Source: Heterodontus francisci (taxonomy: Eukaryota). Taken from it: a DNA stretch of 64,000 bases. Below the pieces are notes generated by a model. The model was not told the origin of the DNA and searched no databases. It saw only the letters and a program-made list of their open reading frames with translations. Position 1 is the first letter of the stretch. Each line of letters starts with the position of its first letter. Shown in pieces: positions 1 through 64,000 of this stretch. The stretch spans positions 50,066,430-50,130,429 of the forward strand of contig NC_090399.1 of NCBI RefSeq assembly GCF_036365525.1. Reading direction: 5' to 3'. The translations under genes and the position numbers were made by a program.

Positions 1-270
1 CTGTCAGAGGGTCAGTACTGAGGGAGTGCTGCACTATCAGAGGGTCAGTACTGAGGGAGTGCTGCACTATCGGAGTGTCAGTACTGATGGGGTGCTGCTC
101 TATCAGAGGGTCAGTACTGAGGGAGTGCTGCACTATCGGAGTGTCAGTACTGATGGGGTGCTGCTCTATCAGAGGGTCAGTACTGAGGGAGTGCTGCACT
201 ATCGGAGTGTCAGTACTGATTGGGTGCTGCACTGCCAGAATGGCCATGCTGAGGCAGAGCTGCACTGTCA
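1..270 (+). repeat. 30-bp minisatellite (cagtactgagggagtgctgcactatcagag-type) running into a SINE body
   Basis: Visible 30-bp period; same unit as 21446-23415. Confidence 0.85.
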
Positions 271-585
271 GAAATGCCGTCTTTTAGATCAGGAGTCAGA
301 TTGATGCCCAGTCTGTCCTTTCAAGGGAATGTAAAAGATCCTATCTCCCTCTGTTAGGATGAGCAGCGAAGTTCTCCATAGTAACAGTTATATAAACCAC
401 AATCGCTACAACAGAGTATTTGGTCATTAGCACACTGCTGTTTATGGGATCTTGCTGTGTACAAATACTTGCCATGCTTTCTACATTAAAACAGTGACAA
501 TCTGCAGGGCATTTCATTGGCAGTAAAGTGCTTTTGGAGGTCTAGAGGCTTTGAAAGGTGCTATATCAATGCAAGTCTTTCCTTT
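260..585 (+). mobile_element. SINE body with L2-like 3' tail
   Basis: Homologous to 54100-54420 (gtttatgggatcttgctgtg...gctatatcaatgcaagtcttt). Confidence 0.65.
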
Positions 586-654
586 TAATAAAACCTGAGG
601 ATCACTTGGAGACAGTTGAGTGATGACTGTGGGGAGTAAATGATGAAATCTTAC

Positions 655-798
655 CATTCTTTAAACACCAGCCCAGTCCGGAGTTCTTTCCATTTTTATA
701 CTTGTACAAAACAGCAGCAACAGCACCGATGAAGCAAAGCAAGACAATCACCAAAACGATAGAGACAATTATCCCCGTTTTCGAACCATTGCGTTCAT
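655..798 (-). CDS. MHC class I gene A, exon 5 (connecting peptide, TM, start of tail); later exons lie left of the window
   Basis: DERNGSKTGIIVSIVLVIVLLCFIGAVAAVLYKYKNGKNSGLGWCLKNG; cactcag| acceptor, G|gtaag donor, 144 nt, in frame with alpha3. Confidence 0.88.
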
Positions 799-1399
799 CT
801 GAGTGAACAAGAATAAGGTAAGTCTCTGCTCCTAACACATACACTGAGCCTAGATTATCCTCACCCAGTGTAATGGGGAGAGACAGTCTCAGCTTCCAGT
901 GCACTGACCCCAGCCCGGAATGTCCCCACCCAGTGTAACGGGGAAAGACAGTCTCAGCTTCCATTGCACTGATCCCAGCCCAGACAGTTCTACAGCGATG
1001 TCCGGAGTTTTGTCACTGCCCTTGTGATTCAGGAGAGAGGAAGAGGGACAATGGTCCTCGAGTGATATTCCTGGCTGTGGGGAACATTTGCATTAATCCA
1101 GTGCAAACCAGGTGCTCTAAGGCAGCTGAAGTCCATTAGATGGGGAGCAATGACAGGACGGAAGATGCTGACGTTAAACTGTCGGCACCTTACAGGACAG
1201 GGGTTGGAATGGCCGGCAGTTAAAGGGACAGTCAGGATTAAGCAGTGGGTAAATACAGCTTACATAGCAACAAGGACTCAGGGAGAATGTCAATTCACCG
1301 AGCAGATTACCACTTACAGGATAATCAAGCATCAAAGCTTCTTCCAACTTTTCCACAACACAGGCAAGGATCCTTTTATTGTGGGATCAGCATAACCTC

Positions 1400-1860
1400 G
1401 TGTTATTCCCATTCTTTACCTTGTGTAATACCAAATCCGTACCCCAGGTTTTCCCCATTCTTTACCCAAGGTTTTCCCCATTCTTTACCCAAGGTTTTTC
1501 CCATTCCGTACCCTGGGTTATTCTTATTCTTTGCCCTGTGTAATTCCCAGTCCAAACCCCCCTGGGTTATTCCCATTCCTTAGTCTTGGTGTAGTCTTCT
1601 GTACCCCAGCCTATTCCAATTTCTTACCCTGGTTTATTCCCATACCTTAGTCTTGGTTATTCCCATTCTGTACCCCAGGCTATTCCCGTTTCTTACCCCG
1701 GTTTATTCCCATTTCAGACCCTGGGTTATTCCCATTCTTTATCTTGGGTTATTCCTTACCTCAGGGTATTCCCATTTCTCACCCTGAGTTATTCCCATTC
1801 TTCACCCCAAGTGATTCACGTTCCATAACTCATGTTTTTCCCATTCCTCACGCTGTTTTT
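1400..1860. repeat. Degenerate ~23-bp tandem repeat (ttattcccattc..accctggg), continuing at about 2620-2690 and 3930-4110
   Basis: Recurrent ttattcccattc motif; array split by LINE insertions. Confidence 0.75.
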
Positions 1861-1864
1861 TTTT

Positions 1865-2615
1865 ATTGGTTCATGGGATGTGGGTGTCGCTGGCCAGGCA
1901 GCATTTATTGCCCATCCCTAATTGCCCTTGAGAAGGTGGTGGTGAGCTGCCTTCTTTAACCACTGCAGTCCATTTGGGGTAGGTACACCCACAGTGCTGT
2001 TAGGAAGGGAGTTCCAGGATTTTGACCCAGTGACAGTGAAAGAACAGCGATATAGTTCCAAGTCAGGATGGTGTGTGACTTGGAGGGGAACTTGCAGGTT
2101 GTGGTGTTCCCATGCATCTGCTACCCTCGTCCTTCTAGATGGTAGAGGTGGCGGGTTTGGAAGGTGCTGTCGAAGGAGCCTTGGTGTGTTGCTGCAGTGC
2201 ATCTTGTAGATGGTGCACACTGCTGCTACTGTGCGTCGGTGGTGGAGGGAGTGAACGTTTGTGGATGGGGTGCAAATCAAGCGGGCTGCTTGGTCCTCGA
2301 TGGTGTTGAGCTTTTTGAGTGTTGTTGGAGCTGCACCCATCCAGGCAAGTGGAGAGTATTCCATCACACTCCTGACTCGTGCCTTGTAGATGGTGGACAG
2401 GCTTTGGGGAGTCAGGAGGTGAGTTACTCACTGCAGGATTCCTAGCCTCTGACTTGCTCTTGTAGCCATGTTATTTATATGGCTACTCCAGTTCAGTTTC
2501 TGGAAAATGGCAGCCCCCAGGATGTTGATAGTGGGAGATTCAGTGATTGTAATGCCATTGAATGTCAAGGGGAGATGGTTAGATTCTCTCTCGCTGGAGA
2601 TGGTCATTGCCTGGT
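1865..2615 (-). mobile_element. 5'-truncated non-LTR retrotransposon (CR1-group), RT C-terminus and 3' end
   Basis: MEYSPLAWMGAAPTTLKKL...HHRRTVAAVC; same family at 19840-20965 and 63085-64000. Confidence 0.85.
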
Positions 2616-2699
2616 GTTTCCTATTTCTTACCTTGTGTTGTTCACATTCTGTACCTCATGCTTTTCCCATTTCGTGCCCTGGGTTACTCATATTTTACG

Positions 2700-3925
2700 A
2701 AAATACATACAAACATATGAATTAAGAGCAGAGGTAGGCCATTCGGCCCCTCTAGCCTGCTCCACCATTCAATAAGATCATGGCTGATCTTTTTGTGTTT
2801 CGAATTCCACACTCCCATCGACCCCCGATAATCTTTGATTCCTTGCCTAACAAGAATCTATCTACCTCTGCCTTAAAAATATTCAATGTCCCCACCTCCA
2901 CCACCTTCTGAGGCAGAAAATTCCAAAGTCGCACAACCCTCAGAGAGAAAAAAATTTCTCTTCATCTCTGTCCTAAAAGGGCGACCTCTAATTGTAAAAC
3001 AGTGCCCCCGAGTTCTGGACTCACCTACAAGAGGAAACATCCTCTCCACATCCACCTTGTCAAGATCGTTCAGAATCTTATAAACTTCAATCAAGTCTCC
3101 CCTCACTCTTCTAAACTCCAGTGAAAACAAGCCCAGTCCGTCCAATCTTTCCTCATAAAACAACCCACTCATTCCAGGTATCAATCTAGTAAACCGCCTT
3201 TGAATCATCTCCAACGCATTTACATCCTTTCTTAAATAAGGAGACCAAAACTGTACACAGTATTCGAGATGTGGTCTCACCAATGTCCTGCATAACTGAA
3301 GCATTACATCCTTACTGTTATTTTCAATTCCTCTCGTAATAAAGGATAGCATTCTATTAGCCTTCTTTATTACTTGCTGTACCTGCATATTAACTTATTG
3401 TAACTCATGCACTAGAACACCTAGATCCCTCTGCACCTCAGAATTCTGCAGTCATTCTCCGTTTAAGAAATACTCTGCATTTTTTATTCTTCCTGCCAAA
3501 GTAAACAGCTTCACATTTTCCCACATTATATTCCATCTGCCAGATTTTTGCCCATTCACTCAACCCATCTATTTTGGTCTGCAACCTCCTTATTTCCTCT
3601 TCACAACATACTTTCCAACCTATCTTTGTGCCATCTGCAAATTTAGCTACCATGTCATCGCTCCCCTCATCTAAGTCATTGATATAAATTGTCAAAAGTT
3701 GAGGCCCCTGCAGGACTCAACTCGTCACATCCTGCCAATCAGAAAAGGACCCATTTATGCATACTCTCTGTTTTCTGCCAGCCAGCCAATCTTCTATCCA
3801 TGCTAATATGTTACCCCCTACACCATGAGCTCCTACTTTGTGCAATAACCTTTTATGTGGCACCTTGTCAAATCCCTTCTGCAAATCCAAATATAGTACA
3901 TTAACGGGCTCCCCTTTATCAACAG
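2700..3925 (-). mobile_element. CR1 LINE fragment
   Basis: YLDLQKGFDKVPH, KFADGTK, RPHLEYCVQFWSP, RGDLIEVYKI motifs, frameshifted. Confidence 0.92.
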
Positions 3926-4114
3926 TGCACCTCACGTTATTCTCATTCCTTACCATGGGTTATTCCCATTCTTTATCCCAGGTTATTCCCATTCCGTATC
4001 CTGGGCCACTCCCATTCCATATCCCAGCTCATTCCCATATTGTAAGCCGGCTCACTCCCATTCCGTAACCCGGCTCATTCCCGTTTCGTACCCTGAGTAA
4101 TTCCCATTCCATAC

Positions 4115-4390
4115 CCCAGGGTCTATCCAGTGTTTCAGACAAGCTGCTGTGTTCGACGCGGCAGATGTGCTGACGACTATCCCCGGGTTTGGTCTGCAAG
4201 GATATCCTTATTTGGTAGGTGCCATCATGGTTGGGTAGAATTCCTGTGCTTTGGGGTTTGGAGAGCGGTTTACCGTCTATAAGCCAGGTCACGTTGATGG
4301 ATGCAGGGAAAAAGCCAGTGACCAGGCAATGGAGATTGAGATTCTGGCCATTGGAGGTCTTCCTGCCATAGACCATCACATCTGGGGCAA
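4115..4390 (-). CDS. MHC class I gene A, exon 4 (alpha3 Ig C1-set domain)
   Basis: VAPDV...LHCLVTGFFPASINVTW...ILPNHDGTYQ...HICRVEHSSL...PW; (CT)n-rich acceptor ctcctcag|, |gtatgg donor, 276 nt. Confidence 0.95.
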
Positions 4391-4829
4391 CTGAGGAGAG
4401 AGAGAGAGAGAGAGAGAGATAAAGAGGGAGGGGGAGGGTGGGAGAGAGGGAGAGGGAGAGATGGGTACAGGTTCACTTTAAATGTACATTTTAATGGTTC
4501 TCTTCGGCTGGTTTAGTCGCAGATGACGAGGAGTATTGGAAATGACTGGATTGTGAAACGATAAGGACAGACTTGGCGATCAGTCTGTGTGAAAGCCTCA
4601 CACTGCCCTGCACTCTTGGTGAATTGGTAACATTGACTGCACTCCTCTACATTGGCTGCTCTTTGCAGTGGCTCGGCTGTGTTTACCTGTTTGAATCCTG
4701 CAGGCCTCGGAACAGCCGAGAGATTTCCATAAAACCAGATTCCTCACTGAGTGAGTGCCACAACAGCAGTCGAAAAAGAATCAGAGCAAAGACTGAGCCA
4801 GCACTGAGAGAAAGAGGGAGTGGGAAAGA

Positions 4830-6400
4830 GTGGGGGGTCACTGGGCAGAGAGTGAGGTGGGGGGGGGTTCATTGGGGAGACAATGAGGTGGGGGGGGGGG
4901 GTCACTGGAGACACAGTGACATGGGGGGGGGTTCACTGGGGAGACAGTGAGTTGGGGGGTCACTGGGGAAACAGTGAGGTGGTGGGTCACTGGGGGGACA
5001 GTGAGGTGGGGGGTCACTGGGGAAACAGTGAGGTGGTGGGTCACTGGGGGGACAGTGAGGTGGGGGGGTCACTGGGGAGACAGTGAGGTGGTGGGTCACT
5101 GGGGGGAAAGTGAGGTGGGGGGTCACTGGGGAGACAGTGAGTTAGGGATCCCTGGGGAAACAGTGAGGTGGTGGGTCACTGGGGAGACTGTGAGGTGGGG
5201 GGGTCACTGGGGAGACAGTGAGGTGGGGGGTCACTGGGGAGACAGTAAGGTGGAGGGTCACTGGGGAGACAGTGAGGTGGGGGGTTCATTGGGGAGACAG
5301 TGAGTTGTGGGACTCACTGGGGAGACAGTGAGGTGGGGGGGATCACTGGGGAGACAGGTGGGGGTTCACTGCGGAGACAGTGAGGTGGGGGGGTCACTGG
5401 GGAGTCAGTGAGGTGGGATCACTGGGGGAGACAGTGAGGTGGGGGGGATCCCTGGGGAAACAGTGAGGTGGTGGGTCACTGGGGAGACAGTGATGTGGGG
5501 GGGGGGTCTTTGGGGAGACAGTGAAGTGCGGGGGGGTCAGCGGGGAGACAGTGAGGTGGGGGGTCACTGCGGAGACAGTGAGGTGGGGGGGGTCAATGGG
5601 GAGACAGTGAGGTTGGGGGGAGTCACTGGGGACACAGTGACATGGGGGGGTCACTGGGGAGACAGGTGGGGGTTCACTGGGGAGACAGTGAGTTGGGGGG
5701 GGTCACTGGGGAAACAGTGAGGTGGTGGGTCACTGGGGAGACACTGATGTGGGGGGTTCTTTGGGGAGACAGTGAAGTGGGGTGGTCACTGCAGAGACAG
5801 TGAGGTGTGGGGGTCACTGCGGAGATAGTGAGGTTGGGGGTGGTCACTGGGGAGACAGTGAGGTGGGGGGGTCACTGGAGACACAGTGACATTGGGGGGT
5901 CACTGGGGAGTCAGTGAGGTGGAATCACTGGGGAGACAGTGAGGTGGGGATCCCTGGGGAAACAGTGAGGTGGTGGGTCACTGGGGAGACGGTGATGTGG
6001 GGGGTCACTGGGGAGACCTTGAGGTTGTGGGGGTCACTGCGGACACAGTGACATTGGGGGGGGGGGTCACTGGGGAGTCAGTGAGGTTGGGGAGTCACTG
6101 GGGACACAGTGACAAGAGGAGGGGGTTCACTGGGGAGACAGTGAGTTGGGGGGGGTCACTGGGGAAACAGTGAGGTGGTGGGTCATTGGGGGTCAGCAAG
6201 GTGGGGGGGGGGTCACTGGGGAGACAGTGAGTTGGGGATCCCTGGGGAAACAGTGAGGTGGTGGGTCATTGGGGAGACACTGATGTGGGGGGTTCTTTGG
6301 GGAGACAGTGAAGTGGGAGGGTCACTGCGGAGACAGTGAGGTAGGGGGGTCACTGCGGAGACATTGAGGTTGGGGGGGGGGGTCAGTGGGGAGACAGTGA
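4830..6400. repeat. G-rich ~25-28-bp minisatellite (gtcactggggagacagtgaggtggggg)
   Basis: Direct inspection; many G4-G10 runs. Confidence 0.92.
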
Positions 6401-6589
6401 GATGCTGTGACACTCTCCTTGAATTAGAGCGCCTTTGGGTTTCAGTGATTGCTAAGAGACCCCCAGTGCTCTGTGTCCTGTGGCCTCATCATGTTCTGAT
6501 CCATGAGTCCTCTTCATTGCACCAGGCTCTGTACTCTGCTTTTTACTCTGTGCTGCATCCTGTGCCTATGCTGTCTCTTTTGTGCACTG

Positions 6590-9540
6590 TGTGGTGCTCT
6601 GTATTCTCTGTCCCGTGCCCTGTGCTGTTTTCTGTGCCCTCTGTCCTGTGCTGTTTTCTGTGTTCTCTGTCCTGTGCTGTTTTCTGTGTTCTCTGTCCTG
6701 TGCCCTGTGCTGTTTTCTGTGCCCTCTGTCCTGTGCTGTTTTCTGTGTTCTCTGTCCTGTGCCCTGTGCTGTTTTCTGTGCCCTCTGTCCTGTGCTGTTT
6801 TTTGTGCTCTCTGTCCTGTGCCCTATTCTGTGCCCTCTGTCCTGTGCTGTTTTCTGTGTTCTCTGTCCTGTGCTGTTTTCTGTGTTCTCTGTCCTGTGCC
6901 CTGTGCCCTGTGCCCTTTTCTGTGCCCTCTGTCCTGTGCTGTTTTCTGTGTTCTCTGTCCTGTGCCCTGTGCTGTTTTCTGTGCCCTCTGTCCTGTGCTG
7001 TTTTTTGTGCTCTCTGTCCTGTGCCCTATTCTGTGCCCTCTGTCCTGTGCTGTTTTCTGTGTTCTCTGTCCTGTGCTGTTTTCTGTGTTCTCTGTCCTGT
7101 GCCGTGCTGTTTTCTGTGCCCTCTGTCCTGTGCTGTTTCCTGTGTTCTCTGTCCTGTGCCCTACGCTGTTTTCTGTGCCCTCTGTCCTGTGCTGTTTTCT
7201 GTGTTCTCTGTCCTGTGCCCTGTGCTGTTTTCTGTGCCCTCTGTCCTGTGCTGTTTTCTGTGTTCTCTGTCCTGTGCCCTACGCTGTTTTCTGTGCCCTC
7301 TGTCCTGTGCTGTTTTCTGTGTTCTCTGTCCTGTGCCCTACGCTGTTTTCTGTGCCCTCTGTCCTGTGTTGTTTTCTGTGTTCTCTGTCCTGTGCCCTAC
7401 GCTGTTTTCTGTGCCCTCTGTCCTGTGCTGTTTTCTGTGTTCTCTGTCCCGTGCCCTGTGCTGTTTTCTGTGCCCTCTGTCCTGTGCTGTTTTCTGTGTT
7501 CTCTGTCCTGTGCCCTACGCTGTTTTCTGTGCCCTCTGTCCTGTGCTGTTTTCTGTGTTCTCTGTCCGGTGCCCTACGCTGTTTTCTGTGCCCTCTGTCC
7601 TGTGCTGTTTTCTGTGTTCTCTGTCCTGTGCCCTACGCTGTTTTCTGTGCCCTCTGTCCTGTGCTGTTTTCTGTGTTCTCTGTCCAGTGCCCTACGCTGT
7701 TTTCTGTGCCCTCTGTCCTGTGCTGTTTTCTGTGTTCTCTGTCCTGTGCCCTACGCTGTTTTCTGTGCCCTCTGTCCTGTGCTGTTTTCTGTGTTCTCTG
7801 TCCGGTGCCCTACGCTGTTTTCTGTGCCCTCTGTCCTGTGCTGTTTTCTGTGTTCTCTGTCCTGTGCCCTACGCTGTTTTCTGTGCCCTCTGTCCTGTGC
7901 TGTTTTCTGTGTTCTCTGTCCTGTGCCCTGTGCTGTTTTCTGTGCCCTCTGTCCTGTGCTGTTTTCTGTGTTCTCTGTCCTGTGCCCTACGCTGTTTTCT
8001 GTGCCCTCTGTCCTGTGCTGTTTTCTGTGTTCTCTGTCCTGTGCCCTACGCTGTTTTCTGTGCCCTCTGTCCTGTGTTGTTTTCTGTGTTCTCTGTCCTG
8101 TGCCCTACGCTGTTTTCTGTGCCCTCTGTCCTGTGCTGTTTTCTGTGTTCTCTGTCCCGTGCCCTGTGCTGTTTTCTGTGCCCTCTGTCCTGTGCTGTTT
8201 TCTGTGTTCTCTGTCCTGTGCCCTACGCTGTTTTCTGTGCCCTCTGTCCTGTGCTGTTTTCTGTGTTCTCTGTCCGGTGCCCTACGCTGTTTTCTGTGCC
8301 CTCTATCCTGTGCTGTTTTCTGTGTTCTCTGTCCTGTGCCCTACGCTGTTTTCTGTGCCCTCTGTCCTGTGCTGTTTTCTGTGTTCTCTGTCCAGTGCCC
8401 TACGCTGTTTTCTGTGCCCTCTGTCCTGTGCTGTTTTCTGTGTTCTCTGTCCTGTGCCCTACGCTGTTTTCTGTGCCCTCTGTCCTGTGCTGTTTTCTGT
8501 GTTCTCTGTCCGGTGCCCTACGCTGTTTTCTGTGCCCTCTGTCCTGTGCTGTTTTCTGTGTTCTCTGTCCTTTGCCCTGTGCTGTTTTCTGTGCCCTCTG
8601 TCCTGTGCTGTTTTCTGTGCCCTCTGTCCTGTGCTGTTTTCTGTGTTCTCTGTCCTGTGCCCTGTGCTGTTTTCTGTGTCCTCTGTCCTGTGCTGTTTTC
8701 TGTGTTCTCTCTCCTATGCCCTGTGCTGTTTTCTGTGCCCTCTGTCCTGTGCTGTTTTCTGTGTTCTCTGTCCTTTGCCCTGGGCTGTTTTCTGTGCCCT
8801 CTGTCCTGTGCTGTTTTCTGTGTTCTCTGTCCTGTGCCCTACGCTGTTTTCTGTGCCCTCTGTCCTGTGCTGTTTTCGGTGTTCTCTGTCCTGTGCCCTG
8901 TGCTGTTTTCTGTGCCCTCTGTCCTGTGCTGTTTTCTGTGTTCTCTCTCCTATGCCCTGTGCTGTTTTCTGTGCCCTCTGTCCTGTGCTGTTTTCTGTGT
9001 TCTCTGTCCTGTGCCCTGTGCTGTTTTCTGTGCCCTCTGTCCTGTGCTGTTTTCTGTGTTCTCTCTCCTATGCCCTGTGCTGTTTTCTGTGTTCTCTGTC
9101 CTGTGCCCTACGCTGTTTTCTGTGCCCTCTGTCCTGTGCTGTTTTCGGTGTTCTCTGTCCTGTGCCCTGTGCTGTTTTCTGTGCCCTCTGTCCTGTGCTG
9201 TTTTCTGTGTCTCTGTCCTGTGCCTTGTGTCCCATTTTCTTTGCCCTGAGCCGCACTCAGTCCCCTCTGTCCTGTGCCCTACGCTGTTTGCTGTGCCCTC
9301 TGTCCTGTGCTGTTTTCTGTGTTCTCTGTCCTGTGCCCTGTGCTGTTTTCTGTGCCCTCTGTCCTGTGCTGTTTTCTGTGTTCTCTGTCCTGTGTCCTGT
9401 GCTGTTTTCTGTGCCCTCTGTCCTGTGCTGTTTTCTGTGTTCTCTCTCCTATGCCCTGTGCTGTTTTCTGTGTCTCTGTCCTGTGCCTTGTGTCCCATTT
9501 TCTTTGCCCTGAGCCGCACTCAGTCCCCTCTGTCGTGTGC
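6590..9540. repeat. Nearly A-free 59-bp (26+33) minisatellite in gene A intron 3
   Basis: Period 59 from line offsets; lack of A explains the ~1000-aa ORFs in all three + frames. Confidence 0.95.
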
Positions 9541-9696
9541 CCGGTGCTGCTGTATTCCCTCTTCCGCTCGGTGGTCGGAAACTGCACTATTGCTGGATAA
9601 GATGAGATCTGTCTCTGAAGGGAGTGATCGTGTGGGAGAGGGATTTCAATTGGTTGTATGGATGTCATACGACAAGATGTTTAGTATCTGACCGAC

Positions 9697-9972
9697 CTTT
9701 ACGATTTAGGTCCCCGTTGCTGTACATGAGGTATTTCCTTAACCATTTGATGCAGATTTGCTGTGTGTACTGCTTCTTGTATTCGTTATCAGCCTTGTTG
9801 TTGTTCCACTTGCGCTTGGTGACCAGGGCAGCAGGTGAGGAGGTAACCCACATCGTGTGCTCCAGGTCGAAGCTGATCAGGTCTCGCCCATTGAAGGCGT
9901 ACTGACGAACTCCGCCTACAGCGCCGTCATCTCTCAGCTCGCAGCCCGACGTGTATTGCAGGAAGTTCAGTT
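9697..9972 (-). CDS. MHC class I gene A, exon 3 (alpha2 domain)
   Basis: KLNFLQYTSGCELRDDG...QYAFNGRDLISFD...VTKRKW...YTQQICIKWLRKYL...RK; both canonical Cys present; tatttag| acceptor, |gtcggt donor, 276 nt. Confidence 0.95.
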
Positions 9973-10084
9973 CTAAATACAGGCAGAGAAGATAGAAAAC
10001 ATCGAAAACATCAATGCTTGAAGAAGAGAAATGGAGTTAAAGCTCAAACACTTGCTGAACAACTCACTAATACACCTCAAAACC

Positions 10085-11980
10085 AGGGTCACACTCTAAC
10101 ACGAGTGTGTGTTCACCATTACACACCCCTGTGTTCCTGTGTCACACTCAATCACCAGTGTGTGTTCACCATTACACACCCCTGTGTTCCTGTGTCACAC
10201 TCAATCACCAGTGTGTGTTCACCATTACACACCCCTGTGTTCCTGTGTCACACTCTATCACGAGTGTGTGTTCACCATTACACACCCCTGCAAACCTCTA
10301 ACATGAGTGTGTGTCCTCAGAATTACGCACTCTTGTGATCCTGGGTGACACTCTAACATGAGTGTGTGTTCACCATTACACACCCTTGTGAACTTGGGTC
10401 ACACTCTAACATGAGTGTGTGCTCACCATTACACATCCCTGTGTTCCTGTGTCACACTCTGACACGAGTGTGTGCTCACCATTACACATCCCTGTGTTCC
10501 TGTGTCACACTCTAACACCAGTGTGTGACCTCAGAATTACACACCCCTGCGAACCTGGGTCACACTCTAACACGAGTGTGTGTCCTCAGAATTACACATC
10601 CGTGTGAACCTGGGTCACACTCTAACATGAGTGTGTGTCCTCAGAATTACGCACTCTTGTGATCCTGGGTGACACTCTAACATGAGTGTGTGTTCACCAT
10701 TACACACCCTTGTGAACGTGGGTCACACTCTAACACGAGTGTGTGCTCACCATTACACACCCCTGTGTTCCTGTGTCACACTCTGACACGAGTGTGTGCT
10801 CACCATTACACATCCCTGTGTTCCTGTGTCACACTCTAACACGAGTGTGTGTCCTCAGAATTACACACCCGTGTGAACCTGGGTCACACTCTATCACGAG
10901 TGTGTGCTCACCATTACATACCCCTGCAAATCTGGGTCACACTCTAACACGAGTGTGTGCTCACCATTACACACCCCTGTGTTCCTGTGTTACACTCTAA
11001 CACAATTGTGTGCTCATCATTACACACCCCTGTGAACCTGGGTCACACTTTAACACGAGTGTGTGTCCTCAGAATTACACACCCGTGTGAACCTGGGTCA
11101 CACTCTATCACGAGTGTGTGCTCACCATTACATACCCCTGCAAATCTGGGTCACACTCTAACACGAGTGTGTGCTCACCATTACACACCCCTGTGTTCCT
11201 GTGTTACACTCTAACACAATTGTGTGCTCACCATTACACACCCCTGTGTTCCTGTGTCACACTCTAACATGAGTGTTTGTCCTAAGAATTACACACCCCT
11301 GTGTTCCTGTGTCACACACGAACATGAGTGTGTGTCCTCATCCTTACACACCCCTGTGAACCTGGGTCACACTCTAACATGAGTGTGTGCTCACCATTAC
11401 ACACACCTGTGTTCCTGTGTCACACTCTAACACGAGTGTGTGTCCTCAGAATCACACACCCCTGTGTTCCTGTGTCACACTCTAACATGAGTGTGTGTCC
11501 ACCATTACACACCCCTGTGAACCTGGATCATACTCTAACACGAGTGTGTGTCCTCAAAATTACGCACCCTTGTGATCCTGGGTGACACTCTAACATGAGT
11601 GTGTTCTCACCATTACACACCCTTGTGATGCAGGGTCACACTCTAACCTGACTGTGTGCTCACCATTACACACCCTTGTGAACCTGGGTCACACTCTAAC
11701 ACGAGTGTGTGTCCTCAGAATTACACATCCCTGTGTTCCTGTGTCACACTCTAACATGAGTGTTTGCTCACCATTACACATCCCTGAGTTCCTGTGTCAC
11801 ACTCTAACACGAGTGTGTGTCCTCAGAATTACACACCCCTGTGAACCTGGATCACACTCTAACACGAGTGTGTGTCCTCAGAATTACACACCCCTGCGTT
11901 CCTGTGTCACACTCTAACACGAGTGTGTGTTCACCATTACACATCCCTGTGTTCCTGGGTCACACTCTAACACGAGTGTA
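10085..11980. repeat. ~53-bp minisatellite filling gene A intron 2
   Basis: gtcacactctaacacgagtgtgtgctcaccattacacacccctgtgttcctgt units. Confidence 0.93.
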
Positions 11981-11989
11981 CTCTCTTAC

Positions 11990-12253
11990 TTGTCATGTTG
12001 CTGTTTGTTCGCTTTGTTGCTATTTGTACATTGGCGAGCGACAGCTTCTCTCGGTCGAGCAATCTCAATGTCTCTTTGTCCCAATAATCTGGCTCCTCCG
12101 TTCTATTCATCCAAGGCTGTCGTGGGATATCTCTTTTGCTGTCACTGTCATAGTAGGTTATCTGTACGCCGTCCAGAACACCAACGTGAATGAACTCGGG
12201 GAAGTTCACACTGTTAAGCATCGAGGTATAGTAATACCTCAGGTAATGTGACT
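11990..12253 (-). CDS. MHC class I gene A, exon 2 (alpha1 domain)
   Basis: ESHYLRYYYTSM...FPEFIHVGVLDGVQITYYDSDSKRDIPRQPWM...DYWDKET...KRTNSNMT is a typical class I alpha1; ttgacag| acceptor, |gtaag donor, 264 nt, phase 1/1. Confidence 0.95.
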
Positions 12254-12283
12254 CTGTCAAAGACAAAAATAAATCACCGTCAG

Positions 12284-13191
12284 AATGGGCCCACACATCA
12301 AGGACCTGCCTCACCCCTCTCTCCACCTCCTCCTGGCCAGAGTCTCACACTGACAATGGGCCCACACATCAAGGACCTGCCTCACCCCTCTCTCCACCTC
12401 CTCCTGGCCAGAGTCTCACACTGACAATGGGCCCACACATCAAGGACCTGCCTCACCCCTCTCTCCACCTCCTCCTGGCCAGAGTCTCACACTGACAATG
12501 GGCCCACACATCGAGGACCTGCCTCACCCCTCTCTCCACCTCCTCCTGGCCAGAGTCTCACACTGACAATGGGCCCACACATCAAGGACCTGCCTCACCC
12601 CTCTCTCCACCTCCTCCTGGCCAGAGTCTCACACTGACAATGGGCCCACACATCAAGGACCTGCCTCACCCCTCTCTCCACCTCCTCCTGGCCAGAGTCT
12701 CACACTGACAATGGGCCCACACATCAAGGACCTGCCTCACCCCTCTCTCCACTTCCTCCTGCCCAGAGTCTCACACTGACAATGGGCCCACACATCAAGG
12801 ACCTGCCTCACCTCTCTCTCCACCTCCTCCTGGCCAGAGTCTCACACTGACAATGGGCCCACACATCAAGGACCTGCCTCACCCCTCTCTCCACCACCTC
12901 CTGCCCACAGTCTCACACTGACAATGGGCCCACACATCAAGGACCTGCCTCACCCCTCTCTCCACCACCTCCTGCCCACAGTCTCACACTGACAATGGGC
13001 CCACACATCAAGGACCTGCCTCACCCCTCTCTCCACCACCTCCTGCCCACAGTCTCACACTGACAATGGGCCCACACATCAAGGACCTGCCTCACCCCTC
13101 TCTCCACCACCTCCTGCCCACAGTCTCACACTGACAATGGGCCAACACATCAAGGACCTGCCTCACCCCTCTCTCCACCTCCTCCTGCCCA
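12284..13191. repeat. 71-bp minisatellite, about 13 near-identical copies
   Basis: aatgggcccacacatcaagg... at 12284, 12355, 12426 etc. Confidence 0.95.
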
Positions 13192-13259
13192 GCAAATAGA
13201 AATGGGCAACAGATAAATTATCAAGTCAAAGTTTGTTTGATGACGATAAATAAAACACA

Positions 13260-13940
13260 AATGAGAGGGGTAGGGCTAGAGGGTGAGGGGAGAGACAGGG
13301 TGGGAAGGCAGAAGGAGGGAGAGGGCGAGGGAACTGGGGGGGGGAGAGGAGAGGGGGCAGGGAAATAGGGTGAGGGGAGGGAGGACGAGTGAAGTAGAGG
13401 AAGGGATGGGGAGAGGAAAGCAGAGGAGGAAATGGGGTAGGGACGCTAGGAGGTGGGAACAGAGTGCAAGGGCAGAGGTGCAGAGGAATTGAGGGGAAGG
13501 GAACAAAGGGGGAGGGTAAAGAGAGAAAGGTAGGAAAGGGGGAGGGGAGGGAAAATTGGAGTAAGGAAGTGTGGAGGAGGGAAGTGAGAAGGAGGGGAGA
13601 GTTGGAAAGGAAAGAGAGGAAGAGGATGAGGGAAGAGAGGGGGGGGCGGAAGAAAAGTAGGTGGGGAGGGGGATGGGAGAACAGAGTACAGAATAGAGCC
13701 ATAGGGAAGATGAGGGAAGGGAGGGAGAAGGAAGAGGAAGAGGGGAAAGAAAGGTAGAGAAGAGAGGGGGAGAGAGAAGGAGTGGTGAGTGGACAAGGGA
13801 ATGAAGGAGGAGGGAAGATTGGGAGAGGGGAGTGGGGAGAGAGGAGGGTGGTACAGGAGGGAATTGAGGAAGAGGGAGGGGGAAAGTGTGTTGAGAGAAA
13901 ATAGGGGGAGGAGGGAAGAGAAGTGGGGGAAAAGAGGGAG
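13260..13940. repeat. Purine-rich low-complexity tract
   Basis: Almost only G/A on the + strand. Confidence 0.85.
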
Positions 13941-14029
13941 AGCTTTACTCTGTATCTAACTCTGTGCTGTACCTGTTCTGGGAATGTTTGATGGGACAGT
14001 GTAAAGGGCGTTTTACTCTGCATCGAACC

Positions 14030-17000
14030 CTTTTTTTAAGACATTTTATAAAATAACTATGAAAACAGATAAATAAAACAAAAATTCAAATTAAAATGTC
14101 ATTCTCGGTGTCGATGATGCACTCCAGTCTCTGCGGTGCCCACCGGCTGTGGAAGGCCTCAAGCGTACCGACGAACACCACATGTTCCTTCTCCAGGGAC
14201 ACCTGGGCATGAACACAACCGTGAAAGAGGGGCAGGTAATCAGGGTGGACGGACCCTCCGATGGCCTGCAGCCTGCACCTGTGAATTGCCACATTGGCCA
14301 GGCCCAGGAGCAGACCGATTAGGAGATCCACCTCCCGGCCCACGCCCCTCCGGACCGGGCGCCCAAAGATCAGGAGCGTGGGGCTGAAATGCATCCAGAA
14401 CTTGAGGAGCAGGCCCTTCAAATACTCAAACAGGGGCTGCAACCTCACACACTCCATATACACATGGAACTCAGACTTGTCCAGGCCACAGAAATTACAG
14501 GTGGCCCGGGAGTCCGTGAACCTGCTTAAAAGTCTATTGCATGGGACTGCCCTGTGCAGCACCCTCCACCTCAGGTCCCCAGTGTAAACGGGGAAGACTC
14601 CCGCGTACAGAGACCTCCACCGGGGTTTCCCTTCGCCGCCAGATGGCAATGTGGACCGTCAAGGCGTGTCTGGCTCGCTGACAAGGGCGATGAAGTGCAG
14701 AGGTGCAGGAGCAGCCCGTACAGGAAACCCCTCTGCGCTGTTTAGAATGGCACGGAGGGCATTTCCGAGAGGCGGCTCAGGTTGTGCGGGACCGGCTCCT
14801 GAGGAGGGTTTCGGGGCCTGGGTCCGATGAGCAGTTCCGGCTGAACGGGGTTCAGCTCGGCCGGGAGCGTTCCATACTCCCGATACCCCTCGTCACCTGC
14901 AGTGAGGGGTGTCCCGGGGACTTCAGCTACTCCTTCGCCTGTCGGTCTGTCCCCAGAGCCAGCTCCCTGGACAGCTGAGGTGCTTTCCTCCGCCGGCGGG
15001 GGAGCGCCCTGACTGGAGGCGACCATGTTCCAGAATCTGAATAGATCCCGGTAAAAGACAGGCAACTCCCTCAGAGAGGCGCGGCTAACGGTCTCCGCCG
15101 GGAGCTGCCTGTCGTCTTGAAGGCAGTGCCCTGGCGGAAAAAATACGTCATCAGTGCACACCATCTGGGAGGACGCTCGACGTACAAGTATCTCTGCGGG
15201 GTCCGAAGATGGAGAGTCGCAGCCTGGGTGCGGACGCACACCAGTGACTGGCCGCCCTCCTCGATCGGAAGACTCAGGACCGTGGCAGAGACCCAGTGTT
15301 TCCTCTTGCCCCAGAAGAAATCGACGAGTTTCTTCTGGATCTTGGTGGGACATGCAAAGGGCAGGGCCAAAGTGACCAACCGGTACCACTACATTGAGGC
15401 CACCAGTTGGTTTACGACCGGCCCTCGGCCCCTGTAGGAAAGCACTTGGAGCAGTCCTGTCCAGCACCCCAGCCAAGCGGTGACTTGCGCCTCCAACTCC
15501 TGCCAGTTTGCCGGCCAGGCTTCCTCAGCGGGGCTAAGGTGGACTCCCAGATAAAGGAGGTGCATGGTTCTCCACGCAAAAGGTGTTAGCTTCTCCGATA
15601 GGGAGCCCACCACTGACCCACCAGGAATCCGGAACATTTCACCCAAATGATCCTCGCGGAGGACGTGGCAGAAAAGGTCTGCTGGCAGTCGCGCATCCTC
15701 CGCAAGTCAACGGGATCTGTGACCGCGTGGAGCACGTCATCGGCGTAAGCCAAGAGGACGACCCGTATGGCTGGGCCTCGTACAGCCAATCCCATCAGGG
15801 ACGGCTCCATGCAGATGGTATACATTGGCTGGATATGGGGCATCCCTGACGCACTCCTCTCCCAAAGCGAAGGGGCGCTGTCAAGGACCCGTTAACTTTG
15901 ACCAGACGCTCTGTGGCGGCGTATATAAGTCGGACCCGGTCCTCAAAATGCAGCCCAAGTTCGAATGCACGCAGAGTCCCGAAAAGGTATTCTTGATCCA
16001 CCCTGTCAAATGCCTTCTCCTGATCGAGGGAGAAAGGTGACCGACAGGCCAGTCCTCTGGGAAAGATGGATCAGGTCCCGGACCAGGTGGATGTTGTCCT
16101 GGATGGACCGGCCCGGGACCATGTAGGACTGGTTGGGGTGGATCATGTGGGCCAGCACGGAGAATAGGCAGGTAGACATCGACAGGGCAAAGATCTTATA
16201 ACCCGTACTGAGGAGGGAGACCGGAGGCCAGTTTTTAAGCAAGTGGAGATTGTCCCTCTTCGGCTGCAGGACGATGACCGCCCTGCACCACGAGATGGGC
16301 ATCTCCCCAGTCGTCAGGCTTTCCCCCAGGACCTGCGTGTAATCGTCCCCCCAGGACGTCCCAGAACGCCCTGAGGAACTCCATGGTCAGCCAGTCCAGT
16401 CCTCGGGATTTGCCCCTCGAGAGCTGGTAGAGGGCGCCGGTCAGCTCCGTCAACGTGAGCGGAGCCTCCAATCCTTCGGTGGCCTCTGGGATGACCATTG
16501 GCAGGTCTTCCCACAAAACTCTGCGCGCTGATTGGATCCGGAGAGAACAATGCACTGTGATAGGTACAGACCAGGAGGTCTATTCCCTACGGATCTGTGA
16601 TGGAGGATCCGTCGTCGGCCAGCAGCTCAATGAGCTGCTTACGGAACCCCTACCATTTTTACAGCAAGTAGAAGAAGGGCGAGGCGCAGTCCGAATCTTC
16701 CAGGATATGGATCCGCGACCTCACGTACCCGCCTCGGGACCCTATGAGCTGCAGGCCCCTCAGCTCGCCCTTCCTCTCTTTGTATGTCTATCACAGGGCC
16801 GGGTCCACGACGGCATGACCGAGGCGGGACTCCAAGTCGAGCGCTTCCCTCTCTATGCGTCTGATCTCGGCTTCTCGCCTCTTGGTCGACCCCTTCGCGT
16901 ACTCCTGACAGAAGACACGGGTGTGAGTCTTGCCGACATCCCACCATAGCCTCAAAGAGGGGAATCCCCCTGCTTCCTTCTCCAGTCGGCCCAGAATTGA

Positions 17001-19800
17001 CGAATGAGTCCCGCAATCGCTCGTCCTCCAGCAGCCGGTTGTTAACGTGCCAGTACCTGTGTGCTGAGCAGAGTGAACTCTTCCCACACCAGGTGGTGGT
17101 CCAAGCAAGGCACCAGCCACATGGAGGCCGCCGAGATGTGGGAGATGTACGTCTGCAAAATGTAGAGGCAGTCGATTCGGGACCCTCCTCCTCCAGACCT
17201 CCATGTGAAGGCGCTGGAGTCGGGATGGAGATTCCGCCAGATGTCCACCAAGCAAAGGGAGCTGATCAGTTCCCTCAACTTTTCCACCGACGCTTGGCCA
17301 CGCTGGGAACCGCAGCGATCCCCCACCTCGAGTTTTCAGTTAAAATCCCGCCCGAGGATGATGCACTCGCCACTATTGATAGAGCTCAAGAGAGCGGACA
17401 CTTCTTCAAAGAAGTGCGCTCGCAATGCACCGGGCCTGGGCATGTACACGTTCACAAAGTAGAGTGGCACGCTACCCAGGCGAACGGCGAGGTGGAGCAA
17501 GCAGCCCGGCATGAGCTCCTTGACCCCCAAGATCTTCGGCTGAAAGGTCGGGGCCAACAAGATAGCCACCCCTCCAGAAACAGAGTGAGGTGACTCATGT
17601 AGACTCCAACAAGATAGCCACCCCTCCAGAAATAGAGGTGAGGTGACTCATGTCACTCCAGGAGCCAGGTGACTTCATCTCCCAGAACGGTGTAGGTTTC
17701 CTGCAGAAAGCTCACCGCATATCTCCCTTCCCTAAGGACAGAGATTGTGAAATCTGCGGTGAGACGCCCTGCTGCCGTTGATGTTGAGGCTGGCTATAGT
17801 TATCTTCATGTCAAAGGTACTTAAAAACCGTCACCAAAACGTCACTGTGAGGAGGGAGCGGAAGTGCACCTGGCCTTCCATTCCCACAGCAACCCATTGA
17901 GGAACGCATTAAATCGGCACCTCTCAACCAGTTTCACGCCCATGCCCTTCCCCGCTTTCTTGAGGGCGGTACGGATGGACCGGATAATCAGCGCCAGATT
18001 CGACCAATGGCCAAGGGCCAGCTGAACTTTATTGAGGCAATCCCTGCATGCCGTGAGGAAATCCCGGAGTTCCACCGTGGAGATGAGAGGAGACTTGGTG
18101 GGAGGCACGAGGGACTCCACCGCCTCACTGGCGATGGAATCAAGATCGTCCTCTGTGCCCCACATCGAGTCCCCATCCTCCTCCGGGTTGTCACTGCCAG
18201 CGGCTGACACACCCACCACACGGTGTGGGGCGGACATCCCGTTCGCGCCAGCTGGTCCTGGCCCCGTCACGATCCCACCCCAGGATCGATGGCGGAGGAG
18301 TCCTCTCTGGGTTCTACTGTGAAAATGGAGCCTATGGGCACCAGCAGTTCAGGACGCCCTCCACCTCTGTACCCAGGCCAATGAGCAGTCCAGGGGAGAC
18401 TCCGGAAATCCAGCCGGAGCCAAGACCGGAGGTGGAAAGGAGGCCATCTCCCTCCCCACCAGCGTCCACAGGCCCAGCAGATGGGGCAACATTTTCAACT
18501 ATAACTGGGTTGGGTACACCCTGGTCAGGGGTGGATTTTGGCTGGGAGGGCCGACCCTTTGGGGTCTTGCCCTCCCTTCCACTCAGGGTACCAGACCCAG
18601 TGGCAGAATGGGAGGCTTCTCCAGGAACATCCCCAGGCTCCCCCACCACAATCAGGGCTCCACTTGCTCCTTCAGGAGGGGCTGCATGTACAGGGGCCTC
18701 CCCCTCCTCCTCTCCTCCATCCTAAGGGCTAGGGAGCTCCTGCCCAGGCTTTACAGTCTTGATGGTGGTGGCGGCAGGGAGAACCTGGGGACCCGAACCA
18801 GGAGAGAGCTCCCCTCCAACAGATGGGCCCTGTGTTGCCTCCGTGGAGGGGTGCCTTCTCCTCTTTTTCCCACTTGGGCGCGGAGGTTCAGAAACCTCCA
18901 TGTTATCAGAGGCCTCCACCTCGGCACCCTCCTTTTTTTCAGTTATCCTGGGCCTGAGGTGGGTTCCCCGGGACTGGGACTTGGGCTGAGCTCAAGCTCG
19001 GGTTGTGCCATGGTGTCTCGGGGAACCGCCTCTTGGGGTTTATTTTTCCTCCGCATCTTCCTTCCACAGGGATGGGCACCCCACTCCCCGTCGGTGGCCA
19101 TGAAAACCACAGCCTCCGGAACCCACTGAGCTGTATGTGTTGAAGGTGCAGGGGGAGTGGGAGGAAGTGCAGTGGCACCACCCTGGGCTGCCGAGGTGGA
19201 GTTGGCGGCCGGGAGGTTGGGGCAGTTCTTGCGAACATGCCCCACCCTCTTGCAGACATGGCACCACTTCCCATCCGAGGTCCAGAAGACGGTAGGCCAT
19301 CCCCTGGAACTCCACACTGAAGTGGCCTCCAAGACCTCTTTCCGCGCCAGCTGCATAAATAGCTGGTGCCGGAAGGAGTAGACATGCCAGAGGCTGTTTT
19401 CCCGAAGACCGAGTGGGACTGGAGTGAGCCCTGACCTCACCTGCCACAGATGGTGCAGGTGGGGGAGAAGGAGCTCACTGGGAATGAATGGCGGGAATTT
19501 GATAGCATTATCAGCTGTGCGGTGGCCCCCAGAGGCTCCACCAGCAGGAAGGTCCCCTCCACAGTGAGCCCCTTACTCAGGGCCAAGGATACCGCCCGCT
19601 CGCCTTCCCGTACATCTTTGAGGCTGCCACAATGGCCAAGGGGCTGACAACCTCGGCCATTGCCTTTACACAAGCCTCTATAGTCATATTGGGGTGGGGA
19701 TAGCTCTTTACCACCATGGCTATACGTAATTTAATTTAAAGGGTGATGGGATCACATGGGCAGCCACAGAGGCTACAGCCGCATTGGTTTGAGAGGGCCC
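14030..19800 (-). mobile_element. Near full-length, decayed Tx1/L1-clade non-LTR retrotransposon
   Basis: ORF1 zinc knuckle CHVCKRVGHVRKNC; ORF2 from ATG 17809 (MKITIASLNINGS, endonuclease GRDFN/SRID), RT GVRQGCP and LAYADDV, C-terminal CNFC..H...C; many frameshifts; A-rich 3' end. Confidence 0.92.
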
Positions 19801-19839
19801 CGCCATGATGGGCTTGCCATGATGGGCTTGCCATGGGTG

Positions 19840-20965
19840 CAGGGAGCCCTAGCAAAACTGCAGTCAATGGGAATCAGGGGAAAACTCTCCGCTGGTTGGA
19901 GTCATACCTAGCGCAAAGGAAGATGGTTGTGGTTGTTGGAGGTCAATAATCTGAGCTCCAGGACATCACTGCAGGAGGTCCTCAGTGTAGTGTCCTAGGC
20001 CCAACCATCTTCAGCTGCTTCGTCAATGACCTTCCTTCAATCATAAGGTCAGAAGTGGGGATGTTCACTGATGATTGCACAATGTTCAGCACCATTCGTG
20101 ACTCCTCAGATACTGAAGCAGTCCGTGTAGAAATGCAGCAAGACCTGGACAATATCCAGGCTTGGGCTGATAAATGGCAAGTAACATTCGCTCAACACAA
20201 GTGCCAGGCAATGACCATCTCCAACAAGAGAGAATCTAACCATCTCCCATTGACATTCAATGGCATTACCATTGCTGAATCCCCCACTATCAACATCCTA
20301 GGGGCTACCATTGGCCAGAAACTGAACTGGAGTAGCCATATAAATACCATGGCTACAAGAGCTACAAGAGCTACAAGGTCAGAGGCTGGGAATTCTGTGG
20401 TGAGTAACTCACCTCCTGACTCCCCAAAGCCTGTCCACCATCGACAAGGCACATGTCAGGAATGTGATGGAATACTCTCCACTTGCCTGGATGGGTGCAG
20501 CTCCAACAACACTCAAGAAGCTCAACACTTTCCAGGACAAAGCAGCCTGCTTGATTGGCACCCCATCTACAAACATTCACTCCCTCCACCACCGACGCAC
20601 AGTAGCAGCAGTGTGTACCATCTACAAGATGCACTGCAGCAATGCTCCAAGGCTCCTTAGACAGCACCTTCCAAACCCAGGATCTCTACCAACTAGAAGG
20701 ACAAGGGTAGCAAATACATGGGAACTCCACCACTTGCAAGTTCACCTCCAAGTCACACACCATCCTGACTTGGAACTATATCGCCGTTCCTCCACTGTCA
20801 CTGGGTCAAAATCCTGGATCTCCCTTCCTAACAGCACTGTGGGTGTACCTACACCACATGGACTGCAGCAGTTCAAGAAGGCAGCTCACCACCACCTTCT
20901 CAAGGGCAATTAGGGATGGGCAATAAATGTTGGCCTGGCCAGCGATGCCCACATCCCATGAATGT
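19840..20965 (+). mobile_element. CR1-group LINE 3' fragment
   Basis: MFTDDCT, QAWADKWQVTF, MEYSPLAW motifs. Confidence 0.88.
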
Positions 20966-21339
20966 ATATTCAAAAATGCGTTGGAATAGTCAGGTCCAGA
21001 GGTAACACAGAGGCATGAATGAAGGATGAGGGCTGCGGGAAGAGAGTGAAGCAGCAGAAGGAGATGACTGGTTAGCCTCAATCTTTGTGACGAAAATATC
21101 CCTGAGCTCCTCGCAGGTTGTTGGAGGTGAAGATGGGGCAGACATGGGTGAGGATTTGGAGAAGATTATGAAGAAGAAAAGCCGAAGGCTATTTCAGCAT
21201 TTCAGAACAATCCTGGAGTAGAAAATAGTTTCAACAGTTACAGAGAAGAGAGGGCACTTTCCCACTGTGCGAGGAACAGAAGAACAGGAGGAGGTCACTA
21301 ACAACCCTTTGCTTCATATTCCTGGAGACACTTACCTCA

Positions 21340-21445
21340 GATTTAAATGTCACTGCCAGCAATTGGCTCAGTTAATCAGACTCTCACCTCGAAACCAGAA
21401 GATTCTGGGTTCAAGACCAATTCCAAAGGCTTAAATACAGAAGGT
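21340..21445 (+). mobile_element. tRNA-derived SINE head
   Basis: tggctcagtt (A box-like) and gggttcaagacc (B box-like) leading into the 30-bp array. Confidence 0.5.
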
Positions 21446-23415
21446 TACTGAGGGAGCACTGCAGTGTCGGAGGGTCTGTACTGAGGGAGCACTGTAGTGT
21501 CGGAGGATCTGTACTGAGGGAGCACTGCAGTGTCGGAGGATCTGTACTGAGGGAGCACTGTAGTGTCAGAGGGTCAGTACTGAGGGAGCACTGCAGTGTC
21601 GGAGGGTCTGTACTGAGGGGGCACTGCAGTGTTGGAGGGTTGGTACTGAGGGAGTGCTGCACTGTCAGAGGGTCAGTACTGAGGGAGCACTGCAGTGTCG
21701 GAGGGTCTGTACTGAGGGAGCACTGCACTGTCGAAGGGTCAGTACTGAGGGAGCACTGCAGTGTTGGAGGGTCTGTACTGAGGGAGAACTGCAATGTCAG
21801 AGGGTCAGTACTGAGGGAGCACTGCAGTGTTGGAGGGTTGGTACTGAGGGAGTGCTGCACTGTCAGAGGGTCAGTACTGAGGGAGCACTGCAGTGTCAGC
21901 GGGTCAGTACTGAGGGAGCACTGTAGTGTCAGAGGGTCAGTACTGAGGGAGCACTGCAGTGTTGGAGGGTCAGTACTGAGGGGGTGCTGCACTGTCAGAG
22001 GGTCAGTACTGAGGGAGAACTGTACTGTCAGAGGGTCAGTACTGAGGGAGTGCTGTACTGTCGGAGGGTCAGTATTGAGGGAGTGCTGCACAGTTGGAGG
22101 GTTGGTACTGAGGGAGAACTGCAGTGTTAGAAGGTCAGTACTGAGGGAGAACTGTACTGTTAGAGGGTCAGTATTGAGAGAGAACTGCAGTGTCAGAGGA
22201 TCAGTACTGAGGGAGAACAGTACTGTCAGAGGATCAGTACTGAGGGAGCACTGTACTGTCAGAGGGTCAGTACTGAAGGAGAACTGTACTGTCAGAGGGT
22301 CAGTATTGAGAGAGAACTGCAGTGTCAGAGGGTCAGTACTGAGGGAGAACTGTACTGTCAGAGGGTCAGTACTGAAGGAGAACTGCAGTGTCAGAGGATC
22401 AGTACTGAGGGAGAACAGTACTGTCAGAGGATCAGTACTGAGGGAGAACTGTACTGTCAGAGGGTCAGTACTGAGGGAGTGCTGTACTGCCAGAGGATCA
22501 GTACTGACGGAGAACTGCACTGTCAGAGGATCAGTACTGAGGGAGAACTGTACTGTCAGAGGATCAGTACTGAGGGAGCACTGTACTGTCAGAGGATCAG
22601 TACTGAGGGAGCACTGTACTGTCAGAGGGTCAGTACTGAGGGAGAACTGTACTGCCAGAGGATCAGTACTGAGGGAGAACTGTACTGTCAGAGGATCAGT
22701 ACTGAGGGAGCACTGTACTGTCAGAGGGTCAGTACTGAGGGAGAACTGTACTGGCAGTGGGTCAGTACTGAGGGAGCACTGTACTGCCAGAGGATCAGTA
22801 CTGAGGGAGAACTGTACTGTCAGAGGGTCAGTACTGAGGGAGAACTGTACTGCCAGAGGATCAGTACTGACGGAGAACTGCACTGTCAGAGGATCAGTAC
22901 TGAGGGAGAACTGTACTGTCAGAGGGTCAGTACTGAGGGAGAACTGTACTGTCAGAGGATCAGTACTGAGGGAGCACTGTACTGTCAGAGGGTCAGTACT
23001 GAGGGAGAACTGTACTGCCAGAGGATCAGTACTGAGGGAGAACTGTACTGTCAGAGGATCAGTACTGAGGGAGCACTGTACTGTCAGAGGGTCAGTACTG
23101 AGGGAGCACTGTACTGTCAGAGGGTCAGTACTGAGGGAGAACTGTACTGCCAGAGGATCAGTACTGAGGGAGAACTGTACTGTCAGAGGATCAGTACTGA
23201 GGGAGCACTGTACTGTCAGAGGGTCAGTACTGAGGGAGCACTGTACTGCCAGAGGGTCAGTACTGAGGGAGAACTGTACTGTCAGAGGGTCAGTACTGAG
23301 GGAGAACTGTACTGTCAGAGGGTCAGTACTGAGGGAGCACTGTACTGTCAGAGGGTCAGTACTGAGGGAGAACTGTACTGTCAGAGGGTCAGTACTGAGG
23401 GAGCACTGCAGTGTT
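21446..23415. repeat. 30-bp minisatellite, about 65 copies
   Basis: cagtactgagggagaactgtactgtcagag(g/a); 10-aa periodic ORFs on both strands. Confidence 0.95.
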
Positions 23416-23429
23416 GATGTTATCAATTA

Positions 23430-24570
23430 GTCAAGCATCATCTGCCTTATATAAATCCATGCTGGCTATCTTTAATTAACTCAAACCTCTCCAAGTGCCT
23501 GTTGATATTTTCTCTGATTATTGTTTCTAAAATCTTACCCACAGCAGATATTAAACTAACTGGCCTGTAGTTGCTAGGACTGTCCTTACACCTTTTCTTG
23601 AATAAGTCTGCTTCCAATTAAGCTGTTCTACCTTACATCCTTCCTTGCTTTTCTGTATTAGGTGTCTAAACCTTATGATACGATTGTCCCCCCACAGACA
23701 CTGAGGCCACTTGGTCCACTTCCTTTCCCAGCACGTTTATTTTTAATTTTCCTACTATCGCTGGTATGTTATCCTCTTCCTCTATGTGACAATGAATACA
23801 AAGGACATATTTAATAACTCTGTCATGTTATCTCTTACAATACTGCCTGTGTCTGTCTTTAATGGCTCACAATTCCCTGAGCCACTCACTTACTCTTAAT
23901 ATATTTCGAGAAACTTTTACCAATTGCCTTTATATTAATTACCTGAACTTTTTTCCCCGTATCCCCGTATTACAACTCTCAGTATAATCATTATGTTCCT
24001 GTGTTACTTTCTATATTTCTCATAGTCTTCCATGTTATCACTTGTCTTTGTATTTGAGCACTTGGACTTTATACTGTGTCTTATCTCACATGTGGACTTT
24101 GGTTGCGTGACTGTACAAGTGGAATTTTTAATCTTTACGTGTAAGTTTTGGTCTTGAATTGTACTAAATACTTTGTTGAATATCTCCCTCTATTTTTCTG
24201 TCCGTCTATCTAAAAACAGCTCAACCCAGTTTAATGTCTTCAGCTTAAGTTTTATTCACTCGAAGTCAACCTTGCTTAAGTTTAAATTCTTGGTTTGTGT
24301 GATCTTTCTCCTTCTCAAACAAAGTTAAGCAGTATCATTTGATGTTCACTGTTTGCAAGCCGTTCCCTGACTGTCATGGTTTAAATTAATTCGGCCTCAT
24401 TTCCGCATAACTCAAACTAGTATGGCTTGTTCCCTTGTTGCTTTAAAAAAAAATTGAAATCTGCCCAGCAAACACTCCAGAAATTTGCAGCCTTCACAGC
24501 CTCAGATCTTTAGCTTCTCCCAATCGATGTTAAAATTAGAATTGCCCATTTGAAACATTTTCCATTTGCT
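23430..24570 (-). mobile_element. Old degenerate CR1-like LINE fragment
   Basis: NYRPVSL-like motif (ggcctgtagttgctagg) and endonuclease-like remnants. Confidence 0.5.
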
Positions 24571-24802
24571 CCAAGCTTCTCTGATCTCAGTGTTTGTACA
24601 TCCTTCTGTCAGGAGACCTGGAGACAAATCCTATCAGAGTCTTCCACACTGTACTGTCTTCAATGGTGTAAAATATCAGACTGGGTGTAGAACAGGAGGC
24701 TGATCAAACATCACCCATTTCAAACCCTCACCCAAAGTTTAACATTAACCCCATCGAGAGACAGAGAGAGAGTGAGAATGGAAAACTGAATTCTGTACTT
24801 AC

Positions 24803-24854
24803 CGGGACAGACCCAGGAAAAACACAGGGAGATGGAGAAAAGGATCAGCAACAT
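24803..24854 (-). CDS. MHC class I gene A, exon 1 (signal peptide MLLILFSISLCFSWVCP); linkage to the gene A body is inferred
   Basis: ATG at 24854, hydrophobic 17-aa leader, ends phase 1 at G|GTAAGT; joins alpha1 in frame (G+AG=Glu); X/Y-box promoter directly upstream; 49/52 nt identical to gene B leader. Confidence 0.75.
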
Positions 24855-25034
24855 TCTGGGAATCCACTGTCCCTATTCCATCAGTCACTGGGAATAAAAC
24901 ACTCCGGGGGGGGGGACACAATTACTGCTTATTAACTGGAAAAACAGGTAAAACAACAAACCGACCTAGACCTTATTTACAGTCGAACTTAAACTTTGAT
25001 CATTTCCTGAAATATAACTGCAGAACTAAAGGCA

Positions 25035-25115
25035 GATGATAGGTTAGTCTGTGAAAAATAACCCAATGAAAGGGATAAGCAGCTGCCTGTCACCAGTTAC
25101 CAGGAAACTGAGACT
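25035..25115 (-). promoter_or_regulatory. Gene A proximal promoter: degenerate ISRE, X box, Y box; proximal CCAAT altered
   Basis: Minus strand CTCAGTTTCCTGGTAACTGGTGA (X1-like, cf. CCTAGCAACAGATG), CATTGGGT Y box at 25063-25067, CCTAT where gene B has CCAAT. Confidence 0.7.
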
Positions 25116-25374
25116 CAGACAGGTTGCGATTCAGACTGTGAAACAGAAACTCTGAGTGAGATTGAACAGGTCTCATAGACCAGCTCCAGTGTAAAGAGAG
25201 GAGACACTGGGATCCTGGGCTCCCCGCTCACAGTAAACACACTGACACTGGTCCCACTCCCACTGGGAACTGTTAAACTGTCTCTGGTCAGACTGGAGTT
25301 ATACCACAACAAGTTACATTTATAAACCACCTTTAATATAGGGACTATCACAAAGGGACATCACAGAGAAACTC

Positions 25375-25625
25375 ACTAACAGGAGGAGAGGGGAGAGAGT
25401 GACACTTACAGGAAGAGAGTGAGGGGAGGGAGTGACACTAACAGGAGGAGAGTGAGGGGAGGGAGTGACACTAACAGGAGAAAAGTGAGGGGAGGGAGTG
25501 AGACTAACAGGAAGAGAGAGAGGGGAGGGAGTGAGACTAACAGGAGGAGAGTGAGGGGAGGGAGTGACACTAACAGGAGGAGAGTGAGGGGAGGGAGTGA
25601 CACTAACAGGAGGAGAGTGAGGGGA
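25375..25625. repeat. 33-bp purine-rich tandem repeat
   Basis: acaggaggagagtgaggggagggagtgacacta units. Confidence 0.9.
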
Positions 25626-25689
25626 TGGGACAGTTTTGGATCCATCAGGTGTGATGTGGAGTTGTGTTTCTCACACGGCTCTTCCTGAT

Positions 25690-28285
25690 GTGAACCCCCA
25701 CACTGATCTCTGTTTATTCGACCCACTCCATGAAACCCACACTGGGCTCTGTGTACTCAACCCACTCTATGAACCCCCACACTGGGCTCTGTGTACTCGA
25801 CCCACTCCATGAACCCCCACACTGGTCTCTGTGTAATCGTCCCACTCCATGAACCCCCACACTGGGCTCTGTGTACTCGACCCACTCCATGAATCCCCAC
25901 ACTGGGCTCTGTGTACTCGACCCACTCCATGAAACCCACACTGGGCTCTGTGTACTCGACCCACTCCATGAATCCCCACACTGGGCTCTGTGTACTCGAC
26001 CCACTCCATGAAACCCACACTGGGCTCTGTGTACTCGACCCACTCCATGAATCCCCACACTGGGCTCTGTGTACTAGACCAACTCCATGAACCCCCACAC
26101 TGGGCTCTGTGTACTCGACCCACTCCATGAATCCCCACACTGGGCTCTGTGTACTCGACCCACTCCATGAAACCCACACTGGGCTCTGTGTACTCGACCC
26201 ACTCCATGAAACCCACACTGGGCTCTGTGTACTCGACCCATTCCATGAATCCCCACACTGGGCTCTGTGTACTCGACCCACTCCATGAATCCCCACACTG
26301 GGCTCTGTGTACTCGACCCACTCCATGAAACCCACACTGGGCTCTGTGTACTCGACCCACTCCATGAATCCCCACACTGGGCTCTGTGTACTCGACCCAC
26401 TCCATGAATCCCCACACTGGGCTCTGTGTACTCGACCCACTCCATGAAACCCACACTGGGCTCTGTGTACTCGACCCACTCCATGAATCCCCACACTGGG
26501 CTCTGTGTACTCGACCCACTCCATGAATCCCCACACTGGGCTCTGTGTACTCGACCCACTCCATGAACCCCCACACTGGGCTCTGTGTACTCAACCCACT
26601 CCATGAAACCCACACTGGGCTCTGGGTACTCGACCCACTCCATGAATCCCCACTCTGGGCTCTGTGTAATCAACCCACTCTATGAACCCCCACACTGGGC
26701 TCTGTGTATCCGACCCACTCCATGAACCCCCACACTGGGCTCTGTGTACTCGACCCACTCCATGAACCCCCACACTGGGCTCTGTGTAACCGACCCACTC
26801 CATGAACCCCCACACTGGGCTCTGTGTACTCGACCCACTCCATGAACCCCCACACTGGGCTCTGTGTATCCGACCCACTCCATGAACCCCCACACTGGGC
26901 TCTGTGTAACCGACCCACTCCATGAAACCCCCACACTGGGCTCTGTGTACTCGACCCACTCCATGAACCCCCACACTGGGCTCTGTGTACTCGACCCACT
27001 CTATGAAACCCCCACACTGGGCTCTGTGTACTCGACCCACTCCATGAACCCCCACACTGGGCTCTGTGTACTCGACCCACTCCATGAACCCCCACACTGG
27101 GCTCTGTGTACTCGACCCACTCCATGAACCCCCACACTGGGCTCTGTGTATTCAATCCACTCCATGAAACCCCCACACTGGGCTCTGTGTACTCGACCCA
27201 CTCCATGAACCCCCACACTGGGCTCTGTGTATTCAATCCACTCCATGAAACCCCCACACTGGGCTCTGTGTACTCGACCCACTCCATGAACCCCCACACT
27301 GGGCTCTGTGTACTCGACCCACTCCATGAACCCCCACACTGGGCTCTGTGTACTCGACCCACTCTATGAAACCCACACTGGGCTCTGTGTATCCGACCCA
27401 TTCCATGAACCCCCACACTGGGCTCTGTGTATTCAACCCACTCCATGAAACCCCCACACTGGGCTCTGTGTACTCGACCCACTCCATGAACCCCCACACT
27501 GGGCTCTGTGTATCCGACCCACTCCATGAACCCCCACACTGGGCTCTGTGTAACCGACCCACTCCATGAAACCCCCACACTGGGCTCTGTGTACTCGACC
27601 CACTCCATGAACCCGCACACTGGGCTCTGTGTACTCGACCCACTCTATGAAACCCCCACACTGGGCTCTGTGTACTCGACCCACTCCATGAACCCCCACA
27701 CTGGGCTCTGTGTACTCGACCCACTCCATGAACCCCCACACTGGGCTCTGTGTACTCGACCCACTCCATGAACCCCCACACTGGGCTCTGTGTATTCAAT
27801 CCACTCCATGAAACCCCCACACTGGGCTCTGTGTACTCGACCCACTCCATGAACCCCCACACTGGGCTCTGTGTATTCAATCCACTCCATGAAACCCCCA
27901 CACTGGGCTCTGTGTACTCGACCCACTCCATGAACCCCCACACTGGGCTCTGTGTACTCGACCCACTCCATGAACCCCCACACTGGGCTCTGTGTACTCG
28001 ACCCACTCTATGAAACCCACACTGGGCTCTGTGTATCCGACCCATTCCATGAACCCCCACACTGGGCTCTGTGTATTCAACCCACTCCATGAAACCCCCA
28101 CACTGGGCTCTGTGTACTCGACCCACTCCATGAACCCCCATACTGGGCTCTGTGTATTCAACCCACTCCATGAAACCCACACTGGGCTCTGTGTACTCGA
28201 CCCACTCTATGAAACCCACACTGGGCTCTGTGTACTCGACCCACTCTATGAAACCCACACTGGGCTCTGTGTACTCGACCCACTC
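25690..28285. repeat. 39-41-bp minisatellite between the gene B 3' end and the gene A promoter
   Basis: gacccactccatgaacccccacactgggctctgtgtactc units. Confidence 0.95.
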
Positions 28286-29135
28286 CCTCTACCTGGGAAC
28301 TCATTGATCACCATCTCTGTTTCGAACGTCCATCATTGAAACTGTGTCCTCCTGGTCCTAATCTCACGGTTTTGTGTAAGTCCTTCTCAGGTTTCATTTC
28401 CCTGCACTGTTTGTTGTTTTATAAATCTCTCAGGTGCTTCCTTTCCAGGTTGAATATCCCAAGTCTCTCCTGTCTTTCCTGATAACTCAGAGCCCTGACC
28501 CTGGGGGTGAGTCTGGGGATTTCTCTCTGCACTGCCCCCAGGGTCTGAGTGTTTCCCCTGTGTCTCAGTGACCTGAACTGGACTCAGTACCAATGAGAAC
28601 ACTGGGCTTCATGGGTTTACCAGGCAGCCGAGGTCTAACAGTGAATGATGTTTCCGTTTGGTCCATGAACGGCCTTAACTCAGCCGGTTCACATTGAATT
28701 TCACCTCAATAACTGCTGAGTACAAGAACCACAAGCTGCTGAGTGAATGAATGAAACCTTTCCTGTTAAATCATTAAAGATGAATTCAGACAAGTCAATC
28801 AGTGACAATTATTTATTGACGATAAAACACAATTATCACCATTTGTAGTTAAACATTGATGATATAAATAATAGCAGATCAGAATAGTTACTGACACTAT
28901 CACCTAGTAATTTAAATAATAAATAATGAATAGATGGAGACATTTATGGAAATGAATGTGTTTGTGAGATAGCTGAGTATATCATTGGAATTCAGCATGA
29001 ATTGGGCTTCTCATTGTCAAACTCTAGCTGAGATCAGAGTGTGAGACTGATATCAATGAGACAGATTAATTTAAAGAGTTATTCCTATAATATTTGACCA
29101 GTTAACTGTTTGAGCTAGCTAGTTTATTGAGGTAG
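28281..29135. repeat. Segmental-duplicate 3' flank, homologous to 44855-46020
   Basis: Long near-identical stretches (ccctctacctgggaactcattgatc...); near-identical spurious ORFs MFSLVLSPVQVTETQG at both sites. Confidence 0.9.
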
Positions 29136-30079
29136 ATTCAGGTCTTTTGTTCCTTTTCTTATCCCATTACCATTCCCTTGCCTTGCACCATGAAACCTTT
29201 TGTCATTTAATCTCTCCTGCCTCCAGTCGATCACAGACCTTCCCTTTTGTTTTTTCTCCCAGCCTTCTCCCGTTCACTTGCTCAAAACCCATTACATTTC
29301 TAACATTTCCCAGTTCTGATGAAAGGTCATTGATCAGAAACATTAACTCTGCTTCTCTCTCCACATTTTGTTGCCAGACCTGCTGAGGGATGAGGGATTT
29401 TACTTACCAGGTTAGTTTGGAGAAGCTGGGGATGTTCTCCCTGGAGAAAAGGATATTGAGGGGAGATTTGGGAGAAGTGTACGAGGTGATAACAGGTTTA
29501 GATCAGGGAGACAAGGAAAAACTGTCCCCATTAACTGATGGTACAAGGACAGATTGTAGGATTTGGGCGAGAGATGCAGAGGGAATATGAGGAAGAACTA
29601 TTTTACTATTTATCCCGCCCTAAAGCAGGCCTCTATCGGGCGGGTCAGTGAGACTGACTGGATTGCGTTCCGGAGAGCCAGCATGGATTCGATGGACCAA
29701 ATGGTCTCCTTCCATGCTGTAAATGATACTATAACACATTATAACACAAGACTTCCAGAAACTTCTGCCTTTACTTGAGTTGATTACCCTGCCCGGGGAC
29801 AGGAAGCGTTGAATTGGTGACGGGGTTTTCTCTTCCATTCGAATCCTCTGCTCCGGTTGAATTCACTTTACACAGGAGTGACTGTGTGGGAACTCACTGG
29901 CTCAACTCTCACCTTCCTTCATCACACATCACCTGTAACACTGAGTAACTCTGTTCTCCCGAAGGTCACTCTGGCTGTGAGGCCGATCACATTACTGATA
30001 CTGGATTTAAACCCCAGCTGAGAATCTCAGTCAGAGAATCAGGATCCCAACCTGGAGTATCCGGGATCCACTGTTCAAC
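28810..30079 (-). other. Gene B putative terminal 3' UTR exon
   Basis: atacag|GTTGAACAGTGGATCC acceptor with the same exon start in gene C (51520); minus-strand AATAAA at 29123-29128 (conserved at 46000-46005) and at 28812-28817. Confidence 0.55.
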
Positions 30080-30107
30080 CTGTATATTGACGGTGGAAAA
30101 GATTAAT

Positions 30108-31586
30108 GGTCAGGAGGACAGTGAAATTATTCTGACTGGTTTTAACAGTGCCTGGGAGGGTGAGACAGGGTCAGGAGGACAGTGAAATTATTCTGACAGG
30201 TTTTAAAAGTGTCTGGGAGTGTGAGACAGGGTCAGGAGGACAGTGAAATTATTCTGACAGGTTTTAACAGCGTCTGGGAGGGTGAGACAGGGTCAGGAGG
30301 ACAGTGAAATTATTCTGACTGGTTTTAACAGCGTCTGGGAGGGTGAGACAGGGTCAGGAGGACAGTGAAATTATTCTGACAGGTTTTAACAGTGTCTGGG
30401 AGGGTGAGACAGGGTCAGGAGGACAGTGAAATTATTCTGACTGGTTTTAACAGCATCTGGGAGGGTGAGACAGGGTCAGGAAGACAGTGAAATTATTCTG
30501 ACAGGTTTTAACAGTGTCTGGGAGGGTGAGACAGGGTCAGGAGGACAGTGAAATTATTCTGACAGGTTTTAACAGTGTCTGGGAGGGTGAGACAGGGTCA
30601 GGAGGACAGTGAAATTATTCTGACTGGTTTTAACAGCGTCTGGGAGGGTGAGACTGGGTCAGGAGGACAGTGAAATTATTCTGACTGGTTTTAACAGCGT
30701 CTGGGAGGGTGAGACAGGGTCAGGAGGACAGTGAAATTATTCTGACAGGTTTTAACAGCGTCTGGGAGGGTGAGACAGGGTCAGGAGGACAGTGAAATTA
30801 TACTGACAGGTTTTAACAGTGTCTGGGAGGGTGAGACAGGGTCAGGAGGACAGTGAAATTATACTGACAGGTTTTAACAGCGTCTGGGAGGGTGAGACAG
30901 GGTCAGGAGGACAGTGAAATTATACTGACAGGTTTTAACAGTGTCTGGGAGGGTGAGACAGGGTCAGGAGGACAGTGAAATTATTCTGACAGGTTTTAAC
31001 AGTGTCTGGGAGGGTGAGACAGGGTCAGGAGGACAGTGAGATTATTCTGACTGGTTTTAACAGCGTCTGGGAGGGTGAGACTGGGTCAGGAGGACAGTGA
31101 AATTATTCTGACAGGTTTTAACAGCGTCTGGGAAGGAGAGACAGGTTCAGGAGGACAGTGAAATTATACTGACAGGTTTTAACAGCGTCTGGGAGGGTGA
31201 GACAGGGTCAGGAGGACAGTGAAATTATTCTGACTGGTTTTAACAGCGTCTGGGAGGATGAGACAGGGTCAGGAAGACAGTGAAATTATTCTGACAGGTT
31301 TTAACAGTGTCTGGGAGGGTGAGACAGGGTCAGGAGGACAGTGAAATTATTCTGACAGGTTTTAACAGTGTCTGGGAGGGTGAGACAGGGTCAGGAGGAC
31401 AGTGAAATTATTCTGACTGGTTTTAACAGTGTCTGGGAGGGTGAGACAGGGTCAGGAAGACAGTGAAATTATTCTGACAGGTTTTAACAGTGTCTGGGAG
31501 GGTGAGACAGGGTCAGGAGGACAGTGAAATTATTCTGACTGGTTTTAACAGCATCTGGGAGGGTGAGACAGGGTCAGGAGGACAGT
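30108..31586. repeat. 61-bp minisatellite, about 24 copies, last intron of gene B
   Basis: ggtcaggaggacagtgaaattattctgacaggttttaacagtgtctgggagggtgagacag. Confidence 0.96.
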
Positions 31587-31640
31587 GTTAATGTCACAAA
31601 TTGATTAATGAGGGGAAAAATTGAAATTTCACTTACTGTA

Positions 31641-31672
31641 TTATGAAGAAGCTGGAACAAAGATGTCAGAAG
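31641..31672 (-). CDS. MHC class I gene B, exon 7 (TSDIFVPASS*); exon extends to 31637
   Basis: ttttcgtag| acceptor, TAA at 31641-31643, |gtaagt donor 4 nt after the stop; spliced CDS totals 1053 nt (350 aa); conserved in gene C. Confidence 0.82.
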
Positions 31673-32359
31673 CTACGAAAAGAAAAACAGAAAGTAGAAA
31701 TGTGAATAAAGTGTAGACGTAGAGAGTGTGCGATAATCTACATCACTCACTGGGCCCAGGATTCAGTCACTACCCAGCATGAACTGAACAGCCTCACACA
31801 TGGTGACTGGGGGGGAGGGAGGGTCTGGAGGATGAGGGACTTGAGGATAAGTGTCCCATCTATGTAACCCTGAATCAATGAATCTAGGAATGGAGTATGA
31901 GGGACTGGAGGTTGAGGGACTGGATTCTGAGGATCCAACCTGTCAACCGTGAGTCAGTGACTCCAAGACTGGAGGGTGAGGGACTGGAGGCTGAGGGACG
32001 AGAGGGTGAGGAAATGGAGGTTGATATTTCCACCTGTCTAACCCTTAATCAGTGAATGCGGGAGTGGCCAATGAGGGACTTGAGGGTGAATAGCTGGAAG
32101 GTGAGGGACTGGAGGGTGAGGGATTGGAGTTTGAGGCTCCCACATGCTTAAAAGTGGGTCAGTGACTCCAGGACTGGAGATAAGAGACTGGAAGGTGAGG
32201 GCATGGAGGGGTAAACGCTGGGGTTGAGGTTCCCACATCTGGAACCCTGAGTCAGTCACTCCATGATTGGAGGCTGAGGGACTGGAGGGTGAGGGACTGG
32301 AGGTTGAGAGACTGGAGGCTGAGGGACTGGAGGTAGGCAGTGACCTCCCCTGTGGAATT

Positions 32360-32720
32360 TGAGTATTTGAGCCTATATTCTCCAGTGTTTATAAGAATGA
32401 GAGATGATCTCATTGAAAGATATAAAATTCTTTGAGGGTTTGACAGGGAAGATACTGAGAGACTGTTTCTCCTGACTGGAGAGTCTCGAACCAGGGGACA
32501 CAGTCTCAGGATAAGGGGATCAGTCATTTCAGACTGAGATGAGGAGAAATGTCTTCATTCAGAGGGTTGTGAATCTCTGGAATTCTCTATCCAGAGAGCT
32601 GTGGATACTCAGTCCATGAGGATATTCAACACTGAGATCGATAGATTCTTCAGCACGAAGGGAATCAAGGGATCTGGGAATAAAGTGGGAAAGTGGATTG
32701 GAATTGAGTTGAAGTGGAGT
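32360..32720 (+). mobile_element. CR1 3' fragment shared with gene C (58800-59170)
   Basis: agaatgagagatgatctcattgaa...ccaggggacacagtctcagg at the same intronic site in B and C. Confidence 0.8.
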
Positions 32721-32987
32721 GTCTTGAAATCATAGAAATTTCCAGCACGGAGGGAAACCATTCAGCCCATCTTCCAGTGCTGGCCCTTTGAAAGAGCCAT
32801 TGTGTTTGGTCCCTCATCCCCTCTTTTTGTCTGTAACCCTGCAAGATCCACATCCTGATGTATCGCTCGAAATCCCTTTCTCCATGGGAGCAAGAATCTC
32901 CTTCTGGAGAATTCCCAGGAAAATGTAATTCGACAACTGTAAATCATGACTATTTCATTCCCAACAATCTGTCCCTCATTTACTTAC

Positions 32988-33020
32988 TGTGAGCTGTTGT
33001 GTCGGTCACACTTGGTGAAT
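32988..33020 (-). CDS. MHC class I gene B, exon 6 (cytoplasmic, DSPSVTDTTAH)
   Basis: 33-nt exon, ttccacag| and |gtaagt; homologous exon conserved in gene C. Confidence 0.85.
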
Positions 33021-33344
33021 CTGTGGAATCAAAATAAATGTCAGTTAGAATGGGGAATAACCCATTATCAGAGAGTGAGCAGACAACAAGTGTGAGGGAA
33101 TAGAGATTGTGTAATAAATACACAGTCTGACACTCCCCTCAATCCTTACACTTTATATCGATACTGTAGATCTCTCCCATTCCATCTATATTCAGTAGGT
33201 CAGGATGTGAGTGTCAGTGCTGGGTTTGATGTTCGACATTAGACCTGGTCTGGGCCAATCACACAAAGGAAGATCAGACAGCGAATAAGACGTCTTTATA
33301 CGAGTGTATCTGTGTGTGGGAATTAAATCAGTTCATTCAACACA

Positions 33345-33940
33345 GTGTCCTGTACTCCCACTACTGGAGATTCCCTCACACTCACTCTGTCCCCTCAGTT
33401 CTACATTCCCTCTCTCTCACTCTTCCCTCTCAGTGTCCTGTCCTCCCAGTACTGGAGATTCCCTCACACTCACTCTGTCCCCTCAGTTCTACATTCCCTC
33501 TCTCTCACTCTTCCCTCTCAGTGTCCTGTACTCTCAGTACTGGAGATTCCCTCACACTCACTCTGTCCCCTCAGTTCCACATTCCCTCTCCCTCACTCTT
33601 CCCTCTCAGTGTCCTGTCCTCCCAGTACTGGAGATTCCTCACACTCACTCTGTCCCCTCAGTTCCACATTCCCTGTCTCTCACTCTCCCCTCTCAGTGTC
33701 CTGTCCTCCCAGTACTGGAGATTCCTCACACTCACTCTGTCCCCTCAGTTCCACATTCCCTCTCCCTCACTCTTCCCTCTCAGTGTCCTGTACTCCCAGT
33801 ACTGGAGATTCCTCACACTCACTCTGTCCCCTCAGTTCCACATTCCCTCTCCCTCACTCTTCCCTCTCAGTGTCCTGTCCTCCCAGTACTGCTGATTCCC
33901 TCACACTCACTCTGTCCCCTCAGTTCCACATTCCCCTCAC
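33345..33940. repeat. ~88-bp tandem repeat in gene B intron 5 (about 3 degenerate copies in gene C, 60440-60715)
   Basis: ctggagattccctcacactcactctgtcccctcagtt at 33364, 33452, 33540. Confidence 0.9.
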
Positions 33941-33952
33941 TCAGATTCTTAC

Positions 33953-34072
33953 CTCTCTGTTGCATTTTCCAGATGATTATTCCGATTATTCCCAATATAA
34001 CAGCCAGTGCAGCGATCACTGATCCAGTTATAATTCCAAGATGCCAGCGTCCCCCATTGTTTTCCGGGATTT
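33953..34072 (-). CDS. MHC class I gene B, exon 5 (TM)
   Basis: EIPENNGGRWHLGIITGSVIAALAVILGIIGIIIWKMQQR; gtttcag| and |gtaag, 120 nt. Confidence 0.93.
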
Positions 34073-35066
34073 CTGAAACACAGTTGAATAATATCAGGAT
34101 GGTTTCTCTGTTCCCAGATCCATTCCCAGTTCTGTATTGATTGGGGACAATTTTATCCGAACCCGCCTGTTGGGAATTGTTGGGATTGGTTGAAATGCTG
34201 GTTTTACACCTGCCTGATTTCACTCTGCAGTGAAGTCACTGAAGATTCACATTGATGGTGGTGTAAAAACTGTGTTGTCCCAATCCCGTGGGTTACCTTC
34301 CCGACCAGTTCAGTTATAATAATTCCTGATGTCTCTGTGTCCTGTCCTTGTTCAATCCCCAGGGTTACATTGTACGGCCCAGGAGGCAGTATCACTGATG
34401 CTTTTCACATTAAACTTCAAAGTGATGAGGAATAAACTGACCACAGTAAACTAGACTGAGCTGTTAATGAGTAAAACTACAGGTAAACTGTGCAGATGGT
34501 TCAAAAGAAGCACTTGGTACAATACAACACCAGGACTTCACCCTAAACTACTGCAGTTAACCCACCATGCTCAACACATGAAATAAGTGAGAGAATCCAC
34601 TCAAAGAAAAGGCTTCCACAAATGACCAGAGACTGAGTTCCAGAGAACCTAGACAAGAATCAGCTGATCAGAGAGAGTCAGTATGGATTTGTGAAGAGTA
34701 GGTCATGTCTGTCTAATCTCATTGTATTTTATGGGGAGCTCACTAACATGGTGGATAAGGGAGTGTTTATGGATCTGGTCTTTATGGACTTGATCAGGTT
34801 CCACACAAGTGATTATTGACAATAATAAGAGCGTATGGAATTGGAGGTAATCTTTGATATGGGTGAAAATTTGTTGGGAGGGAAGAGATTTTTTTAAGAC
34901 GTTCACTGATAGATTTTTATTGGGTGAAGGCAGCAAGAGGTATTGAGGAATAGCAGGTAAATGGAGTTGAGGTACAGAACAACCCTGATCTTATTGAAAT
35001 GTGGAACAGCCTATTCTTGTTCCTTTATTGCAAACGTGCACACACACATCCAGTGCAGTTCCTTAC

Positions 35067-35345
35067 CCCACTGATGCAGCTTGGCCTCTGCCAGGCTGCT
35101 GTGATCAATTCGACAGGAGTATTGATCCTCTTCCCCAGCATTTATTTCAATCTCTTTCTGGATCTGATGAGTCCCATCGTGGTTCGGTCGCACCCCCGAG
35201 GATTGGCTCTCAGACATTACCTCTCCATTCCTGAGCCAGTTCACCTCAATGTCTACAGGATAAAATCCAGTAACCAGGCAGGAGAGAGTGAGCGGCTTGT
35301 ACTGACTATTGGGGTCACTTCTGGAGATGAACACTTCAGGCTGAA
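35067..35345 (-). CDS. MHC class I gene B, exon 4 (alpha3 Ig C1-set)
   Basis: VQPEVFIS...LSCLVTGFYPVDIEVNW...RPNHDGTHQ...YSCRIDHSSL...QW; attacag| and |gtaag; follows a 117-bp intron. Confidence 0.96.
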
Positions 35346-35462
35346 CTGTAATGGGAAAGGATAAAAACACAAACAATACACAGACACTGAATGGAACGAG
35401 ATAATGGATTCATAGATCAGTGATGTTAGATCAGAACATGGGATAAAAACTGAAATAAATAC

Positions 35463-35738
35463 CTTTCCTTTCAAAATATTTCTCTCCAGCTCGCAAATAT
35501 AACTGTAGATGCTTCACAGATCGTTCTTCCAGATAGACTTTCCAATACTTGTTCCAGGATTCATCAGAATTCCATTTCTCCTTAACCCTGACTGCATTAT
35601 GATTGGTTGCAATCCATCTCATTCTGTCAGACTCTAAACTAATATAGTCCTTTCCATCATATCCAACATGCATCGATCTCTTAATGGAGCCATCGTGAGT
35701 GACCTTAACACTAGTCATCCATTGGAAAGTGTGAATTC
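35463..35738 (-). CDS. Non-classical MHC class I gene B, exon 3 (alpha2, no cysteines)
   Basis: GIHTFQWMTSVKVTHDG...GYDGKDYISL...VKEKW...YLEERSVKHLQLYL...ERK; ctgacag| and |gtat, 276 nt. Confidence 0.95.
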
Positions 35739-36319
35739 CTGTCAGTGACCAAACAGGGATCAATAATTAATAATCAACTGCTAATGGAAAATCACAAACT
35801 GTCTGATCAATGGGGAAAGGGCCTGTATTAACAGGGGCGTCCAGAGGACTGAACTACTGCAAATGTTTTACTCTTGTTCAGAAAAGGGTTAGAGAGACAA
35901 ACCTGGTAATTCCAGTCTAGTCAGTTCAATATCAGTAGTGGGGAAGCTCGTAGAAACAGTTCAGGCAAAGGCTGAGCCCAGAGATAAAGAAACACGATAT
36001 GTGGAACAGACAGAAAAACTACAATTCTTCTGCCTCACTTGGTGGATGAGAGAAACCTTTCAGAGATATTATAAGTTCTAAGTGGAATAGAAAGATTTAA
36101 TATAGAGAACTGCTGTTAGTTAAACAACATATTGAATTTAAATAATTTAAAAACAGAAAGTGCCGGAAAAACTCAGCATGTCTGGCAGCATCTGTGGAGA
36201 GAGAAACAGAGTGAACATTTGAGCTCTGTGACCTTACATCAGTATTTCCAGTACTTTCTGTTTTTATTTCAGATTTCCAGCATCTGCAGTATTTTGCTTT
36301 TACTTGAATTTATATGATG

Positions 36320-36700
36320 TCTTTAACATAGAATGTTCAAATGTGCCTCACTGGAGTGTTATCAGACAGAACTTAGGGCAAGTGACAGAAAGTTAGGTCA
36401 AAGAGATAGGTTTTAAAGAGAGCTTTAAAAGGAGGAGAGAGAGCTGGAGATGTTTAGTGATAGACTCCCAGAGCTTAGGGCCCAGGCCATCAGTGGATGA
36501 GCGATGGAAATTCGGGTTGCACAAGGGGCCAGAGTTGGAGGAGTGCAGATATCTCGGAGGATTGTAGGGCTGGAGGAGGTTGCAGAGATAGGGAGGGATA
36601 AGGACCTGGAGGATTCAAACATGAGGATGAGAATTTTAACTTCAGGACATTACTGGACCTGGAGCCAATGTAGTTCAGTGAGCACAGGGGTGAGAATAGA
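36320..36700 (-). mobile_element. L2-type LINE 3' fragment (similar copy at 45520-45830)
   Basis: Minus-strand IGGRAFS..G.KLWNSL-type L2 C-terminal motif seen in the 45.5-kb copy. Confidence 0.65.
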
Positions 36701-37149
36701 ATTTATTCAGTGCTGAATCACACGATCATAAACATCGCAAAACCCTTCAAGTAGATTGAGATACTTTGAAGAGCAGTGAATGTTGTTCTGTAAAGAAACA
36801 TCTTCAGTGCAGGACTGATGACAGGAAGTATTTCTTTATATAAAGAGCGATCAGTATCTGTGATGGTCTCTGGGTCGGGTGCTGGGTTTATAATACTCAC
36901 TACCCTTCCCTTATAACACAGACACATGGACACCTTTGATTATTACTAAACAGACTAATACTACCAACTACAGGTAGAGCTCATGAAACCAGTACCAATT
37001 ACACTCATGGGCAGATAATTCATCATGGGCTTGTAATCTGTGTCTCCAGACTACTCAGGCTAGTGTCACGGAAATCTAGGTAGAGATTTGTTTCGAAAGT
37101 GTTCCCGCATCCAGTATCTTTATATTGTTAATCATATGCATAACATAGG

Positions 37150-39580
37150 CACATAGCAGCAGGCCATTTAGCCGATCAAGCCTGGCCCGCATTTTAATAC
37201 GATCATGGCTGATCATCCACTTCAATGCCTTTTTCCCACACTATCCTCATATCCCCTGAGGTCATTTGTAATTAGAAATCTGTCAATCTCTGCTTTAAAC
37301 ATACTCAGTGACTGAGCACAGTAGAAAATTCCAAAGATTCACAACCCTCTGAGTAAAGACATTTCTCCTGATCCCTGTCCTCAGTGGCTTCCCCCTTATT
37401 TTGAAATTGTGTCCCTGGTTCTAGACTCCACAACCAGGGGAAACATCTTACCTGCATCTACCCTGTCTATCCCTTTAAGTATTTTGTAGGTTTCAATGAG
37501 ATCACCTCTCATTCTTCGAAACTCTAGAGAATACAGGACTAGTTTCCCAATTTCTCTTCATAGGACAATCCCGCCATCCCGGAAACAAGTCTGGTGAACC
37601 TTCCTTGCACTCCCTCTATGGCAAGCATATCCTTCCTAAGGTAAGGGGACCAAAACTGCACACAGTACTCCAGGTGTGGTCTAACCAAGGTTCTATACGA
37701 TTGAAGCAAGATTTCAATACTCCTGTACTCAAATCCTGTTGTGATAAAGACTAACATACCATTAGCCTTCTTAATTGCTTGCTGCACCTGCATGTTAGCT
37801 TTCAGTGACTTATTGACAAGGACACCCAGGTCCCTTTGTACATCTACACTTTTGAATCTCGTACCATTTAAGAAATACTCTGCACATCTATTCCTCCTAC
37901 CAAAGTACATTCCACATTATATTACATCTGCCACTTTCTTGCCCACTGACTCAGTCTGTCCAAATCCTCTTGAAGTCACTTTGCATCTCCCTCACAACAC
38001 ACATTCCCACCTAGTTTTGTGTCATCCACGAACTTGGAAATATTACATTTGTTCCCCATATCCAAATCATTGATATATATTGTGAACAGCTGGGGCCCAA
38101 GCACTGATCCCTGTGGTGGCCCACTTATCACAGCCTGCCAACGCGAGAATGACCCGTTTATTCCTATTCTCTGTTTTCTGCCTGTTAACTAATCCTTAAT
38201 CTATGCCAGTATATTACCTCCTATCCCATGTGCTTTAACTTTGCTAACAAACCTCGTTTAGGGGACTTTATCAAAGGCCTTTTGAAAATCCAAGTATACT
38301 ACATCCACTGACTCCCCTTTACCAATTCTGTTAATAACATCCTCAAAAAATTCCAACAGTTTCGTCAAACATGATTTCCCATTCATAAATCCATGTTGAC
38401 TATGCTCAATCAGATCATTATTATCCAAGTGTCCATTTATCACATTCTTTAGAATAGATTCTAGCATTTTCCCACTGACTGATGTAAGGTGAACAGGTCT
38501 GTAATTCCCTGTTTTCTCTCACCCTCCCTTCTTAAATAGTAGGGTGATATTTGCTACTTTCCAATCTGCAGGAATCGTTCCAGGATCTATAACATTTTGG
38601 AAAATGATCACCAATGCATCCACCATCTCCATAGCGACCTCTTTCAATAGTCTGGGATGTAGAATATCAGGTCCCGGGAACTTACCAACCTTCAGCCCCA
38701 TTAATTTCTCCAACACAATCTTCTCACTAATAATAATTTCCTTTAATTCCTCATTCTCCCTAATCCCTTGGATCTCTAACACTGGGAGATTTCTTGTATC
38801 TTCCTCAGTGAAGACAGACACAAAGTAATCATTTAGCTTCTCTGCCATTTCTCTATTCCCCATTATAAATTCTCTTGACTCGGCCTTTAATGGACCCACA
38901 TTGCTCTTAACAAAATGTTTCCTTTTTACGTCCCTGTAGAAGCTTTTACATTCCATTTTGATATTTTTTGCCATCTTACATTCATATTCTATTCTCTCTT
39001 TATCAGTTTCTTGGTTCTCCTTTACAGTATTCTAAAATCCTCCCAATCCTCAGGTTTACTAATTCTATTTACTATTTCTGGCAACTTTATAGTCCTTTCC
39101 TTTTAATCTTATACAATCCTGAACTTATTTGTTACCCACGGTTGACTGCCTTTACTTTTGAAGTTTTTGTGCCTTGAAGTAATGTATCATTGCTGTAAAC
39201 TATGTAATATTTCTTTCAAGACTATCCATTGCCTATGTACTGTCATATCTTTTAATGTATTTTCTCAATCCATCTCAGCCAATTTTCCCCTCATACCTTC
39301 ATAACTTCCTTTGTTCAAATTTAACACCCTGGCTTCAGATTGAACTACTTCACTTTCAAACATAATGTAAAATGTTATCATATTATGGTCACTCATTCCT
39401 AAAGGTTCTTTTACAACAAGATTATTAATTAGCCCTTTCTCGTTATGTAATACTAGATGTAAAATAGCCTGTTCTCTAGTCAGTTCCTCAACATAATGCT
39501 CTAGAAAACCATCCCTAACACTCCCGAAACTCATCCACCACAGCATTAGTGCTCATTAGGTTTACCCAGTTTATAAGGTT
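37150..39580 (-). mobile_element. CR1 LINE (endonuclease end plus RT), decayed
   Basis: GMSDHN, GPDILHPRLLKE, QHGFMNGKSCLT, YLDFQKAFDKVP, RPHLEYCVQFW. Confidence 0.93.
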
Positions 39581-39876
39581 AATACATAAACACATTTCTA
39601 CTCCCTGCTGTACAAATGGTTCAAATGTCATTTCGTCAACATGCACATGGACCTTTCCTTCCTACACACACACGACCACACACACATACAACTTTGTAAC
39701 TATTTCAATCCGAATAGGGAGAAGGAACAGAATAACTGTCCGTATCTCCCTGATTCATGGTGTCCCACACACTGTCTGCCCCAGTGCCACAGACTGCAGT
39801 ATAACTATGGTTGGGTACCTGTCTGTCACCCATTAAACACATCAGTTAGTGGGAGATTCTGCATTGCTGATCTTAC

Positions 39877-40137
39877 CGGAAGTTTGGTTTGTACTCTTCA
39901 TTATCATATTCAGATTCTCCTTCACCATGTCTGATCGTGAGGCCCCAATACCTGTGATATATTCCCAGTATTCCACACTGAAAGAGTCTGCCATGAACTG
40001 CTGCCTGGGGATTATCCGACCAATATTCGTGTCATAACAATCTATTTGAACTCCATTGACCATCGCGACACCAATAACCTGAGGAAAATCTTCAATACCA
40101 GAGACTGCTGTGTATATCACAGTAAATGTGTTACTAT
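39877..40137 (-). CDS. Non-classical MHC class I gene B, exon 2 (alpha1)
   Basis: NSNTFTVIYTAVSGIEDFPQVIGVAMVNGVQIDCYD...IPRQQFM...EYWE...STNQTS; N86 sequon NQT; ttttacag| and |gtaag, 261 nt. Confidence 0.95.
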
Positions 40138-41041
40138 CTGTAAAACAATGAAAGGGACATATTAATAAACATGTACACTCATTACTAGTTAGACCCATCC
40201 ACAGTCTGGGACACATGCAGGGGTTGGGTGATAATCCCAGAAGAGTAACCTAGGACACGCTCAGATGTGTCTGTAAATACTTTTGGAGGTCGGTGGTAAG
40301 TTTAAATGTTTTACTACACGCCTCATTTGGAGGACACGAGTGGTGTTGATTTCTGTCCAGTGGGACTGAGGTTCCCAGTGTTACCTCCCTTTCAACTACA
40401 CATCTCACTGTCTTTCTTCATTCCTCCCCCTTCCAGCTGACTCTGTCACTCAGCCAGAGGAACTGTGATGTCTCTGGCACCGACTGGGCACTGCAAACTT
40501 CCTTCTCAGATATATAGGTGAGGGAATGGGATTATCCTGAAAACATACAATCCAATGACACATTGAAGAGGAATTCTTTCTAAACAGTTCATACAGACTT
40601 AGTTCTTGAGGTATCCATCAGTTTTGCAGTCAGCTCTTTAGAAAAAAGAATATGTTAAACACATTCCAGCCGGAGAGCCATGTCTTAGTTTGGTCAATGT
40701 AATTCACTATTTTCACGTTTGTTTTGGTTAAATTGTCAGCACTGTGGAAACACAGTCAATTTTTTCAGTCGCTCCTGAGGTTAAAGTGCTGCAGCAAAAT
40801 GCATTTTAGTGTCCTGTAATGTTTAGGACATCTTTATTTAAAAAGACCTTGTTTAAAAAAATTTAAACTCACTGAAGCGATACAAAGCAAGAATGTCTTC
40901 AATGTGGCTGAGCGTACATTTCCGTGGAGTTGAACAATTTGTACAAACCCTCACCCAAAGTTAAACATTAACCCCAGAGAGAGAGATAGAGGGAGACAGA
41001 GAGAGAAAAAGTGAGAATGGAAAGCTGAATTCTGTACTTAC

Positions 41042-41093
41042 TGGGATCGACCCAGGAAAAACACAGGGAGATGGAGAAAAGGATCAGCAACAT
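41042..41093 (-). CDS. MHC class I gene B, exon 1 (signal peptide MLLILFSISLCFSWVDP)
   Basis: ATG at 41093, A|gtaagt phase-1 donor, in frame with alpha1 about 0.9 kb downstream. Confidence 0.92.
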
Positions 41094-41249
41094 TTGGGGA
41101 ATCCACTGTCCCTATTCACTAAGACTAACACTAACAATTACTGCTTATTAACTGAAATTCCCAGAATAAACAACATGTCTATCCAGACCCCATTTACTGT
41201 CGAACTTGAAATATGATCATTTTCTGAACTGAAACTGCAGAACCAGCGA

Positions 41250-41332
41250 GTGATGATTGGTTAGTCTCTGAAAAATGACCCAATGAAAGAGATAAACAGG
41301 AACCTGTCACCAGTTACCAGGAAAGTGAACAC
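41250..41332 (-). promoter_or_regulatory. Gene B proximal promoter: ISRE, X box, Y box, CCAAT
   Basis: GAAAGTGAAC (IRF-E-like) 41321-41330; X1-like CCTGGTAACTGGTGA 41307-41321; ATTGG Y box 41280-41284; CCAAT 41256-41260; order matches vertebrate class I promoters. Confidence 0.75.
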
Positions 41333-41369
41333 AGACAGGGTCGAGATTCAGGCTGTGAAACTGACCCGA

Positions 41370-42630
41370 AGAGCTGAATTTTCGCCACTGGAGCAGGGAA
41401 CAGGAGCTGGATTTGTTTTCGGGTCAGGAACCTGCTTCTGGTGGAAAACTGATTAAAGTTAACATTTTCACGTGGGGGGGGGGGGGGGGGGGGGTGCATT
41501 AGTTGCTATGGAGACGGGTTCCGTGTCCACTCAGAGCCAGTGGGGGCGGCAACAGAGGCGGGTCAGATGAAATGTGGGACTGATTTAGACTCCTGGCAGC
41601 AGCTATCATTGAGGCTGCTGGTTGTCCGAAGGGAGAAATCTGCTGGTTGCACCAAAGACTTTGACAGCAGCAGAGGGAAGTGGGATGTCACAGGGAACTG
41701 GAGGCCTTGCACCCGGGACAGGGCTGCCCCTCGCTTCATTGATACTGAACTGGATCTAACACTGAAGGCTGCGAGGGAGAGGAGGGAGGTCCTCTTCCTG
41801 GAGGATGGCAGGAGGAGGCCAACACTTCACACCGAGCACTGAGTGGGTCACCCTGATATACTGTCCCTGTCTCTGTCTCCTGTTTTCCTCTACACTGGGT
41901 AAATGATGACACTTTAAGCAGACGTATGGGATCCTTTTATTACTGCTGTGACAGGAAAAGTGGTTTGAGGTTGTGAAAGAGGTAACAGGATCCTCCACAG
42001 TGAGGACAAAGCCTCTGGGCAAATGTTCTCCCTTCATTGGCAGTAAGTAATGAGATGCTCCAGGTTGTGTTTTCCATACATGTGTTAGCACAGGTATCTC
42101 AGACTCCCTTCCATATCCTGTCTCTCAACCTGGGGCAGAGGGGCTCAGTTGAAATGTTCCTCAATCAGGAGATCCCTGACTGTCATGTCATCCTCACCGG
42201 TCCTTCACACCCTGAGCCATGCCCAGCCACCTTGTTGTGCAGCAGGGGCACCTCCCTGTTCAGTGTCAAGTCCCTCTGCCTTCTCTTCCTCGTCCTCCTC
42301 CTCCTCCTCTCTCACCTCCTGCTCCTGCTTCTCCCCTGATGAGCTGTCTCCTTCCAGGGCCTCGCCGTCCTCAATGTCCACACCTCTCTGGAGGACCATG
42401 TTATGGAGAGCACAGCAGGCCAACACAATGACCAAGACCCTTGTAGGAGGGTATTGGAGGGTGTCACCTGACCGGTCCAGGCACTGGAAGCACATCTTCA
42501 GAAGGCCGATGGTCTGCTCAATGGTTATTCTATTGAGTAGGTTGAATTGGTTGTATCGCCTCTGTCTGAACTCCTGTAGAGAGGTGAGTAGCCATGTCTT
42601 TAAGGGATATCCCTTATCCCCTAGGATTCA
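41370..42630. mobile_element. PIF/Harbinger transposon remnant (Myb/SANT-like ORF on +, DDE transposase C-terminus on -)
   Basis: Minus: LGDKGYPLKTWLLT...IEQTIGLLKMCFQCLDRSG..LQYPP...ACCALHN; plus: RAAPRF...ARERREVLF. Confidence 0.8.
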
Positions 42631-42639
42631 TCCACACAC

Positions 42640-44545
42640 TTTACAAAGAACAGTACAGCACAGGAACAGGTCATTCGGCCCTCCAAGCCTGCACTGATCT
42701 TGATGCCTTTCTAAACTAAAACCTTCTGCACTTCTGGGGTCCGTATCCCTCTATTCCCATCCTATTCATGTTTTTGTCAAGATGCCTCTTAAACGTTGCT
42801 ATCATACCTGCTTCCACCACCTTCCCCGGCAGCAAGTTCCAGGCACTCACCACCCTCTGTGTAAAAAAACCTTGCCTTGCACATCCCCTCTAAACTTTGC
42901 TCCTCTCACCTTAAACCTATGTCCCCGAGTAACTGACTCTTCCACCCTGGGAAAAAGCTGCTGACTATCCACTCTGTCCATGCCACTCATAACTTTGTAA
43001 ACCTCTATCATGTCGCCCCTCCACCTCCGTCGTTCCAGTGAAAACAATCCGAGTTTATCCAACCTCTCCTCATAGCTAATACCCTCCAGACCAGGCAACA
43101 TCCTGGGAAACCTCTTCTGTACCCTCTCCAAAGCCTCCACATCCTTCTGGTAGTGTGGCGACCAGAATTGCACGCAATACTCCAAGTGTGGCCGAACTAT
43201 GTTCTGTACAGCTGCAGCATGACCTGCCAATTTTTATACTCTATGCCCCAACTGATGAAGGCAAGCATGCCATATGCCTTATTGACTACCTTATCCACCT
43301 GCGTTGCCACTTTCAGTGACCTGTGGACCTGTACGCCCAGATCTCTCTGCCTGTCAATACTCCTAAGGGTTCTGCCATTGACTGTATACTTCCCATCTGT
43401 ATTAGACCTCCCAAAATGCATTACCTCACATTTGTCCTGATTAAACGCCATCTGTCATTTCTCCGCCCAAGTCTCCAACCGATCTATATCCTGTTGTATC
43501 CTCTGACAATCCTCATCACTATCCGCAACTCCACCAAACTTTGTGTAGTCTGCAAACTTACTAATCAGACCAGCTACATTTTCCTCCAAATCATTTATAT
43601 ATACTACAAACAGCAAAGGACCCAGCACTGATCCCTGCGGAACACCACTAGTCACAGCCCTCCATTCAGAGAAGCACCCTTCCACTGCCACCCTCTGTCT
43701 TCTATGACTGAGCCAGTTCTGTATCCATCTTGCCAGCTCACCTCTGATCTCGTGTGACTTCACCTTTTGTACCAGTCTGTCATGAAGGACCTTGTCAAAG
43801 GCTTTACTGAAGTCCATATAGATAACATCCACTGCCCTTCCTTCATCAATCATCTTTGTCACTTCCTCAAAAAACTCAATCAAGTTAGTGAGACACGACC
43901 TCCCCTTCACAAAACCATGCTGCCTCTCTCTAATAAGTTTGTTTGTTTCCAAATGGGAGTTAGTCCTGTCCCGAAGAATCCTCTCTAATAGTTTCCGTAC
44001 CACTGATGTAAGGCTCACCGGCCTATAATTTCCTGGATTATCCTTGCCACCCTTCTTAAACAAAGGAACAACATTGGCTATTCTCCAGTCCTCTGGAACC
44101 TCACCTGTAGCCAATGAGGATGCAAAGATTTCTGTCAAGCCCCTGCAATTTCCTCCCTTGCCTCCCTCAGTATTCTGGGGTAGATCCCATCAGGCCCTGG
44201 GGACTTATCTACCTTAATGCTTTGCAAGACTCCCAACACCTCCTCCTTTTTGATAACAACATGACCGAGATTATCTACACTCACTTCCCTGGACTAATCA
44301 TCCACCAAGTCCTTCTCTTTGGTGAATACTGATGCAAAGTACTCATTTAGTACCTCGCCCATTTCCTCTGGCTCCACACGTAGATTCCCTCCTCTGTCCT
44401 TGAGTGGGCCAACCCTTTCCCTGGCTACCCTCTTGCTCTTTATATACGTATAAAAAGCCTTGGGATTCTCCTTAATCCTGTTTGCCAATGATATTTCATG
44501 ACCCCTTTTAGCCCTCCTAACTCCTTGCTTAAGTTCCTTCCTACT
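42640..44545 (-). mobile_element. CR1 LINE RT region
   Basis: NYRPVSLTS, QHGFVKGRSCLTNL, GVPQGSVLGPLLF, KFADYTK. Confidence 0.95.
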
Positions 44546-46285
44546 TTCTTTTTTTTCTTTTCTTTTTCTGAGGCCCTCAGATTCCAAGGAAACTAAATGC
44601 TAATGCCCATGTTTCTTCTTGACCTTCCTTGTCTCCAGGAATTCCTGTGAGACTGGGCTGGGAACGCACCTTGTGACCCTGTTAAAGTTTCTCTCTGTGA
44701 ATCTCAGTGAGGATTTCCACCAGTCTGGAGTCTGGGCCTCACTGTCTGGTCAGGATGTGGTGTGAGATCAGACGGAGCCAGTGAGTTACACGCTGCTGTC
44801 ATCTTCACCCCCACATGACCCTCATTGGGAGTGGGGGTTAAAATCAGGCCCCATTCCCTCTACCTGGGAACTCATTGATCATTGTCTGTGTGATGAACGT
44901 CCCTCATTGAAACTGTGTCCTCCTGGTCCTAATCTCAGTTTTGTGAAAGTCATTCTCAGATTTCCTCTCCCTGCACTGTGTTTCTTGTTTTATAAATCTC
45001 TTAGGTGCTGCCTTTCCTGGTTGAATATCCCAAGTCTGTGCTGTCTTTCCTGATAACTCAGAGCCCTGACCCTGGGGGTGCGTCAGGGGGTTTCTCTCTG
45101 CACTGCCCCCAGGGTCTGAGTGTCTCCCCTGTGTCTCAGTGACCTGAACTGGACTCAGTACCAGTGAGAACACTGGGCTTCATGGGTTTACCAGGCAGCC
45201 GAGGTCTAACAGTGAATGATGTTTCCGTTTGGTCCCTGAACGGCCTTAACTCAGCCGGTTCACATTGAATTTCACCTCAATAACTGCTGAGTACAAGAAC
45301 CACAAGCTGCTGAGTGAATGAATGAAACCTTTCCTGTTAAATCATTAAAGATGAATTCAGACAAGTCAATCAGTGACAATTACTTATTGACGACAAAACA
45401 CAATTATCACCATTTGTAGTTAAACATTGATGATATAAATAATAACAGATCAGAATAGTTACTGACACTGTCACCTAGTAATTTAAATAATGAATAGATG
45501 GAGACACCTAAAAACAACAATAATTTGCATTTATGCAGAATCTTTAATGTAGCAAAATGTGTAACAGGAGTGTTCGCAATAAAAGTATTTTTAACACTGA
45601 GTAAGAGGAGGCGATACCAGGACAGGTGACCAAAAGCTTGGTCAAAGAGGGAGGTATTGAGGAACATTTTAAAGGGGGAAAGAGAGCTGGAAAGGTGGAG
45701 AGGTTTAGAGAGGGAATTCCAAAGCTTAGAGCCAAGGCAGCTGAAAGCACGGCCTCCAATGGTGGAGTGATTAAAATCAGGGATGTGTAAGATGTCAGAA
45801 TTGGAGGAACTTGGAGATCTCGAAATGAACATGAGAGTTTGTGAAGGTTGTTCAGTGTATCATTGGAATTCAGAATGAACTGGGTTTCTCATTGTCAAAT
45901 TCTCAGAGATCAGAGTGTGAGACTGATATCAGTGAGAGAGATTAAAAATTAGGATTTACACTTTCAATAGCCAACAAGTTAACAGTATGAACCAGCCAGT
46001 TTATTGAGTAGGTTCAGGTCTATGTACTGCTAGTTAACAATGTTTCCAGTGCTTACACGACTCTATCGTTATGAGGTTGAGTTGATTATCCTGCCCTGGG
46101 ATGGGGAATGTCCAATTGGTGACGAGGTTTTTTCCTCCATTCGAATCCTCTGCTCCGGTTAAACTTACATTACACACGAGTGATGTGTGGGAACTCACTG
46201 GCTCAATTCTCACCTTCCTTCATCTCACATTACATGTAATTAAACAAGTCTCTAATTTCTGTCTGTAACTGACTCATATAACCTT

Positions 46286-49200
46286 TATTACGACCAAGTT
46301 AGAAAGGGGTCTAGGGTTCCCTCTAGCCTTCACCTGGACTTACTGTAACAGAGTTTAATTTTAAACACATAGTGTTTTTAGCTCCCCATTAGTGAATACT
46401 TGTTCAATGATTTCCAATTATAAGGCCAAGAAATCAGCCAAACAGGTTTTTTTAGGTTTAAAGAAGAAAGGTTGAACTGATTAAACTTAAACTCTAATTC
46501 AGTTAACGCCAACGGATACACGACGAGGCCATGCTGGCATGTATAGGCAATCCACACATGCAAATAGAGACAGAAAAGAGTAGAAGAAATGAAGTGGAAA
46601 AGTTTGAGGCAATATCTGAGAGGGTTCTTGTTACAGTTCTTCGCGCTGACTGTATTCTACCTGATTGTCGGGAGATCTTGCTTTTCGTTGGGGCCAAGTA
46701 TTCTTCTTAAACCTTGTTCACTGTAGGAAACTTTTCTGTCTTGGGGTTCCTGTGTCTTCAGTGGATTTGGAGTTCCATGAGAAAGAGATGGGAGCACATA
46801 GAAGAAACCTTCTTAGTCCAGGAGCAAACAGTCTTTCTGGGGTCTAACTTTTCACATTTTTCGGGGTTGGCTGACCAGACAGTAAGGGTTTTCATCCAGG
46901 ATTCCTCCCGGACTTCCTTTAACCTGCCCTCTTGGTCACACTTTTTCCCCTTCCTTGTCTAACATTTTGTCAGCCTTGTGCCTGCCTGTCCCTTTTTGTT
47001 CTCGGCGGGGGTCCTTTACAGTTCACCAACCCTCTGCTGGAGGATCCTCCCAATACTGGTACAGGACTTAGGGGTGCACGTTTCACTGTAGGTTGGAGTT
47101 TCCCCTCAACCTGGCACATTTGACAACTGCTGCAATACTCCACCACATCTTTGTGGAGTTTTGGCCGGTCAACACAGACCAAGTGGCCCCTTTCTGTGCC
47201 TTAAACTTTCTATGATTTTCTAAACTACTGTCTTATGCTGGCTTTGGTCTTTTGTATAATGGCATGTACAGCCACTGTAGTTTTGTGGGCTCTTCTGAAT
47301 ATTTCTGTCCAGTATCTCTGTGCCACCACTAACTGGTGAACTACTGCCCACTCCTTGGTCTCAGGTCTGGGAGGAGAACTCCATTTCCTCATCAGTACCT
47401 CATTCTTTAAATAGTAGCAATCAGGGACTCCCTCTGCTTCACTTTCAGACTGGGCAGCCTGTGCGAACTCTCGCAATACTGGGTCGGCTCGCTGAGCTTC
47501 AGCTGGGGAAAATCCATTCATTTCATTCCCTGGTCTCCTAACTTTCCAAAGAAAGTCTCAGACAGGTAGACCTCATGGTCAACTGCCTGCAGTGCTAATT
47601 CAGTCTCCTCTGGGGGAGCTGGTTTGATCATGACCTGATCCACTACACATGCAGGGAAATTACAGGGGTCCGTCTCCTACCACTGCCCTGTCTCTCTGAC
47701 CTCCTGCAGTCTTTTTTTCACTACTGGGGGGACTACCAACTTCACCCCCACCAGATCATTACCTAGGAGCAGGTCAACCCCATCCACAGGCAAACAAGGG
47801 ATAATCCCTACGGTCACTGATCCCGAAACTAGGTCACACTCCAGGTGCACCCGGTGTACGGGAATAGGCAAACACTGCCCTTCAATAACAATCACCACCA
47901 TTCTGGTAACCTTCCAGAATCCTATTAAATTTTCCTGCATGTGCAGTGGTAAGCTTCCTGGTTTGCACTCTTACTGCAGTTAAAGCCACAGTTTGTTCTG
48001 CTGTGCTTCCCATAAGGGTCCTGTCTTCTTTGAGTATGTGTGCCCTGATTAACCCTACTGGTTTTCCCTATAGTTTCCAGCAGTGAGATTTTAAATACCC
48101 TGCTTTATTACAATGGAGGCACACAGATCTCCGGGTCTCACTCTTGCTCACAGCACCTTCCTTTTTGGCGACAGGAGGGCCCCTTGTGTCTCCTGATTTC
48201 CTTTCCCTCCCAGGACTGCTTGGGCTCCTATCACCTTCCCGCCCTTTGTCCTATTTGGAATAGTGGGGCTGACTAGGAAAGGTTCTCCCCTGGGAAACCG
48301 ACTTATAAATTAAAGCAAACTCATCGGCATGGACGGTCGCTTGATGGGCTCTCTGAACCTGCTGCTCCTCTACATGGGTCTTTATGGAGAGTGGGAGAGA
48401 GTGTTTAAATTCCTCAAACAGAATTACTGCTCTGAGAACCTCATAGTTGAGCTGCAATTTAAGAGCCCTCAGCCAGTGGTCAAAAGCCAGCTGCTTACTT
48501 CTTTCAAACTCCAGATAAGTTTAATTAGCTTGCTTCTTGAGGATTCTAAACTTTTGGCGATAGGCTTCGGGTACTAATTCATATGCCCCAAGGATAGCAT
48601 TTTTGGTCAGTTCATGATTTGATGAACTCTCATCTGGCAACAGGGAATAAACCTCGTGAGCTTTTCCGGTTAGTTTGGTTTATAATAAAAAAGGCCAGGT
48701 CTCAGCTGGCCATTTTAGCTACCTTGCCAAATTCTCAAAGGACACAAAAAATTCTTCCACATCTTCCTCATTGAATTTTTGGATTAGTTGAGCTAATTTT
48801 AACAATTTTATACCCAGCCCTGAATTCTGCTCCTCCATATTGGCCATGTATTCACTGGGGTTACTCTGTCGGCCCCTAGTTAACTCAAGCCGCTTCAGCT
48901 CTCTCTCTTTCATTCCTTACGGAATATTCTTTCTCTCTCCCTCTCCTCTAATTCAAGTTTTCTTTGTTTCAGTTGTATCTTTGCTAACAACACCCTGTCT
49001 GGGTCTGCTTCTAACCCTGTTTCTGCTTCTTCGGATACAAGGGAAAAATGGTTGGCCATTAACCTTAGGAGTTCAGACTTCCTAACCTTGCCATGTACAG
49101 TGACCCCACACTGCTCAGCCATTTTTCTCAACTCCTCCGCAGACAGTGTTTTTAACTTATCTCAAGTTACTTCACCCTGGCATGGAGAACTAATAGCTTC

Positions 49201-50235
49201 AGTTGCAGACATGTTAGTATTCAATCGCACACAACCACAAGAAAACCTGTATTAAGATGTTGCTCTTTTTTAATGGGGAACAATTTGGCTTCGCACTTCC
49301 AATTTCATTTGTTTGTCTGTGGTTCAATTCCGGACGCTAGCCCCCAAATTTCTGTTACGACCAGGTGAGAAAGGGGTCTAGGGTTCCCTCTCAGCCTTCA
49401 CCTGGTCTTATTGTAACATGGTTTAATTTTAAACACACCATGTTTTTCGCTCCCCCTTGGTGAATCTTAGTTCACCGCTTTCTAATTATAAGGCAAACAG
49501 GCTTTCTTAGGTTTAAAGCACAAAAAATTTAATTTATTAAACTGAAATGTAAACTCTAATTCGGTTAACGCCTACAGATACATGATGCACCCACACCTAC
49601 ACACATGCAAATAGAGACAAAAAAGAGCAGAAGAAATAAAGTGGAAATGTTTGAGTCAATATCTGAAGAGGGTTCTTCGCGCTCACTGTAGAGTCCTTGA
49701 TTGTTGGTAGATCTTGCTTTTCATTGGGGACCAGGATTCTTCTTAAACCTTGTTCGCTAACGGAGACTTTTCTGTCTTGGGGTTCCTGTGTCTTCAGTGG
49801 ATTTGGAGTTCTGTGAGATAGCGTTGGGAGCAGACAGGAGAAACCTACTCAGTCCAGGAGAGAACAGTCTTTCTGAGTCCAAACTCTCTGTGGCTAGTTC
49901 AAAAAACCCTGAACAGCCAGTTAGCCATGTGACTTCATCAAATCAGTCCTGACCCTTGTGGATTTGGCCATCTTAGCAGTCATCCTGGAATGTGAGCTTC
50001 CTCACCTTCAATGTCTGGTGATTCAAAGTCCATTGTGAGTTGAATGTGTCAGGGAATGGTCCTTTGTCCTTCCAAGCACTGTCTGTTAATGTGCAAATGT
50101 CTTTCCAGCCAAAGGCCTGGTGATTTTTTTAAACAAGTTCTTTCTTCACTCCAGCAACAGCTTAAAATCAATGTTCATATGACAAAATCCAAGTGCCTCA
50201 TTCTTGGCAGGTTTGTGGGGACGGTCTGCATGACA
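46286..50235 (-). mobile_element. Decayed Ty3/Gypsy (Gmr1-like) LTR retrotransposon
   Basis: 5' LTR 49353-50235 (TG..CA), partial 3' LTR 46286-~46850; PBS TGGGGGCT(ag)CGTCCGG resembling tRNA-Pro; gag with SCAN-like helices and CLHCNKAGYLKSHC knuckle; protease VDLLLGNDL; integrase zinc-finger region; no RT seen. Confidence 0.88.
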
Positions 50236-50689
50236 ATCCGATTTCTAACCATTTACTCTCTGTCCTGATTTACTTTGTGCTTGTTTAGCTTGCTTTCAGT
50301 ATCTGTAAAGAGAATCTGTGGAACAGTAAAACAAAGAACAAAGAACAAAGATAATTACAGCACAGGAACAGGCCCTTCGGCCCTCCAAGCCTGCGCCGAT
50401 CCAGATCCTCTGTCACAAACTCTCTGATATACCTTGAATTTAAATGTAAAACCCCCTCTATTAAATTCCCCAGTCTGGGGGATACAGTGTCTGAAGGCTG
50501 CATCCCTCATGGTGACAGTCACCTGCAACAGCTGTGTCAATGTTCTTGAAGAGCTCTCGGTTAATGAAGCCTGGGATATCTCACCATGCCAGACTGGAAA
50601 ACTACATCCCCTAACTTTTCAATCTCTTCCGAACACAGCACTGACTGCATCCCAGATAATGAGACATCTCTGGACATATGTATGTAACA

Positions 50690-51030
50690 CTGGATCTATA
50701 TCTGTGTGTGTACATTTCTCTCTCTGACCATTAATATATGTGTGTGTGTGTGCATTGATGTACGTAACATTGTGCCTATATCTGTGTGTGCACATCACTC
50801 TCTGTCCATTAGTGTGTGTGTGTGTATTGATGTATCTAACATTGTATCTATATGTGTGCATCTCTCCCTGTCCATTGGTTTATCTGTGTGTGTCTATATA
50901 TACTGATGTATCTAACATTGTGCCTATATCTGTGTGTGTACATCTCTCTCTGTGCATTAGCTTATATATGTGTGCCTATATCTATCTCTGCCGGTCTCCC
51001 TTTACCTGTCTTCCTATTTCTATCTCACTC
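50690..51030. repeat. TG/TA-rich degenerate tandem repeat
   Basis: Repeated tgatgtatctaacattgtgcctatatctgtgtgtg. Confidence 0.75.
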
Positions 51031-51039
51031 TGTATGGAT

Positions 51040-51450
51040 CTATCTACCCACAAGATCCTTCTTGGCCACATTAAGAAATGGAATCACTTTCACCCAAGCT
51101 TCCTGAGACCACTAATGAAGATCAGATGATTAAACAAGATCCCTGACACCAAAGTAACCAAAGAGCTGACTTGCCAGATATAGAAGCTCTGATCATGAAG
51201 TCATGGTGACAATAGTCATGTCACGGTGTTCGAGTGGCTGATGAACCAATCCTGAAGATGATCATTTCTGGAGCATTTCGAGGTGAACAGCAAGAGTTAT
51301 AAAGCCTGTTTAAAAACCTCTCTGAAACACTGCAAGATGGATGTCCATAACTGGGAACAAGTTGCTCAAGATAAACAAGCGTGAGGGAAAGCCATCCCTG
51401 AGGATCCCTCCGACTGTGAGACCCATCACATTGCTGATGCTGGATGTAGA
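51040..51450 (+). mobile_element. RTE-clade LINE 3' fragment
   Basis: NHFH..FLR.LMKIR....IPDT motif typical of the RTE C-terminus. Confidence 0.6.
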
Positions 51451-51634
51451 CACTACTTGAGAAAGTCTCACTTAAAGAATCAGGATTCTAACCTGGTGTA
51501 TCCAGGATCCACTGTTCAATCTGTAGAAGGACATTCCCAGTAAAAATAACTCTCAATGATTGAAGAACAGAATGCAAACATTGAGCTATAATTCTGTGGG
51601 TCTGCTGTGATATGGAAGGATGGACAACAATGTC

Positions 51635-52802
51635 CCTGTTGTCATGATTTCGTCTTTTTTTTCTCTACGGGAAATATGTGGTGTGTCTTTATGACAGCAA
51701 CGGATCAGTACTGCTTTAAGAACAAGCAGGCCTCAGGAGATACCAAGAAGGTTCATTCTCATTGCCTTGGATACAGGCACTTGGACTGAGCCTCGAGAGA
51801 TATATTTGTTACAATTTAATTTTGAACTGGCTTATAGCGCAAACAGCCTGTTCTAACAGGGGACTCAAACAGACAGCTGTGTGTTAACACATAAAAGAAC
51901 AGCTCTCAGCCCTTTTAAATTGAAGGAAGAGAATTTAGTCTGTTTATTTATGATTATTTCTCAAAATGTCAAAAAAGTCAAGCCAAAGCATAAATCTCTG
52001 ATAATTGAAACTGAAGGAATGGAAGATCGGCTATGACAATCTTTTATCCCTCAAAAATTCTGAAGTCAGATTGATTCATTTAAAAAGTGATTGCAAGTCA
52101 TTAATTGTTGAAATTCATCGCTGGAGAAGGAAAGCATCACTTATTGCTGGAATTAGACTACAGACTGTTCTACTGTTGAAGAATCTTTTTTCCCCATCAC
52201 ACGGCTGTGAGGACTTCAAGCAACATTGGACTATAAAATTGCCAGGACTCTGATTTTTTCTATTTTAAATGTTGTTTATGTCTTAGTAATAATTAAGAAT
52301 TTAGTTTTTTCTAATTAAACAGTTAATTTGTTGATTTAAAGACACCTGTTTTTATTTTAAAGTTTGGTTAGCCTTAGTTGGGGGTTAATAGATGGGTCTT
52401 TCTTTTCTCCCTGTGTCTGCGTGGGTTTTCTCCGGGTGCTCCGGTTTCCTCCCACAAGCCAAAAGACTTGCAGGTTGATAGGTAAATTGACCATTATAAA
52501 TTGTCACTAGTATAGGTAGGTGGTAGGGAAGTATCGGGACAGGTGGGGATGTTTGGTCGGAATATGGGATTAGTGTAGGATTAGTATAAATGGGGGGTTG
52601 ATGGTAGGCACAGACTCGGTGGGCCGAAGGGCCTGTTTCAGTGCTGTATCTCTAATCTAATCTAATCTTTAATTTGGAAAGTTTAAAATGATATGTTAGG
52701 GGATCTGTGGAGGGTGGGATTGAATTAACAGTGCATTTCTCCCACCACAATCAGATTCGATATTTTGATTGGGGACTTTGACTGGAGCAGTTGGTCAAAA
52801 CA
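51635..52802. mobile_element. Probable solo-LTR-like element with nested SINE (about 52398-52668)
   Basis: TGT..ACA ends; SINE core tctccctgtgtctgcgtgggtt..ccggtttcctcccaca ending in (tctaa)n. Confidence 0.5.
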
Positions 52803-53789
52803 CTATTCATACTCGATATTCATTAATGAGGCTCTCGGAATGTGTTGCAGTGGTGCACAGTAAACTCACAAAGCGTTAGGATCAGGTGAGGAGGGGGTCA
52901 CAAGACTCCCCTCTTGCCTTTCTCCTTGTTTGACCGCAACAGGGTTTATTCCTTTTTAAACAGTGGATTTGCTTACGACTTCAGTTAGTGTTTAACCTTT
53001 TACCTTTGTTATGATCATAAAGCTAAAGCCTGGCTACCCGACCCGAACCCGACCAAACCTGACTACATGTCTCGGGTCGGGTCTATATTCTGTGTCCAGC
53101 ATTCAGGACTCGGGCCTGGGTCAGATTTTAATTTTATCCCAGAGCCAGGCTTTACATAAAAGAACCAACTGGACAGGTTTTCTTGATTTTAAACAAGAGG
53201 TGAGTTGGTTATACTAAAAAAAGTCTAAACCCGATCAAAATAAAAAAATAAATTCCTCTACACTTTCACTCACACACACGAGACTCACAGACGCACAAAT
53301 AGATTACAGAGTGATGAGATATAGTTTGGGTTAGATTAGAGTCCAGAACAAATACAAATTATATGCAGTCTGTGGTGTCTGTTAATCCAGTTGTCTTCTG
53401 GCTGAGGTTGTGATCCTGAAGTCCTGCTCGGTGTTATTGGAGACAGTGGAGCAGGTGGTCTTCTTCCCAGGGGTCTTTGTCTTGGATCTGTTCCATCCTG
53501 TTTCCTTTGAATTGTAAGGTATTTTGGTGGCCATCTTGACTCCCAGCTTTCCTTTTTAAAAGTTTAATGTAGGTTTCCAACCGATGAATTAAAAATCCTC
53601 ATTTGGCTTAGCATGTTTTTTTGAGATAAGGAATGGACAGAATCAAGGCAATTACTTAAGCTGGGCCTGAAAAATGGGAAAGAAAGGGTTAAACATTTCG
53701 TTCTGAGACAGTTTCTCATGGATTGGTCAGGGTGTGATTGCGGGAGTTTATATACAGCTCGGTATCTGTGTTAAAATGATTGTGATCAC

Positions 53790-54085
53790 TAAACATTAAT
53801 GGACATTTACAGAGATGAATAATAATGATACAGTAAAGTAACACATTTCAATGGTATATTTAAGGTGATAAAGAGTAATGATATATTTTAACTGGTTAAG
53901 ATTAATGATAAATCTAAAGCAGTAAAAATAATTGTATATTTAAGGTGGTAAACATTAATGGTATATTTAAGGTATAAAGGTTAATGATATATTTAAGGTG
54001 GTAAAGATGAATGGTATATTTAAGGTATAAAGGTTAATGGTATATTTAAGGTGGTAAAGATGAATGGTATATTTAAGGTGGATTT
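53790..54085. repeat. AT-rich tandem repeat (aatggtatatttaaggt)
   Basis: Direct inspection. Confidence 0.8.
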
Positions 54086-54099
54086 TTGTTGTCTGCTTA

Positions 54100-54420
54100 G
54101 TGTCTTTTGGGTGAGACATTAAACCGAGGCTCTCTCTACTCTCTCAGGTTAGTGAAAAGATCCAATGACACTATTTTGAAGAAGATCTGGGGATTTCCCC
54201 CTGTGTTCAGCTCAATATTTATCCCTCAGCCAACAATTAAAATAGATGATTTATTACATTGCTGTTTATGGGATCTTGCTGTGCACAGAATGGCTGCCAA
54301 GTTTCAAACATTACAACAGTGACTGCATTTCAAGAGAATGTCACTACTTGTAATGCACATTGGGACATGCTGCGATGGTGAAAAGCGGTATATAAATGCA
54401 AATCTTCCTTTCTTCATATC
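54100..54420 (+). mobile_element. SINE body with L2-like tail
   Basis: gagacattaaaccgaggc...gggatcttgctgtgcac...gcggtatataaatgcaa; homologous to 260-585. Confidence 0.7.
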
Positions 54421-54524
54421 CTTTTGTTGTTGGGGAGGGACGGATACACCTGCTGGGTAGAACACTGTCTCTGATTGCAGGCTGGACACTAACTGATCAA
54501 TAGACTGAAATTAGAGACACAGGC

Positions 54525-57500
54525 AGGGTGAGACAGGGTCAGGAGGACAGTGAAATTATTCTGATAGGTTTTAACAGTGTCTGGGAGGGTGAGACAGGGT
54601 CAGATGGTACTGAAATTATTCTGATAGGTTTTAACAGTGTCTGGGAGGGTGAGACAGGGTCAGGAGGACAGTGAAATTATTCTGACAGGTTTTAACAGTG
54701 TCTGGGAGGGTGAGACAGGGTCAGGAGGACAGTGAAATTATTCTGACAGGTTTTAACAGTGTCTGGGAGGGTGAGACAGGGTCAGGAGGACAGTGAAATT
54801 ATTCTGACAGGTTTTAACAGTGTCTGGGAGGGTGAGACAGGGCCAGGAGGACAGTGAAATTATTCTGACAGGTTTTAAAAGTGTCTGGGAGGGTGAGACA
54901 GGGTCAGGAGGACAGTGAAATTATTCTGACAGGTTTTAACAGTGTCTGGGAGGGTGAGACAGGGTCAGGAGGACAGTGAAATTATTCTGACAGGTTTTAA
55001 CAGTGTCTGGGAGGGTGAGACAGGGTCAGGAGGACAGTGAAATTATTCTGACAGGTTTTAACAGTGTCTGGGAGGGTGAGACAGGGTCAGGAGGACAGTG
55101 AAATTATTCTGACAGGTTTTAACAGCGTCTGGTAGGGTGAGACAGGATCAGGAGGACAGTGAAATTATTCTGACAGGTTTTAACAGTGTCTGGGAGGGTG
55201 AGGCAGGATCAGGAGGACAGTGAAATTATTCTGACAGGTTTTAACAGTGTCTGGGAGGGTGAGACAGGGTCAGGAGGACAGTGAAATTATTCTGACAGGT
55301 TTTAACAGCGTCTGGGAGGGTGAGACAGGGTCAGGAGGACAGTGAAATTATTCTGACAGGTTTTAACAGCGTCTGGGAGGGTGAGACAGGATCAGGAGGA
55401 CAGTGAAATTATTCTGACAGGTTTTAACAGCGTCTGGGAGGGTGAGACAGGATCAGGAGGACAGTGAAATTATTCTCACAGGTTTTAACAGTGTCTGGGA
55501 GGGTGAGACAGGGTCAGGAGGACAGTGAAATTATTCTGACAGGTTTTAACAGCGTCTGGGAGGGTGAGACAGGGTCAGGAGGACAGTGAAATTATTCTGA
55601 CAGGTTTTAACAGTGTCTGGGAGGGTGAGACAGGGTCAGGAGGACAGTGAAATTATTCTGACAGGTTTTAACAGTGTCTGGGAGGGTGAGACAGGGTCAG
55701 GAGGACAGTGAAATTATTCTGACAGGTTTTAAAAGTGTCTGGGAGGATGAGACAGGGTCAGGAGGACAGTGAAATTATTCTGATAGGTTTTAACAGTGTC
55801 TGGGAGGGTGAGACAGGATCAGGAGGACAGTGAAATTATTCTGACAGGTTTTAACAGTGTCTGGGAGGGTGAGACAGGGTCAGGAGGACAGTGAAATTAT
55901 TCTGATAGGTTTTAACAGTGTCTGGGAGGGTGAGACAGGATCAGGAGGACAGTGAAATTATTCTGACAGGTTTTAACAGTGTCTGGGAGGGTGAGGCAGG
56001 ATCAGGAGGACAGTGAAATTATTCTCACAGGTTTTAACAGCGTCTGGGAGGGTGAGACAGGGTCAGGAGGACAGTGAAATTATTCTGACAGGTTTTAACA
56101 GCGTCTGGGAGGGTGAGACAGGGTCAGGAGGACAGTGAAATTATTCTGACAGGTTTTAACAGTGTCTGGGAGGGTGAGACAGGGTCAGGAGGACAGTGAA
56201 ATTATTCTGACAGGTTTTAACAGTGTCTGGGACGGCGAGACAGGATCAGGAGGATAGTGAAATTATTCTGACAGGTTTTAACAGTGTCTGGGAGGGTGAG
56301 ACAGGGTCAGGAGGACTGTGAAATTATTCTGACAGGTTTTAGCAGTGTCTGGGAGGGTGAGACGGGGTCAGGAGGACAGTGAAATTATTCTGACAGGTTT
56401 TAACAGTGTCTGGGAGGGTGAGACAGGGTCAGGAGGACAGTGAAATTATTCTGACAGGTTTTAACAGCGTCTGGTAGGGTGAGACAGGATCAGGAGGACA
56501 GTGAAATTATTCTGACAGGTTTTAACAGTGTCTGGGAGGGTGAGGCAGGATCAGGAGGACAGTGAAATTATTCTGACAGGTTTTAACAGTGTCTGGGAGG
56601 GTGAGACAGGGTCAGGAGGACAGTGAAATTATTCTGACAGGTTTTAACAGCGTCTGGGAGGGTGAGACAGGGTCAGGAGGACAGTGAAATTATTCTGACA
56701 GGTTTTAACAGCGTCTGGGAGGGTGAGACAGGATCAGGAGGACAGTGAAATTATTCTGACAGGTTTTAACAGCGTCTGGGAGGGTGAGACAGGATCAGGA
56801 GGACAGTGAAATTATTCTCACAGGTTTTAACAGTGTCTGGGAGGGTGAGACAGGGTCAGGAGGACAGTGAAATTATTCTGACAGGTTTTAACAGCGTCTG
56901 GGAGGGTGAGACAGGGTCAGGAGGACAGTGAAATTATTCTGACAGGTTTTAACAGTGTCTGGGAGGGTGAGACAGGGTCAGGAGGACAGTGAAATTATTC
57001 TGACAGGTTTTAACAGTGTCTGGGAGGGTGAGACAGGGTCAGGAGGACAGTGAAATTATTCTGACAGGTTTTAAAAGTGTCTGGGAGGATGAGACAGGGT
57101 CAGGAGGACAGTGAAATTATTCTGATAGGTTTTAACAGTGTCTGGGAGGGTGAGACAGGATCAGGAGGACAGTGAAATTATTCTGACAGGTTTTAACAGT
57201 GTCTGGGAGGGTGAGACAGGGTCAGGAGGACAGTGAAATTATTCTGATAGGTTTTAACAGTGTCTGGGAGGGTGAGACAGGATCAGGAGGACAGTGAAAT
57301 TATTCTGACAGGTTTTAACAGTGTCTGGGAGGGTGAGGCAGGATCAGGAGGACAGTGAAATTATTCTCACAGGTTTTAACAGCGTCTGGGAGGGTGAGAC
57401 AGGGTCAGGAGGACAGTGAAATTATTCTGACTGGTTTTAACAGCGTCTGGGAGGGTGAGACAGGGTCAGGAGGACAGTGAAATTATTCTGACAGGTTTTA

Positions 57501-58516
57501 ACAGTGTCTGGGAGGGTGAGACAGGGTCAGGAGGACAGTGAAATTATTCTGACAGGTTTTAACAGTGTCTGGGAGGGTGAGACAGGGTCAGGAGGACAGT
57601 GAAATTATTCTGACAGGTTTTAACAGCGTCTGGGAGGGTGAGACAGGGTCAGGAGGACAGTGAAATTATTCTGACAGGTTTTAACAGCGTCTGGGAGGGT
57701 GAGACATGGTCAGGAGGACAGTGAAATTATTCTGACAGGTTTTAACAGCGTCTGGGAGGGCGAGACAGGGTCAGGAGGACAGTGATATTATTCTGACAGG
57801 TTTTAACAGTGTCTGGAAGGGTGAGACAGGGTCAGGAGGACAGTGAAATTATTCTGACAGGTTTTAACAGTGTCTGGGAGGGTGAGACAGGGTCAGGAGG
57901 ACAGTGAAATTATTCTGACAGGTTTTAACAGTGTCTGGGAGGGTGAGACAGGATCAGGAGGACAGTGAAATTATTCTGACAGGTTTTAACAGTGTCTGGG
58001 AGGGTGAGACAGGGTCAGGAGGACAGTGAAATTATTCTGACAGGTTTTAACAGTGTCTGGGAGGGTGAGACAGGATCAGGAGGACAGTGAAATTATTCTG
58101 TCAGGTTTTAACAGTGTCTGGGCGGGTGAGACAGGATCAGGAGGACAGTGAAATTATTCTGACAGGTTTTAACAGTGTCTGGGAGGGTGAGACAGGATCA
58201 GGAGGACAGTGAAATTATTCTGACAGGTTTTAACAGTGTCTGGGAGGGTGAGACAGGATCAGGAGGACAGTGAAATTATTCTGACAGGTTTTAACAGTGT
58301 CTGGGAGGGTGAGACAGGGTCAGGAGGACAGTGAAATTATTCTGACAGGTTTTAACAGTGTCTGGGAGGGTGAGACAGGGTCAGGAGGACAGTGAAATTA
58401 TTCTGACAGGTTTTAACAGTGTCTGGGAGGGTGAGACAGGGTCAGGAGGACAGTATAATTATTCTGACAGGTTTTAACAGCGTCTGGGAGGGTGAGACAG
58501 GGTCAGGAGGACAGTG
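54525..58516. repeat. 61-bp minisatellite, about 65 copies, last intron of gene C
   Basis: Same unit as 30108-31586. Confidence 0.96.
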
Positions 58517-58567
58517 TTAATGTCACAAATACATAAATAGGTGGAAATTGAAATTTCACTTACTGAA

Positions 58568-58599
58568 TCATGAAGGAGCTGGAACAAAGACATCAGAAG
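58568..58599 (-). CDS. Gene C cytoplasmic exon 7 (TSDVFVPAPS*)
   Basis: ttttcacag| acceptor, TGA at 58568-58570, |gtaagt donor at 58563. Confidence 0.82.
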
Positions 58600-60083
58600 C
58601 TGTGAAAAGAAAAACAGAATGTGAGAAACGTGAATAAAGTATAAAAATACAGAGTATGCGATAATCTATATCTCTGACTGGGTCCAGGATTCAATCATCT
58701 CCCAGCCTGAACAAAACAACCTCACACATGATAAATGAGCACTGAGCGGGGAATTGGAGGGTGAGGGACTGGAGGTCAGCAGTGACCTCCCCTGTGGAAT
58801 TTGAGTATTTGGGTCGAGATTCTCCAGTGGTTATAAGAATGAGAGATGATCTCATTGAAAGATATAAAATTCTTTGAGAGTTTGACAGGGAAGATACTGA
58901 GAGACTGTTTCTCCTGACTGGAGAGTCTCGAACCAGGGGACACAGTCTCAGGATAAGGGGTCAGTCATTTCAGACTGAGATGAGGAGAAATGTCTTCATT
59001 CAGAGGGTTGTGAATCTTTGTAATTCTTGATCCCAGAGAGCTGTGGATACTCAGTCGATGAGGATATTCAACACAGATTGAGAGAGTCTTCAGCACGAAG
59101 GGAATCAAAGGATCTGGGAATAAAGTGGGAAAGTGGATTGGAACTGAGTTGAAGTTGAGTGTCTTGGAATCATAGAAAATTCCAGCACAGAGGGAGTCCA
59201 TTCAGCCCATCCTCTTGTGTTGGATCTTTGAATGAGCCATCATGCTTGGTCCCATATCTCCACACATTGTCTGTAACCCTTTTAGTTCCACATCCTGATG
59301 TATCTGTCCAAATCCCTTTTCAAATTCTTCATGGAATCAGCTTCCATCACCTTTACAGGTCGAGTGTCCCAGATCCCAACTACTCAGAGTGAAAATTAAT
59401 TTCTTCTCCTCTCCTCTCGAGTTCATTTCCCAATGATTGTAAATCTCTAACCTCCTTATTCATCACTCACCAGAGGAAATCATTTTTCTTGATCTACTCT
59501 ATCAAAACCTTTCATCATCTGGAAAACTCTATGAGATGACCTCTGACCCTTCTCTGTTCCAATGGGAACAGTGCTACCTTTTCCAATCACTGCTCTTGTT
59601 GTAGATGTTCATCAATGATCTTATTGAACAATAGAACAGGCCTGAGGGACCCAGATTCCTGTTCCTATTTCTTATGTTCCTCTCCCCGAGTCAGTGACTG
59701 CAGGAGTGGAGGGGGAGAGACTGGAGATGTTCCCATTCTGATCCCTATTTCCTGAACTGTTCCCTTCTTCCTCATTCATGAAACAAACTCTCTGATGAAC
59801 ATTTCAATATTCTGCATGGTTAATCTTCAGCTTCGATTGTGAAATAATTCACAAACATGTCAAAACCATGGCTCGGATTTTCCCTGTTGTAAATTTAACA
59901 GAAGAACAAAGTGAAGAACAAAGTGAATTCTGGAAAAACAACTTCTAACTCTGATCCTCATCTTTTCCACTATTTGGCCATGGGATTGAGAATCCACTTT
60001 CGGAGAATTCTCAGGAGAATTTAATTCTCCAACTTTAAATCCCTGCCATTTCATTCCAAACAATCTGTCTCTCATTCACTTAC

Positions 60084-60116
60084 TGTGAGCTGTTGTGTAG
60101 GTCATACTTGGTGAAT
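60084..60116 (-). CDS. Gene C cytoplasmic exon 6 (DSPSMTYTTAH)
   Basis: 33 nt, ttccacag| and |gtaagt, homolog of 32988-33020. Confidence 0.85.
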
Positions 60117-60727
60117 CTGTGGAATCAAAATAAATGTCAGTTAGAATGGGGAATAACCCATTATCAGAGAGTGAGCAGACAACAAGTGTGAGGGAATAGA
60201 GATTGTGTAATAAATACACAGTCTGACACTCTCCTCCATCCTTACACTTTATATCGATACTGTAGATCTCTCCCATTCCATCTATATACAGTAGGTCAGG
60301 ATGTGAGTGTCAGTGCTGGGTTTGATGTTCGACATTAGACCTGGTCTGGGCCAATCACACAAAGGAAGATCAGACAGTGAACAAGACGTCTTTATACGAG
60401 TGTACCTGTGTGTGGGAATTAAATCCGTTCATTCAACACAGTGTCCTGTACTCCCAGTACTGGAGATTCCCTCACACTCACTGTCCCCTCAGTTCTACAT
60501 TCCCCTCTCTCACTTTTCCCTCTCAGTGATTGCCTCTCTCTCACTCTCCCCTCTCAGTGTCCTGTACTCCCAGTACTGGAGATTCCTCACTCTCACTCTG
60601 TCCCCTCAGTTCCACATTCCCCTCTCCCTCACTCTCCCCTCTCAGTATCCTGTACTCCCAGTACAGGAGATTCCCTCACACTCACTCTGTCCCCTCCGTT
60701 CCACATTCCCCTCTCTCAGATTCTTAC

Positions 60728-60847
60728 CTCTCCGTTGCATTTTCCAGATGATTATTCCGATTATTCCCAATAAAACAGCCAGTGCAGCGATCACTGATCC
60801 AGTTATAATTCCAAGATGTGAGCGTCCCCCATTGTTTTCAGGGATTT
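60728..60847 (-). CDS. MHC class I gene C (paralog of B), TM exon; upstream exons not in window
   Basis: EIPENNGGRSHLGIITGSVIAALAVLLGIIGIIIWKMQRR, 37/40 aa identical to B; intact splice sites. Confidence 0.9.
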
Positions 60848-61049
60848 CTGAAACACATTTGAATAATATCAGGATTGTCTCTCTGTTCCTGGATCCATTC
60901 CCAGTTCTGTGTTGATTGGGGACAATTTTATCTGAACCCGCCTGTTGGGAATTGTTGGGATTGGTTGAAATGCTGGTTTTACACCCGCCTGATTTCACTC
61001 TGCAGTGAAGTCACTGAAGATTCACATTGATGGTGGTGTAAATGGTCAG

Positions 61050-61560
61050 AGACTGAGTTCCAGAGCCCTTAAACAAGAATCAGCTGATCAGAGAGAGTCA
61101 GTATGGATTTGTGAAGGGTAGGTCACGTCTGTCTAATCTCATTGTATTTTATGGGGAGCTCACTAACATGGTGGATAAGGGAGTGTTTATGGATCTGGTC
61201 TTTATGGACTTCCAGAAGGTAATTGATCAGGTTCCATACAAGAGATTATTGACAATAATAAGAGCGTACGGAATTGGAGTTAATCTTTAACATGGGTGAA
61301 AATTTGTTGGGAGGTAGGAGACAGAGAATGGGGATAACGGGAATGTGCTCCCATTGGCAGGATGTGATAAGTTGTATTCCTCAGGGATTTGTACTGGAGC
61401 CTCAGCTTTTCACCATGTATATTAATGACCTGGATGAAGGAATAGAGAGTTGTCGATCCAAGTTTGCAGATGGCACGAAGTTAGGAGACACAGTGAAGGG
61501 ACAATGACAGATTAAATGAGTGAATTCCATCTATTGTAGTTTTACCCAATGTGGGCAGTG
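61050..61560 (+). mobile_element. CR1 fragment in gene C intron 4, shared with gene B (34630-34990)
   Basis: cagagagagtcagtatggatttgtgaag...; KFADGTKLG. Confidence 0.8.
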
Positions 61561-61619
61561 TGAGATCATCCATGTTAAACCTGAGAAAGAGAAATCGGAA
61601 AGGTTGAACACATATAGGA

Positions 61620-62900
61620 AATTCGGAAATCAGTGCCCTTCAACCTGCTCCCCTATTCAACTAGATCATGGCTGATCTTCTACTTCAACACCATTTTCCT
61701 TCATATCCCCATATCCCTTGATATCTTTAATATCTGAAATCTATCAATCTGCATCTTGAATATACTCAAAGACTGAGCATTCATAGTGGAGAATTCCAAA
61801 GATTCACCACCCTCTGAGTGAAGAAATTCCTCCTCATCTCCGTCCTAATTGGCCTACCTTGTAATCTGAGACTGTGGCTCCTGGATCTTGATCCCCCAGT
61901 CAGGGAAACATCCGTCCTGCATCTACCGTGTCGAGCCCTGTCAGAATTTTGTATGCCTCAATGAGATCACCTCTCATTCTTCTAAACACCAGAGAATACA
62001 GGCTCAGTCTCCTCAATTGCTGCTTATATGATAATCCTGTCATCCCAGGAATCAGCATGGTGAACCTGCATTGCACTCCCTCTGTGGCAAATATATCCTT
62101 TATTTGGTAAGGTGACCAAAACTGTACACAGTACTGCAGGAGCGGTCTCACCAAGGCTCTATACAATTGCAGGAAGACTTCTTTACTTCTGTACTCAAAT
62201 CCTCTTGCAATTCAGGCCAACATACAGAGAATACAGGCCCAGTTTTCCAAATCTCTCTTCATAGCACAGTCCCAGCATCCCGGGAACAAGTCTGGTGAAC
62301 CTTTGTTGCACTCCCTCGATGGCAAGAATTTCCTTCCTCAGGTAAGGGGACCAAAACAGCACACAGTAATCCAAGTGTGGTCTAACCAAGATTCTGTACA
62401 ACTGAAGCAATACTTCACTACTCCTGTTCTCAAATCCTCTTGTGATAAAGGCTAACATACCATTTGCCTTCCTAATTGTTTGCTGCACCTGTATGTTGGC
62501 TTTCAGTGACTTATGAACAAGGACACCCAGGTCCCTTTGGACATCAACACTTCCCGATTTCTCACCATTTATGAAATACTCTGCACATCTATTCCTGCTA
62601 CCAAAGTGGATAATCTCACATTTTTCCACATTATATTCCATCTGCCATGTCCTTGCCCACTCACTCAGTCTGTCCAAATCCTCTTGAAGCCTCTTTGCAT
62701 CTTCGTCACAACTCACATTCCCACCTAGTTTTGTGTCATCAGTAAACTTGAAAATATTACATTTGGTCTCACATCCAAACCATTGATATATATTGTGAAC
62801 AACTGGGGGCCAAGCACTGTTCCTTGTGGTACCCCACTAGTTACAGCCTGTCAACTGAGAATGACCCATTTATTCCTACTCTCTGTTTTCTGTCCATTAA
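61620..62900 (-). mobile_element. CR1 LINE fragments (two RT C-terminal segments)
   Basis: RPLLQYCVQFWSP and RPHLDYCVLFWSP. Confidence 0.9.
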
Positions 62901-63084
62901 CCAAACAATAATCTGATGGAGGTGTTTAATAAAGGCAGTCATCAGGGTAGAAACAGGGAATCTATTTTGTCCGGTGTCGGAATCCAAAACAAGAAAACAT
63001 AATCTTAAAATTAAAATGAAGCCATTTAGCAGCGAAATCAGGAAACACTATCACAAAAGGCTCTGTGAAATTTTTTAAAAATTC

Positions 63085-64000
63085 ATTCATGGGATATGGG
63101 CGTTGCTGGCTACGCTAGGATTTTATTACCCATCCCTAATTGCCCTTGAGAAGGTGGTGGTGAGCTGCCTTCTTGAACCGCTGCATTCCATATGAGGTAG
63201 GTACACCCACAGTGCTGTTAGGAAGGGAGTTCCAGGATTTTGACCCAGTGACAGTGAAGGAACGGCGATATAGTTCCAAGTCAGGATGGTGTGTGACTTG
63301 CAGGGGAACCTGCAGGTGGTGGTGTTCTCATGTATCTGCTGACCTTGTCCTTCTAGGTGGTAGTGGTCACAGGTTTGGAAGGTGCTGTCTAAGAAGCCTT
63401 GGTGCATTGCTGCAATGCATCTTGTAGATGGTACACAGTGCTGCCACTGTGCGTTGGTGGTGGAGGGAGTGAATGTTTGTGGATGGGATGCCAACCAAAC
63501 GGGCTGTTTTGTCCTGCATGGTGTCGAGCTTCTTGAGTGTTGTTGGAGCTGCACCCATCCAGGCAAGTGGAGAGTATTCCACCACACTCCTGACTTGTGC
63601 CTTGTAGATGGTGGACAGGCTTTGGGGAGTCAGGAGGTGAGTTACTCGCCTCAGGATTCCTAACCTCTGACCTGCTCTTGTAGCCACGGTATTTATATGG
63701 CTACTCCAGTTCAGTTTTCGGTCAATGGTAGCCCCTAGAATGTTGATAGTGGGGGATTCAGCGATGATAATGCCGTTGAGTGTCAAGGGGTGATGGTTAG
63801 ATTCTCTCTTGTTGGAGATGGTCATTGCCTGGCACGAATGTTATTTGCCACTTATCAGCCCAAGCCTGGATATTGTCCAGGTCTTGCAGCACTTCTACAC
63901 AGACTGCTTCAGTATCTGAGGAGTCGCAAATGGTGCTGAACATTGTGCAATCATCAGCGAACATCCCCATTTCTGACCTTATGATTGAAAGAAGGTCACT
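63085..64000 (-). mobile_element. CR1-group LINE 3' portion, running off the window
   Basis: YKAQVRSVVEYSPLAWMGAAPTTLKKL; same family as 1865-2615. Confidence 0.9.

Follow-up and report, generated by a model that had tools for sequence, protein, structure and literature searches.

The promoter and first exon of gene A, a class I gene of the horn shark, are best explained as the terminal part of the final repeat unit in a neighbouring array of very distant class I genes (B-type genes), whose copies have likely overwritten them repeatedly; we put the probability of this reading at roughly 0.7. The window, by which we mean the whole 64,000-nucleotide stretch analysed, carries class I genes A and B and the 3′ end of a third, C, all on the minus strand, with the following exons and flanking features.

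655..798, minus strand: gene A transmembrane exon; the tail exons lie left of the window
4115..4390, minus strand: gene A alpha3 exon
9697..9972, minus strand: gene A alpha2 exon
11990..12253, minus strand: gene A alpha1 exon, UDA-like, single copy
24803..24854, minus strand: coding part of the gene A leader exon (17 codons plus 1 nt), followed by a GT donor at 24802 and joined to 12253 in RNA-like contigs
24855..24982, minus strand: 5′ UTR part of gene A exon 1; RNA-like contigs reach 24959–25000 depending on the run, and contigs cannot show the start
25691..28286, no strand assigned: 40-bp minisatellite, with an 88–90% match also upstream of copy D
28287..28942, minus strand: 3′ flank of B, 94% identical to 44858–45506 (3′ flank of C) and 93–98% to the flank of E
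33953..34072, minus strand: gene B transmembrane exon; tail exons begin near 33018 and 31670
35067..35345, minus strand: gene B alpha3 exon, 96–99% nucleotide identity to alpha3 of C, D and E
35463..35738, minus strand: gene B alpha2 exon, lacking both canonical alpha2 cysteines
39877..40137, minus strand: gene B alpha1 exon, UEA-like
40944..41364, minus strand: gene B promoter, exon 1 (leader 41093–41042) and start of intron 1
60729..60845, minus strand: gene C transmembrane exon; the remainder of C lies right of the window

Across 324 kb of contiguous neighbouring sequence the 3′ half of E comes first, followed by D, C, B, A and finally a divergent class I gene. The tandem run D–C–B lies immediately upstream of A, with the 3′ half of E beyond it. 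Two further B-type copies, F and G, lie 2–3 Mb from the cluster. The first two exons of E are on a separate small contig, C130, that ends in a satellite; the same satellite occurs on C29 ahead of an orphan B-type alpha2 exon, and we infer that these two exons and the orphan alpha2 belong to one gene. On C130 the terminal satellite (C130:771995-785930) is over 14 kb long and matches C29:50315407-50329999, upstream of that orphan exon, and it likely marks an assembly break within gene E.

Gene A and the B-type genes belong to clearly separate lineages. The alpha1 exon of A is single copy (one match at 100% and the next best at 45%, among 23 matches from 44 candidates), while the genome contains six B-type alpha1 exons at 47–100% identity, with the next best match at 37%. 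A retains 8 of 9 peptide-terminus residues (Y7, Y59, R84, T143, K146, W147, Y159 and Y171, with L at position 123), the columns being set by Triakis class I; three of these anchors are altered in B (V7, S84 and V143). The UEA lineage has lost invariant peptide-terminus residues; it occurs in sharks and is not known from rays or chimaeras. The UDA lineage shows low polymorphism and restricted expression, lower than that of classical UAA. Both alpha2 cysteines are replaced in B (by V and S) and in the epaulette shark B-type protein that was checked (by A and F), so the family is likely to lack the usual alpha2 disulfide. Orthologues of A occur in sharks and rays, and an alpha2 tree unites all 10 rows with support of 100/99; B-type homologues were sharks in 12 of 12 matches (55 candidates), in a word-seeded search that is weak on absence. 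A PDB search returned general class I structures only, 6lup being the best.

The closest named relative of A is nurse shark QGX07421.1, deposited as 'nonclassical MHC class I antigen'. The sequence-only reading had placed a peptide-binding class I gene under the promoter of a non-classical family, and this contrast falls away, as A is itself non-classical. An elasmobranch class Ib cluster made up of single-copy UDA, multicopy UEA, and UFA has been described (Verissimo et al. 2023, PMC10751288), and its supplement marks the white shark and catshark loci of the A orthologues as MHC-Ib; the string 'UEA' has 0 occurrences in the supplement text. From copy number, clustering and homology we infer that A is UDA-like and that B to G are UEA-like. 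The divergent class I gene downstream of A, on the same strand (C29:50028-50046 kb), is likely the CD1-like UFA named in that paper. In zebra shark, whale shark and catshark annotation, the orthologues of A and of this divergent neighbour are merged in one protein model.

Exon 1 at 24803, some 12.5 kb from alpha1, is A's own. Three sequencing runs, X1–X3, were guessed to be RNA, none being recorded as such, and were used as contigs. In X1 and X2 a contig matches 24803–24878/9 with 0 differences and continues with 30 letters identical to window positions 12224–12253, the start of alpha1. The splice from 24803 to 12253, which the sequence-only reading had proposed to look for in transcripts, is thus present in RNA-like contigs; because X1–X3 all come from one sample, it counts as one observation. 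The 76 matched bases are identical in copies A and E, and a second contig carrying the A-specific upstream UTR is found in X1, X2 and X3. Contigs cover 24803 to about 24980, the intron beyond being uncovered except for one 33-nt partial match. The same leader-to-alpha1 join occurs in the deposited nurse shark protein and in one short-contig protein. The possibility that 24803–24854 is an orphan exon is ruled out by the origin of the 30 loose letters in X1 and X2. Within the 5′ UTR of A (24900–24910), a poly-C run is 3 nt shorter in the RNA-like contigs than in the assembly, which may reflect an allele or a homopolymer error.

The segment that A has in common with the B-type copies comprises three nested features.

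24509..25628, minus strand: cassette common to B-type copies (promoter, exon 1 and first 294 nt of intron 1), with a sharp end of homology at about 24509
24509..24802, minus strand: intron 1 tract, the youngest shared segment, 284/294 identical to D and 285/294 to E
25155..25355, minus strand: upstream element, 92–96% identical in A, C, D, E and G

Self-BLAST aligned the promoter-to-intron region of A with that of B (24721–25147 against 40944–41364, 78.0% over 445 columns, E 1e-100), and the leaders match at 49 of 52 nt (3 differences), much as had been proposed from the sequence. The homology with B is real, but B is the least like A of the four in-cluster copies, and the tract, present as claimed, is longer, running 25628–24509 against D and 25532–24509 against E. 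Past about 24509, D and E stay alike while A departs. Leader differences from A, out of 52 nt, number 0 in E, 1 each in C and D, 3 in B, 4 in G and 6 in F. The nearest partner of A shifts along the cassette, from C in the 5′ UTR to E in the leader and D or E in the intron; these segment-wise figures omit copy F, and the evidence for the intron tract at 24509–24802 comes from the assembly alone. A genome search found the cassette at 7 of 7 candidates, all at class I genes, each upstream of one alpha1 exon (that of A and the six B-type exons). A dispersed repeat is therefore ruled out within the reach of this DNA search, which skips common words.

The 200-nt upstream element at 25155–25355 is more conserved than the proximal promoter, reaching 93% identity even in the distant copy G, and two partial copies of it lie between D and C; it gave no match at B or F. 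We regard it as a candidate enhancer. A fragment of a DDE_Tnp_4 (Harbinger-type) transposase lies at 42208–42627, about 1 kb upstream of the B promoter; since homology of the B cassette stops near 41364, an insertion may have removed the upstream element of B. Pattern matches in the A promoter include a CCAAT-like motif at 25067, an X-box-like motif at 25101 and an ISRE-like motif at 25151; these matches to consensus patterns are offered as description only.

The gene bodies downstream of these cassettes are far more divergent. Alpha1 of A and B agree at 27 of 86 amino acids and 42% of nucleotides, with saturated synonymous sites (pS 0.85), and the A transmembrane exon matched only itself by tblastn across the window and 19 loci, which bears out the earlier impression of strongly divergent alpha1 domains and unrelated transmembrane exons. 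Against the B-type copies in general, alpha1 pS ranges from 0.67 to 0.92, and dS from A to all six is saturated or at least 1.6; alpha3 of A is 57% identical to the B family in nucleotides over the compared part (pS 0.76). Even between B-type copies, alpha1 dS is 0.93 for C–B and 1.06 for C–D. Non-coding cassette distances (JC), by comparison, are 0.12 for A–C and 0.145 for A–D. Measured by divergence, the cassette of A is far younger than any pair of alpha1 exons compared. The strongest argument comes from the 294-nt intron tract, because its likeness is hard to ascribe to selection.

Site sharing gives the same picture for C. Its sites in common with A outnumber those in common with B by 40:14, with E by 38:13, with F by 35:13 and with G by 50:13 (p ≤0.002); the preference of C for A over D is not significant (p 0.6). 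Copy D prefers A significantly only relative to E and G, the comparisons with B (p 0.15), C (p 1.0) and F (p 0.09) falling short of significance. An unrooted cassette tree of the horn shark copies has weak support inside the cluster (37–66%), with only F+G firm at 98%. Judged from these sequences, paralogues within the species are more alike than their age allows and the likeness stops at a tract boundary, the pattern by which concerted evolution is recognized. The B-type body could be placed neither beside A nor beside UAA, the alpha1 tree giving 59/91 and the alpha3 tree no firm position.

Different B-type exons have different histories. In alpha1, copies group across species: C joins a white shark gene (100/99), and E joins genes of epaulette, bamboo, white and basking sharks (95/81). 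In alpha3 they group by species, with five horn shark rows together at 96/94 and dS of 0.04–0.07 between horn shark copies. The block of preceding 3′ flank, promoter and leader that had been noticed at the C-to-B and B-to-A junctions was confirmed there and also occurs outside the window at E-to-D and D-to-C, so that the repeat unit consists of alpha3, the transmembrane exon, 3′ exons, 3′ flank, promoter, leader and the start of intron 1. With tandem repeats masked, all four junctions have the same order, at 96–98% identity for alpha3, 93–97% for the transmembrane and tail regions, mostly 80–98% for flank blocks and 78–91% for promoter and leader. This shared order, together with the species-wise grouping of alpha3, indicates that the homogenized stretch runs from alpha3 of one gene to intron 1 of the next. 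On this sequence pattern alpha1 and alpha2 are the part spared homogenization, and in the final unit A takes the position of the following gene. At E, F and G the cassette alone is shared (282–654 nt upstream), and no B-type 3′ flank was found near these cassettes in the 14–25 kb examined.

Leaders from other species bear on the origin of the leader type. This leader type is present in 13 of 13 shark A-type proteins that have a leader, galeomorph and squalomorph alike, and a related leader, also of 17 codons, is found in all 4 named ray orthologues; it begins with the same five residues and is identical at 7–9 of 17 positions. Among shark A-type proteins mean identity is 0.93 in the leader (78 pairs) and 0.73 in alpha1, averages that omit two N-terminally incomplete models, whereas in rays leader and alpha1 are equally conserved (0.86 and 0.86, 6 pairs); ray and shark A-type leaders are on average 0.47 identical (range 0.41–0.53). 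Since all shark orthologues carry the leader and rays a related one, the type is likely native to the A lineage, and on that lineage it is likely as old as the shark–ray split, an origin opposite in direction to the one first proposed. It is not general to class I. The idea that all shark class I leaders are equally alike, which had been named as a counter-test, is ruled out, as the leaders of Triakis class I, of UAA-type genes and of the UFA-like neighbours differ. At two horn shark UAA-like regions the leader matches were of the UAA type, and the A promoter, compared with 22 loci around other class I genes, found only low-complexity matches of 27–61 nt, several leaders not being located at those loci.

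Leaders of both lineages were compared in six species, as proteins only and mostly from automatic gene models, with the many B-type models that have no leader or another predicted N-terminus excluded from the counts. In epaulette shark L6 and R14 occur in both lineages, in brownbanded bamboo shark R14 does, and in horn shark S16 is absent from A and from all six B-type copies. White shark and smoothhound have the common leader form in both lineages and are hence uninformative; catshark is discordant, with P13 in the A-type and F2 in the B-type leader. The two lineages thus co-vary in 3 of 4 informative species, two of which are close relatives and may share one R14 event. L6 and R14 also recur in distant A-type genes (sawshark and sevengill shark) and C16 in rays, marking these sites as prone to homoplasy.

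In the explanation that we favour, the leader type would have begun on the A lineage, and an ancient duplication broken within intron 1 would have set an A promoter and leader before the B-type bodies. The shared flank would then supply the homology by which exchange within the array runs into exon 1 of A and stops in intron 1. Gene conversion or unequal crossing-over could be the route, and neither could continue into the intron and exons of A, which are unrelated to those of the array. Two binding grooves with no close relationship are then predicted to have almost the same proximal control and signal peptide. Of the two origins first proposed, homogenization of the regulatory cassette by conversion is supported by the intron tract, the site sharing, the mosaic of nearest partners and the cross-species leader co-variation. 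Its weakness is that part of the cassette similarity may be constraint, because promoters and leaders can face strong selection and sharks evolve slowly.

Carried to its end, that weakness becomes the main competing account, to which we give a minor though real share of the probability: a single ancient event gave both lineages exon 1, either because an A-type duplicate founded the B-type family or through one capture of exon 1, and purifying selection and slow evolution preserved the likeness with little later exchange. The near-invariance of the leader among sharks fits this, as do the common leader of both lineages in white shark and smoothhound and the strong conservation of the upstream element out to G. 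It leaves unexplained, however, why 294 nt of intron should be 96.6–96.9% identical to only 2 of 6 copies, why A is nearer to C than four other B-type copies are, and why species-specific changes are common to both lineages.

The other origin first proposed is a one-time fusion in the horn shark lineage, by which a B-type duplicate broken within intron 1 would have become attached to an older A-type body and replaced A's promoter and leader. It now appears improbable. The sharp end of homology at 24509 and the B-type 3′ flank that makes up the upstream region of A are as a fusion would leave them, and the present copy could stem from a single recent unequal crossover. As a source of the leader a fusion is not supported, since the distribution of this leader type in shark and ray orthologues means that no foreign leader was gained, and a single event would not produce the mosaic of nearest partners. 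Slightly less probable still, and argued by analogy, is that selection keeps the leader identical as a shared peptide ligand of the A-type groove, so that A would report B-type expression, conversion being the means and the ligand role the reason. HLA-E-type presentation of leader peptides is described in PMC1403747, A keeps nearly all of its peptide-terminus anchors, and conservation of the leader exceeds that of alpha1 in sharks, where both families occur, and equals it in rays. The shark leader, on the other hand, lacks a charged N-terminal stretch such as the mammalian ligand has, and homogenization is just as strong in non-coding DNA as in the coding part, something that calls for no peptide function. 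That the assembly collapsed near-identical D/E sequence into the exon 1 region of A is very improbable despite the wealth of tandem repeats and the isolated, satellite-ended contig of copy E, since the region has no N gaps, the RNA-like contigs match the A leader exactly and its upstream UTR bar the 3-nt poly-C difference and join to A's alpha1, and leader sharing recurs in proteins of other species, including the deposited nurse shark protein.

A broader version of the favoured account is possible but tentative: the whole shark UEA-like family would run on the captured promoter and signal exon of a UDA-like gene, with a repeat unit offset into that gene's intron 1, which would couple the cassette of a conserved, single-copy, peptide-binding class I gene to a multigene family of rapid turnover, a tie renewed separately in each lineage across the shark radiation; the shared leader might even be a ligand of the UDA groove.

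Homogenization of class I genes within species is known, mainly for alpha3 (PMC1403747, PMC12674619), with shark lineages treated in PMC12562908. As in the system of PMC1403747, the binding domains of old orthologues persist while a different exon is homogenized per species by likely gene conversion, and the B-type alpha3 behaves just as the homogenized exon there. Unlike that system, the exchange between A and B involves the promoter, exon 1 and the start of intron 1, with alpha3 far apart, and the partners, about 30% identical in alpha1, are far more distant than its mammalian pairs. The terms 'exon 1', 'intron' and 'promoter' have 0 occurrences in the main text of PMC1403747. The arrangement resembles the UDA/UEA/UFA cluster of PMC10751288, where one single-copy gene likewise adjoins a multicopy family and a further, divergent class I gene is present; the passages of that paper used here do not describe a shared exon 1, and 'leader' has 0 occurrences. 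As in primate class I (PMC12674619), exons have separate histories through conversion; there the genes are about 60 My old and introns were not analysed, whereas here a non-coding tract bounds the exchange and the lineages are much older. Our literature search found no report of a shared UDA/UEA exon 1, the primary UDA/UEA descriptions and the supplements being beyond its reach. The case thus resembles known alpha3 concerted evolution and differs from it in the involvement of exon 1 and promoter, the very deep split and the mapped boundary.

It is a mapped case in which class I lineages too distant for coding-domain recombination would still swap a control region, because the repeat unit of the array runs into the neighbouring gene. 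It suggests, in a form open to testing, that a shark-specific class Ib family may have originated by capture of a neighbour's exon 1, and it predicts joint regulation of A and B-type molecules. In practice, 5′ primers, leader probes and short reads cannot separate the A-type from the B-type lineages.

Several minor features of the locus were also recorded. Most of the 12.5-kb intron 1 of A consists of a degenerate LINE-like retrotransposon on the minus strand (14089–19572, with weak zinc-knuckle and reverse transcriptase matches below curated cut-offs), a reverse transcriptase fragment at 19950–20657, and 33-bp and 71-bp minisatellites. Related 33-bp minisatellites (about 78–80%) occupy 21446–23408 in this intron and 4–272 in the intron after the A transmembrane exon. 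One 61-bp minisatellite lies past the last exon of both B (30108–31587) and C (54525–58516), about 96% identical and of different lengths. Elsewhere in the genome, about ten near-identical UAA-like class I copies are found at C29:57.4-62.8 Mb, C815, C1655 and C1290; their alpha3 exons group apart from other UAA-like alpha3 exons, and on these sequences the set is possibly a second domain-swapped family.

Follow-up and report, generated by a model that had tools for sequence, protein, structure and literature searches.

The stretch of Heterodontus francisci DNA analysed here (64,000 nucleotides, called the window below) carries on its minus strand a class I gene of seven exons which runs from position 41093 to 31641. 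Its 1050 nt plus the stop codon keep an open frame of 350 amino acids, every intron has GT-AG ends, and all exons match P0027 (XP_067865850.1), an NCBI-predicted class I-like protein of this species, also of 350 residues. The leader exon (41042-41093; MLLILFSISLCFSWVDP) corresponds to residues 1-17 of P0027. It is followed by the alpha1 exon (39877-40137), with Val7, Tyr59, Ile63, Ser84, the Asn86 glycosylation site and an unpaired Cys35, by the alpha2 exon (35463-35738) of 276 nt, and by the alpha3 exon (35067-35345), whose cysteine pair is intact. The alpha2 exon has AG/GT ends and, when read in phase 1 (frame 1 of the interval is out of frame), neither a stop nor a single cysteine. A transmembrane exon (33953-34072) and two cytoplasmic exons that match P0027 (32988-33020 and, with the TAA stop, 31641-31672) complete the gene. 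This exon plan, leader-alpha1-alpha2-alpha3-transmembrane-cytoplasmic, together with the class I fold described below, is that of an MHC class I heavy chain. Gln96 and Asp122, which would bear on a predicted association with beta2-microglobulin, are both present, and the first-pass annotation was right in calling the reading frame, the splice sites, Gln96, the DGKD motif (here DGKDY) and the alpha3 cysteine pair intact.

The gene is also represented in public sequencing runs, which we presume to be RNA and whose contigs carry no expression level. A 572-nt contig of run X2 has no differences to the alpha1 and alpha2 exons and skips both the 4138-nt and the 117-nt intron, which fits spliced RNA. 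The same alpha1-alpha2 joint is present in a contig of run X4, which was made from the same sample as X2, as were X1 and X3, so that the exact match comes from one sample. Run X5 contains transcripts of the family with differences, and the alpha3-transmembrane joint of the family was found in all four runs examined; among the pieces listed for runs X6 and X20, none lies over codon 164 or the alpha1 exon.

A second class I gene of the window, gene A, has its alpha2 exon at 9698-9970 (minus strand), and here both cysteines are present, as had been noted before. In our tree it falls together with P0156, a nonclassical protein of nurse shark, and by eye it matches the Gici_UDA rows of the supplementary alignment in PMC10751288, and we refer to it as UDA. 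The leader exons of UDA (24803-24854, minus strand) and of our gene are nearly identical, and the alpha1-alpha2 parts are only 28% identical. Leaders are similarly shared within a genus, with genus-specific changes, in Pristiophorus (P0004/P0152), Chiloscyllium punctatum (P0005/P0154) and Scyliorhinus canicula (P0086/P0141). This suggests that the leader exon, and perhaps the promoter, may be under concerted evolution across two lineages, errors in the gene models being the alternative. Transmembrane and cytoplasmic exons of the next copy of the family lie at 60089-61010 (minus strand), its alpha2 exon (L005) being just past the end of the window. Tandem repeats occupy introns at 12356-13193 (units of about 71 nt, upstream of the UDA alpha1 exon) and at 33340-33940 (a longer unit, after the transmembrane exon of our gene).

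Absence of the alpha2 disulfide

The alpha2 disulfide of class I molecules, between Cys101 and Cys164, is commonly regarded as structurally essential. In our gene, codon 35707-35709 is GTT (Val101) and codon 35518-35520 is TCT (Ser164). Aligned by HMMER without gaps to class I chains of known structure, both residues face the alpha2 cysteines, and so codons and alignments agree with the first-pass annotation that the equivalents of C101 and C164 are Val and Ser. How rare is this? Outside the family to which the gene belongs, 178 class I alpha2 domains (out of a set of 191, which came from 149 of the best 150 representatives of 50% clusters) cover both positions, and 169 of them have both cysteines, eight Cys101 alone, one Cys164 alone and none neither. 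The claim that the bond is nearly invariant in class I agrees with these counts, near-universal being a better word than absolute, and our gene is an exception to it. The eight non-family domains with Cys101 and without Cys164 (P0161, P0162, P0171, P0173, P0174, P0198) mirror the lone Cys164 found in part of the family and described below; some of them are perhaps truncated or mis-predicted. In the literature, the alpha2 cysteines are reported as conserved in the teleost S and P lineages (PMC4364491). That the bond forms late during folding (PMC9359109) and that its mutation in HLA-A*02:01 abolishes binding of TAPBPR (PMC6926029) both speak against its being easily dispensable.

Is the loss a peculiarity of one gene? 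A DNA search of the same genome gave six matches, all on contig C29 and all with Val101, residue 164 being Ser, Phe or, four times, Leu. With a protein query there were 33 matches; among the 30 of these that were retrieved, the same six lacked both cysteines and the other 24 had both. All six close copies therefore share the loss. For the wider family we used 96 distinct alpha2 domains with at least 50% identity, three of which were dropped at position 101 and two at position 164, where they hold sequence of another exon. Residue 101 is Val in 85, Ala in 5, Ile in 2, Leu in 1 and Cys in none of the 93 evaluable domains. The rows include isoforms and near-copies, so these counts are not of independent events. 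As far as the sequences tell, every close relative that we found lacks Cys101 and hence cannot form the alpha2 disulfide, and the loss is an old trait of the family, not a new oddity of one gene. Two homolog searches (120 of 138 matches listed) placed the relatives in 13 named shark species, including Heptranchias and Pristiophorus. Among these 120 matches no named one came from a ray or chimaera, and one (P0144) had no species name; as the search is word-seeded, absence from rays and chimaeras is weak evidence.

A new disulfide in place of the old one was also considered and can be ruled out, because alpha1-alpha2 of this copy contains a single cysteine, and at most one is present in 76 of the 91 family rows. 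The one of this copy, the unpaired Cys35 of alpha1 (40037-40039, minus strand), occurs in 2 of the 91 rows; it could permit dimers or sit buried near beta2-microglobulin.

The first-pass annotation spoke of a paired loss, and this part of its account does not hold. Position 101 always holds an aliphatic residue (Val in 85 of 93), yet Cys164 persists in 11 of 94 domains, the others having Leu (28), Phe (27), Tyr (8), Ser (7), Gly (5), Asp (4) or one of four singletons, so that no one paired change accounts for both positions. The Ser164 of our gene is thus a minority state within its family. In 87 family rows residue 164 ranks fifth in variability among 91 alpha2 positions, and positions 158, 159, 163, 164, 167 and 170 are six of the seven most variable ones. 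To place these states on a tree we used 106 alpha2 rows, from which 12 short, mis-spliced or teleost rows had been dropped, to which nine exons of the same genome had been added, and from which the two trait columns were removed. The 17 rows with both cysteines form one side of a branch with SH-aLRT support of 96, and the UCA of spiny dogfish lies on the other side, the method being a quick one that gave a long-branch warning. The nine rows with Cys164 alone need six changes on this tree, and only two of these are forced by well-supported branches. The surviving Cys164 may be either retained or regained.

Residues that accompany the loss

We then compared 91 of 106 alpha1-alpha2 rows, those with at least 45% identity. 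The classical (UAA) anchor set, which we take to be Y7, Y59, Y/R84, T143, K146, W147, Y159, W167 and Y171 in HLA-A2 numbering and which agrees with the alignments, is incomplete in our copy, where V7, S84, V143 and H167 differ and Y59, K146, W147, Y159 and Y171 are kept. In the family, Gly100, Trp167 and Glu63 do not occur in any of the 91 rows, Tyr7 in none of the 87 with a residue there, and Tyr159 in 16 of 91; the N-terminal peptide anchors (Tyr7, Glu63, often Tyr159, Trp167) have therefore been dismantled. Gly100 is present in 152 of the 169 other class I domains with both cysteines, in contrast to 0 of 91 here. Our gene has Ser100-Val101 at 35707-35712 instead of the usual Gly100-Cys101, and Ser164 to His167 at 35509-35520 instead of the usual Cys164 and Trp167, in the most variable part of the family's alpha2 helix. 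Other residues are fixed or kept: Met114 on the groove floor (35671-35673) in 91 of 91 rows, Trp152 in 90 and Trp156 in 91 (WNKYW, 35542-35556), and Gln96 in 91. Trp152 and Trp156 together occur in none of the 169 non-family domains with both cysteines; dogfish UCA also has both. Trp97 and Phe116 are present in most family rows, and positions 160, 165 and 168, which pack the helix onto the sheet, are hydrophobic in all 91. At the F-pocket end, Trp147 (91/91), Lys146 (84/91) and Thr143 (69/91) are retained. Compared with classical class I molecules (HLA-A2, chicken BF2, shark 6lup), our protein shares the fold, Q96, D122, the N86 glycan site, the alpha3 disulfide and K146/W147, but it is without C101-C164, G100, Y7, E63, Y/R84, T143 and W167.

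Assignment to a shark lineage

The first-pass annotation had suggested a UEA/UCA-like shark lineage, and the neighbouring UDA, the multiple copies, the restriction to sharks among the matches listed and a signature shared with UCA bear this out. The 2021 study of UEA by Almeida et al. reportedly found UEA in sharks and not in rays or chimaeras, and is said to report the loss of invariant peptide-binding residues, a relatively hydrophobic groove and, in a comment, the loss of the alpha2 bond. In the 120 of 138 matches listed by our word-seeded search the named family members are likewise all from sharks, and the gene and its family have lost the peptide-binding residues. Mean hydropathy over 40 groove positions is 0.38 for our protein, 0.10 for the family, 0.79 for UCA, -0.61 to -0.78 for UDA rows and 0.44 for the UBA/UAA-like P0148, there being no true UAA in the set. 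According to section 9 of PMC10751288, UDA is single-copy and UEA multicopy, and both are in one MHC cluster. As far as the class I genes go, the layout in our genome is the same: six alpha2 exons of the family lie on C29 at 50.10-53.44 Mb and the UDA alpha2 exon at 50.08 Mb, with UAA/UBA-like exons on the same contig. A multicopy, shark-only cluster beside UDA fits the described UEA lineage, and a comparison with the description of UEA showed no difference. On the basis of this synteny and distribution, and of the presumed relabelling discussed below, the gene is very likely a non-classical shark class I gene of the UEA family.

Two further observations concern the genomic copies. No family alpha1 match lies upstream of one alpha2 exon on C29 (L002/L008, G000:C29:50310643-50310918), and an alpha1 exon 74% like that of our gene lies on another contig (L038, G000:C130:771007-771261); a gap in the assembly or a partial gene is possible. 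Ten near-identical alpha2 exons (L014 and L016-L024, G000:C29:57.4-62.8 Mb and three small contigs) resemble the row 'UAA-2' of the PMC10751288 supplementary alignment, and are either a recent expansion or assembly duplicates.

How does UCA fit in? By eye, both cysteines are present in 23 of the 26 alpha2 rows in the supplementary alignment of PMC10751288, the exceptions being two UCA-labelled rows and a UHA row of a ray whose alignment is poor. The first of the UCA rows, 'Gcirratum_UCA_NODE_26056' of nurse shark, has Val101/Leu164 and by eye matches our family in all three domains, and we infer that it is UEA under an earlier working name. The string 'UEA' does not occur in this supplement, and four of our accessions sought in it were not present. 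The second is the UCA of spiny dogfish (Squalus acanthias; P0159 = Q8HWI9; row AF515705), which has Val101 and Val164, no alpha2 cysteine, no Gly100 and no Trp167, and like the family has Trp97, Trp152 and Trp156. However, it is only 26% identical to our protein over alpha1-alpha2, has another leader and does not keep Trp147 and Lys146. Over alpha1-alpha2 it is 27% identical to the family versus 21-26% to other lineages. The same side of the tree and the shared signature speak for orthology, yet with an identity this low and a very long branch, to which the long-branch warning applies, UCA may have lost the bond independently. From the sequences, UCA is best read as a related lineage rather than the group that holds our gene. 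UDA is not that group either, gene A having 25% alpha2 identity to our gene; UDA, UAA, UBA, UFA and UGA of sharks share the class I exon plan and, by eye in the supplementary rows, all keep Cys101 and Cys164.

The annotation had allowed that the trait may already be described. The loss is indeed visible in the 2023 supplementary alignment (PMC10751288) and in the public UCA record; what our full-text searches did not return is a statement in words that the bond is missing from UEA or UCA, the primary papers on UEA, UDA (2020) and UCA (2003) being outside their scope, so that this is no sign of the trait being unpublished. Nothing pertinent was found under the terms looked up in PMC2848993, PMC6769792 and PMC6523485.

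Predicted structure and variation among copies

An AlphaFold2 run on a class I-like alignment of 22 rows gave a model with the class I fold and with pLDDT of 80-94 per 10 residues over 21-190, a mean of 71 and pTM of 0.57. Class I chains are its best Foldseek matches, shark 6lup among them, and the three highest have TM scores of 0.78-0.82 when normalised by target length. Sequence searches of the PDB found no close relative, and the Foldseek matches listed are 27-35% identical. As judged from the model, the class I fold is compatible with the sequence; on stability or flexibility the model is silent.

Among the six copies pN/pS is 0.61 in alpha2 and 0.45 in alpha3, by simple counting over 15 non-independent pairs. 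These ratios point to purifying selection overall among the six copies. For residues 158-170, a segment picked after its variability was known, pN is 0.31 against 0.105 elsewhere, pS 0.47 against 0.17, and pN/pS 0.67. Since pS is raised alongside pN, no positive selection around residue 164 is demonstrated for the six copies, the ratio being 0.61 in the rest of the exon. The alpha3 exon and the 117-nt intron are near-identical among L001-L006 (alpha3 pS 0.05), whereas alpha2 has diverged (pS 0.22), which indicates homogenisation that spares the groove exon.

Discussion

In this work we have asked what the absence of both alpha2 cysteines in an otherwise intact class I gene means. The feature is real and rare, yet as a trait it is old and belongs to a shark lineage which very likely has been described. 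We think it probable that the product is a folded, beta2-microglobulin-associated non-classical molecule in which hydrophobic packing takes the place of the bond, the F-pocket end being kept and the A-pocket end specific to each copy; the packing, the association and the ligand are the parts of this reading that go beyond the sequence. The simplest course would be one early change at position 101, ancestral to UEA and probably also to dogfish UCA, which would have deprived Cys164 of its partner and so released it to vary. The alpha2 helix would then likely be held on the sheet by a hydrophobic core that replaced the bond, and neither folding of the protein with beta2-microglobulin nor its transport to the cell surface would be prevented. 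Its groove would be hydrophobic in the middle; the F-pocket end (Thr143, Lys146, Trp147) would be mostly retained and the A-pocket end would vary among copies, so that each copy might bind its own class of non-standard ligand.

PMC8236899 provides some context. There, the raised class I bridge is described as having come with the fixation of Gly100 and a strand break, and the joint loss of Gly100 and the bridge in our family fits a unit that has been remodelled. The equivalent alpha1 bridge is, according to the same source, gone from all class I molecules, which is a precedent for a helix lying on this sheet without a bond. One could go further and regard UEA and UCA as a distinct design of the class I groove, in which Gly100, Cys101, Cys164 and Trp167 were dismantled as a block, a core of Met114, Trp152 and Trp156 was put in their place and the A-pocket end became unbolted and copy-specific. 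We consider this broader proposal possible but doubtful.

Could the bond instead have been given up under selection for a more flexible groove, as the first-pass annotation supposed, with an alpha2 helix that opens to large or varied ligands? Several observations would suit such an explanation. Positions 158, 159, 163, 164, 167 and 170 are among the seven most variable of alpha2, residue 164 spans Gly, Ser and Asp to Phe, Tyr and Trp, the groove exons have diverged while alpha3 was homogenised, and the alpha2 bridge is said to stabilise the part of the platform that lacks an Ig domain underneath (PMC8236899). However, pN/pS in 158-170 resembles that of the rest of the exon, positions 160, 165 and 168 are always hydrophobic, the AlphaFold2 model is confident in the region and the loss was not paired. 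Judging from the sequence, the fixed Trp152, Trp156 and Met114 could equally give a compensated, rigid groove. On balance we regard selection for flexibility as unlikely.

Less likely still is a molecule with a mostly closed or vacant groove, one that acts without a ligand as a surface marker or as the partner of a receptor, in the manner of MICA or FcRn, and that lost the bond since there was no cargo to clamp. The bulky fixed Trp152, Trp156 and Met114, with Trp97 and Phe116 in most rows, could fill a groove whose N-terminal anchors are lost, but the F-pocket residues Trp147, Lys146 and Thr143 are kept and the groove-facing sites vary among copies. Moreover, the FcRn row in the PMC10751288 supplementary alignment has both cysteines, which means that a groove can be empty without their being lost. 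Finally, a decaying gene with a lesion private to this copy is hardly credible, and a private lesion or pseudogene as the cause of the cysteine loss can be ruled out: Ser164 is a minority state, Lys102, His105 and His115 each occur in 1 of 87 family rows and Cys35 is unpaired, but the 350-residue frame is open with canonical splice sites, the transcript is spliced, Cys101 is missing from all six copies and all 93 evaluable relatives, and alpha2 pN/pS is below 1.

Returning to the probable replacement of the bond by packing, what does the finding add? The gene itself adds little, being one more copy of a lineage very likely described, and the missing cysteines could already be seen in the public UCA record and in the 2023 supplementary alignment of PMC10751288. 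What is added here is the asymmetry between positions 101 and 164 and the set of co-varying residues, which give specific mutants for testing. An expanded and expressed family, common to the main groups of sharks, does without the bond, and UEA is thus a ready test of the bond's role. If the distinct groove design, with its coupled residues and two-step loss (101 fixed, 164 lingering), is true and not yet in print, these sharks would offer a natural system for class I folding, quality control and cargo binding without the disulfide.
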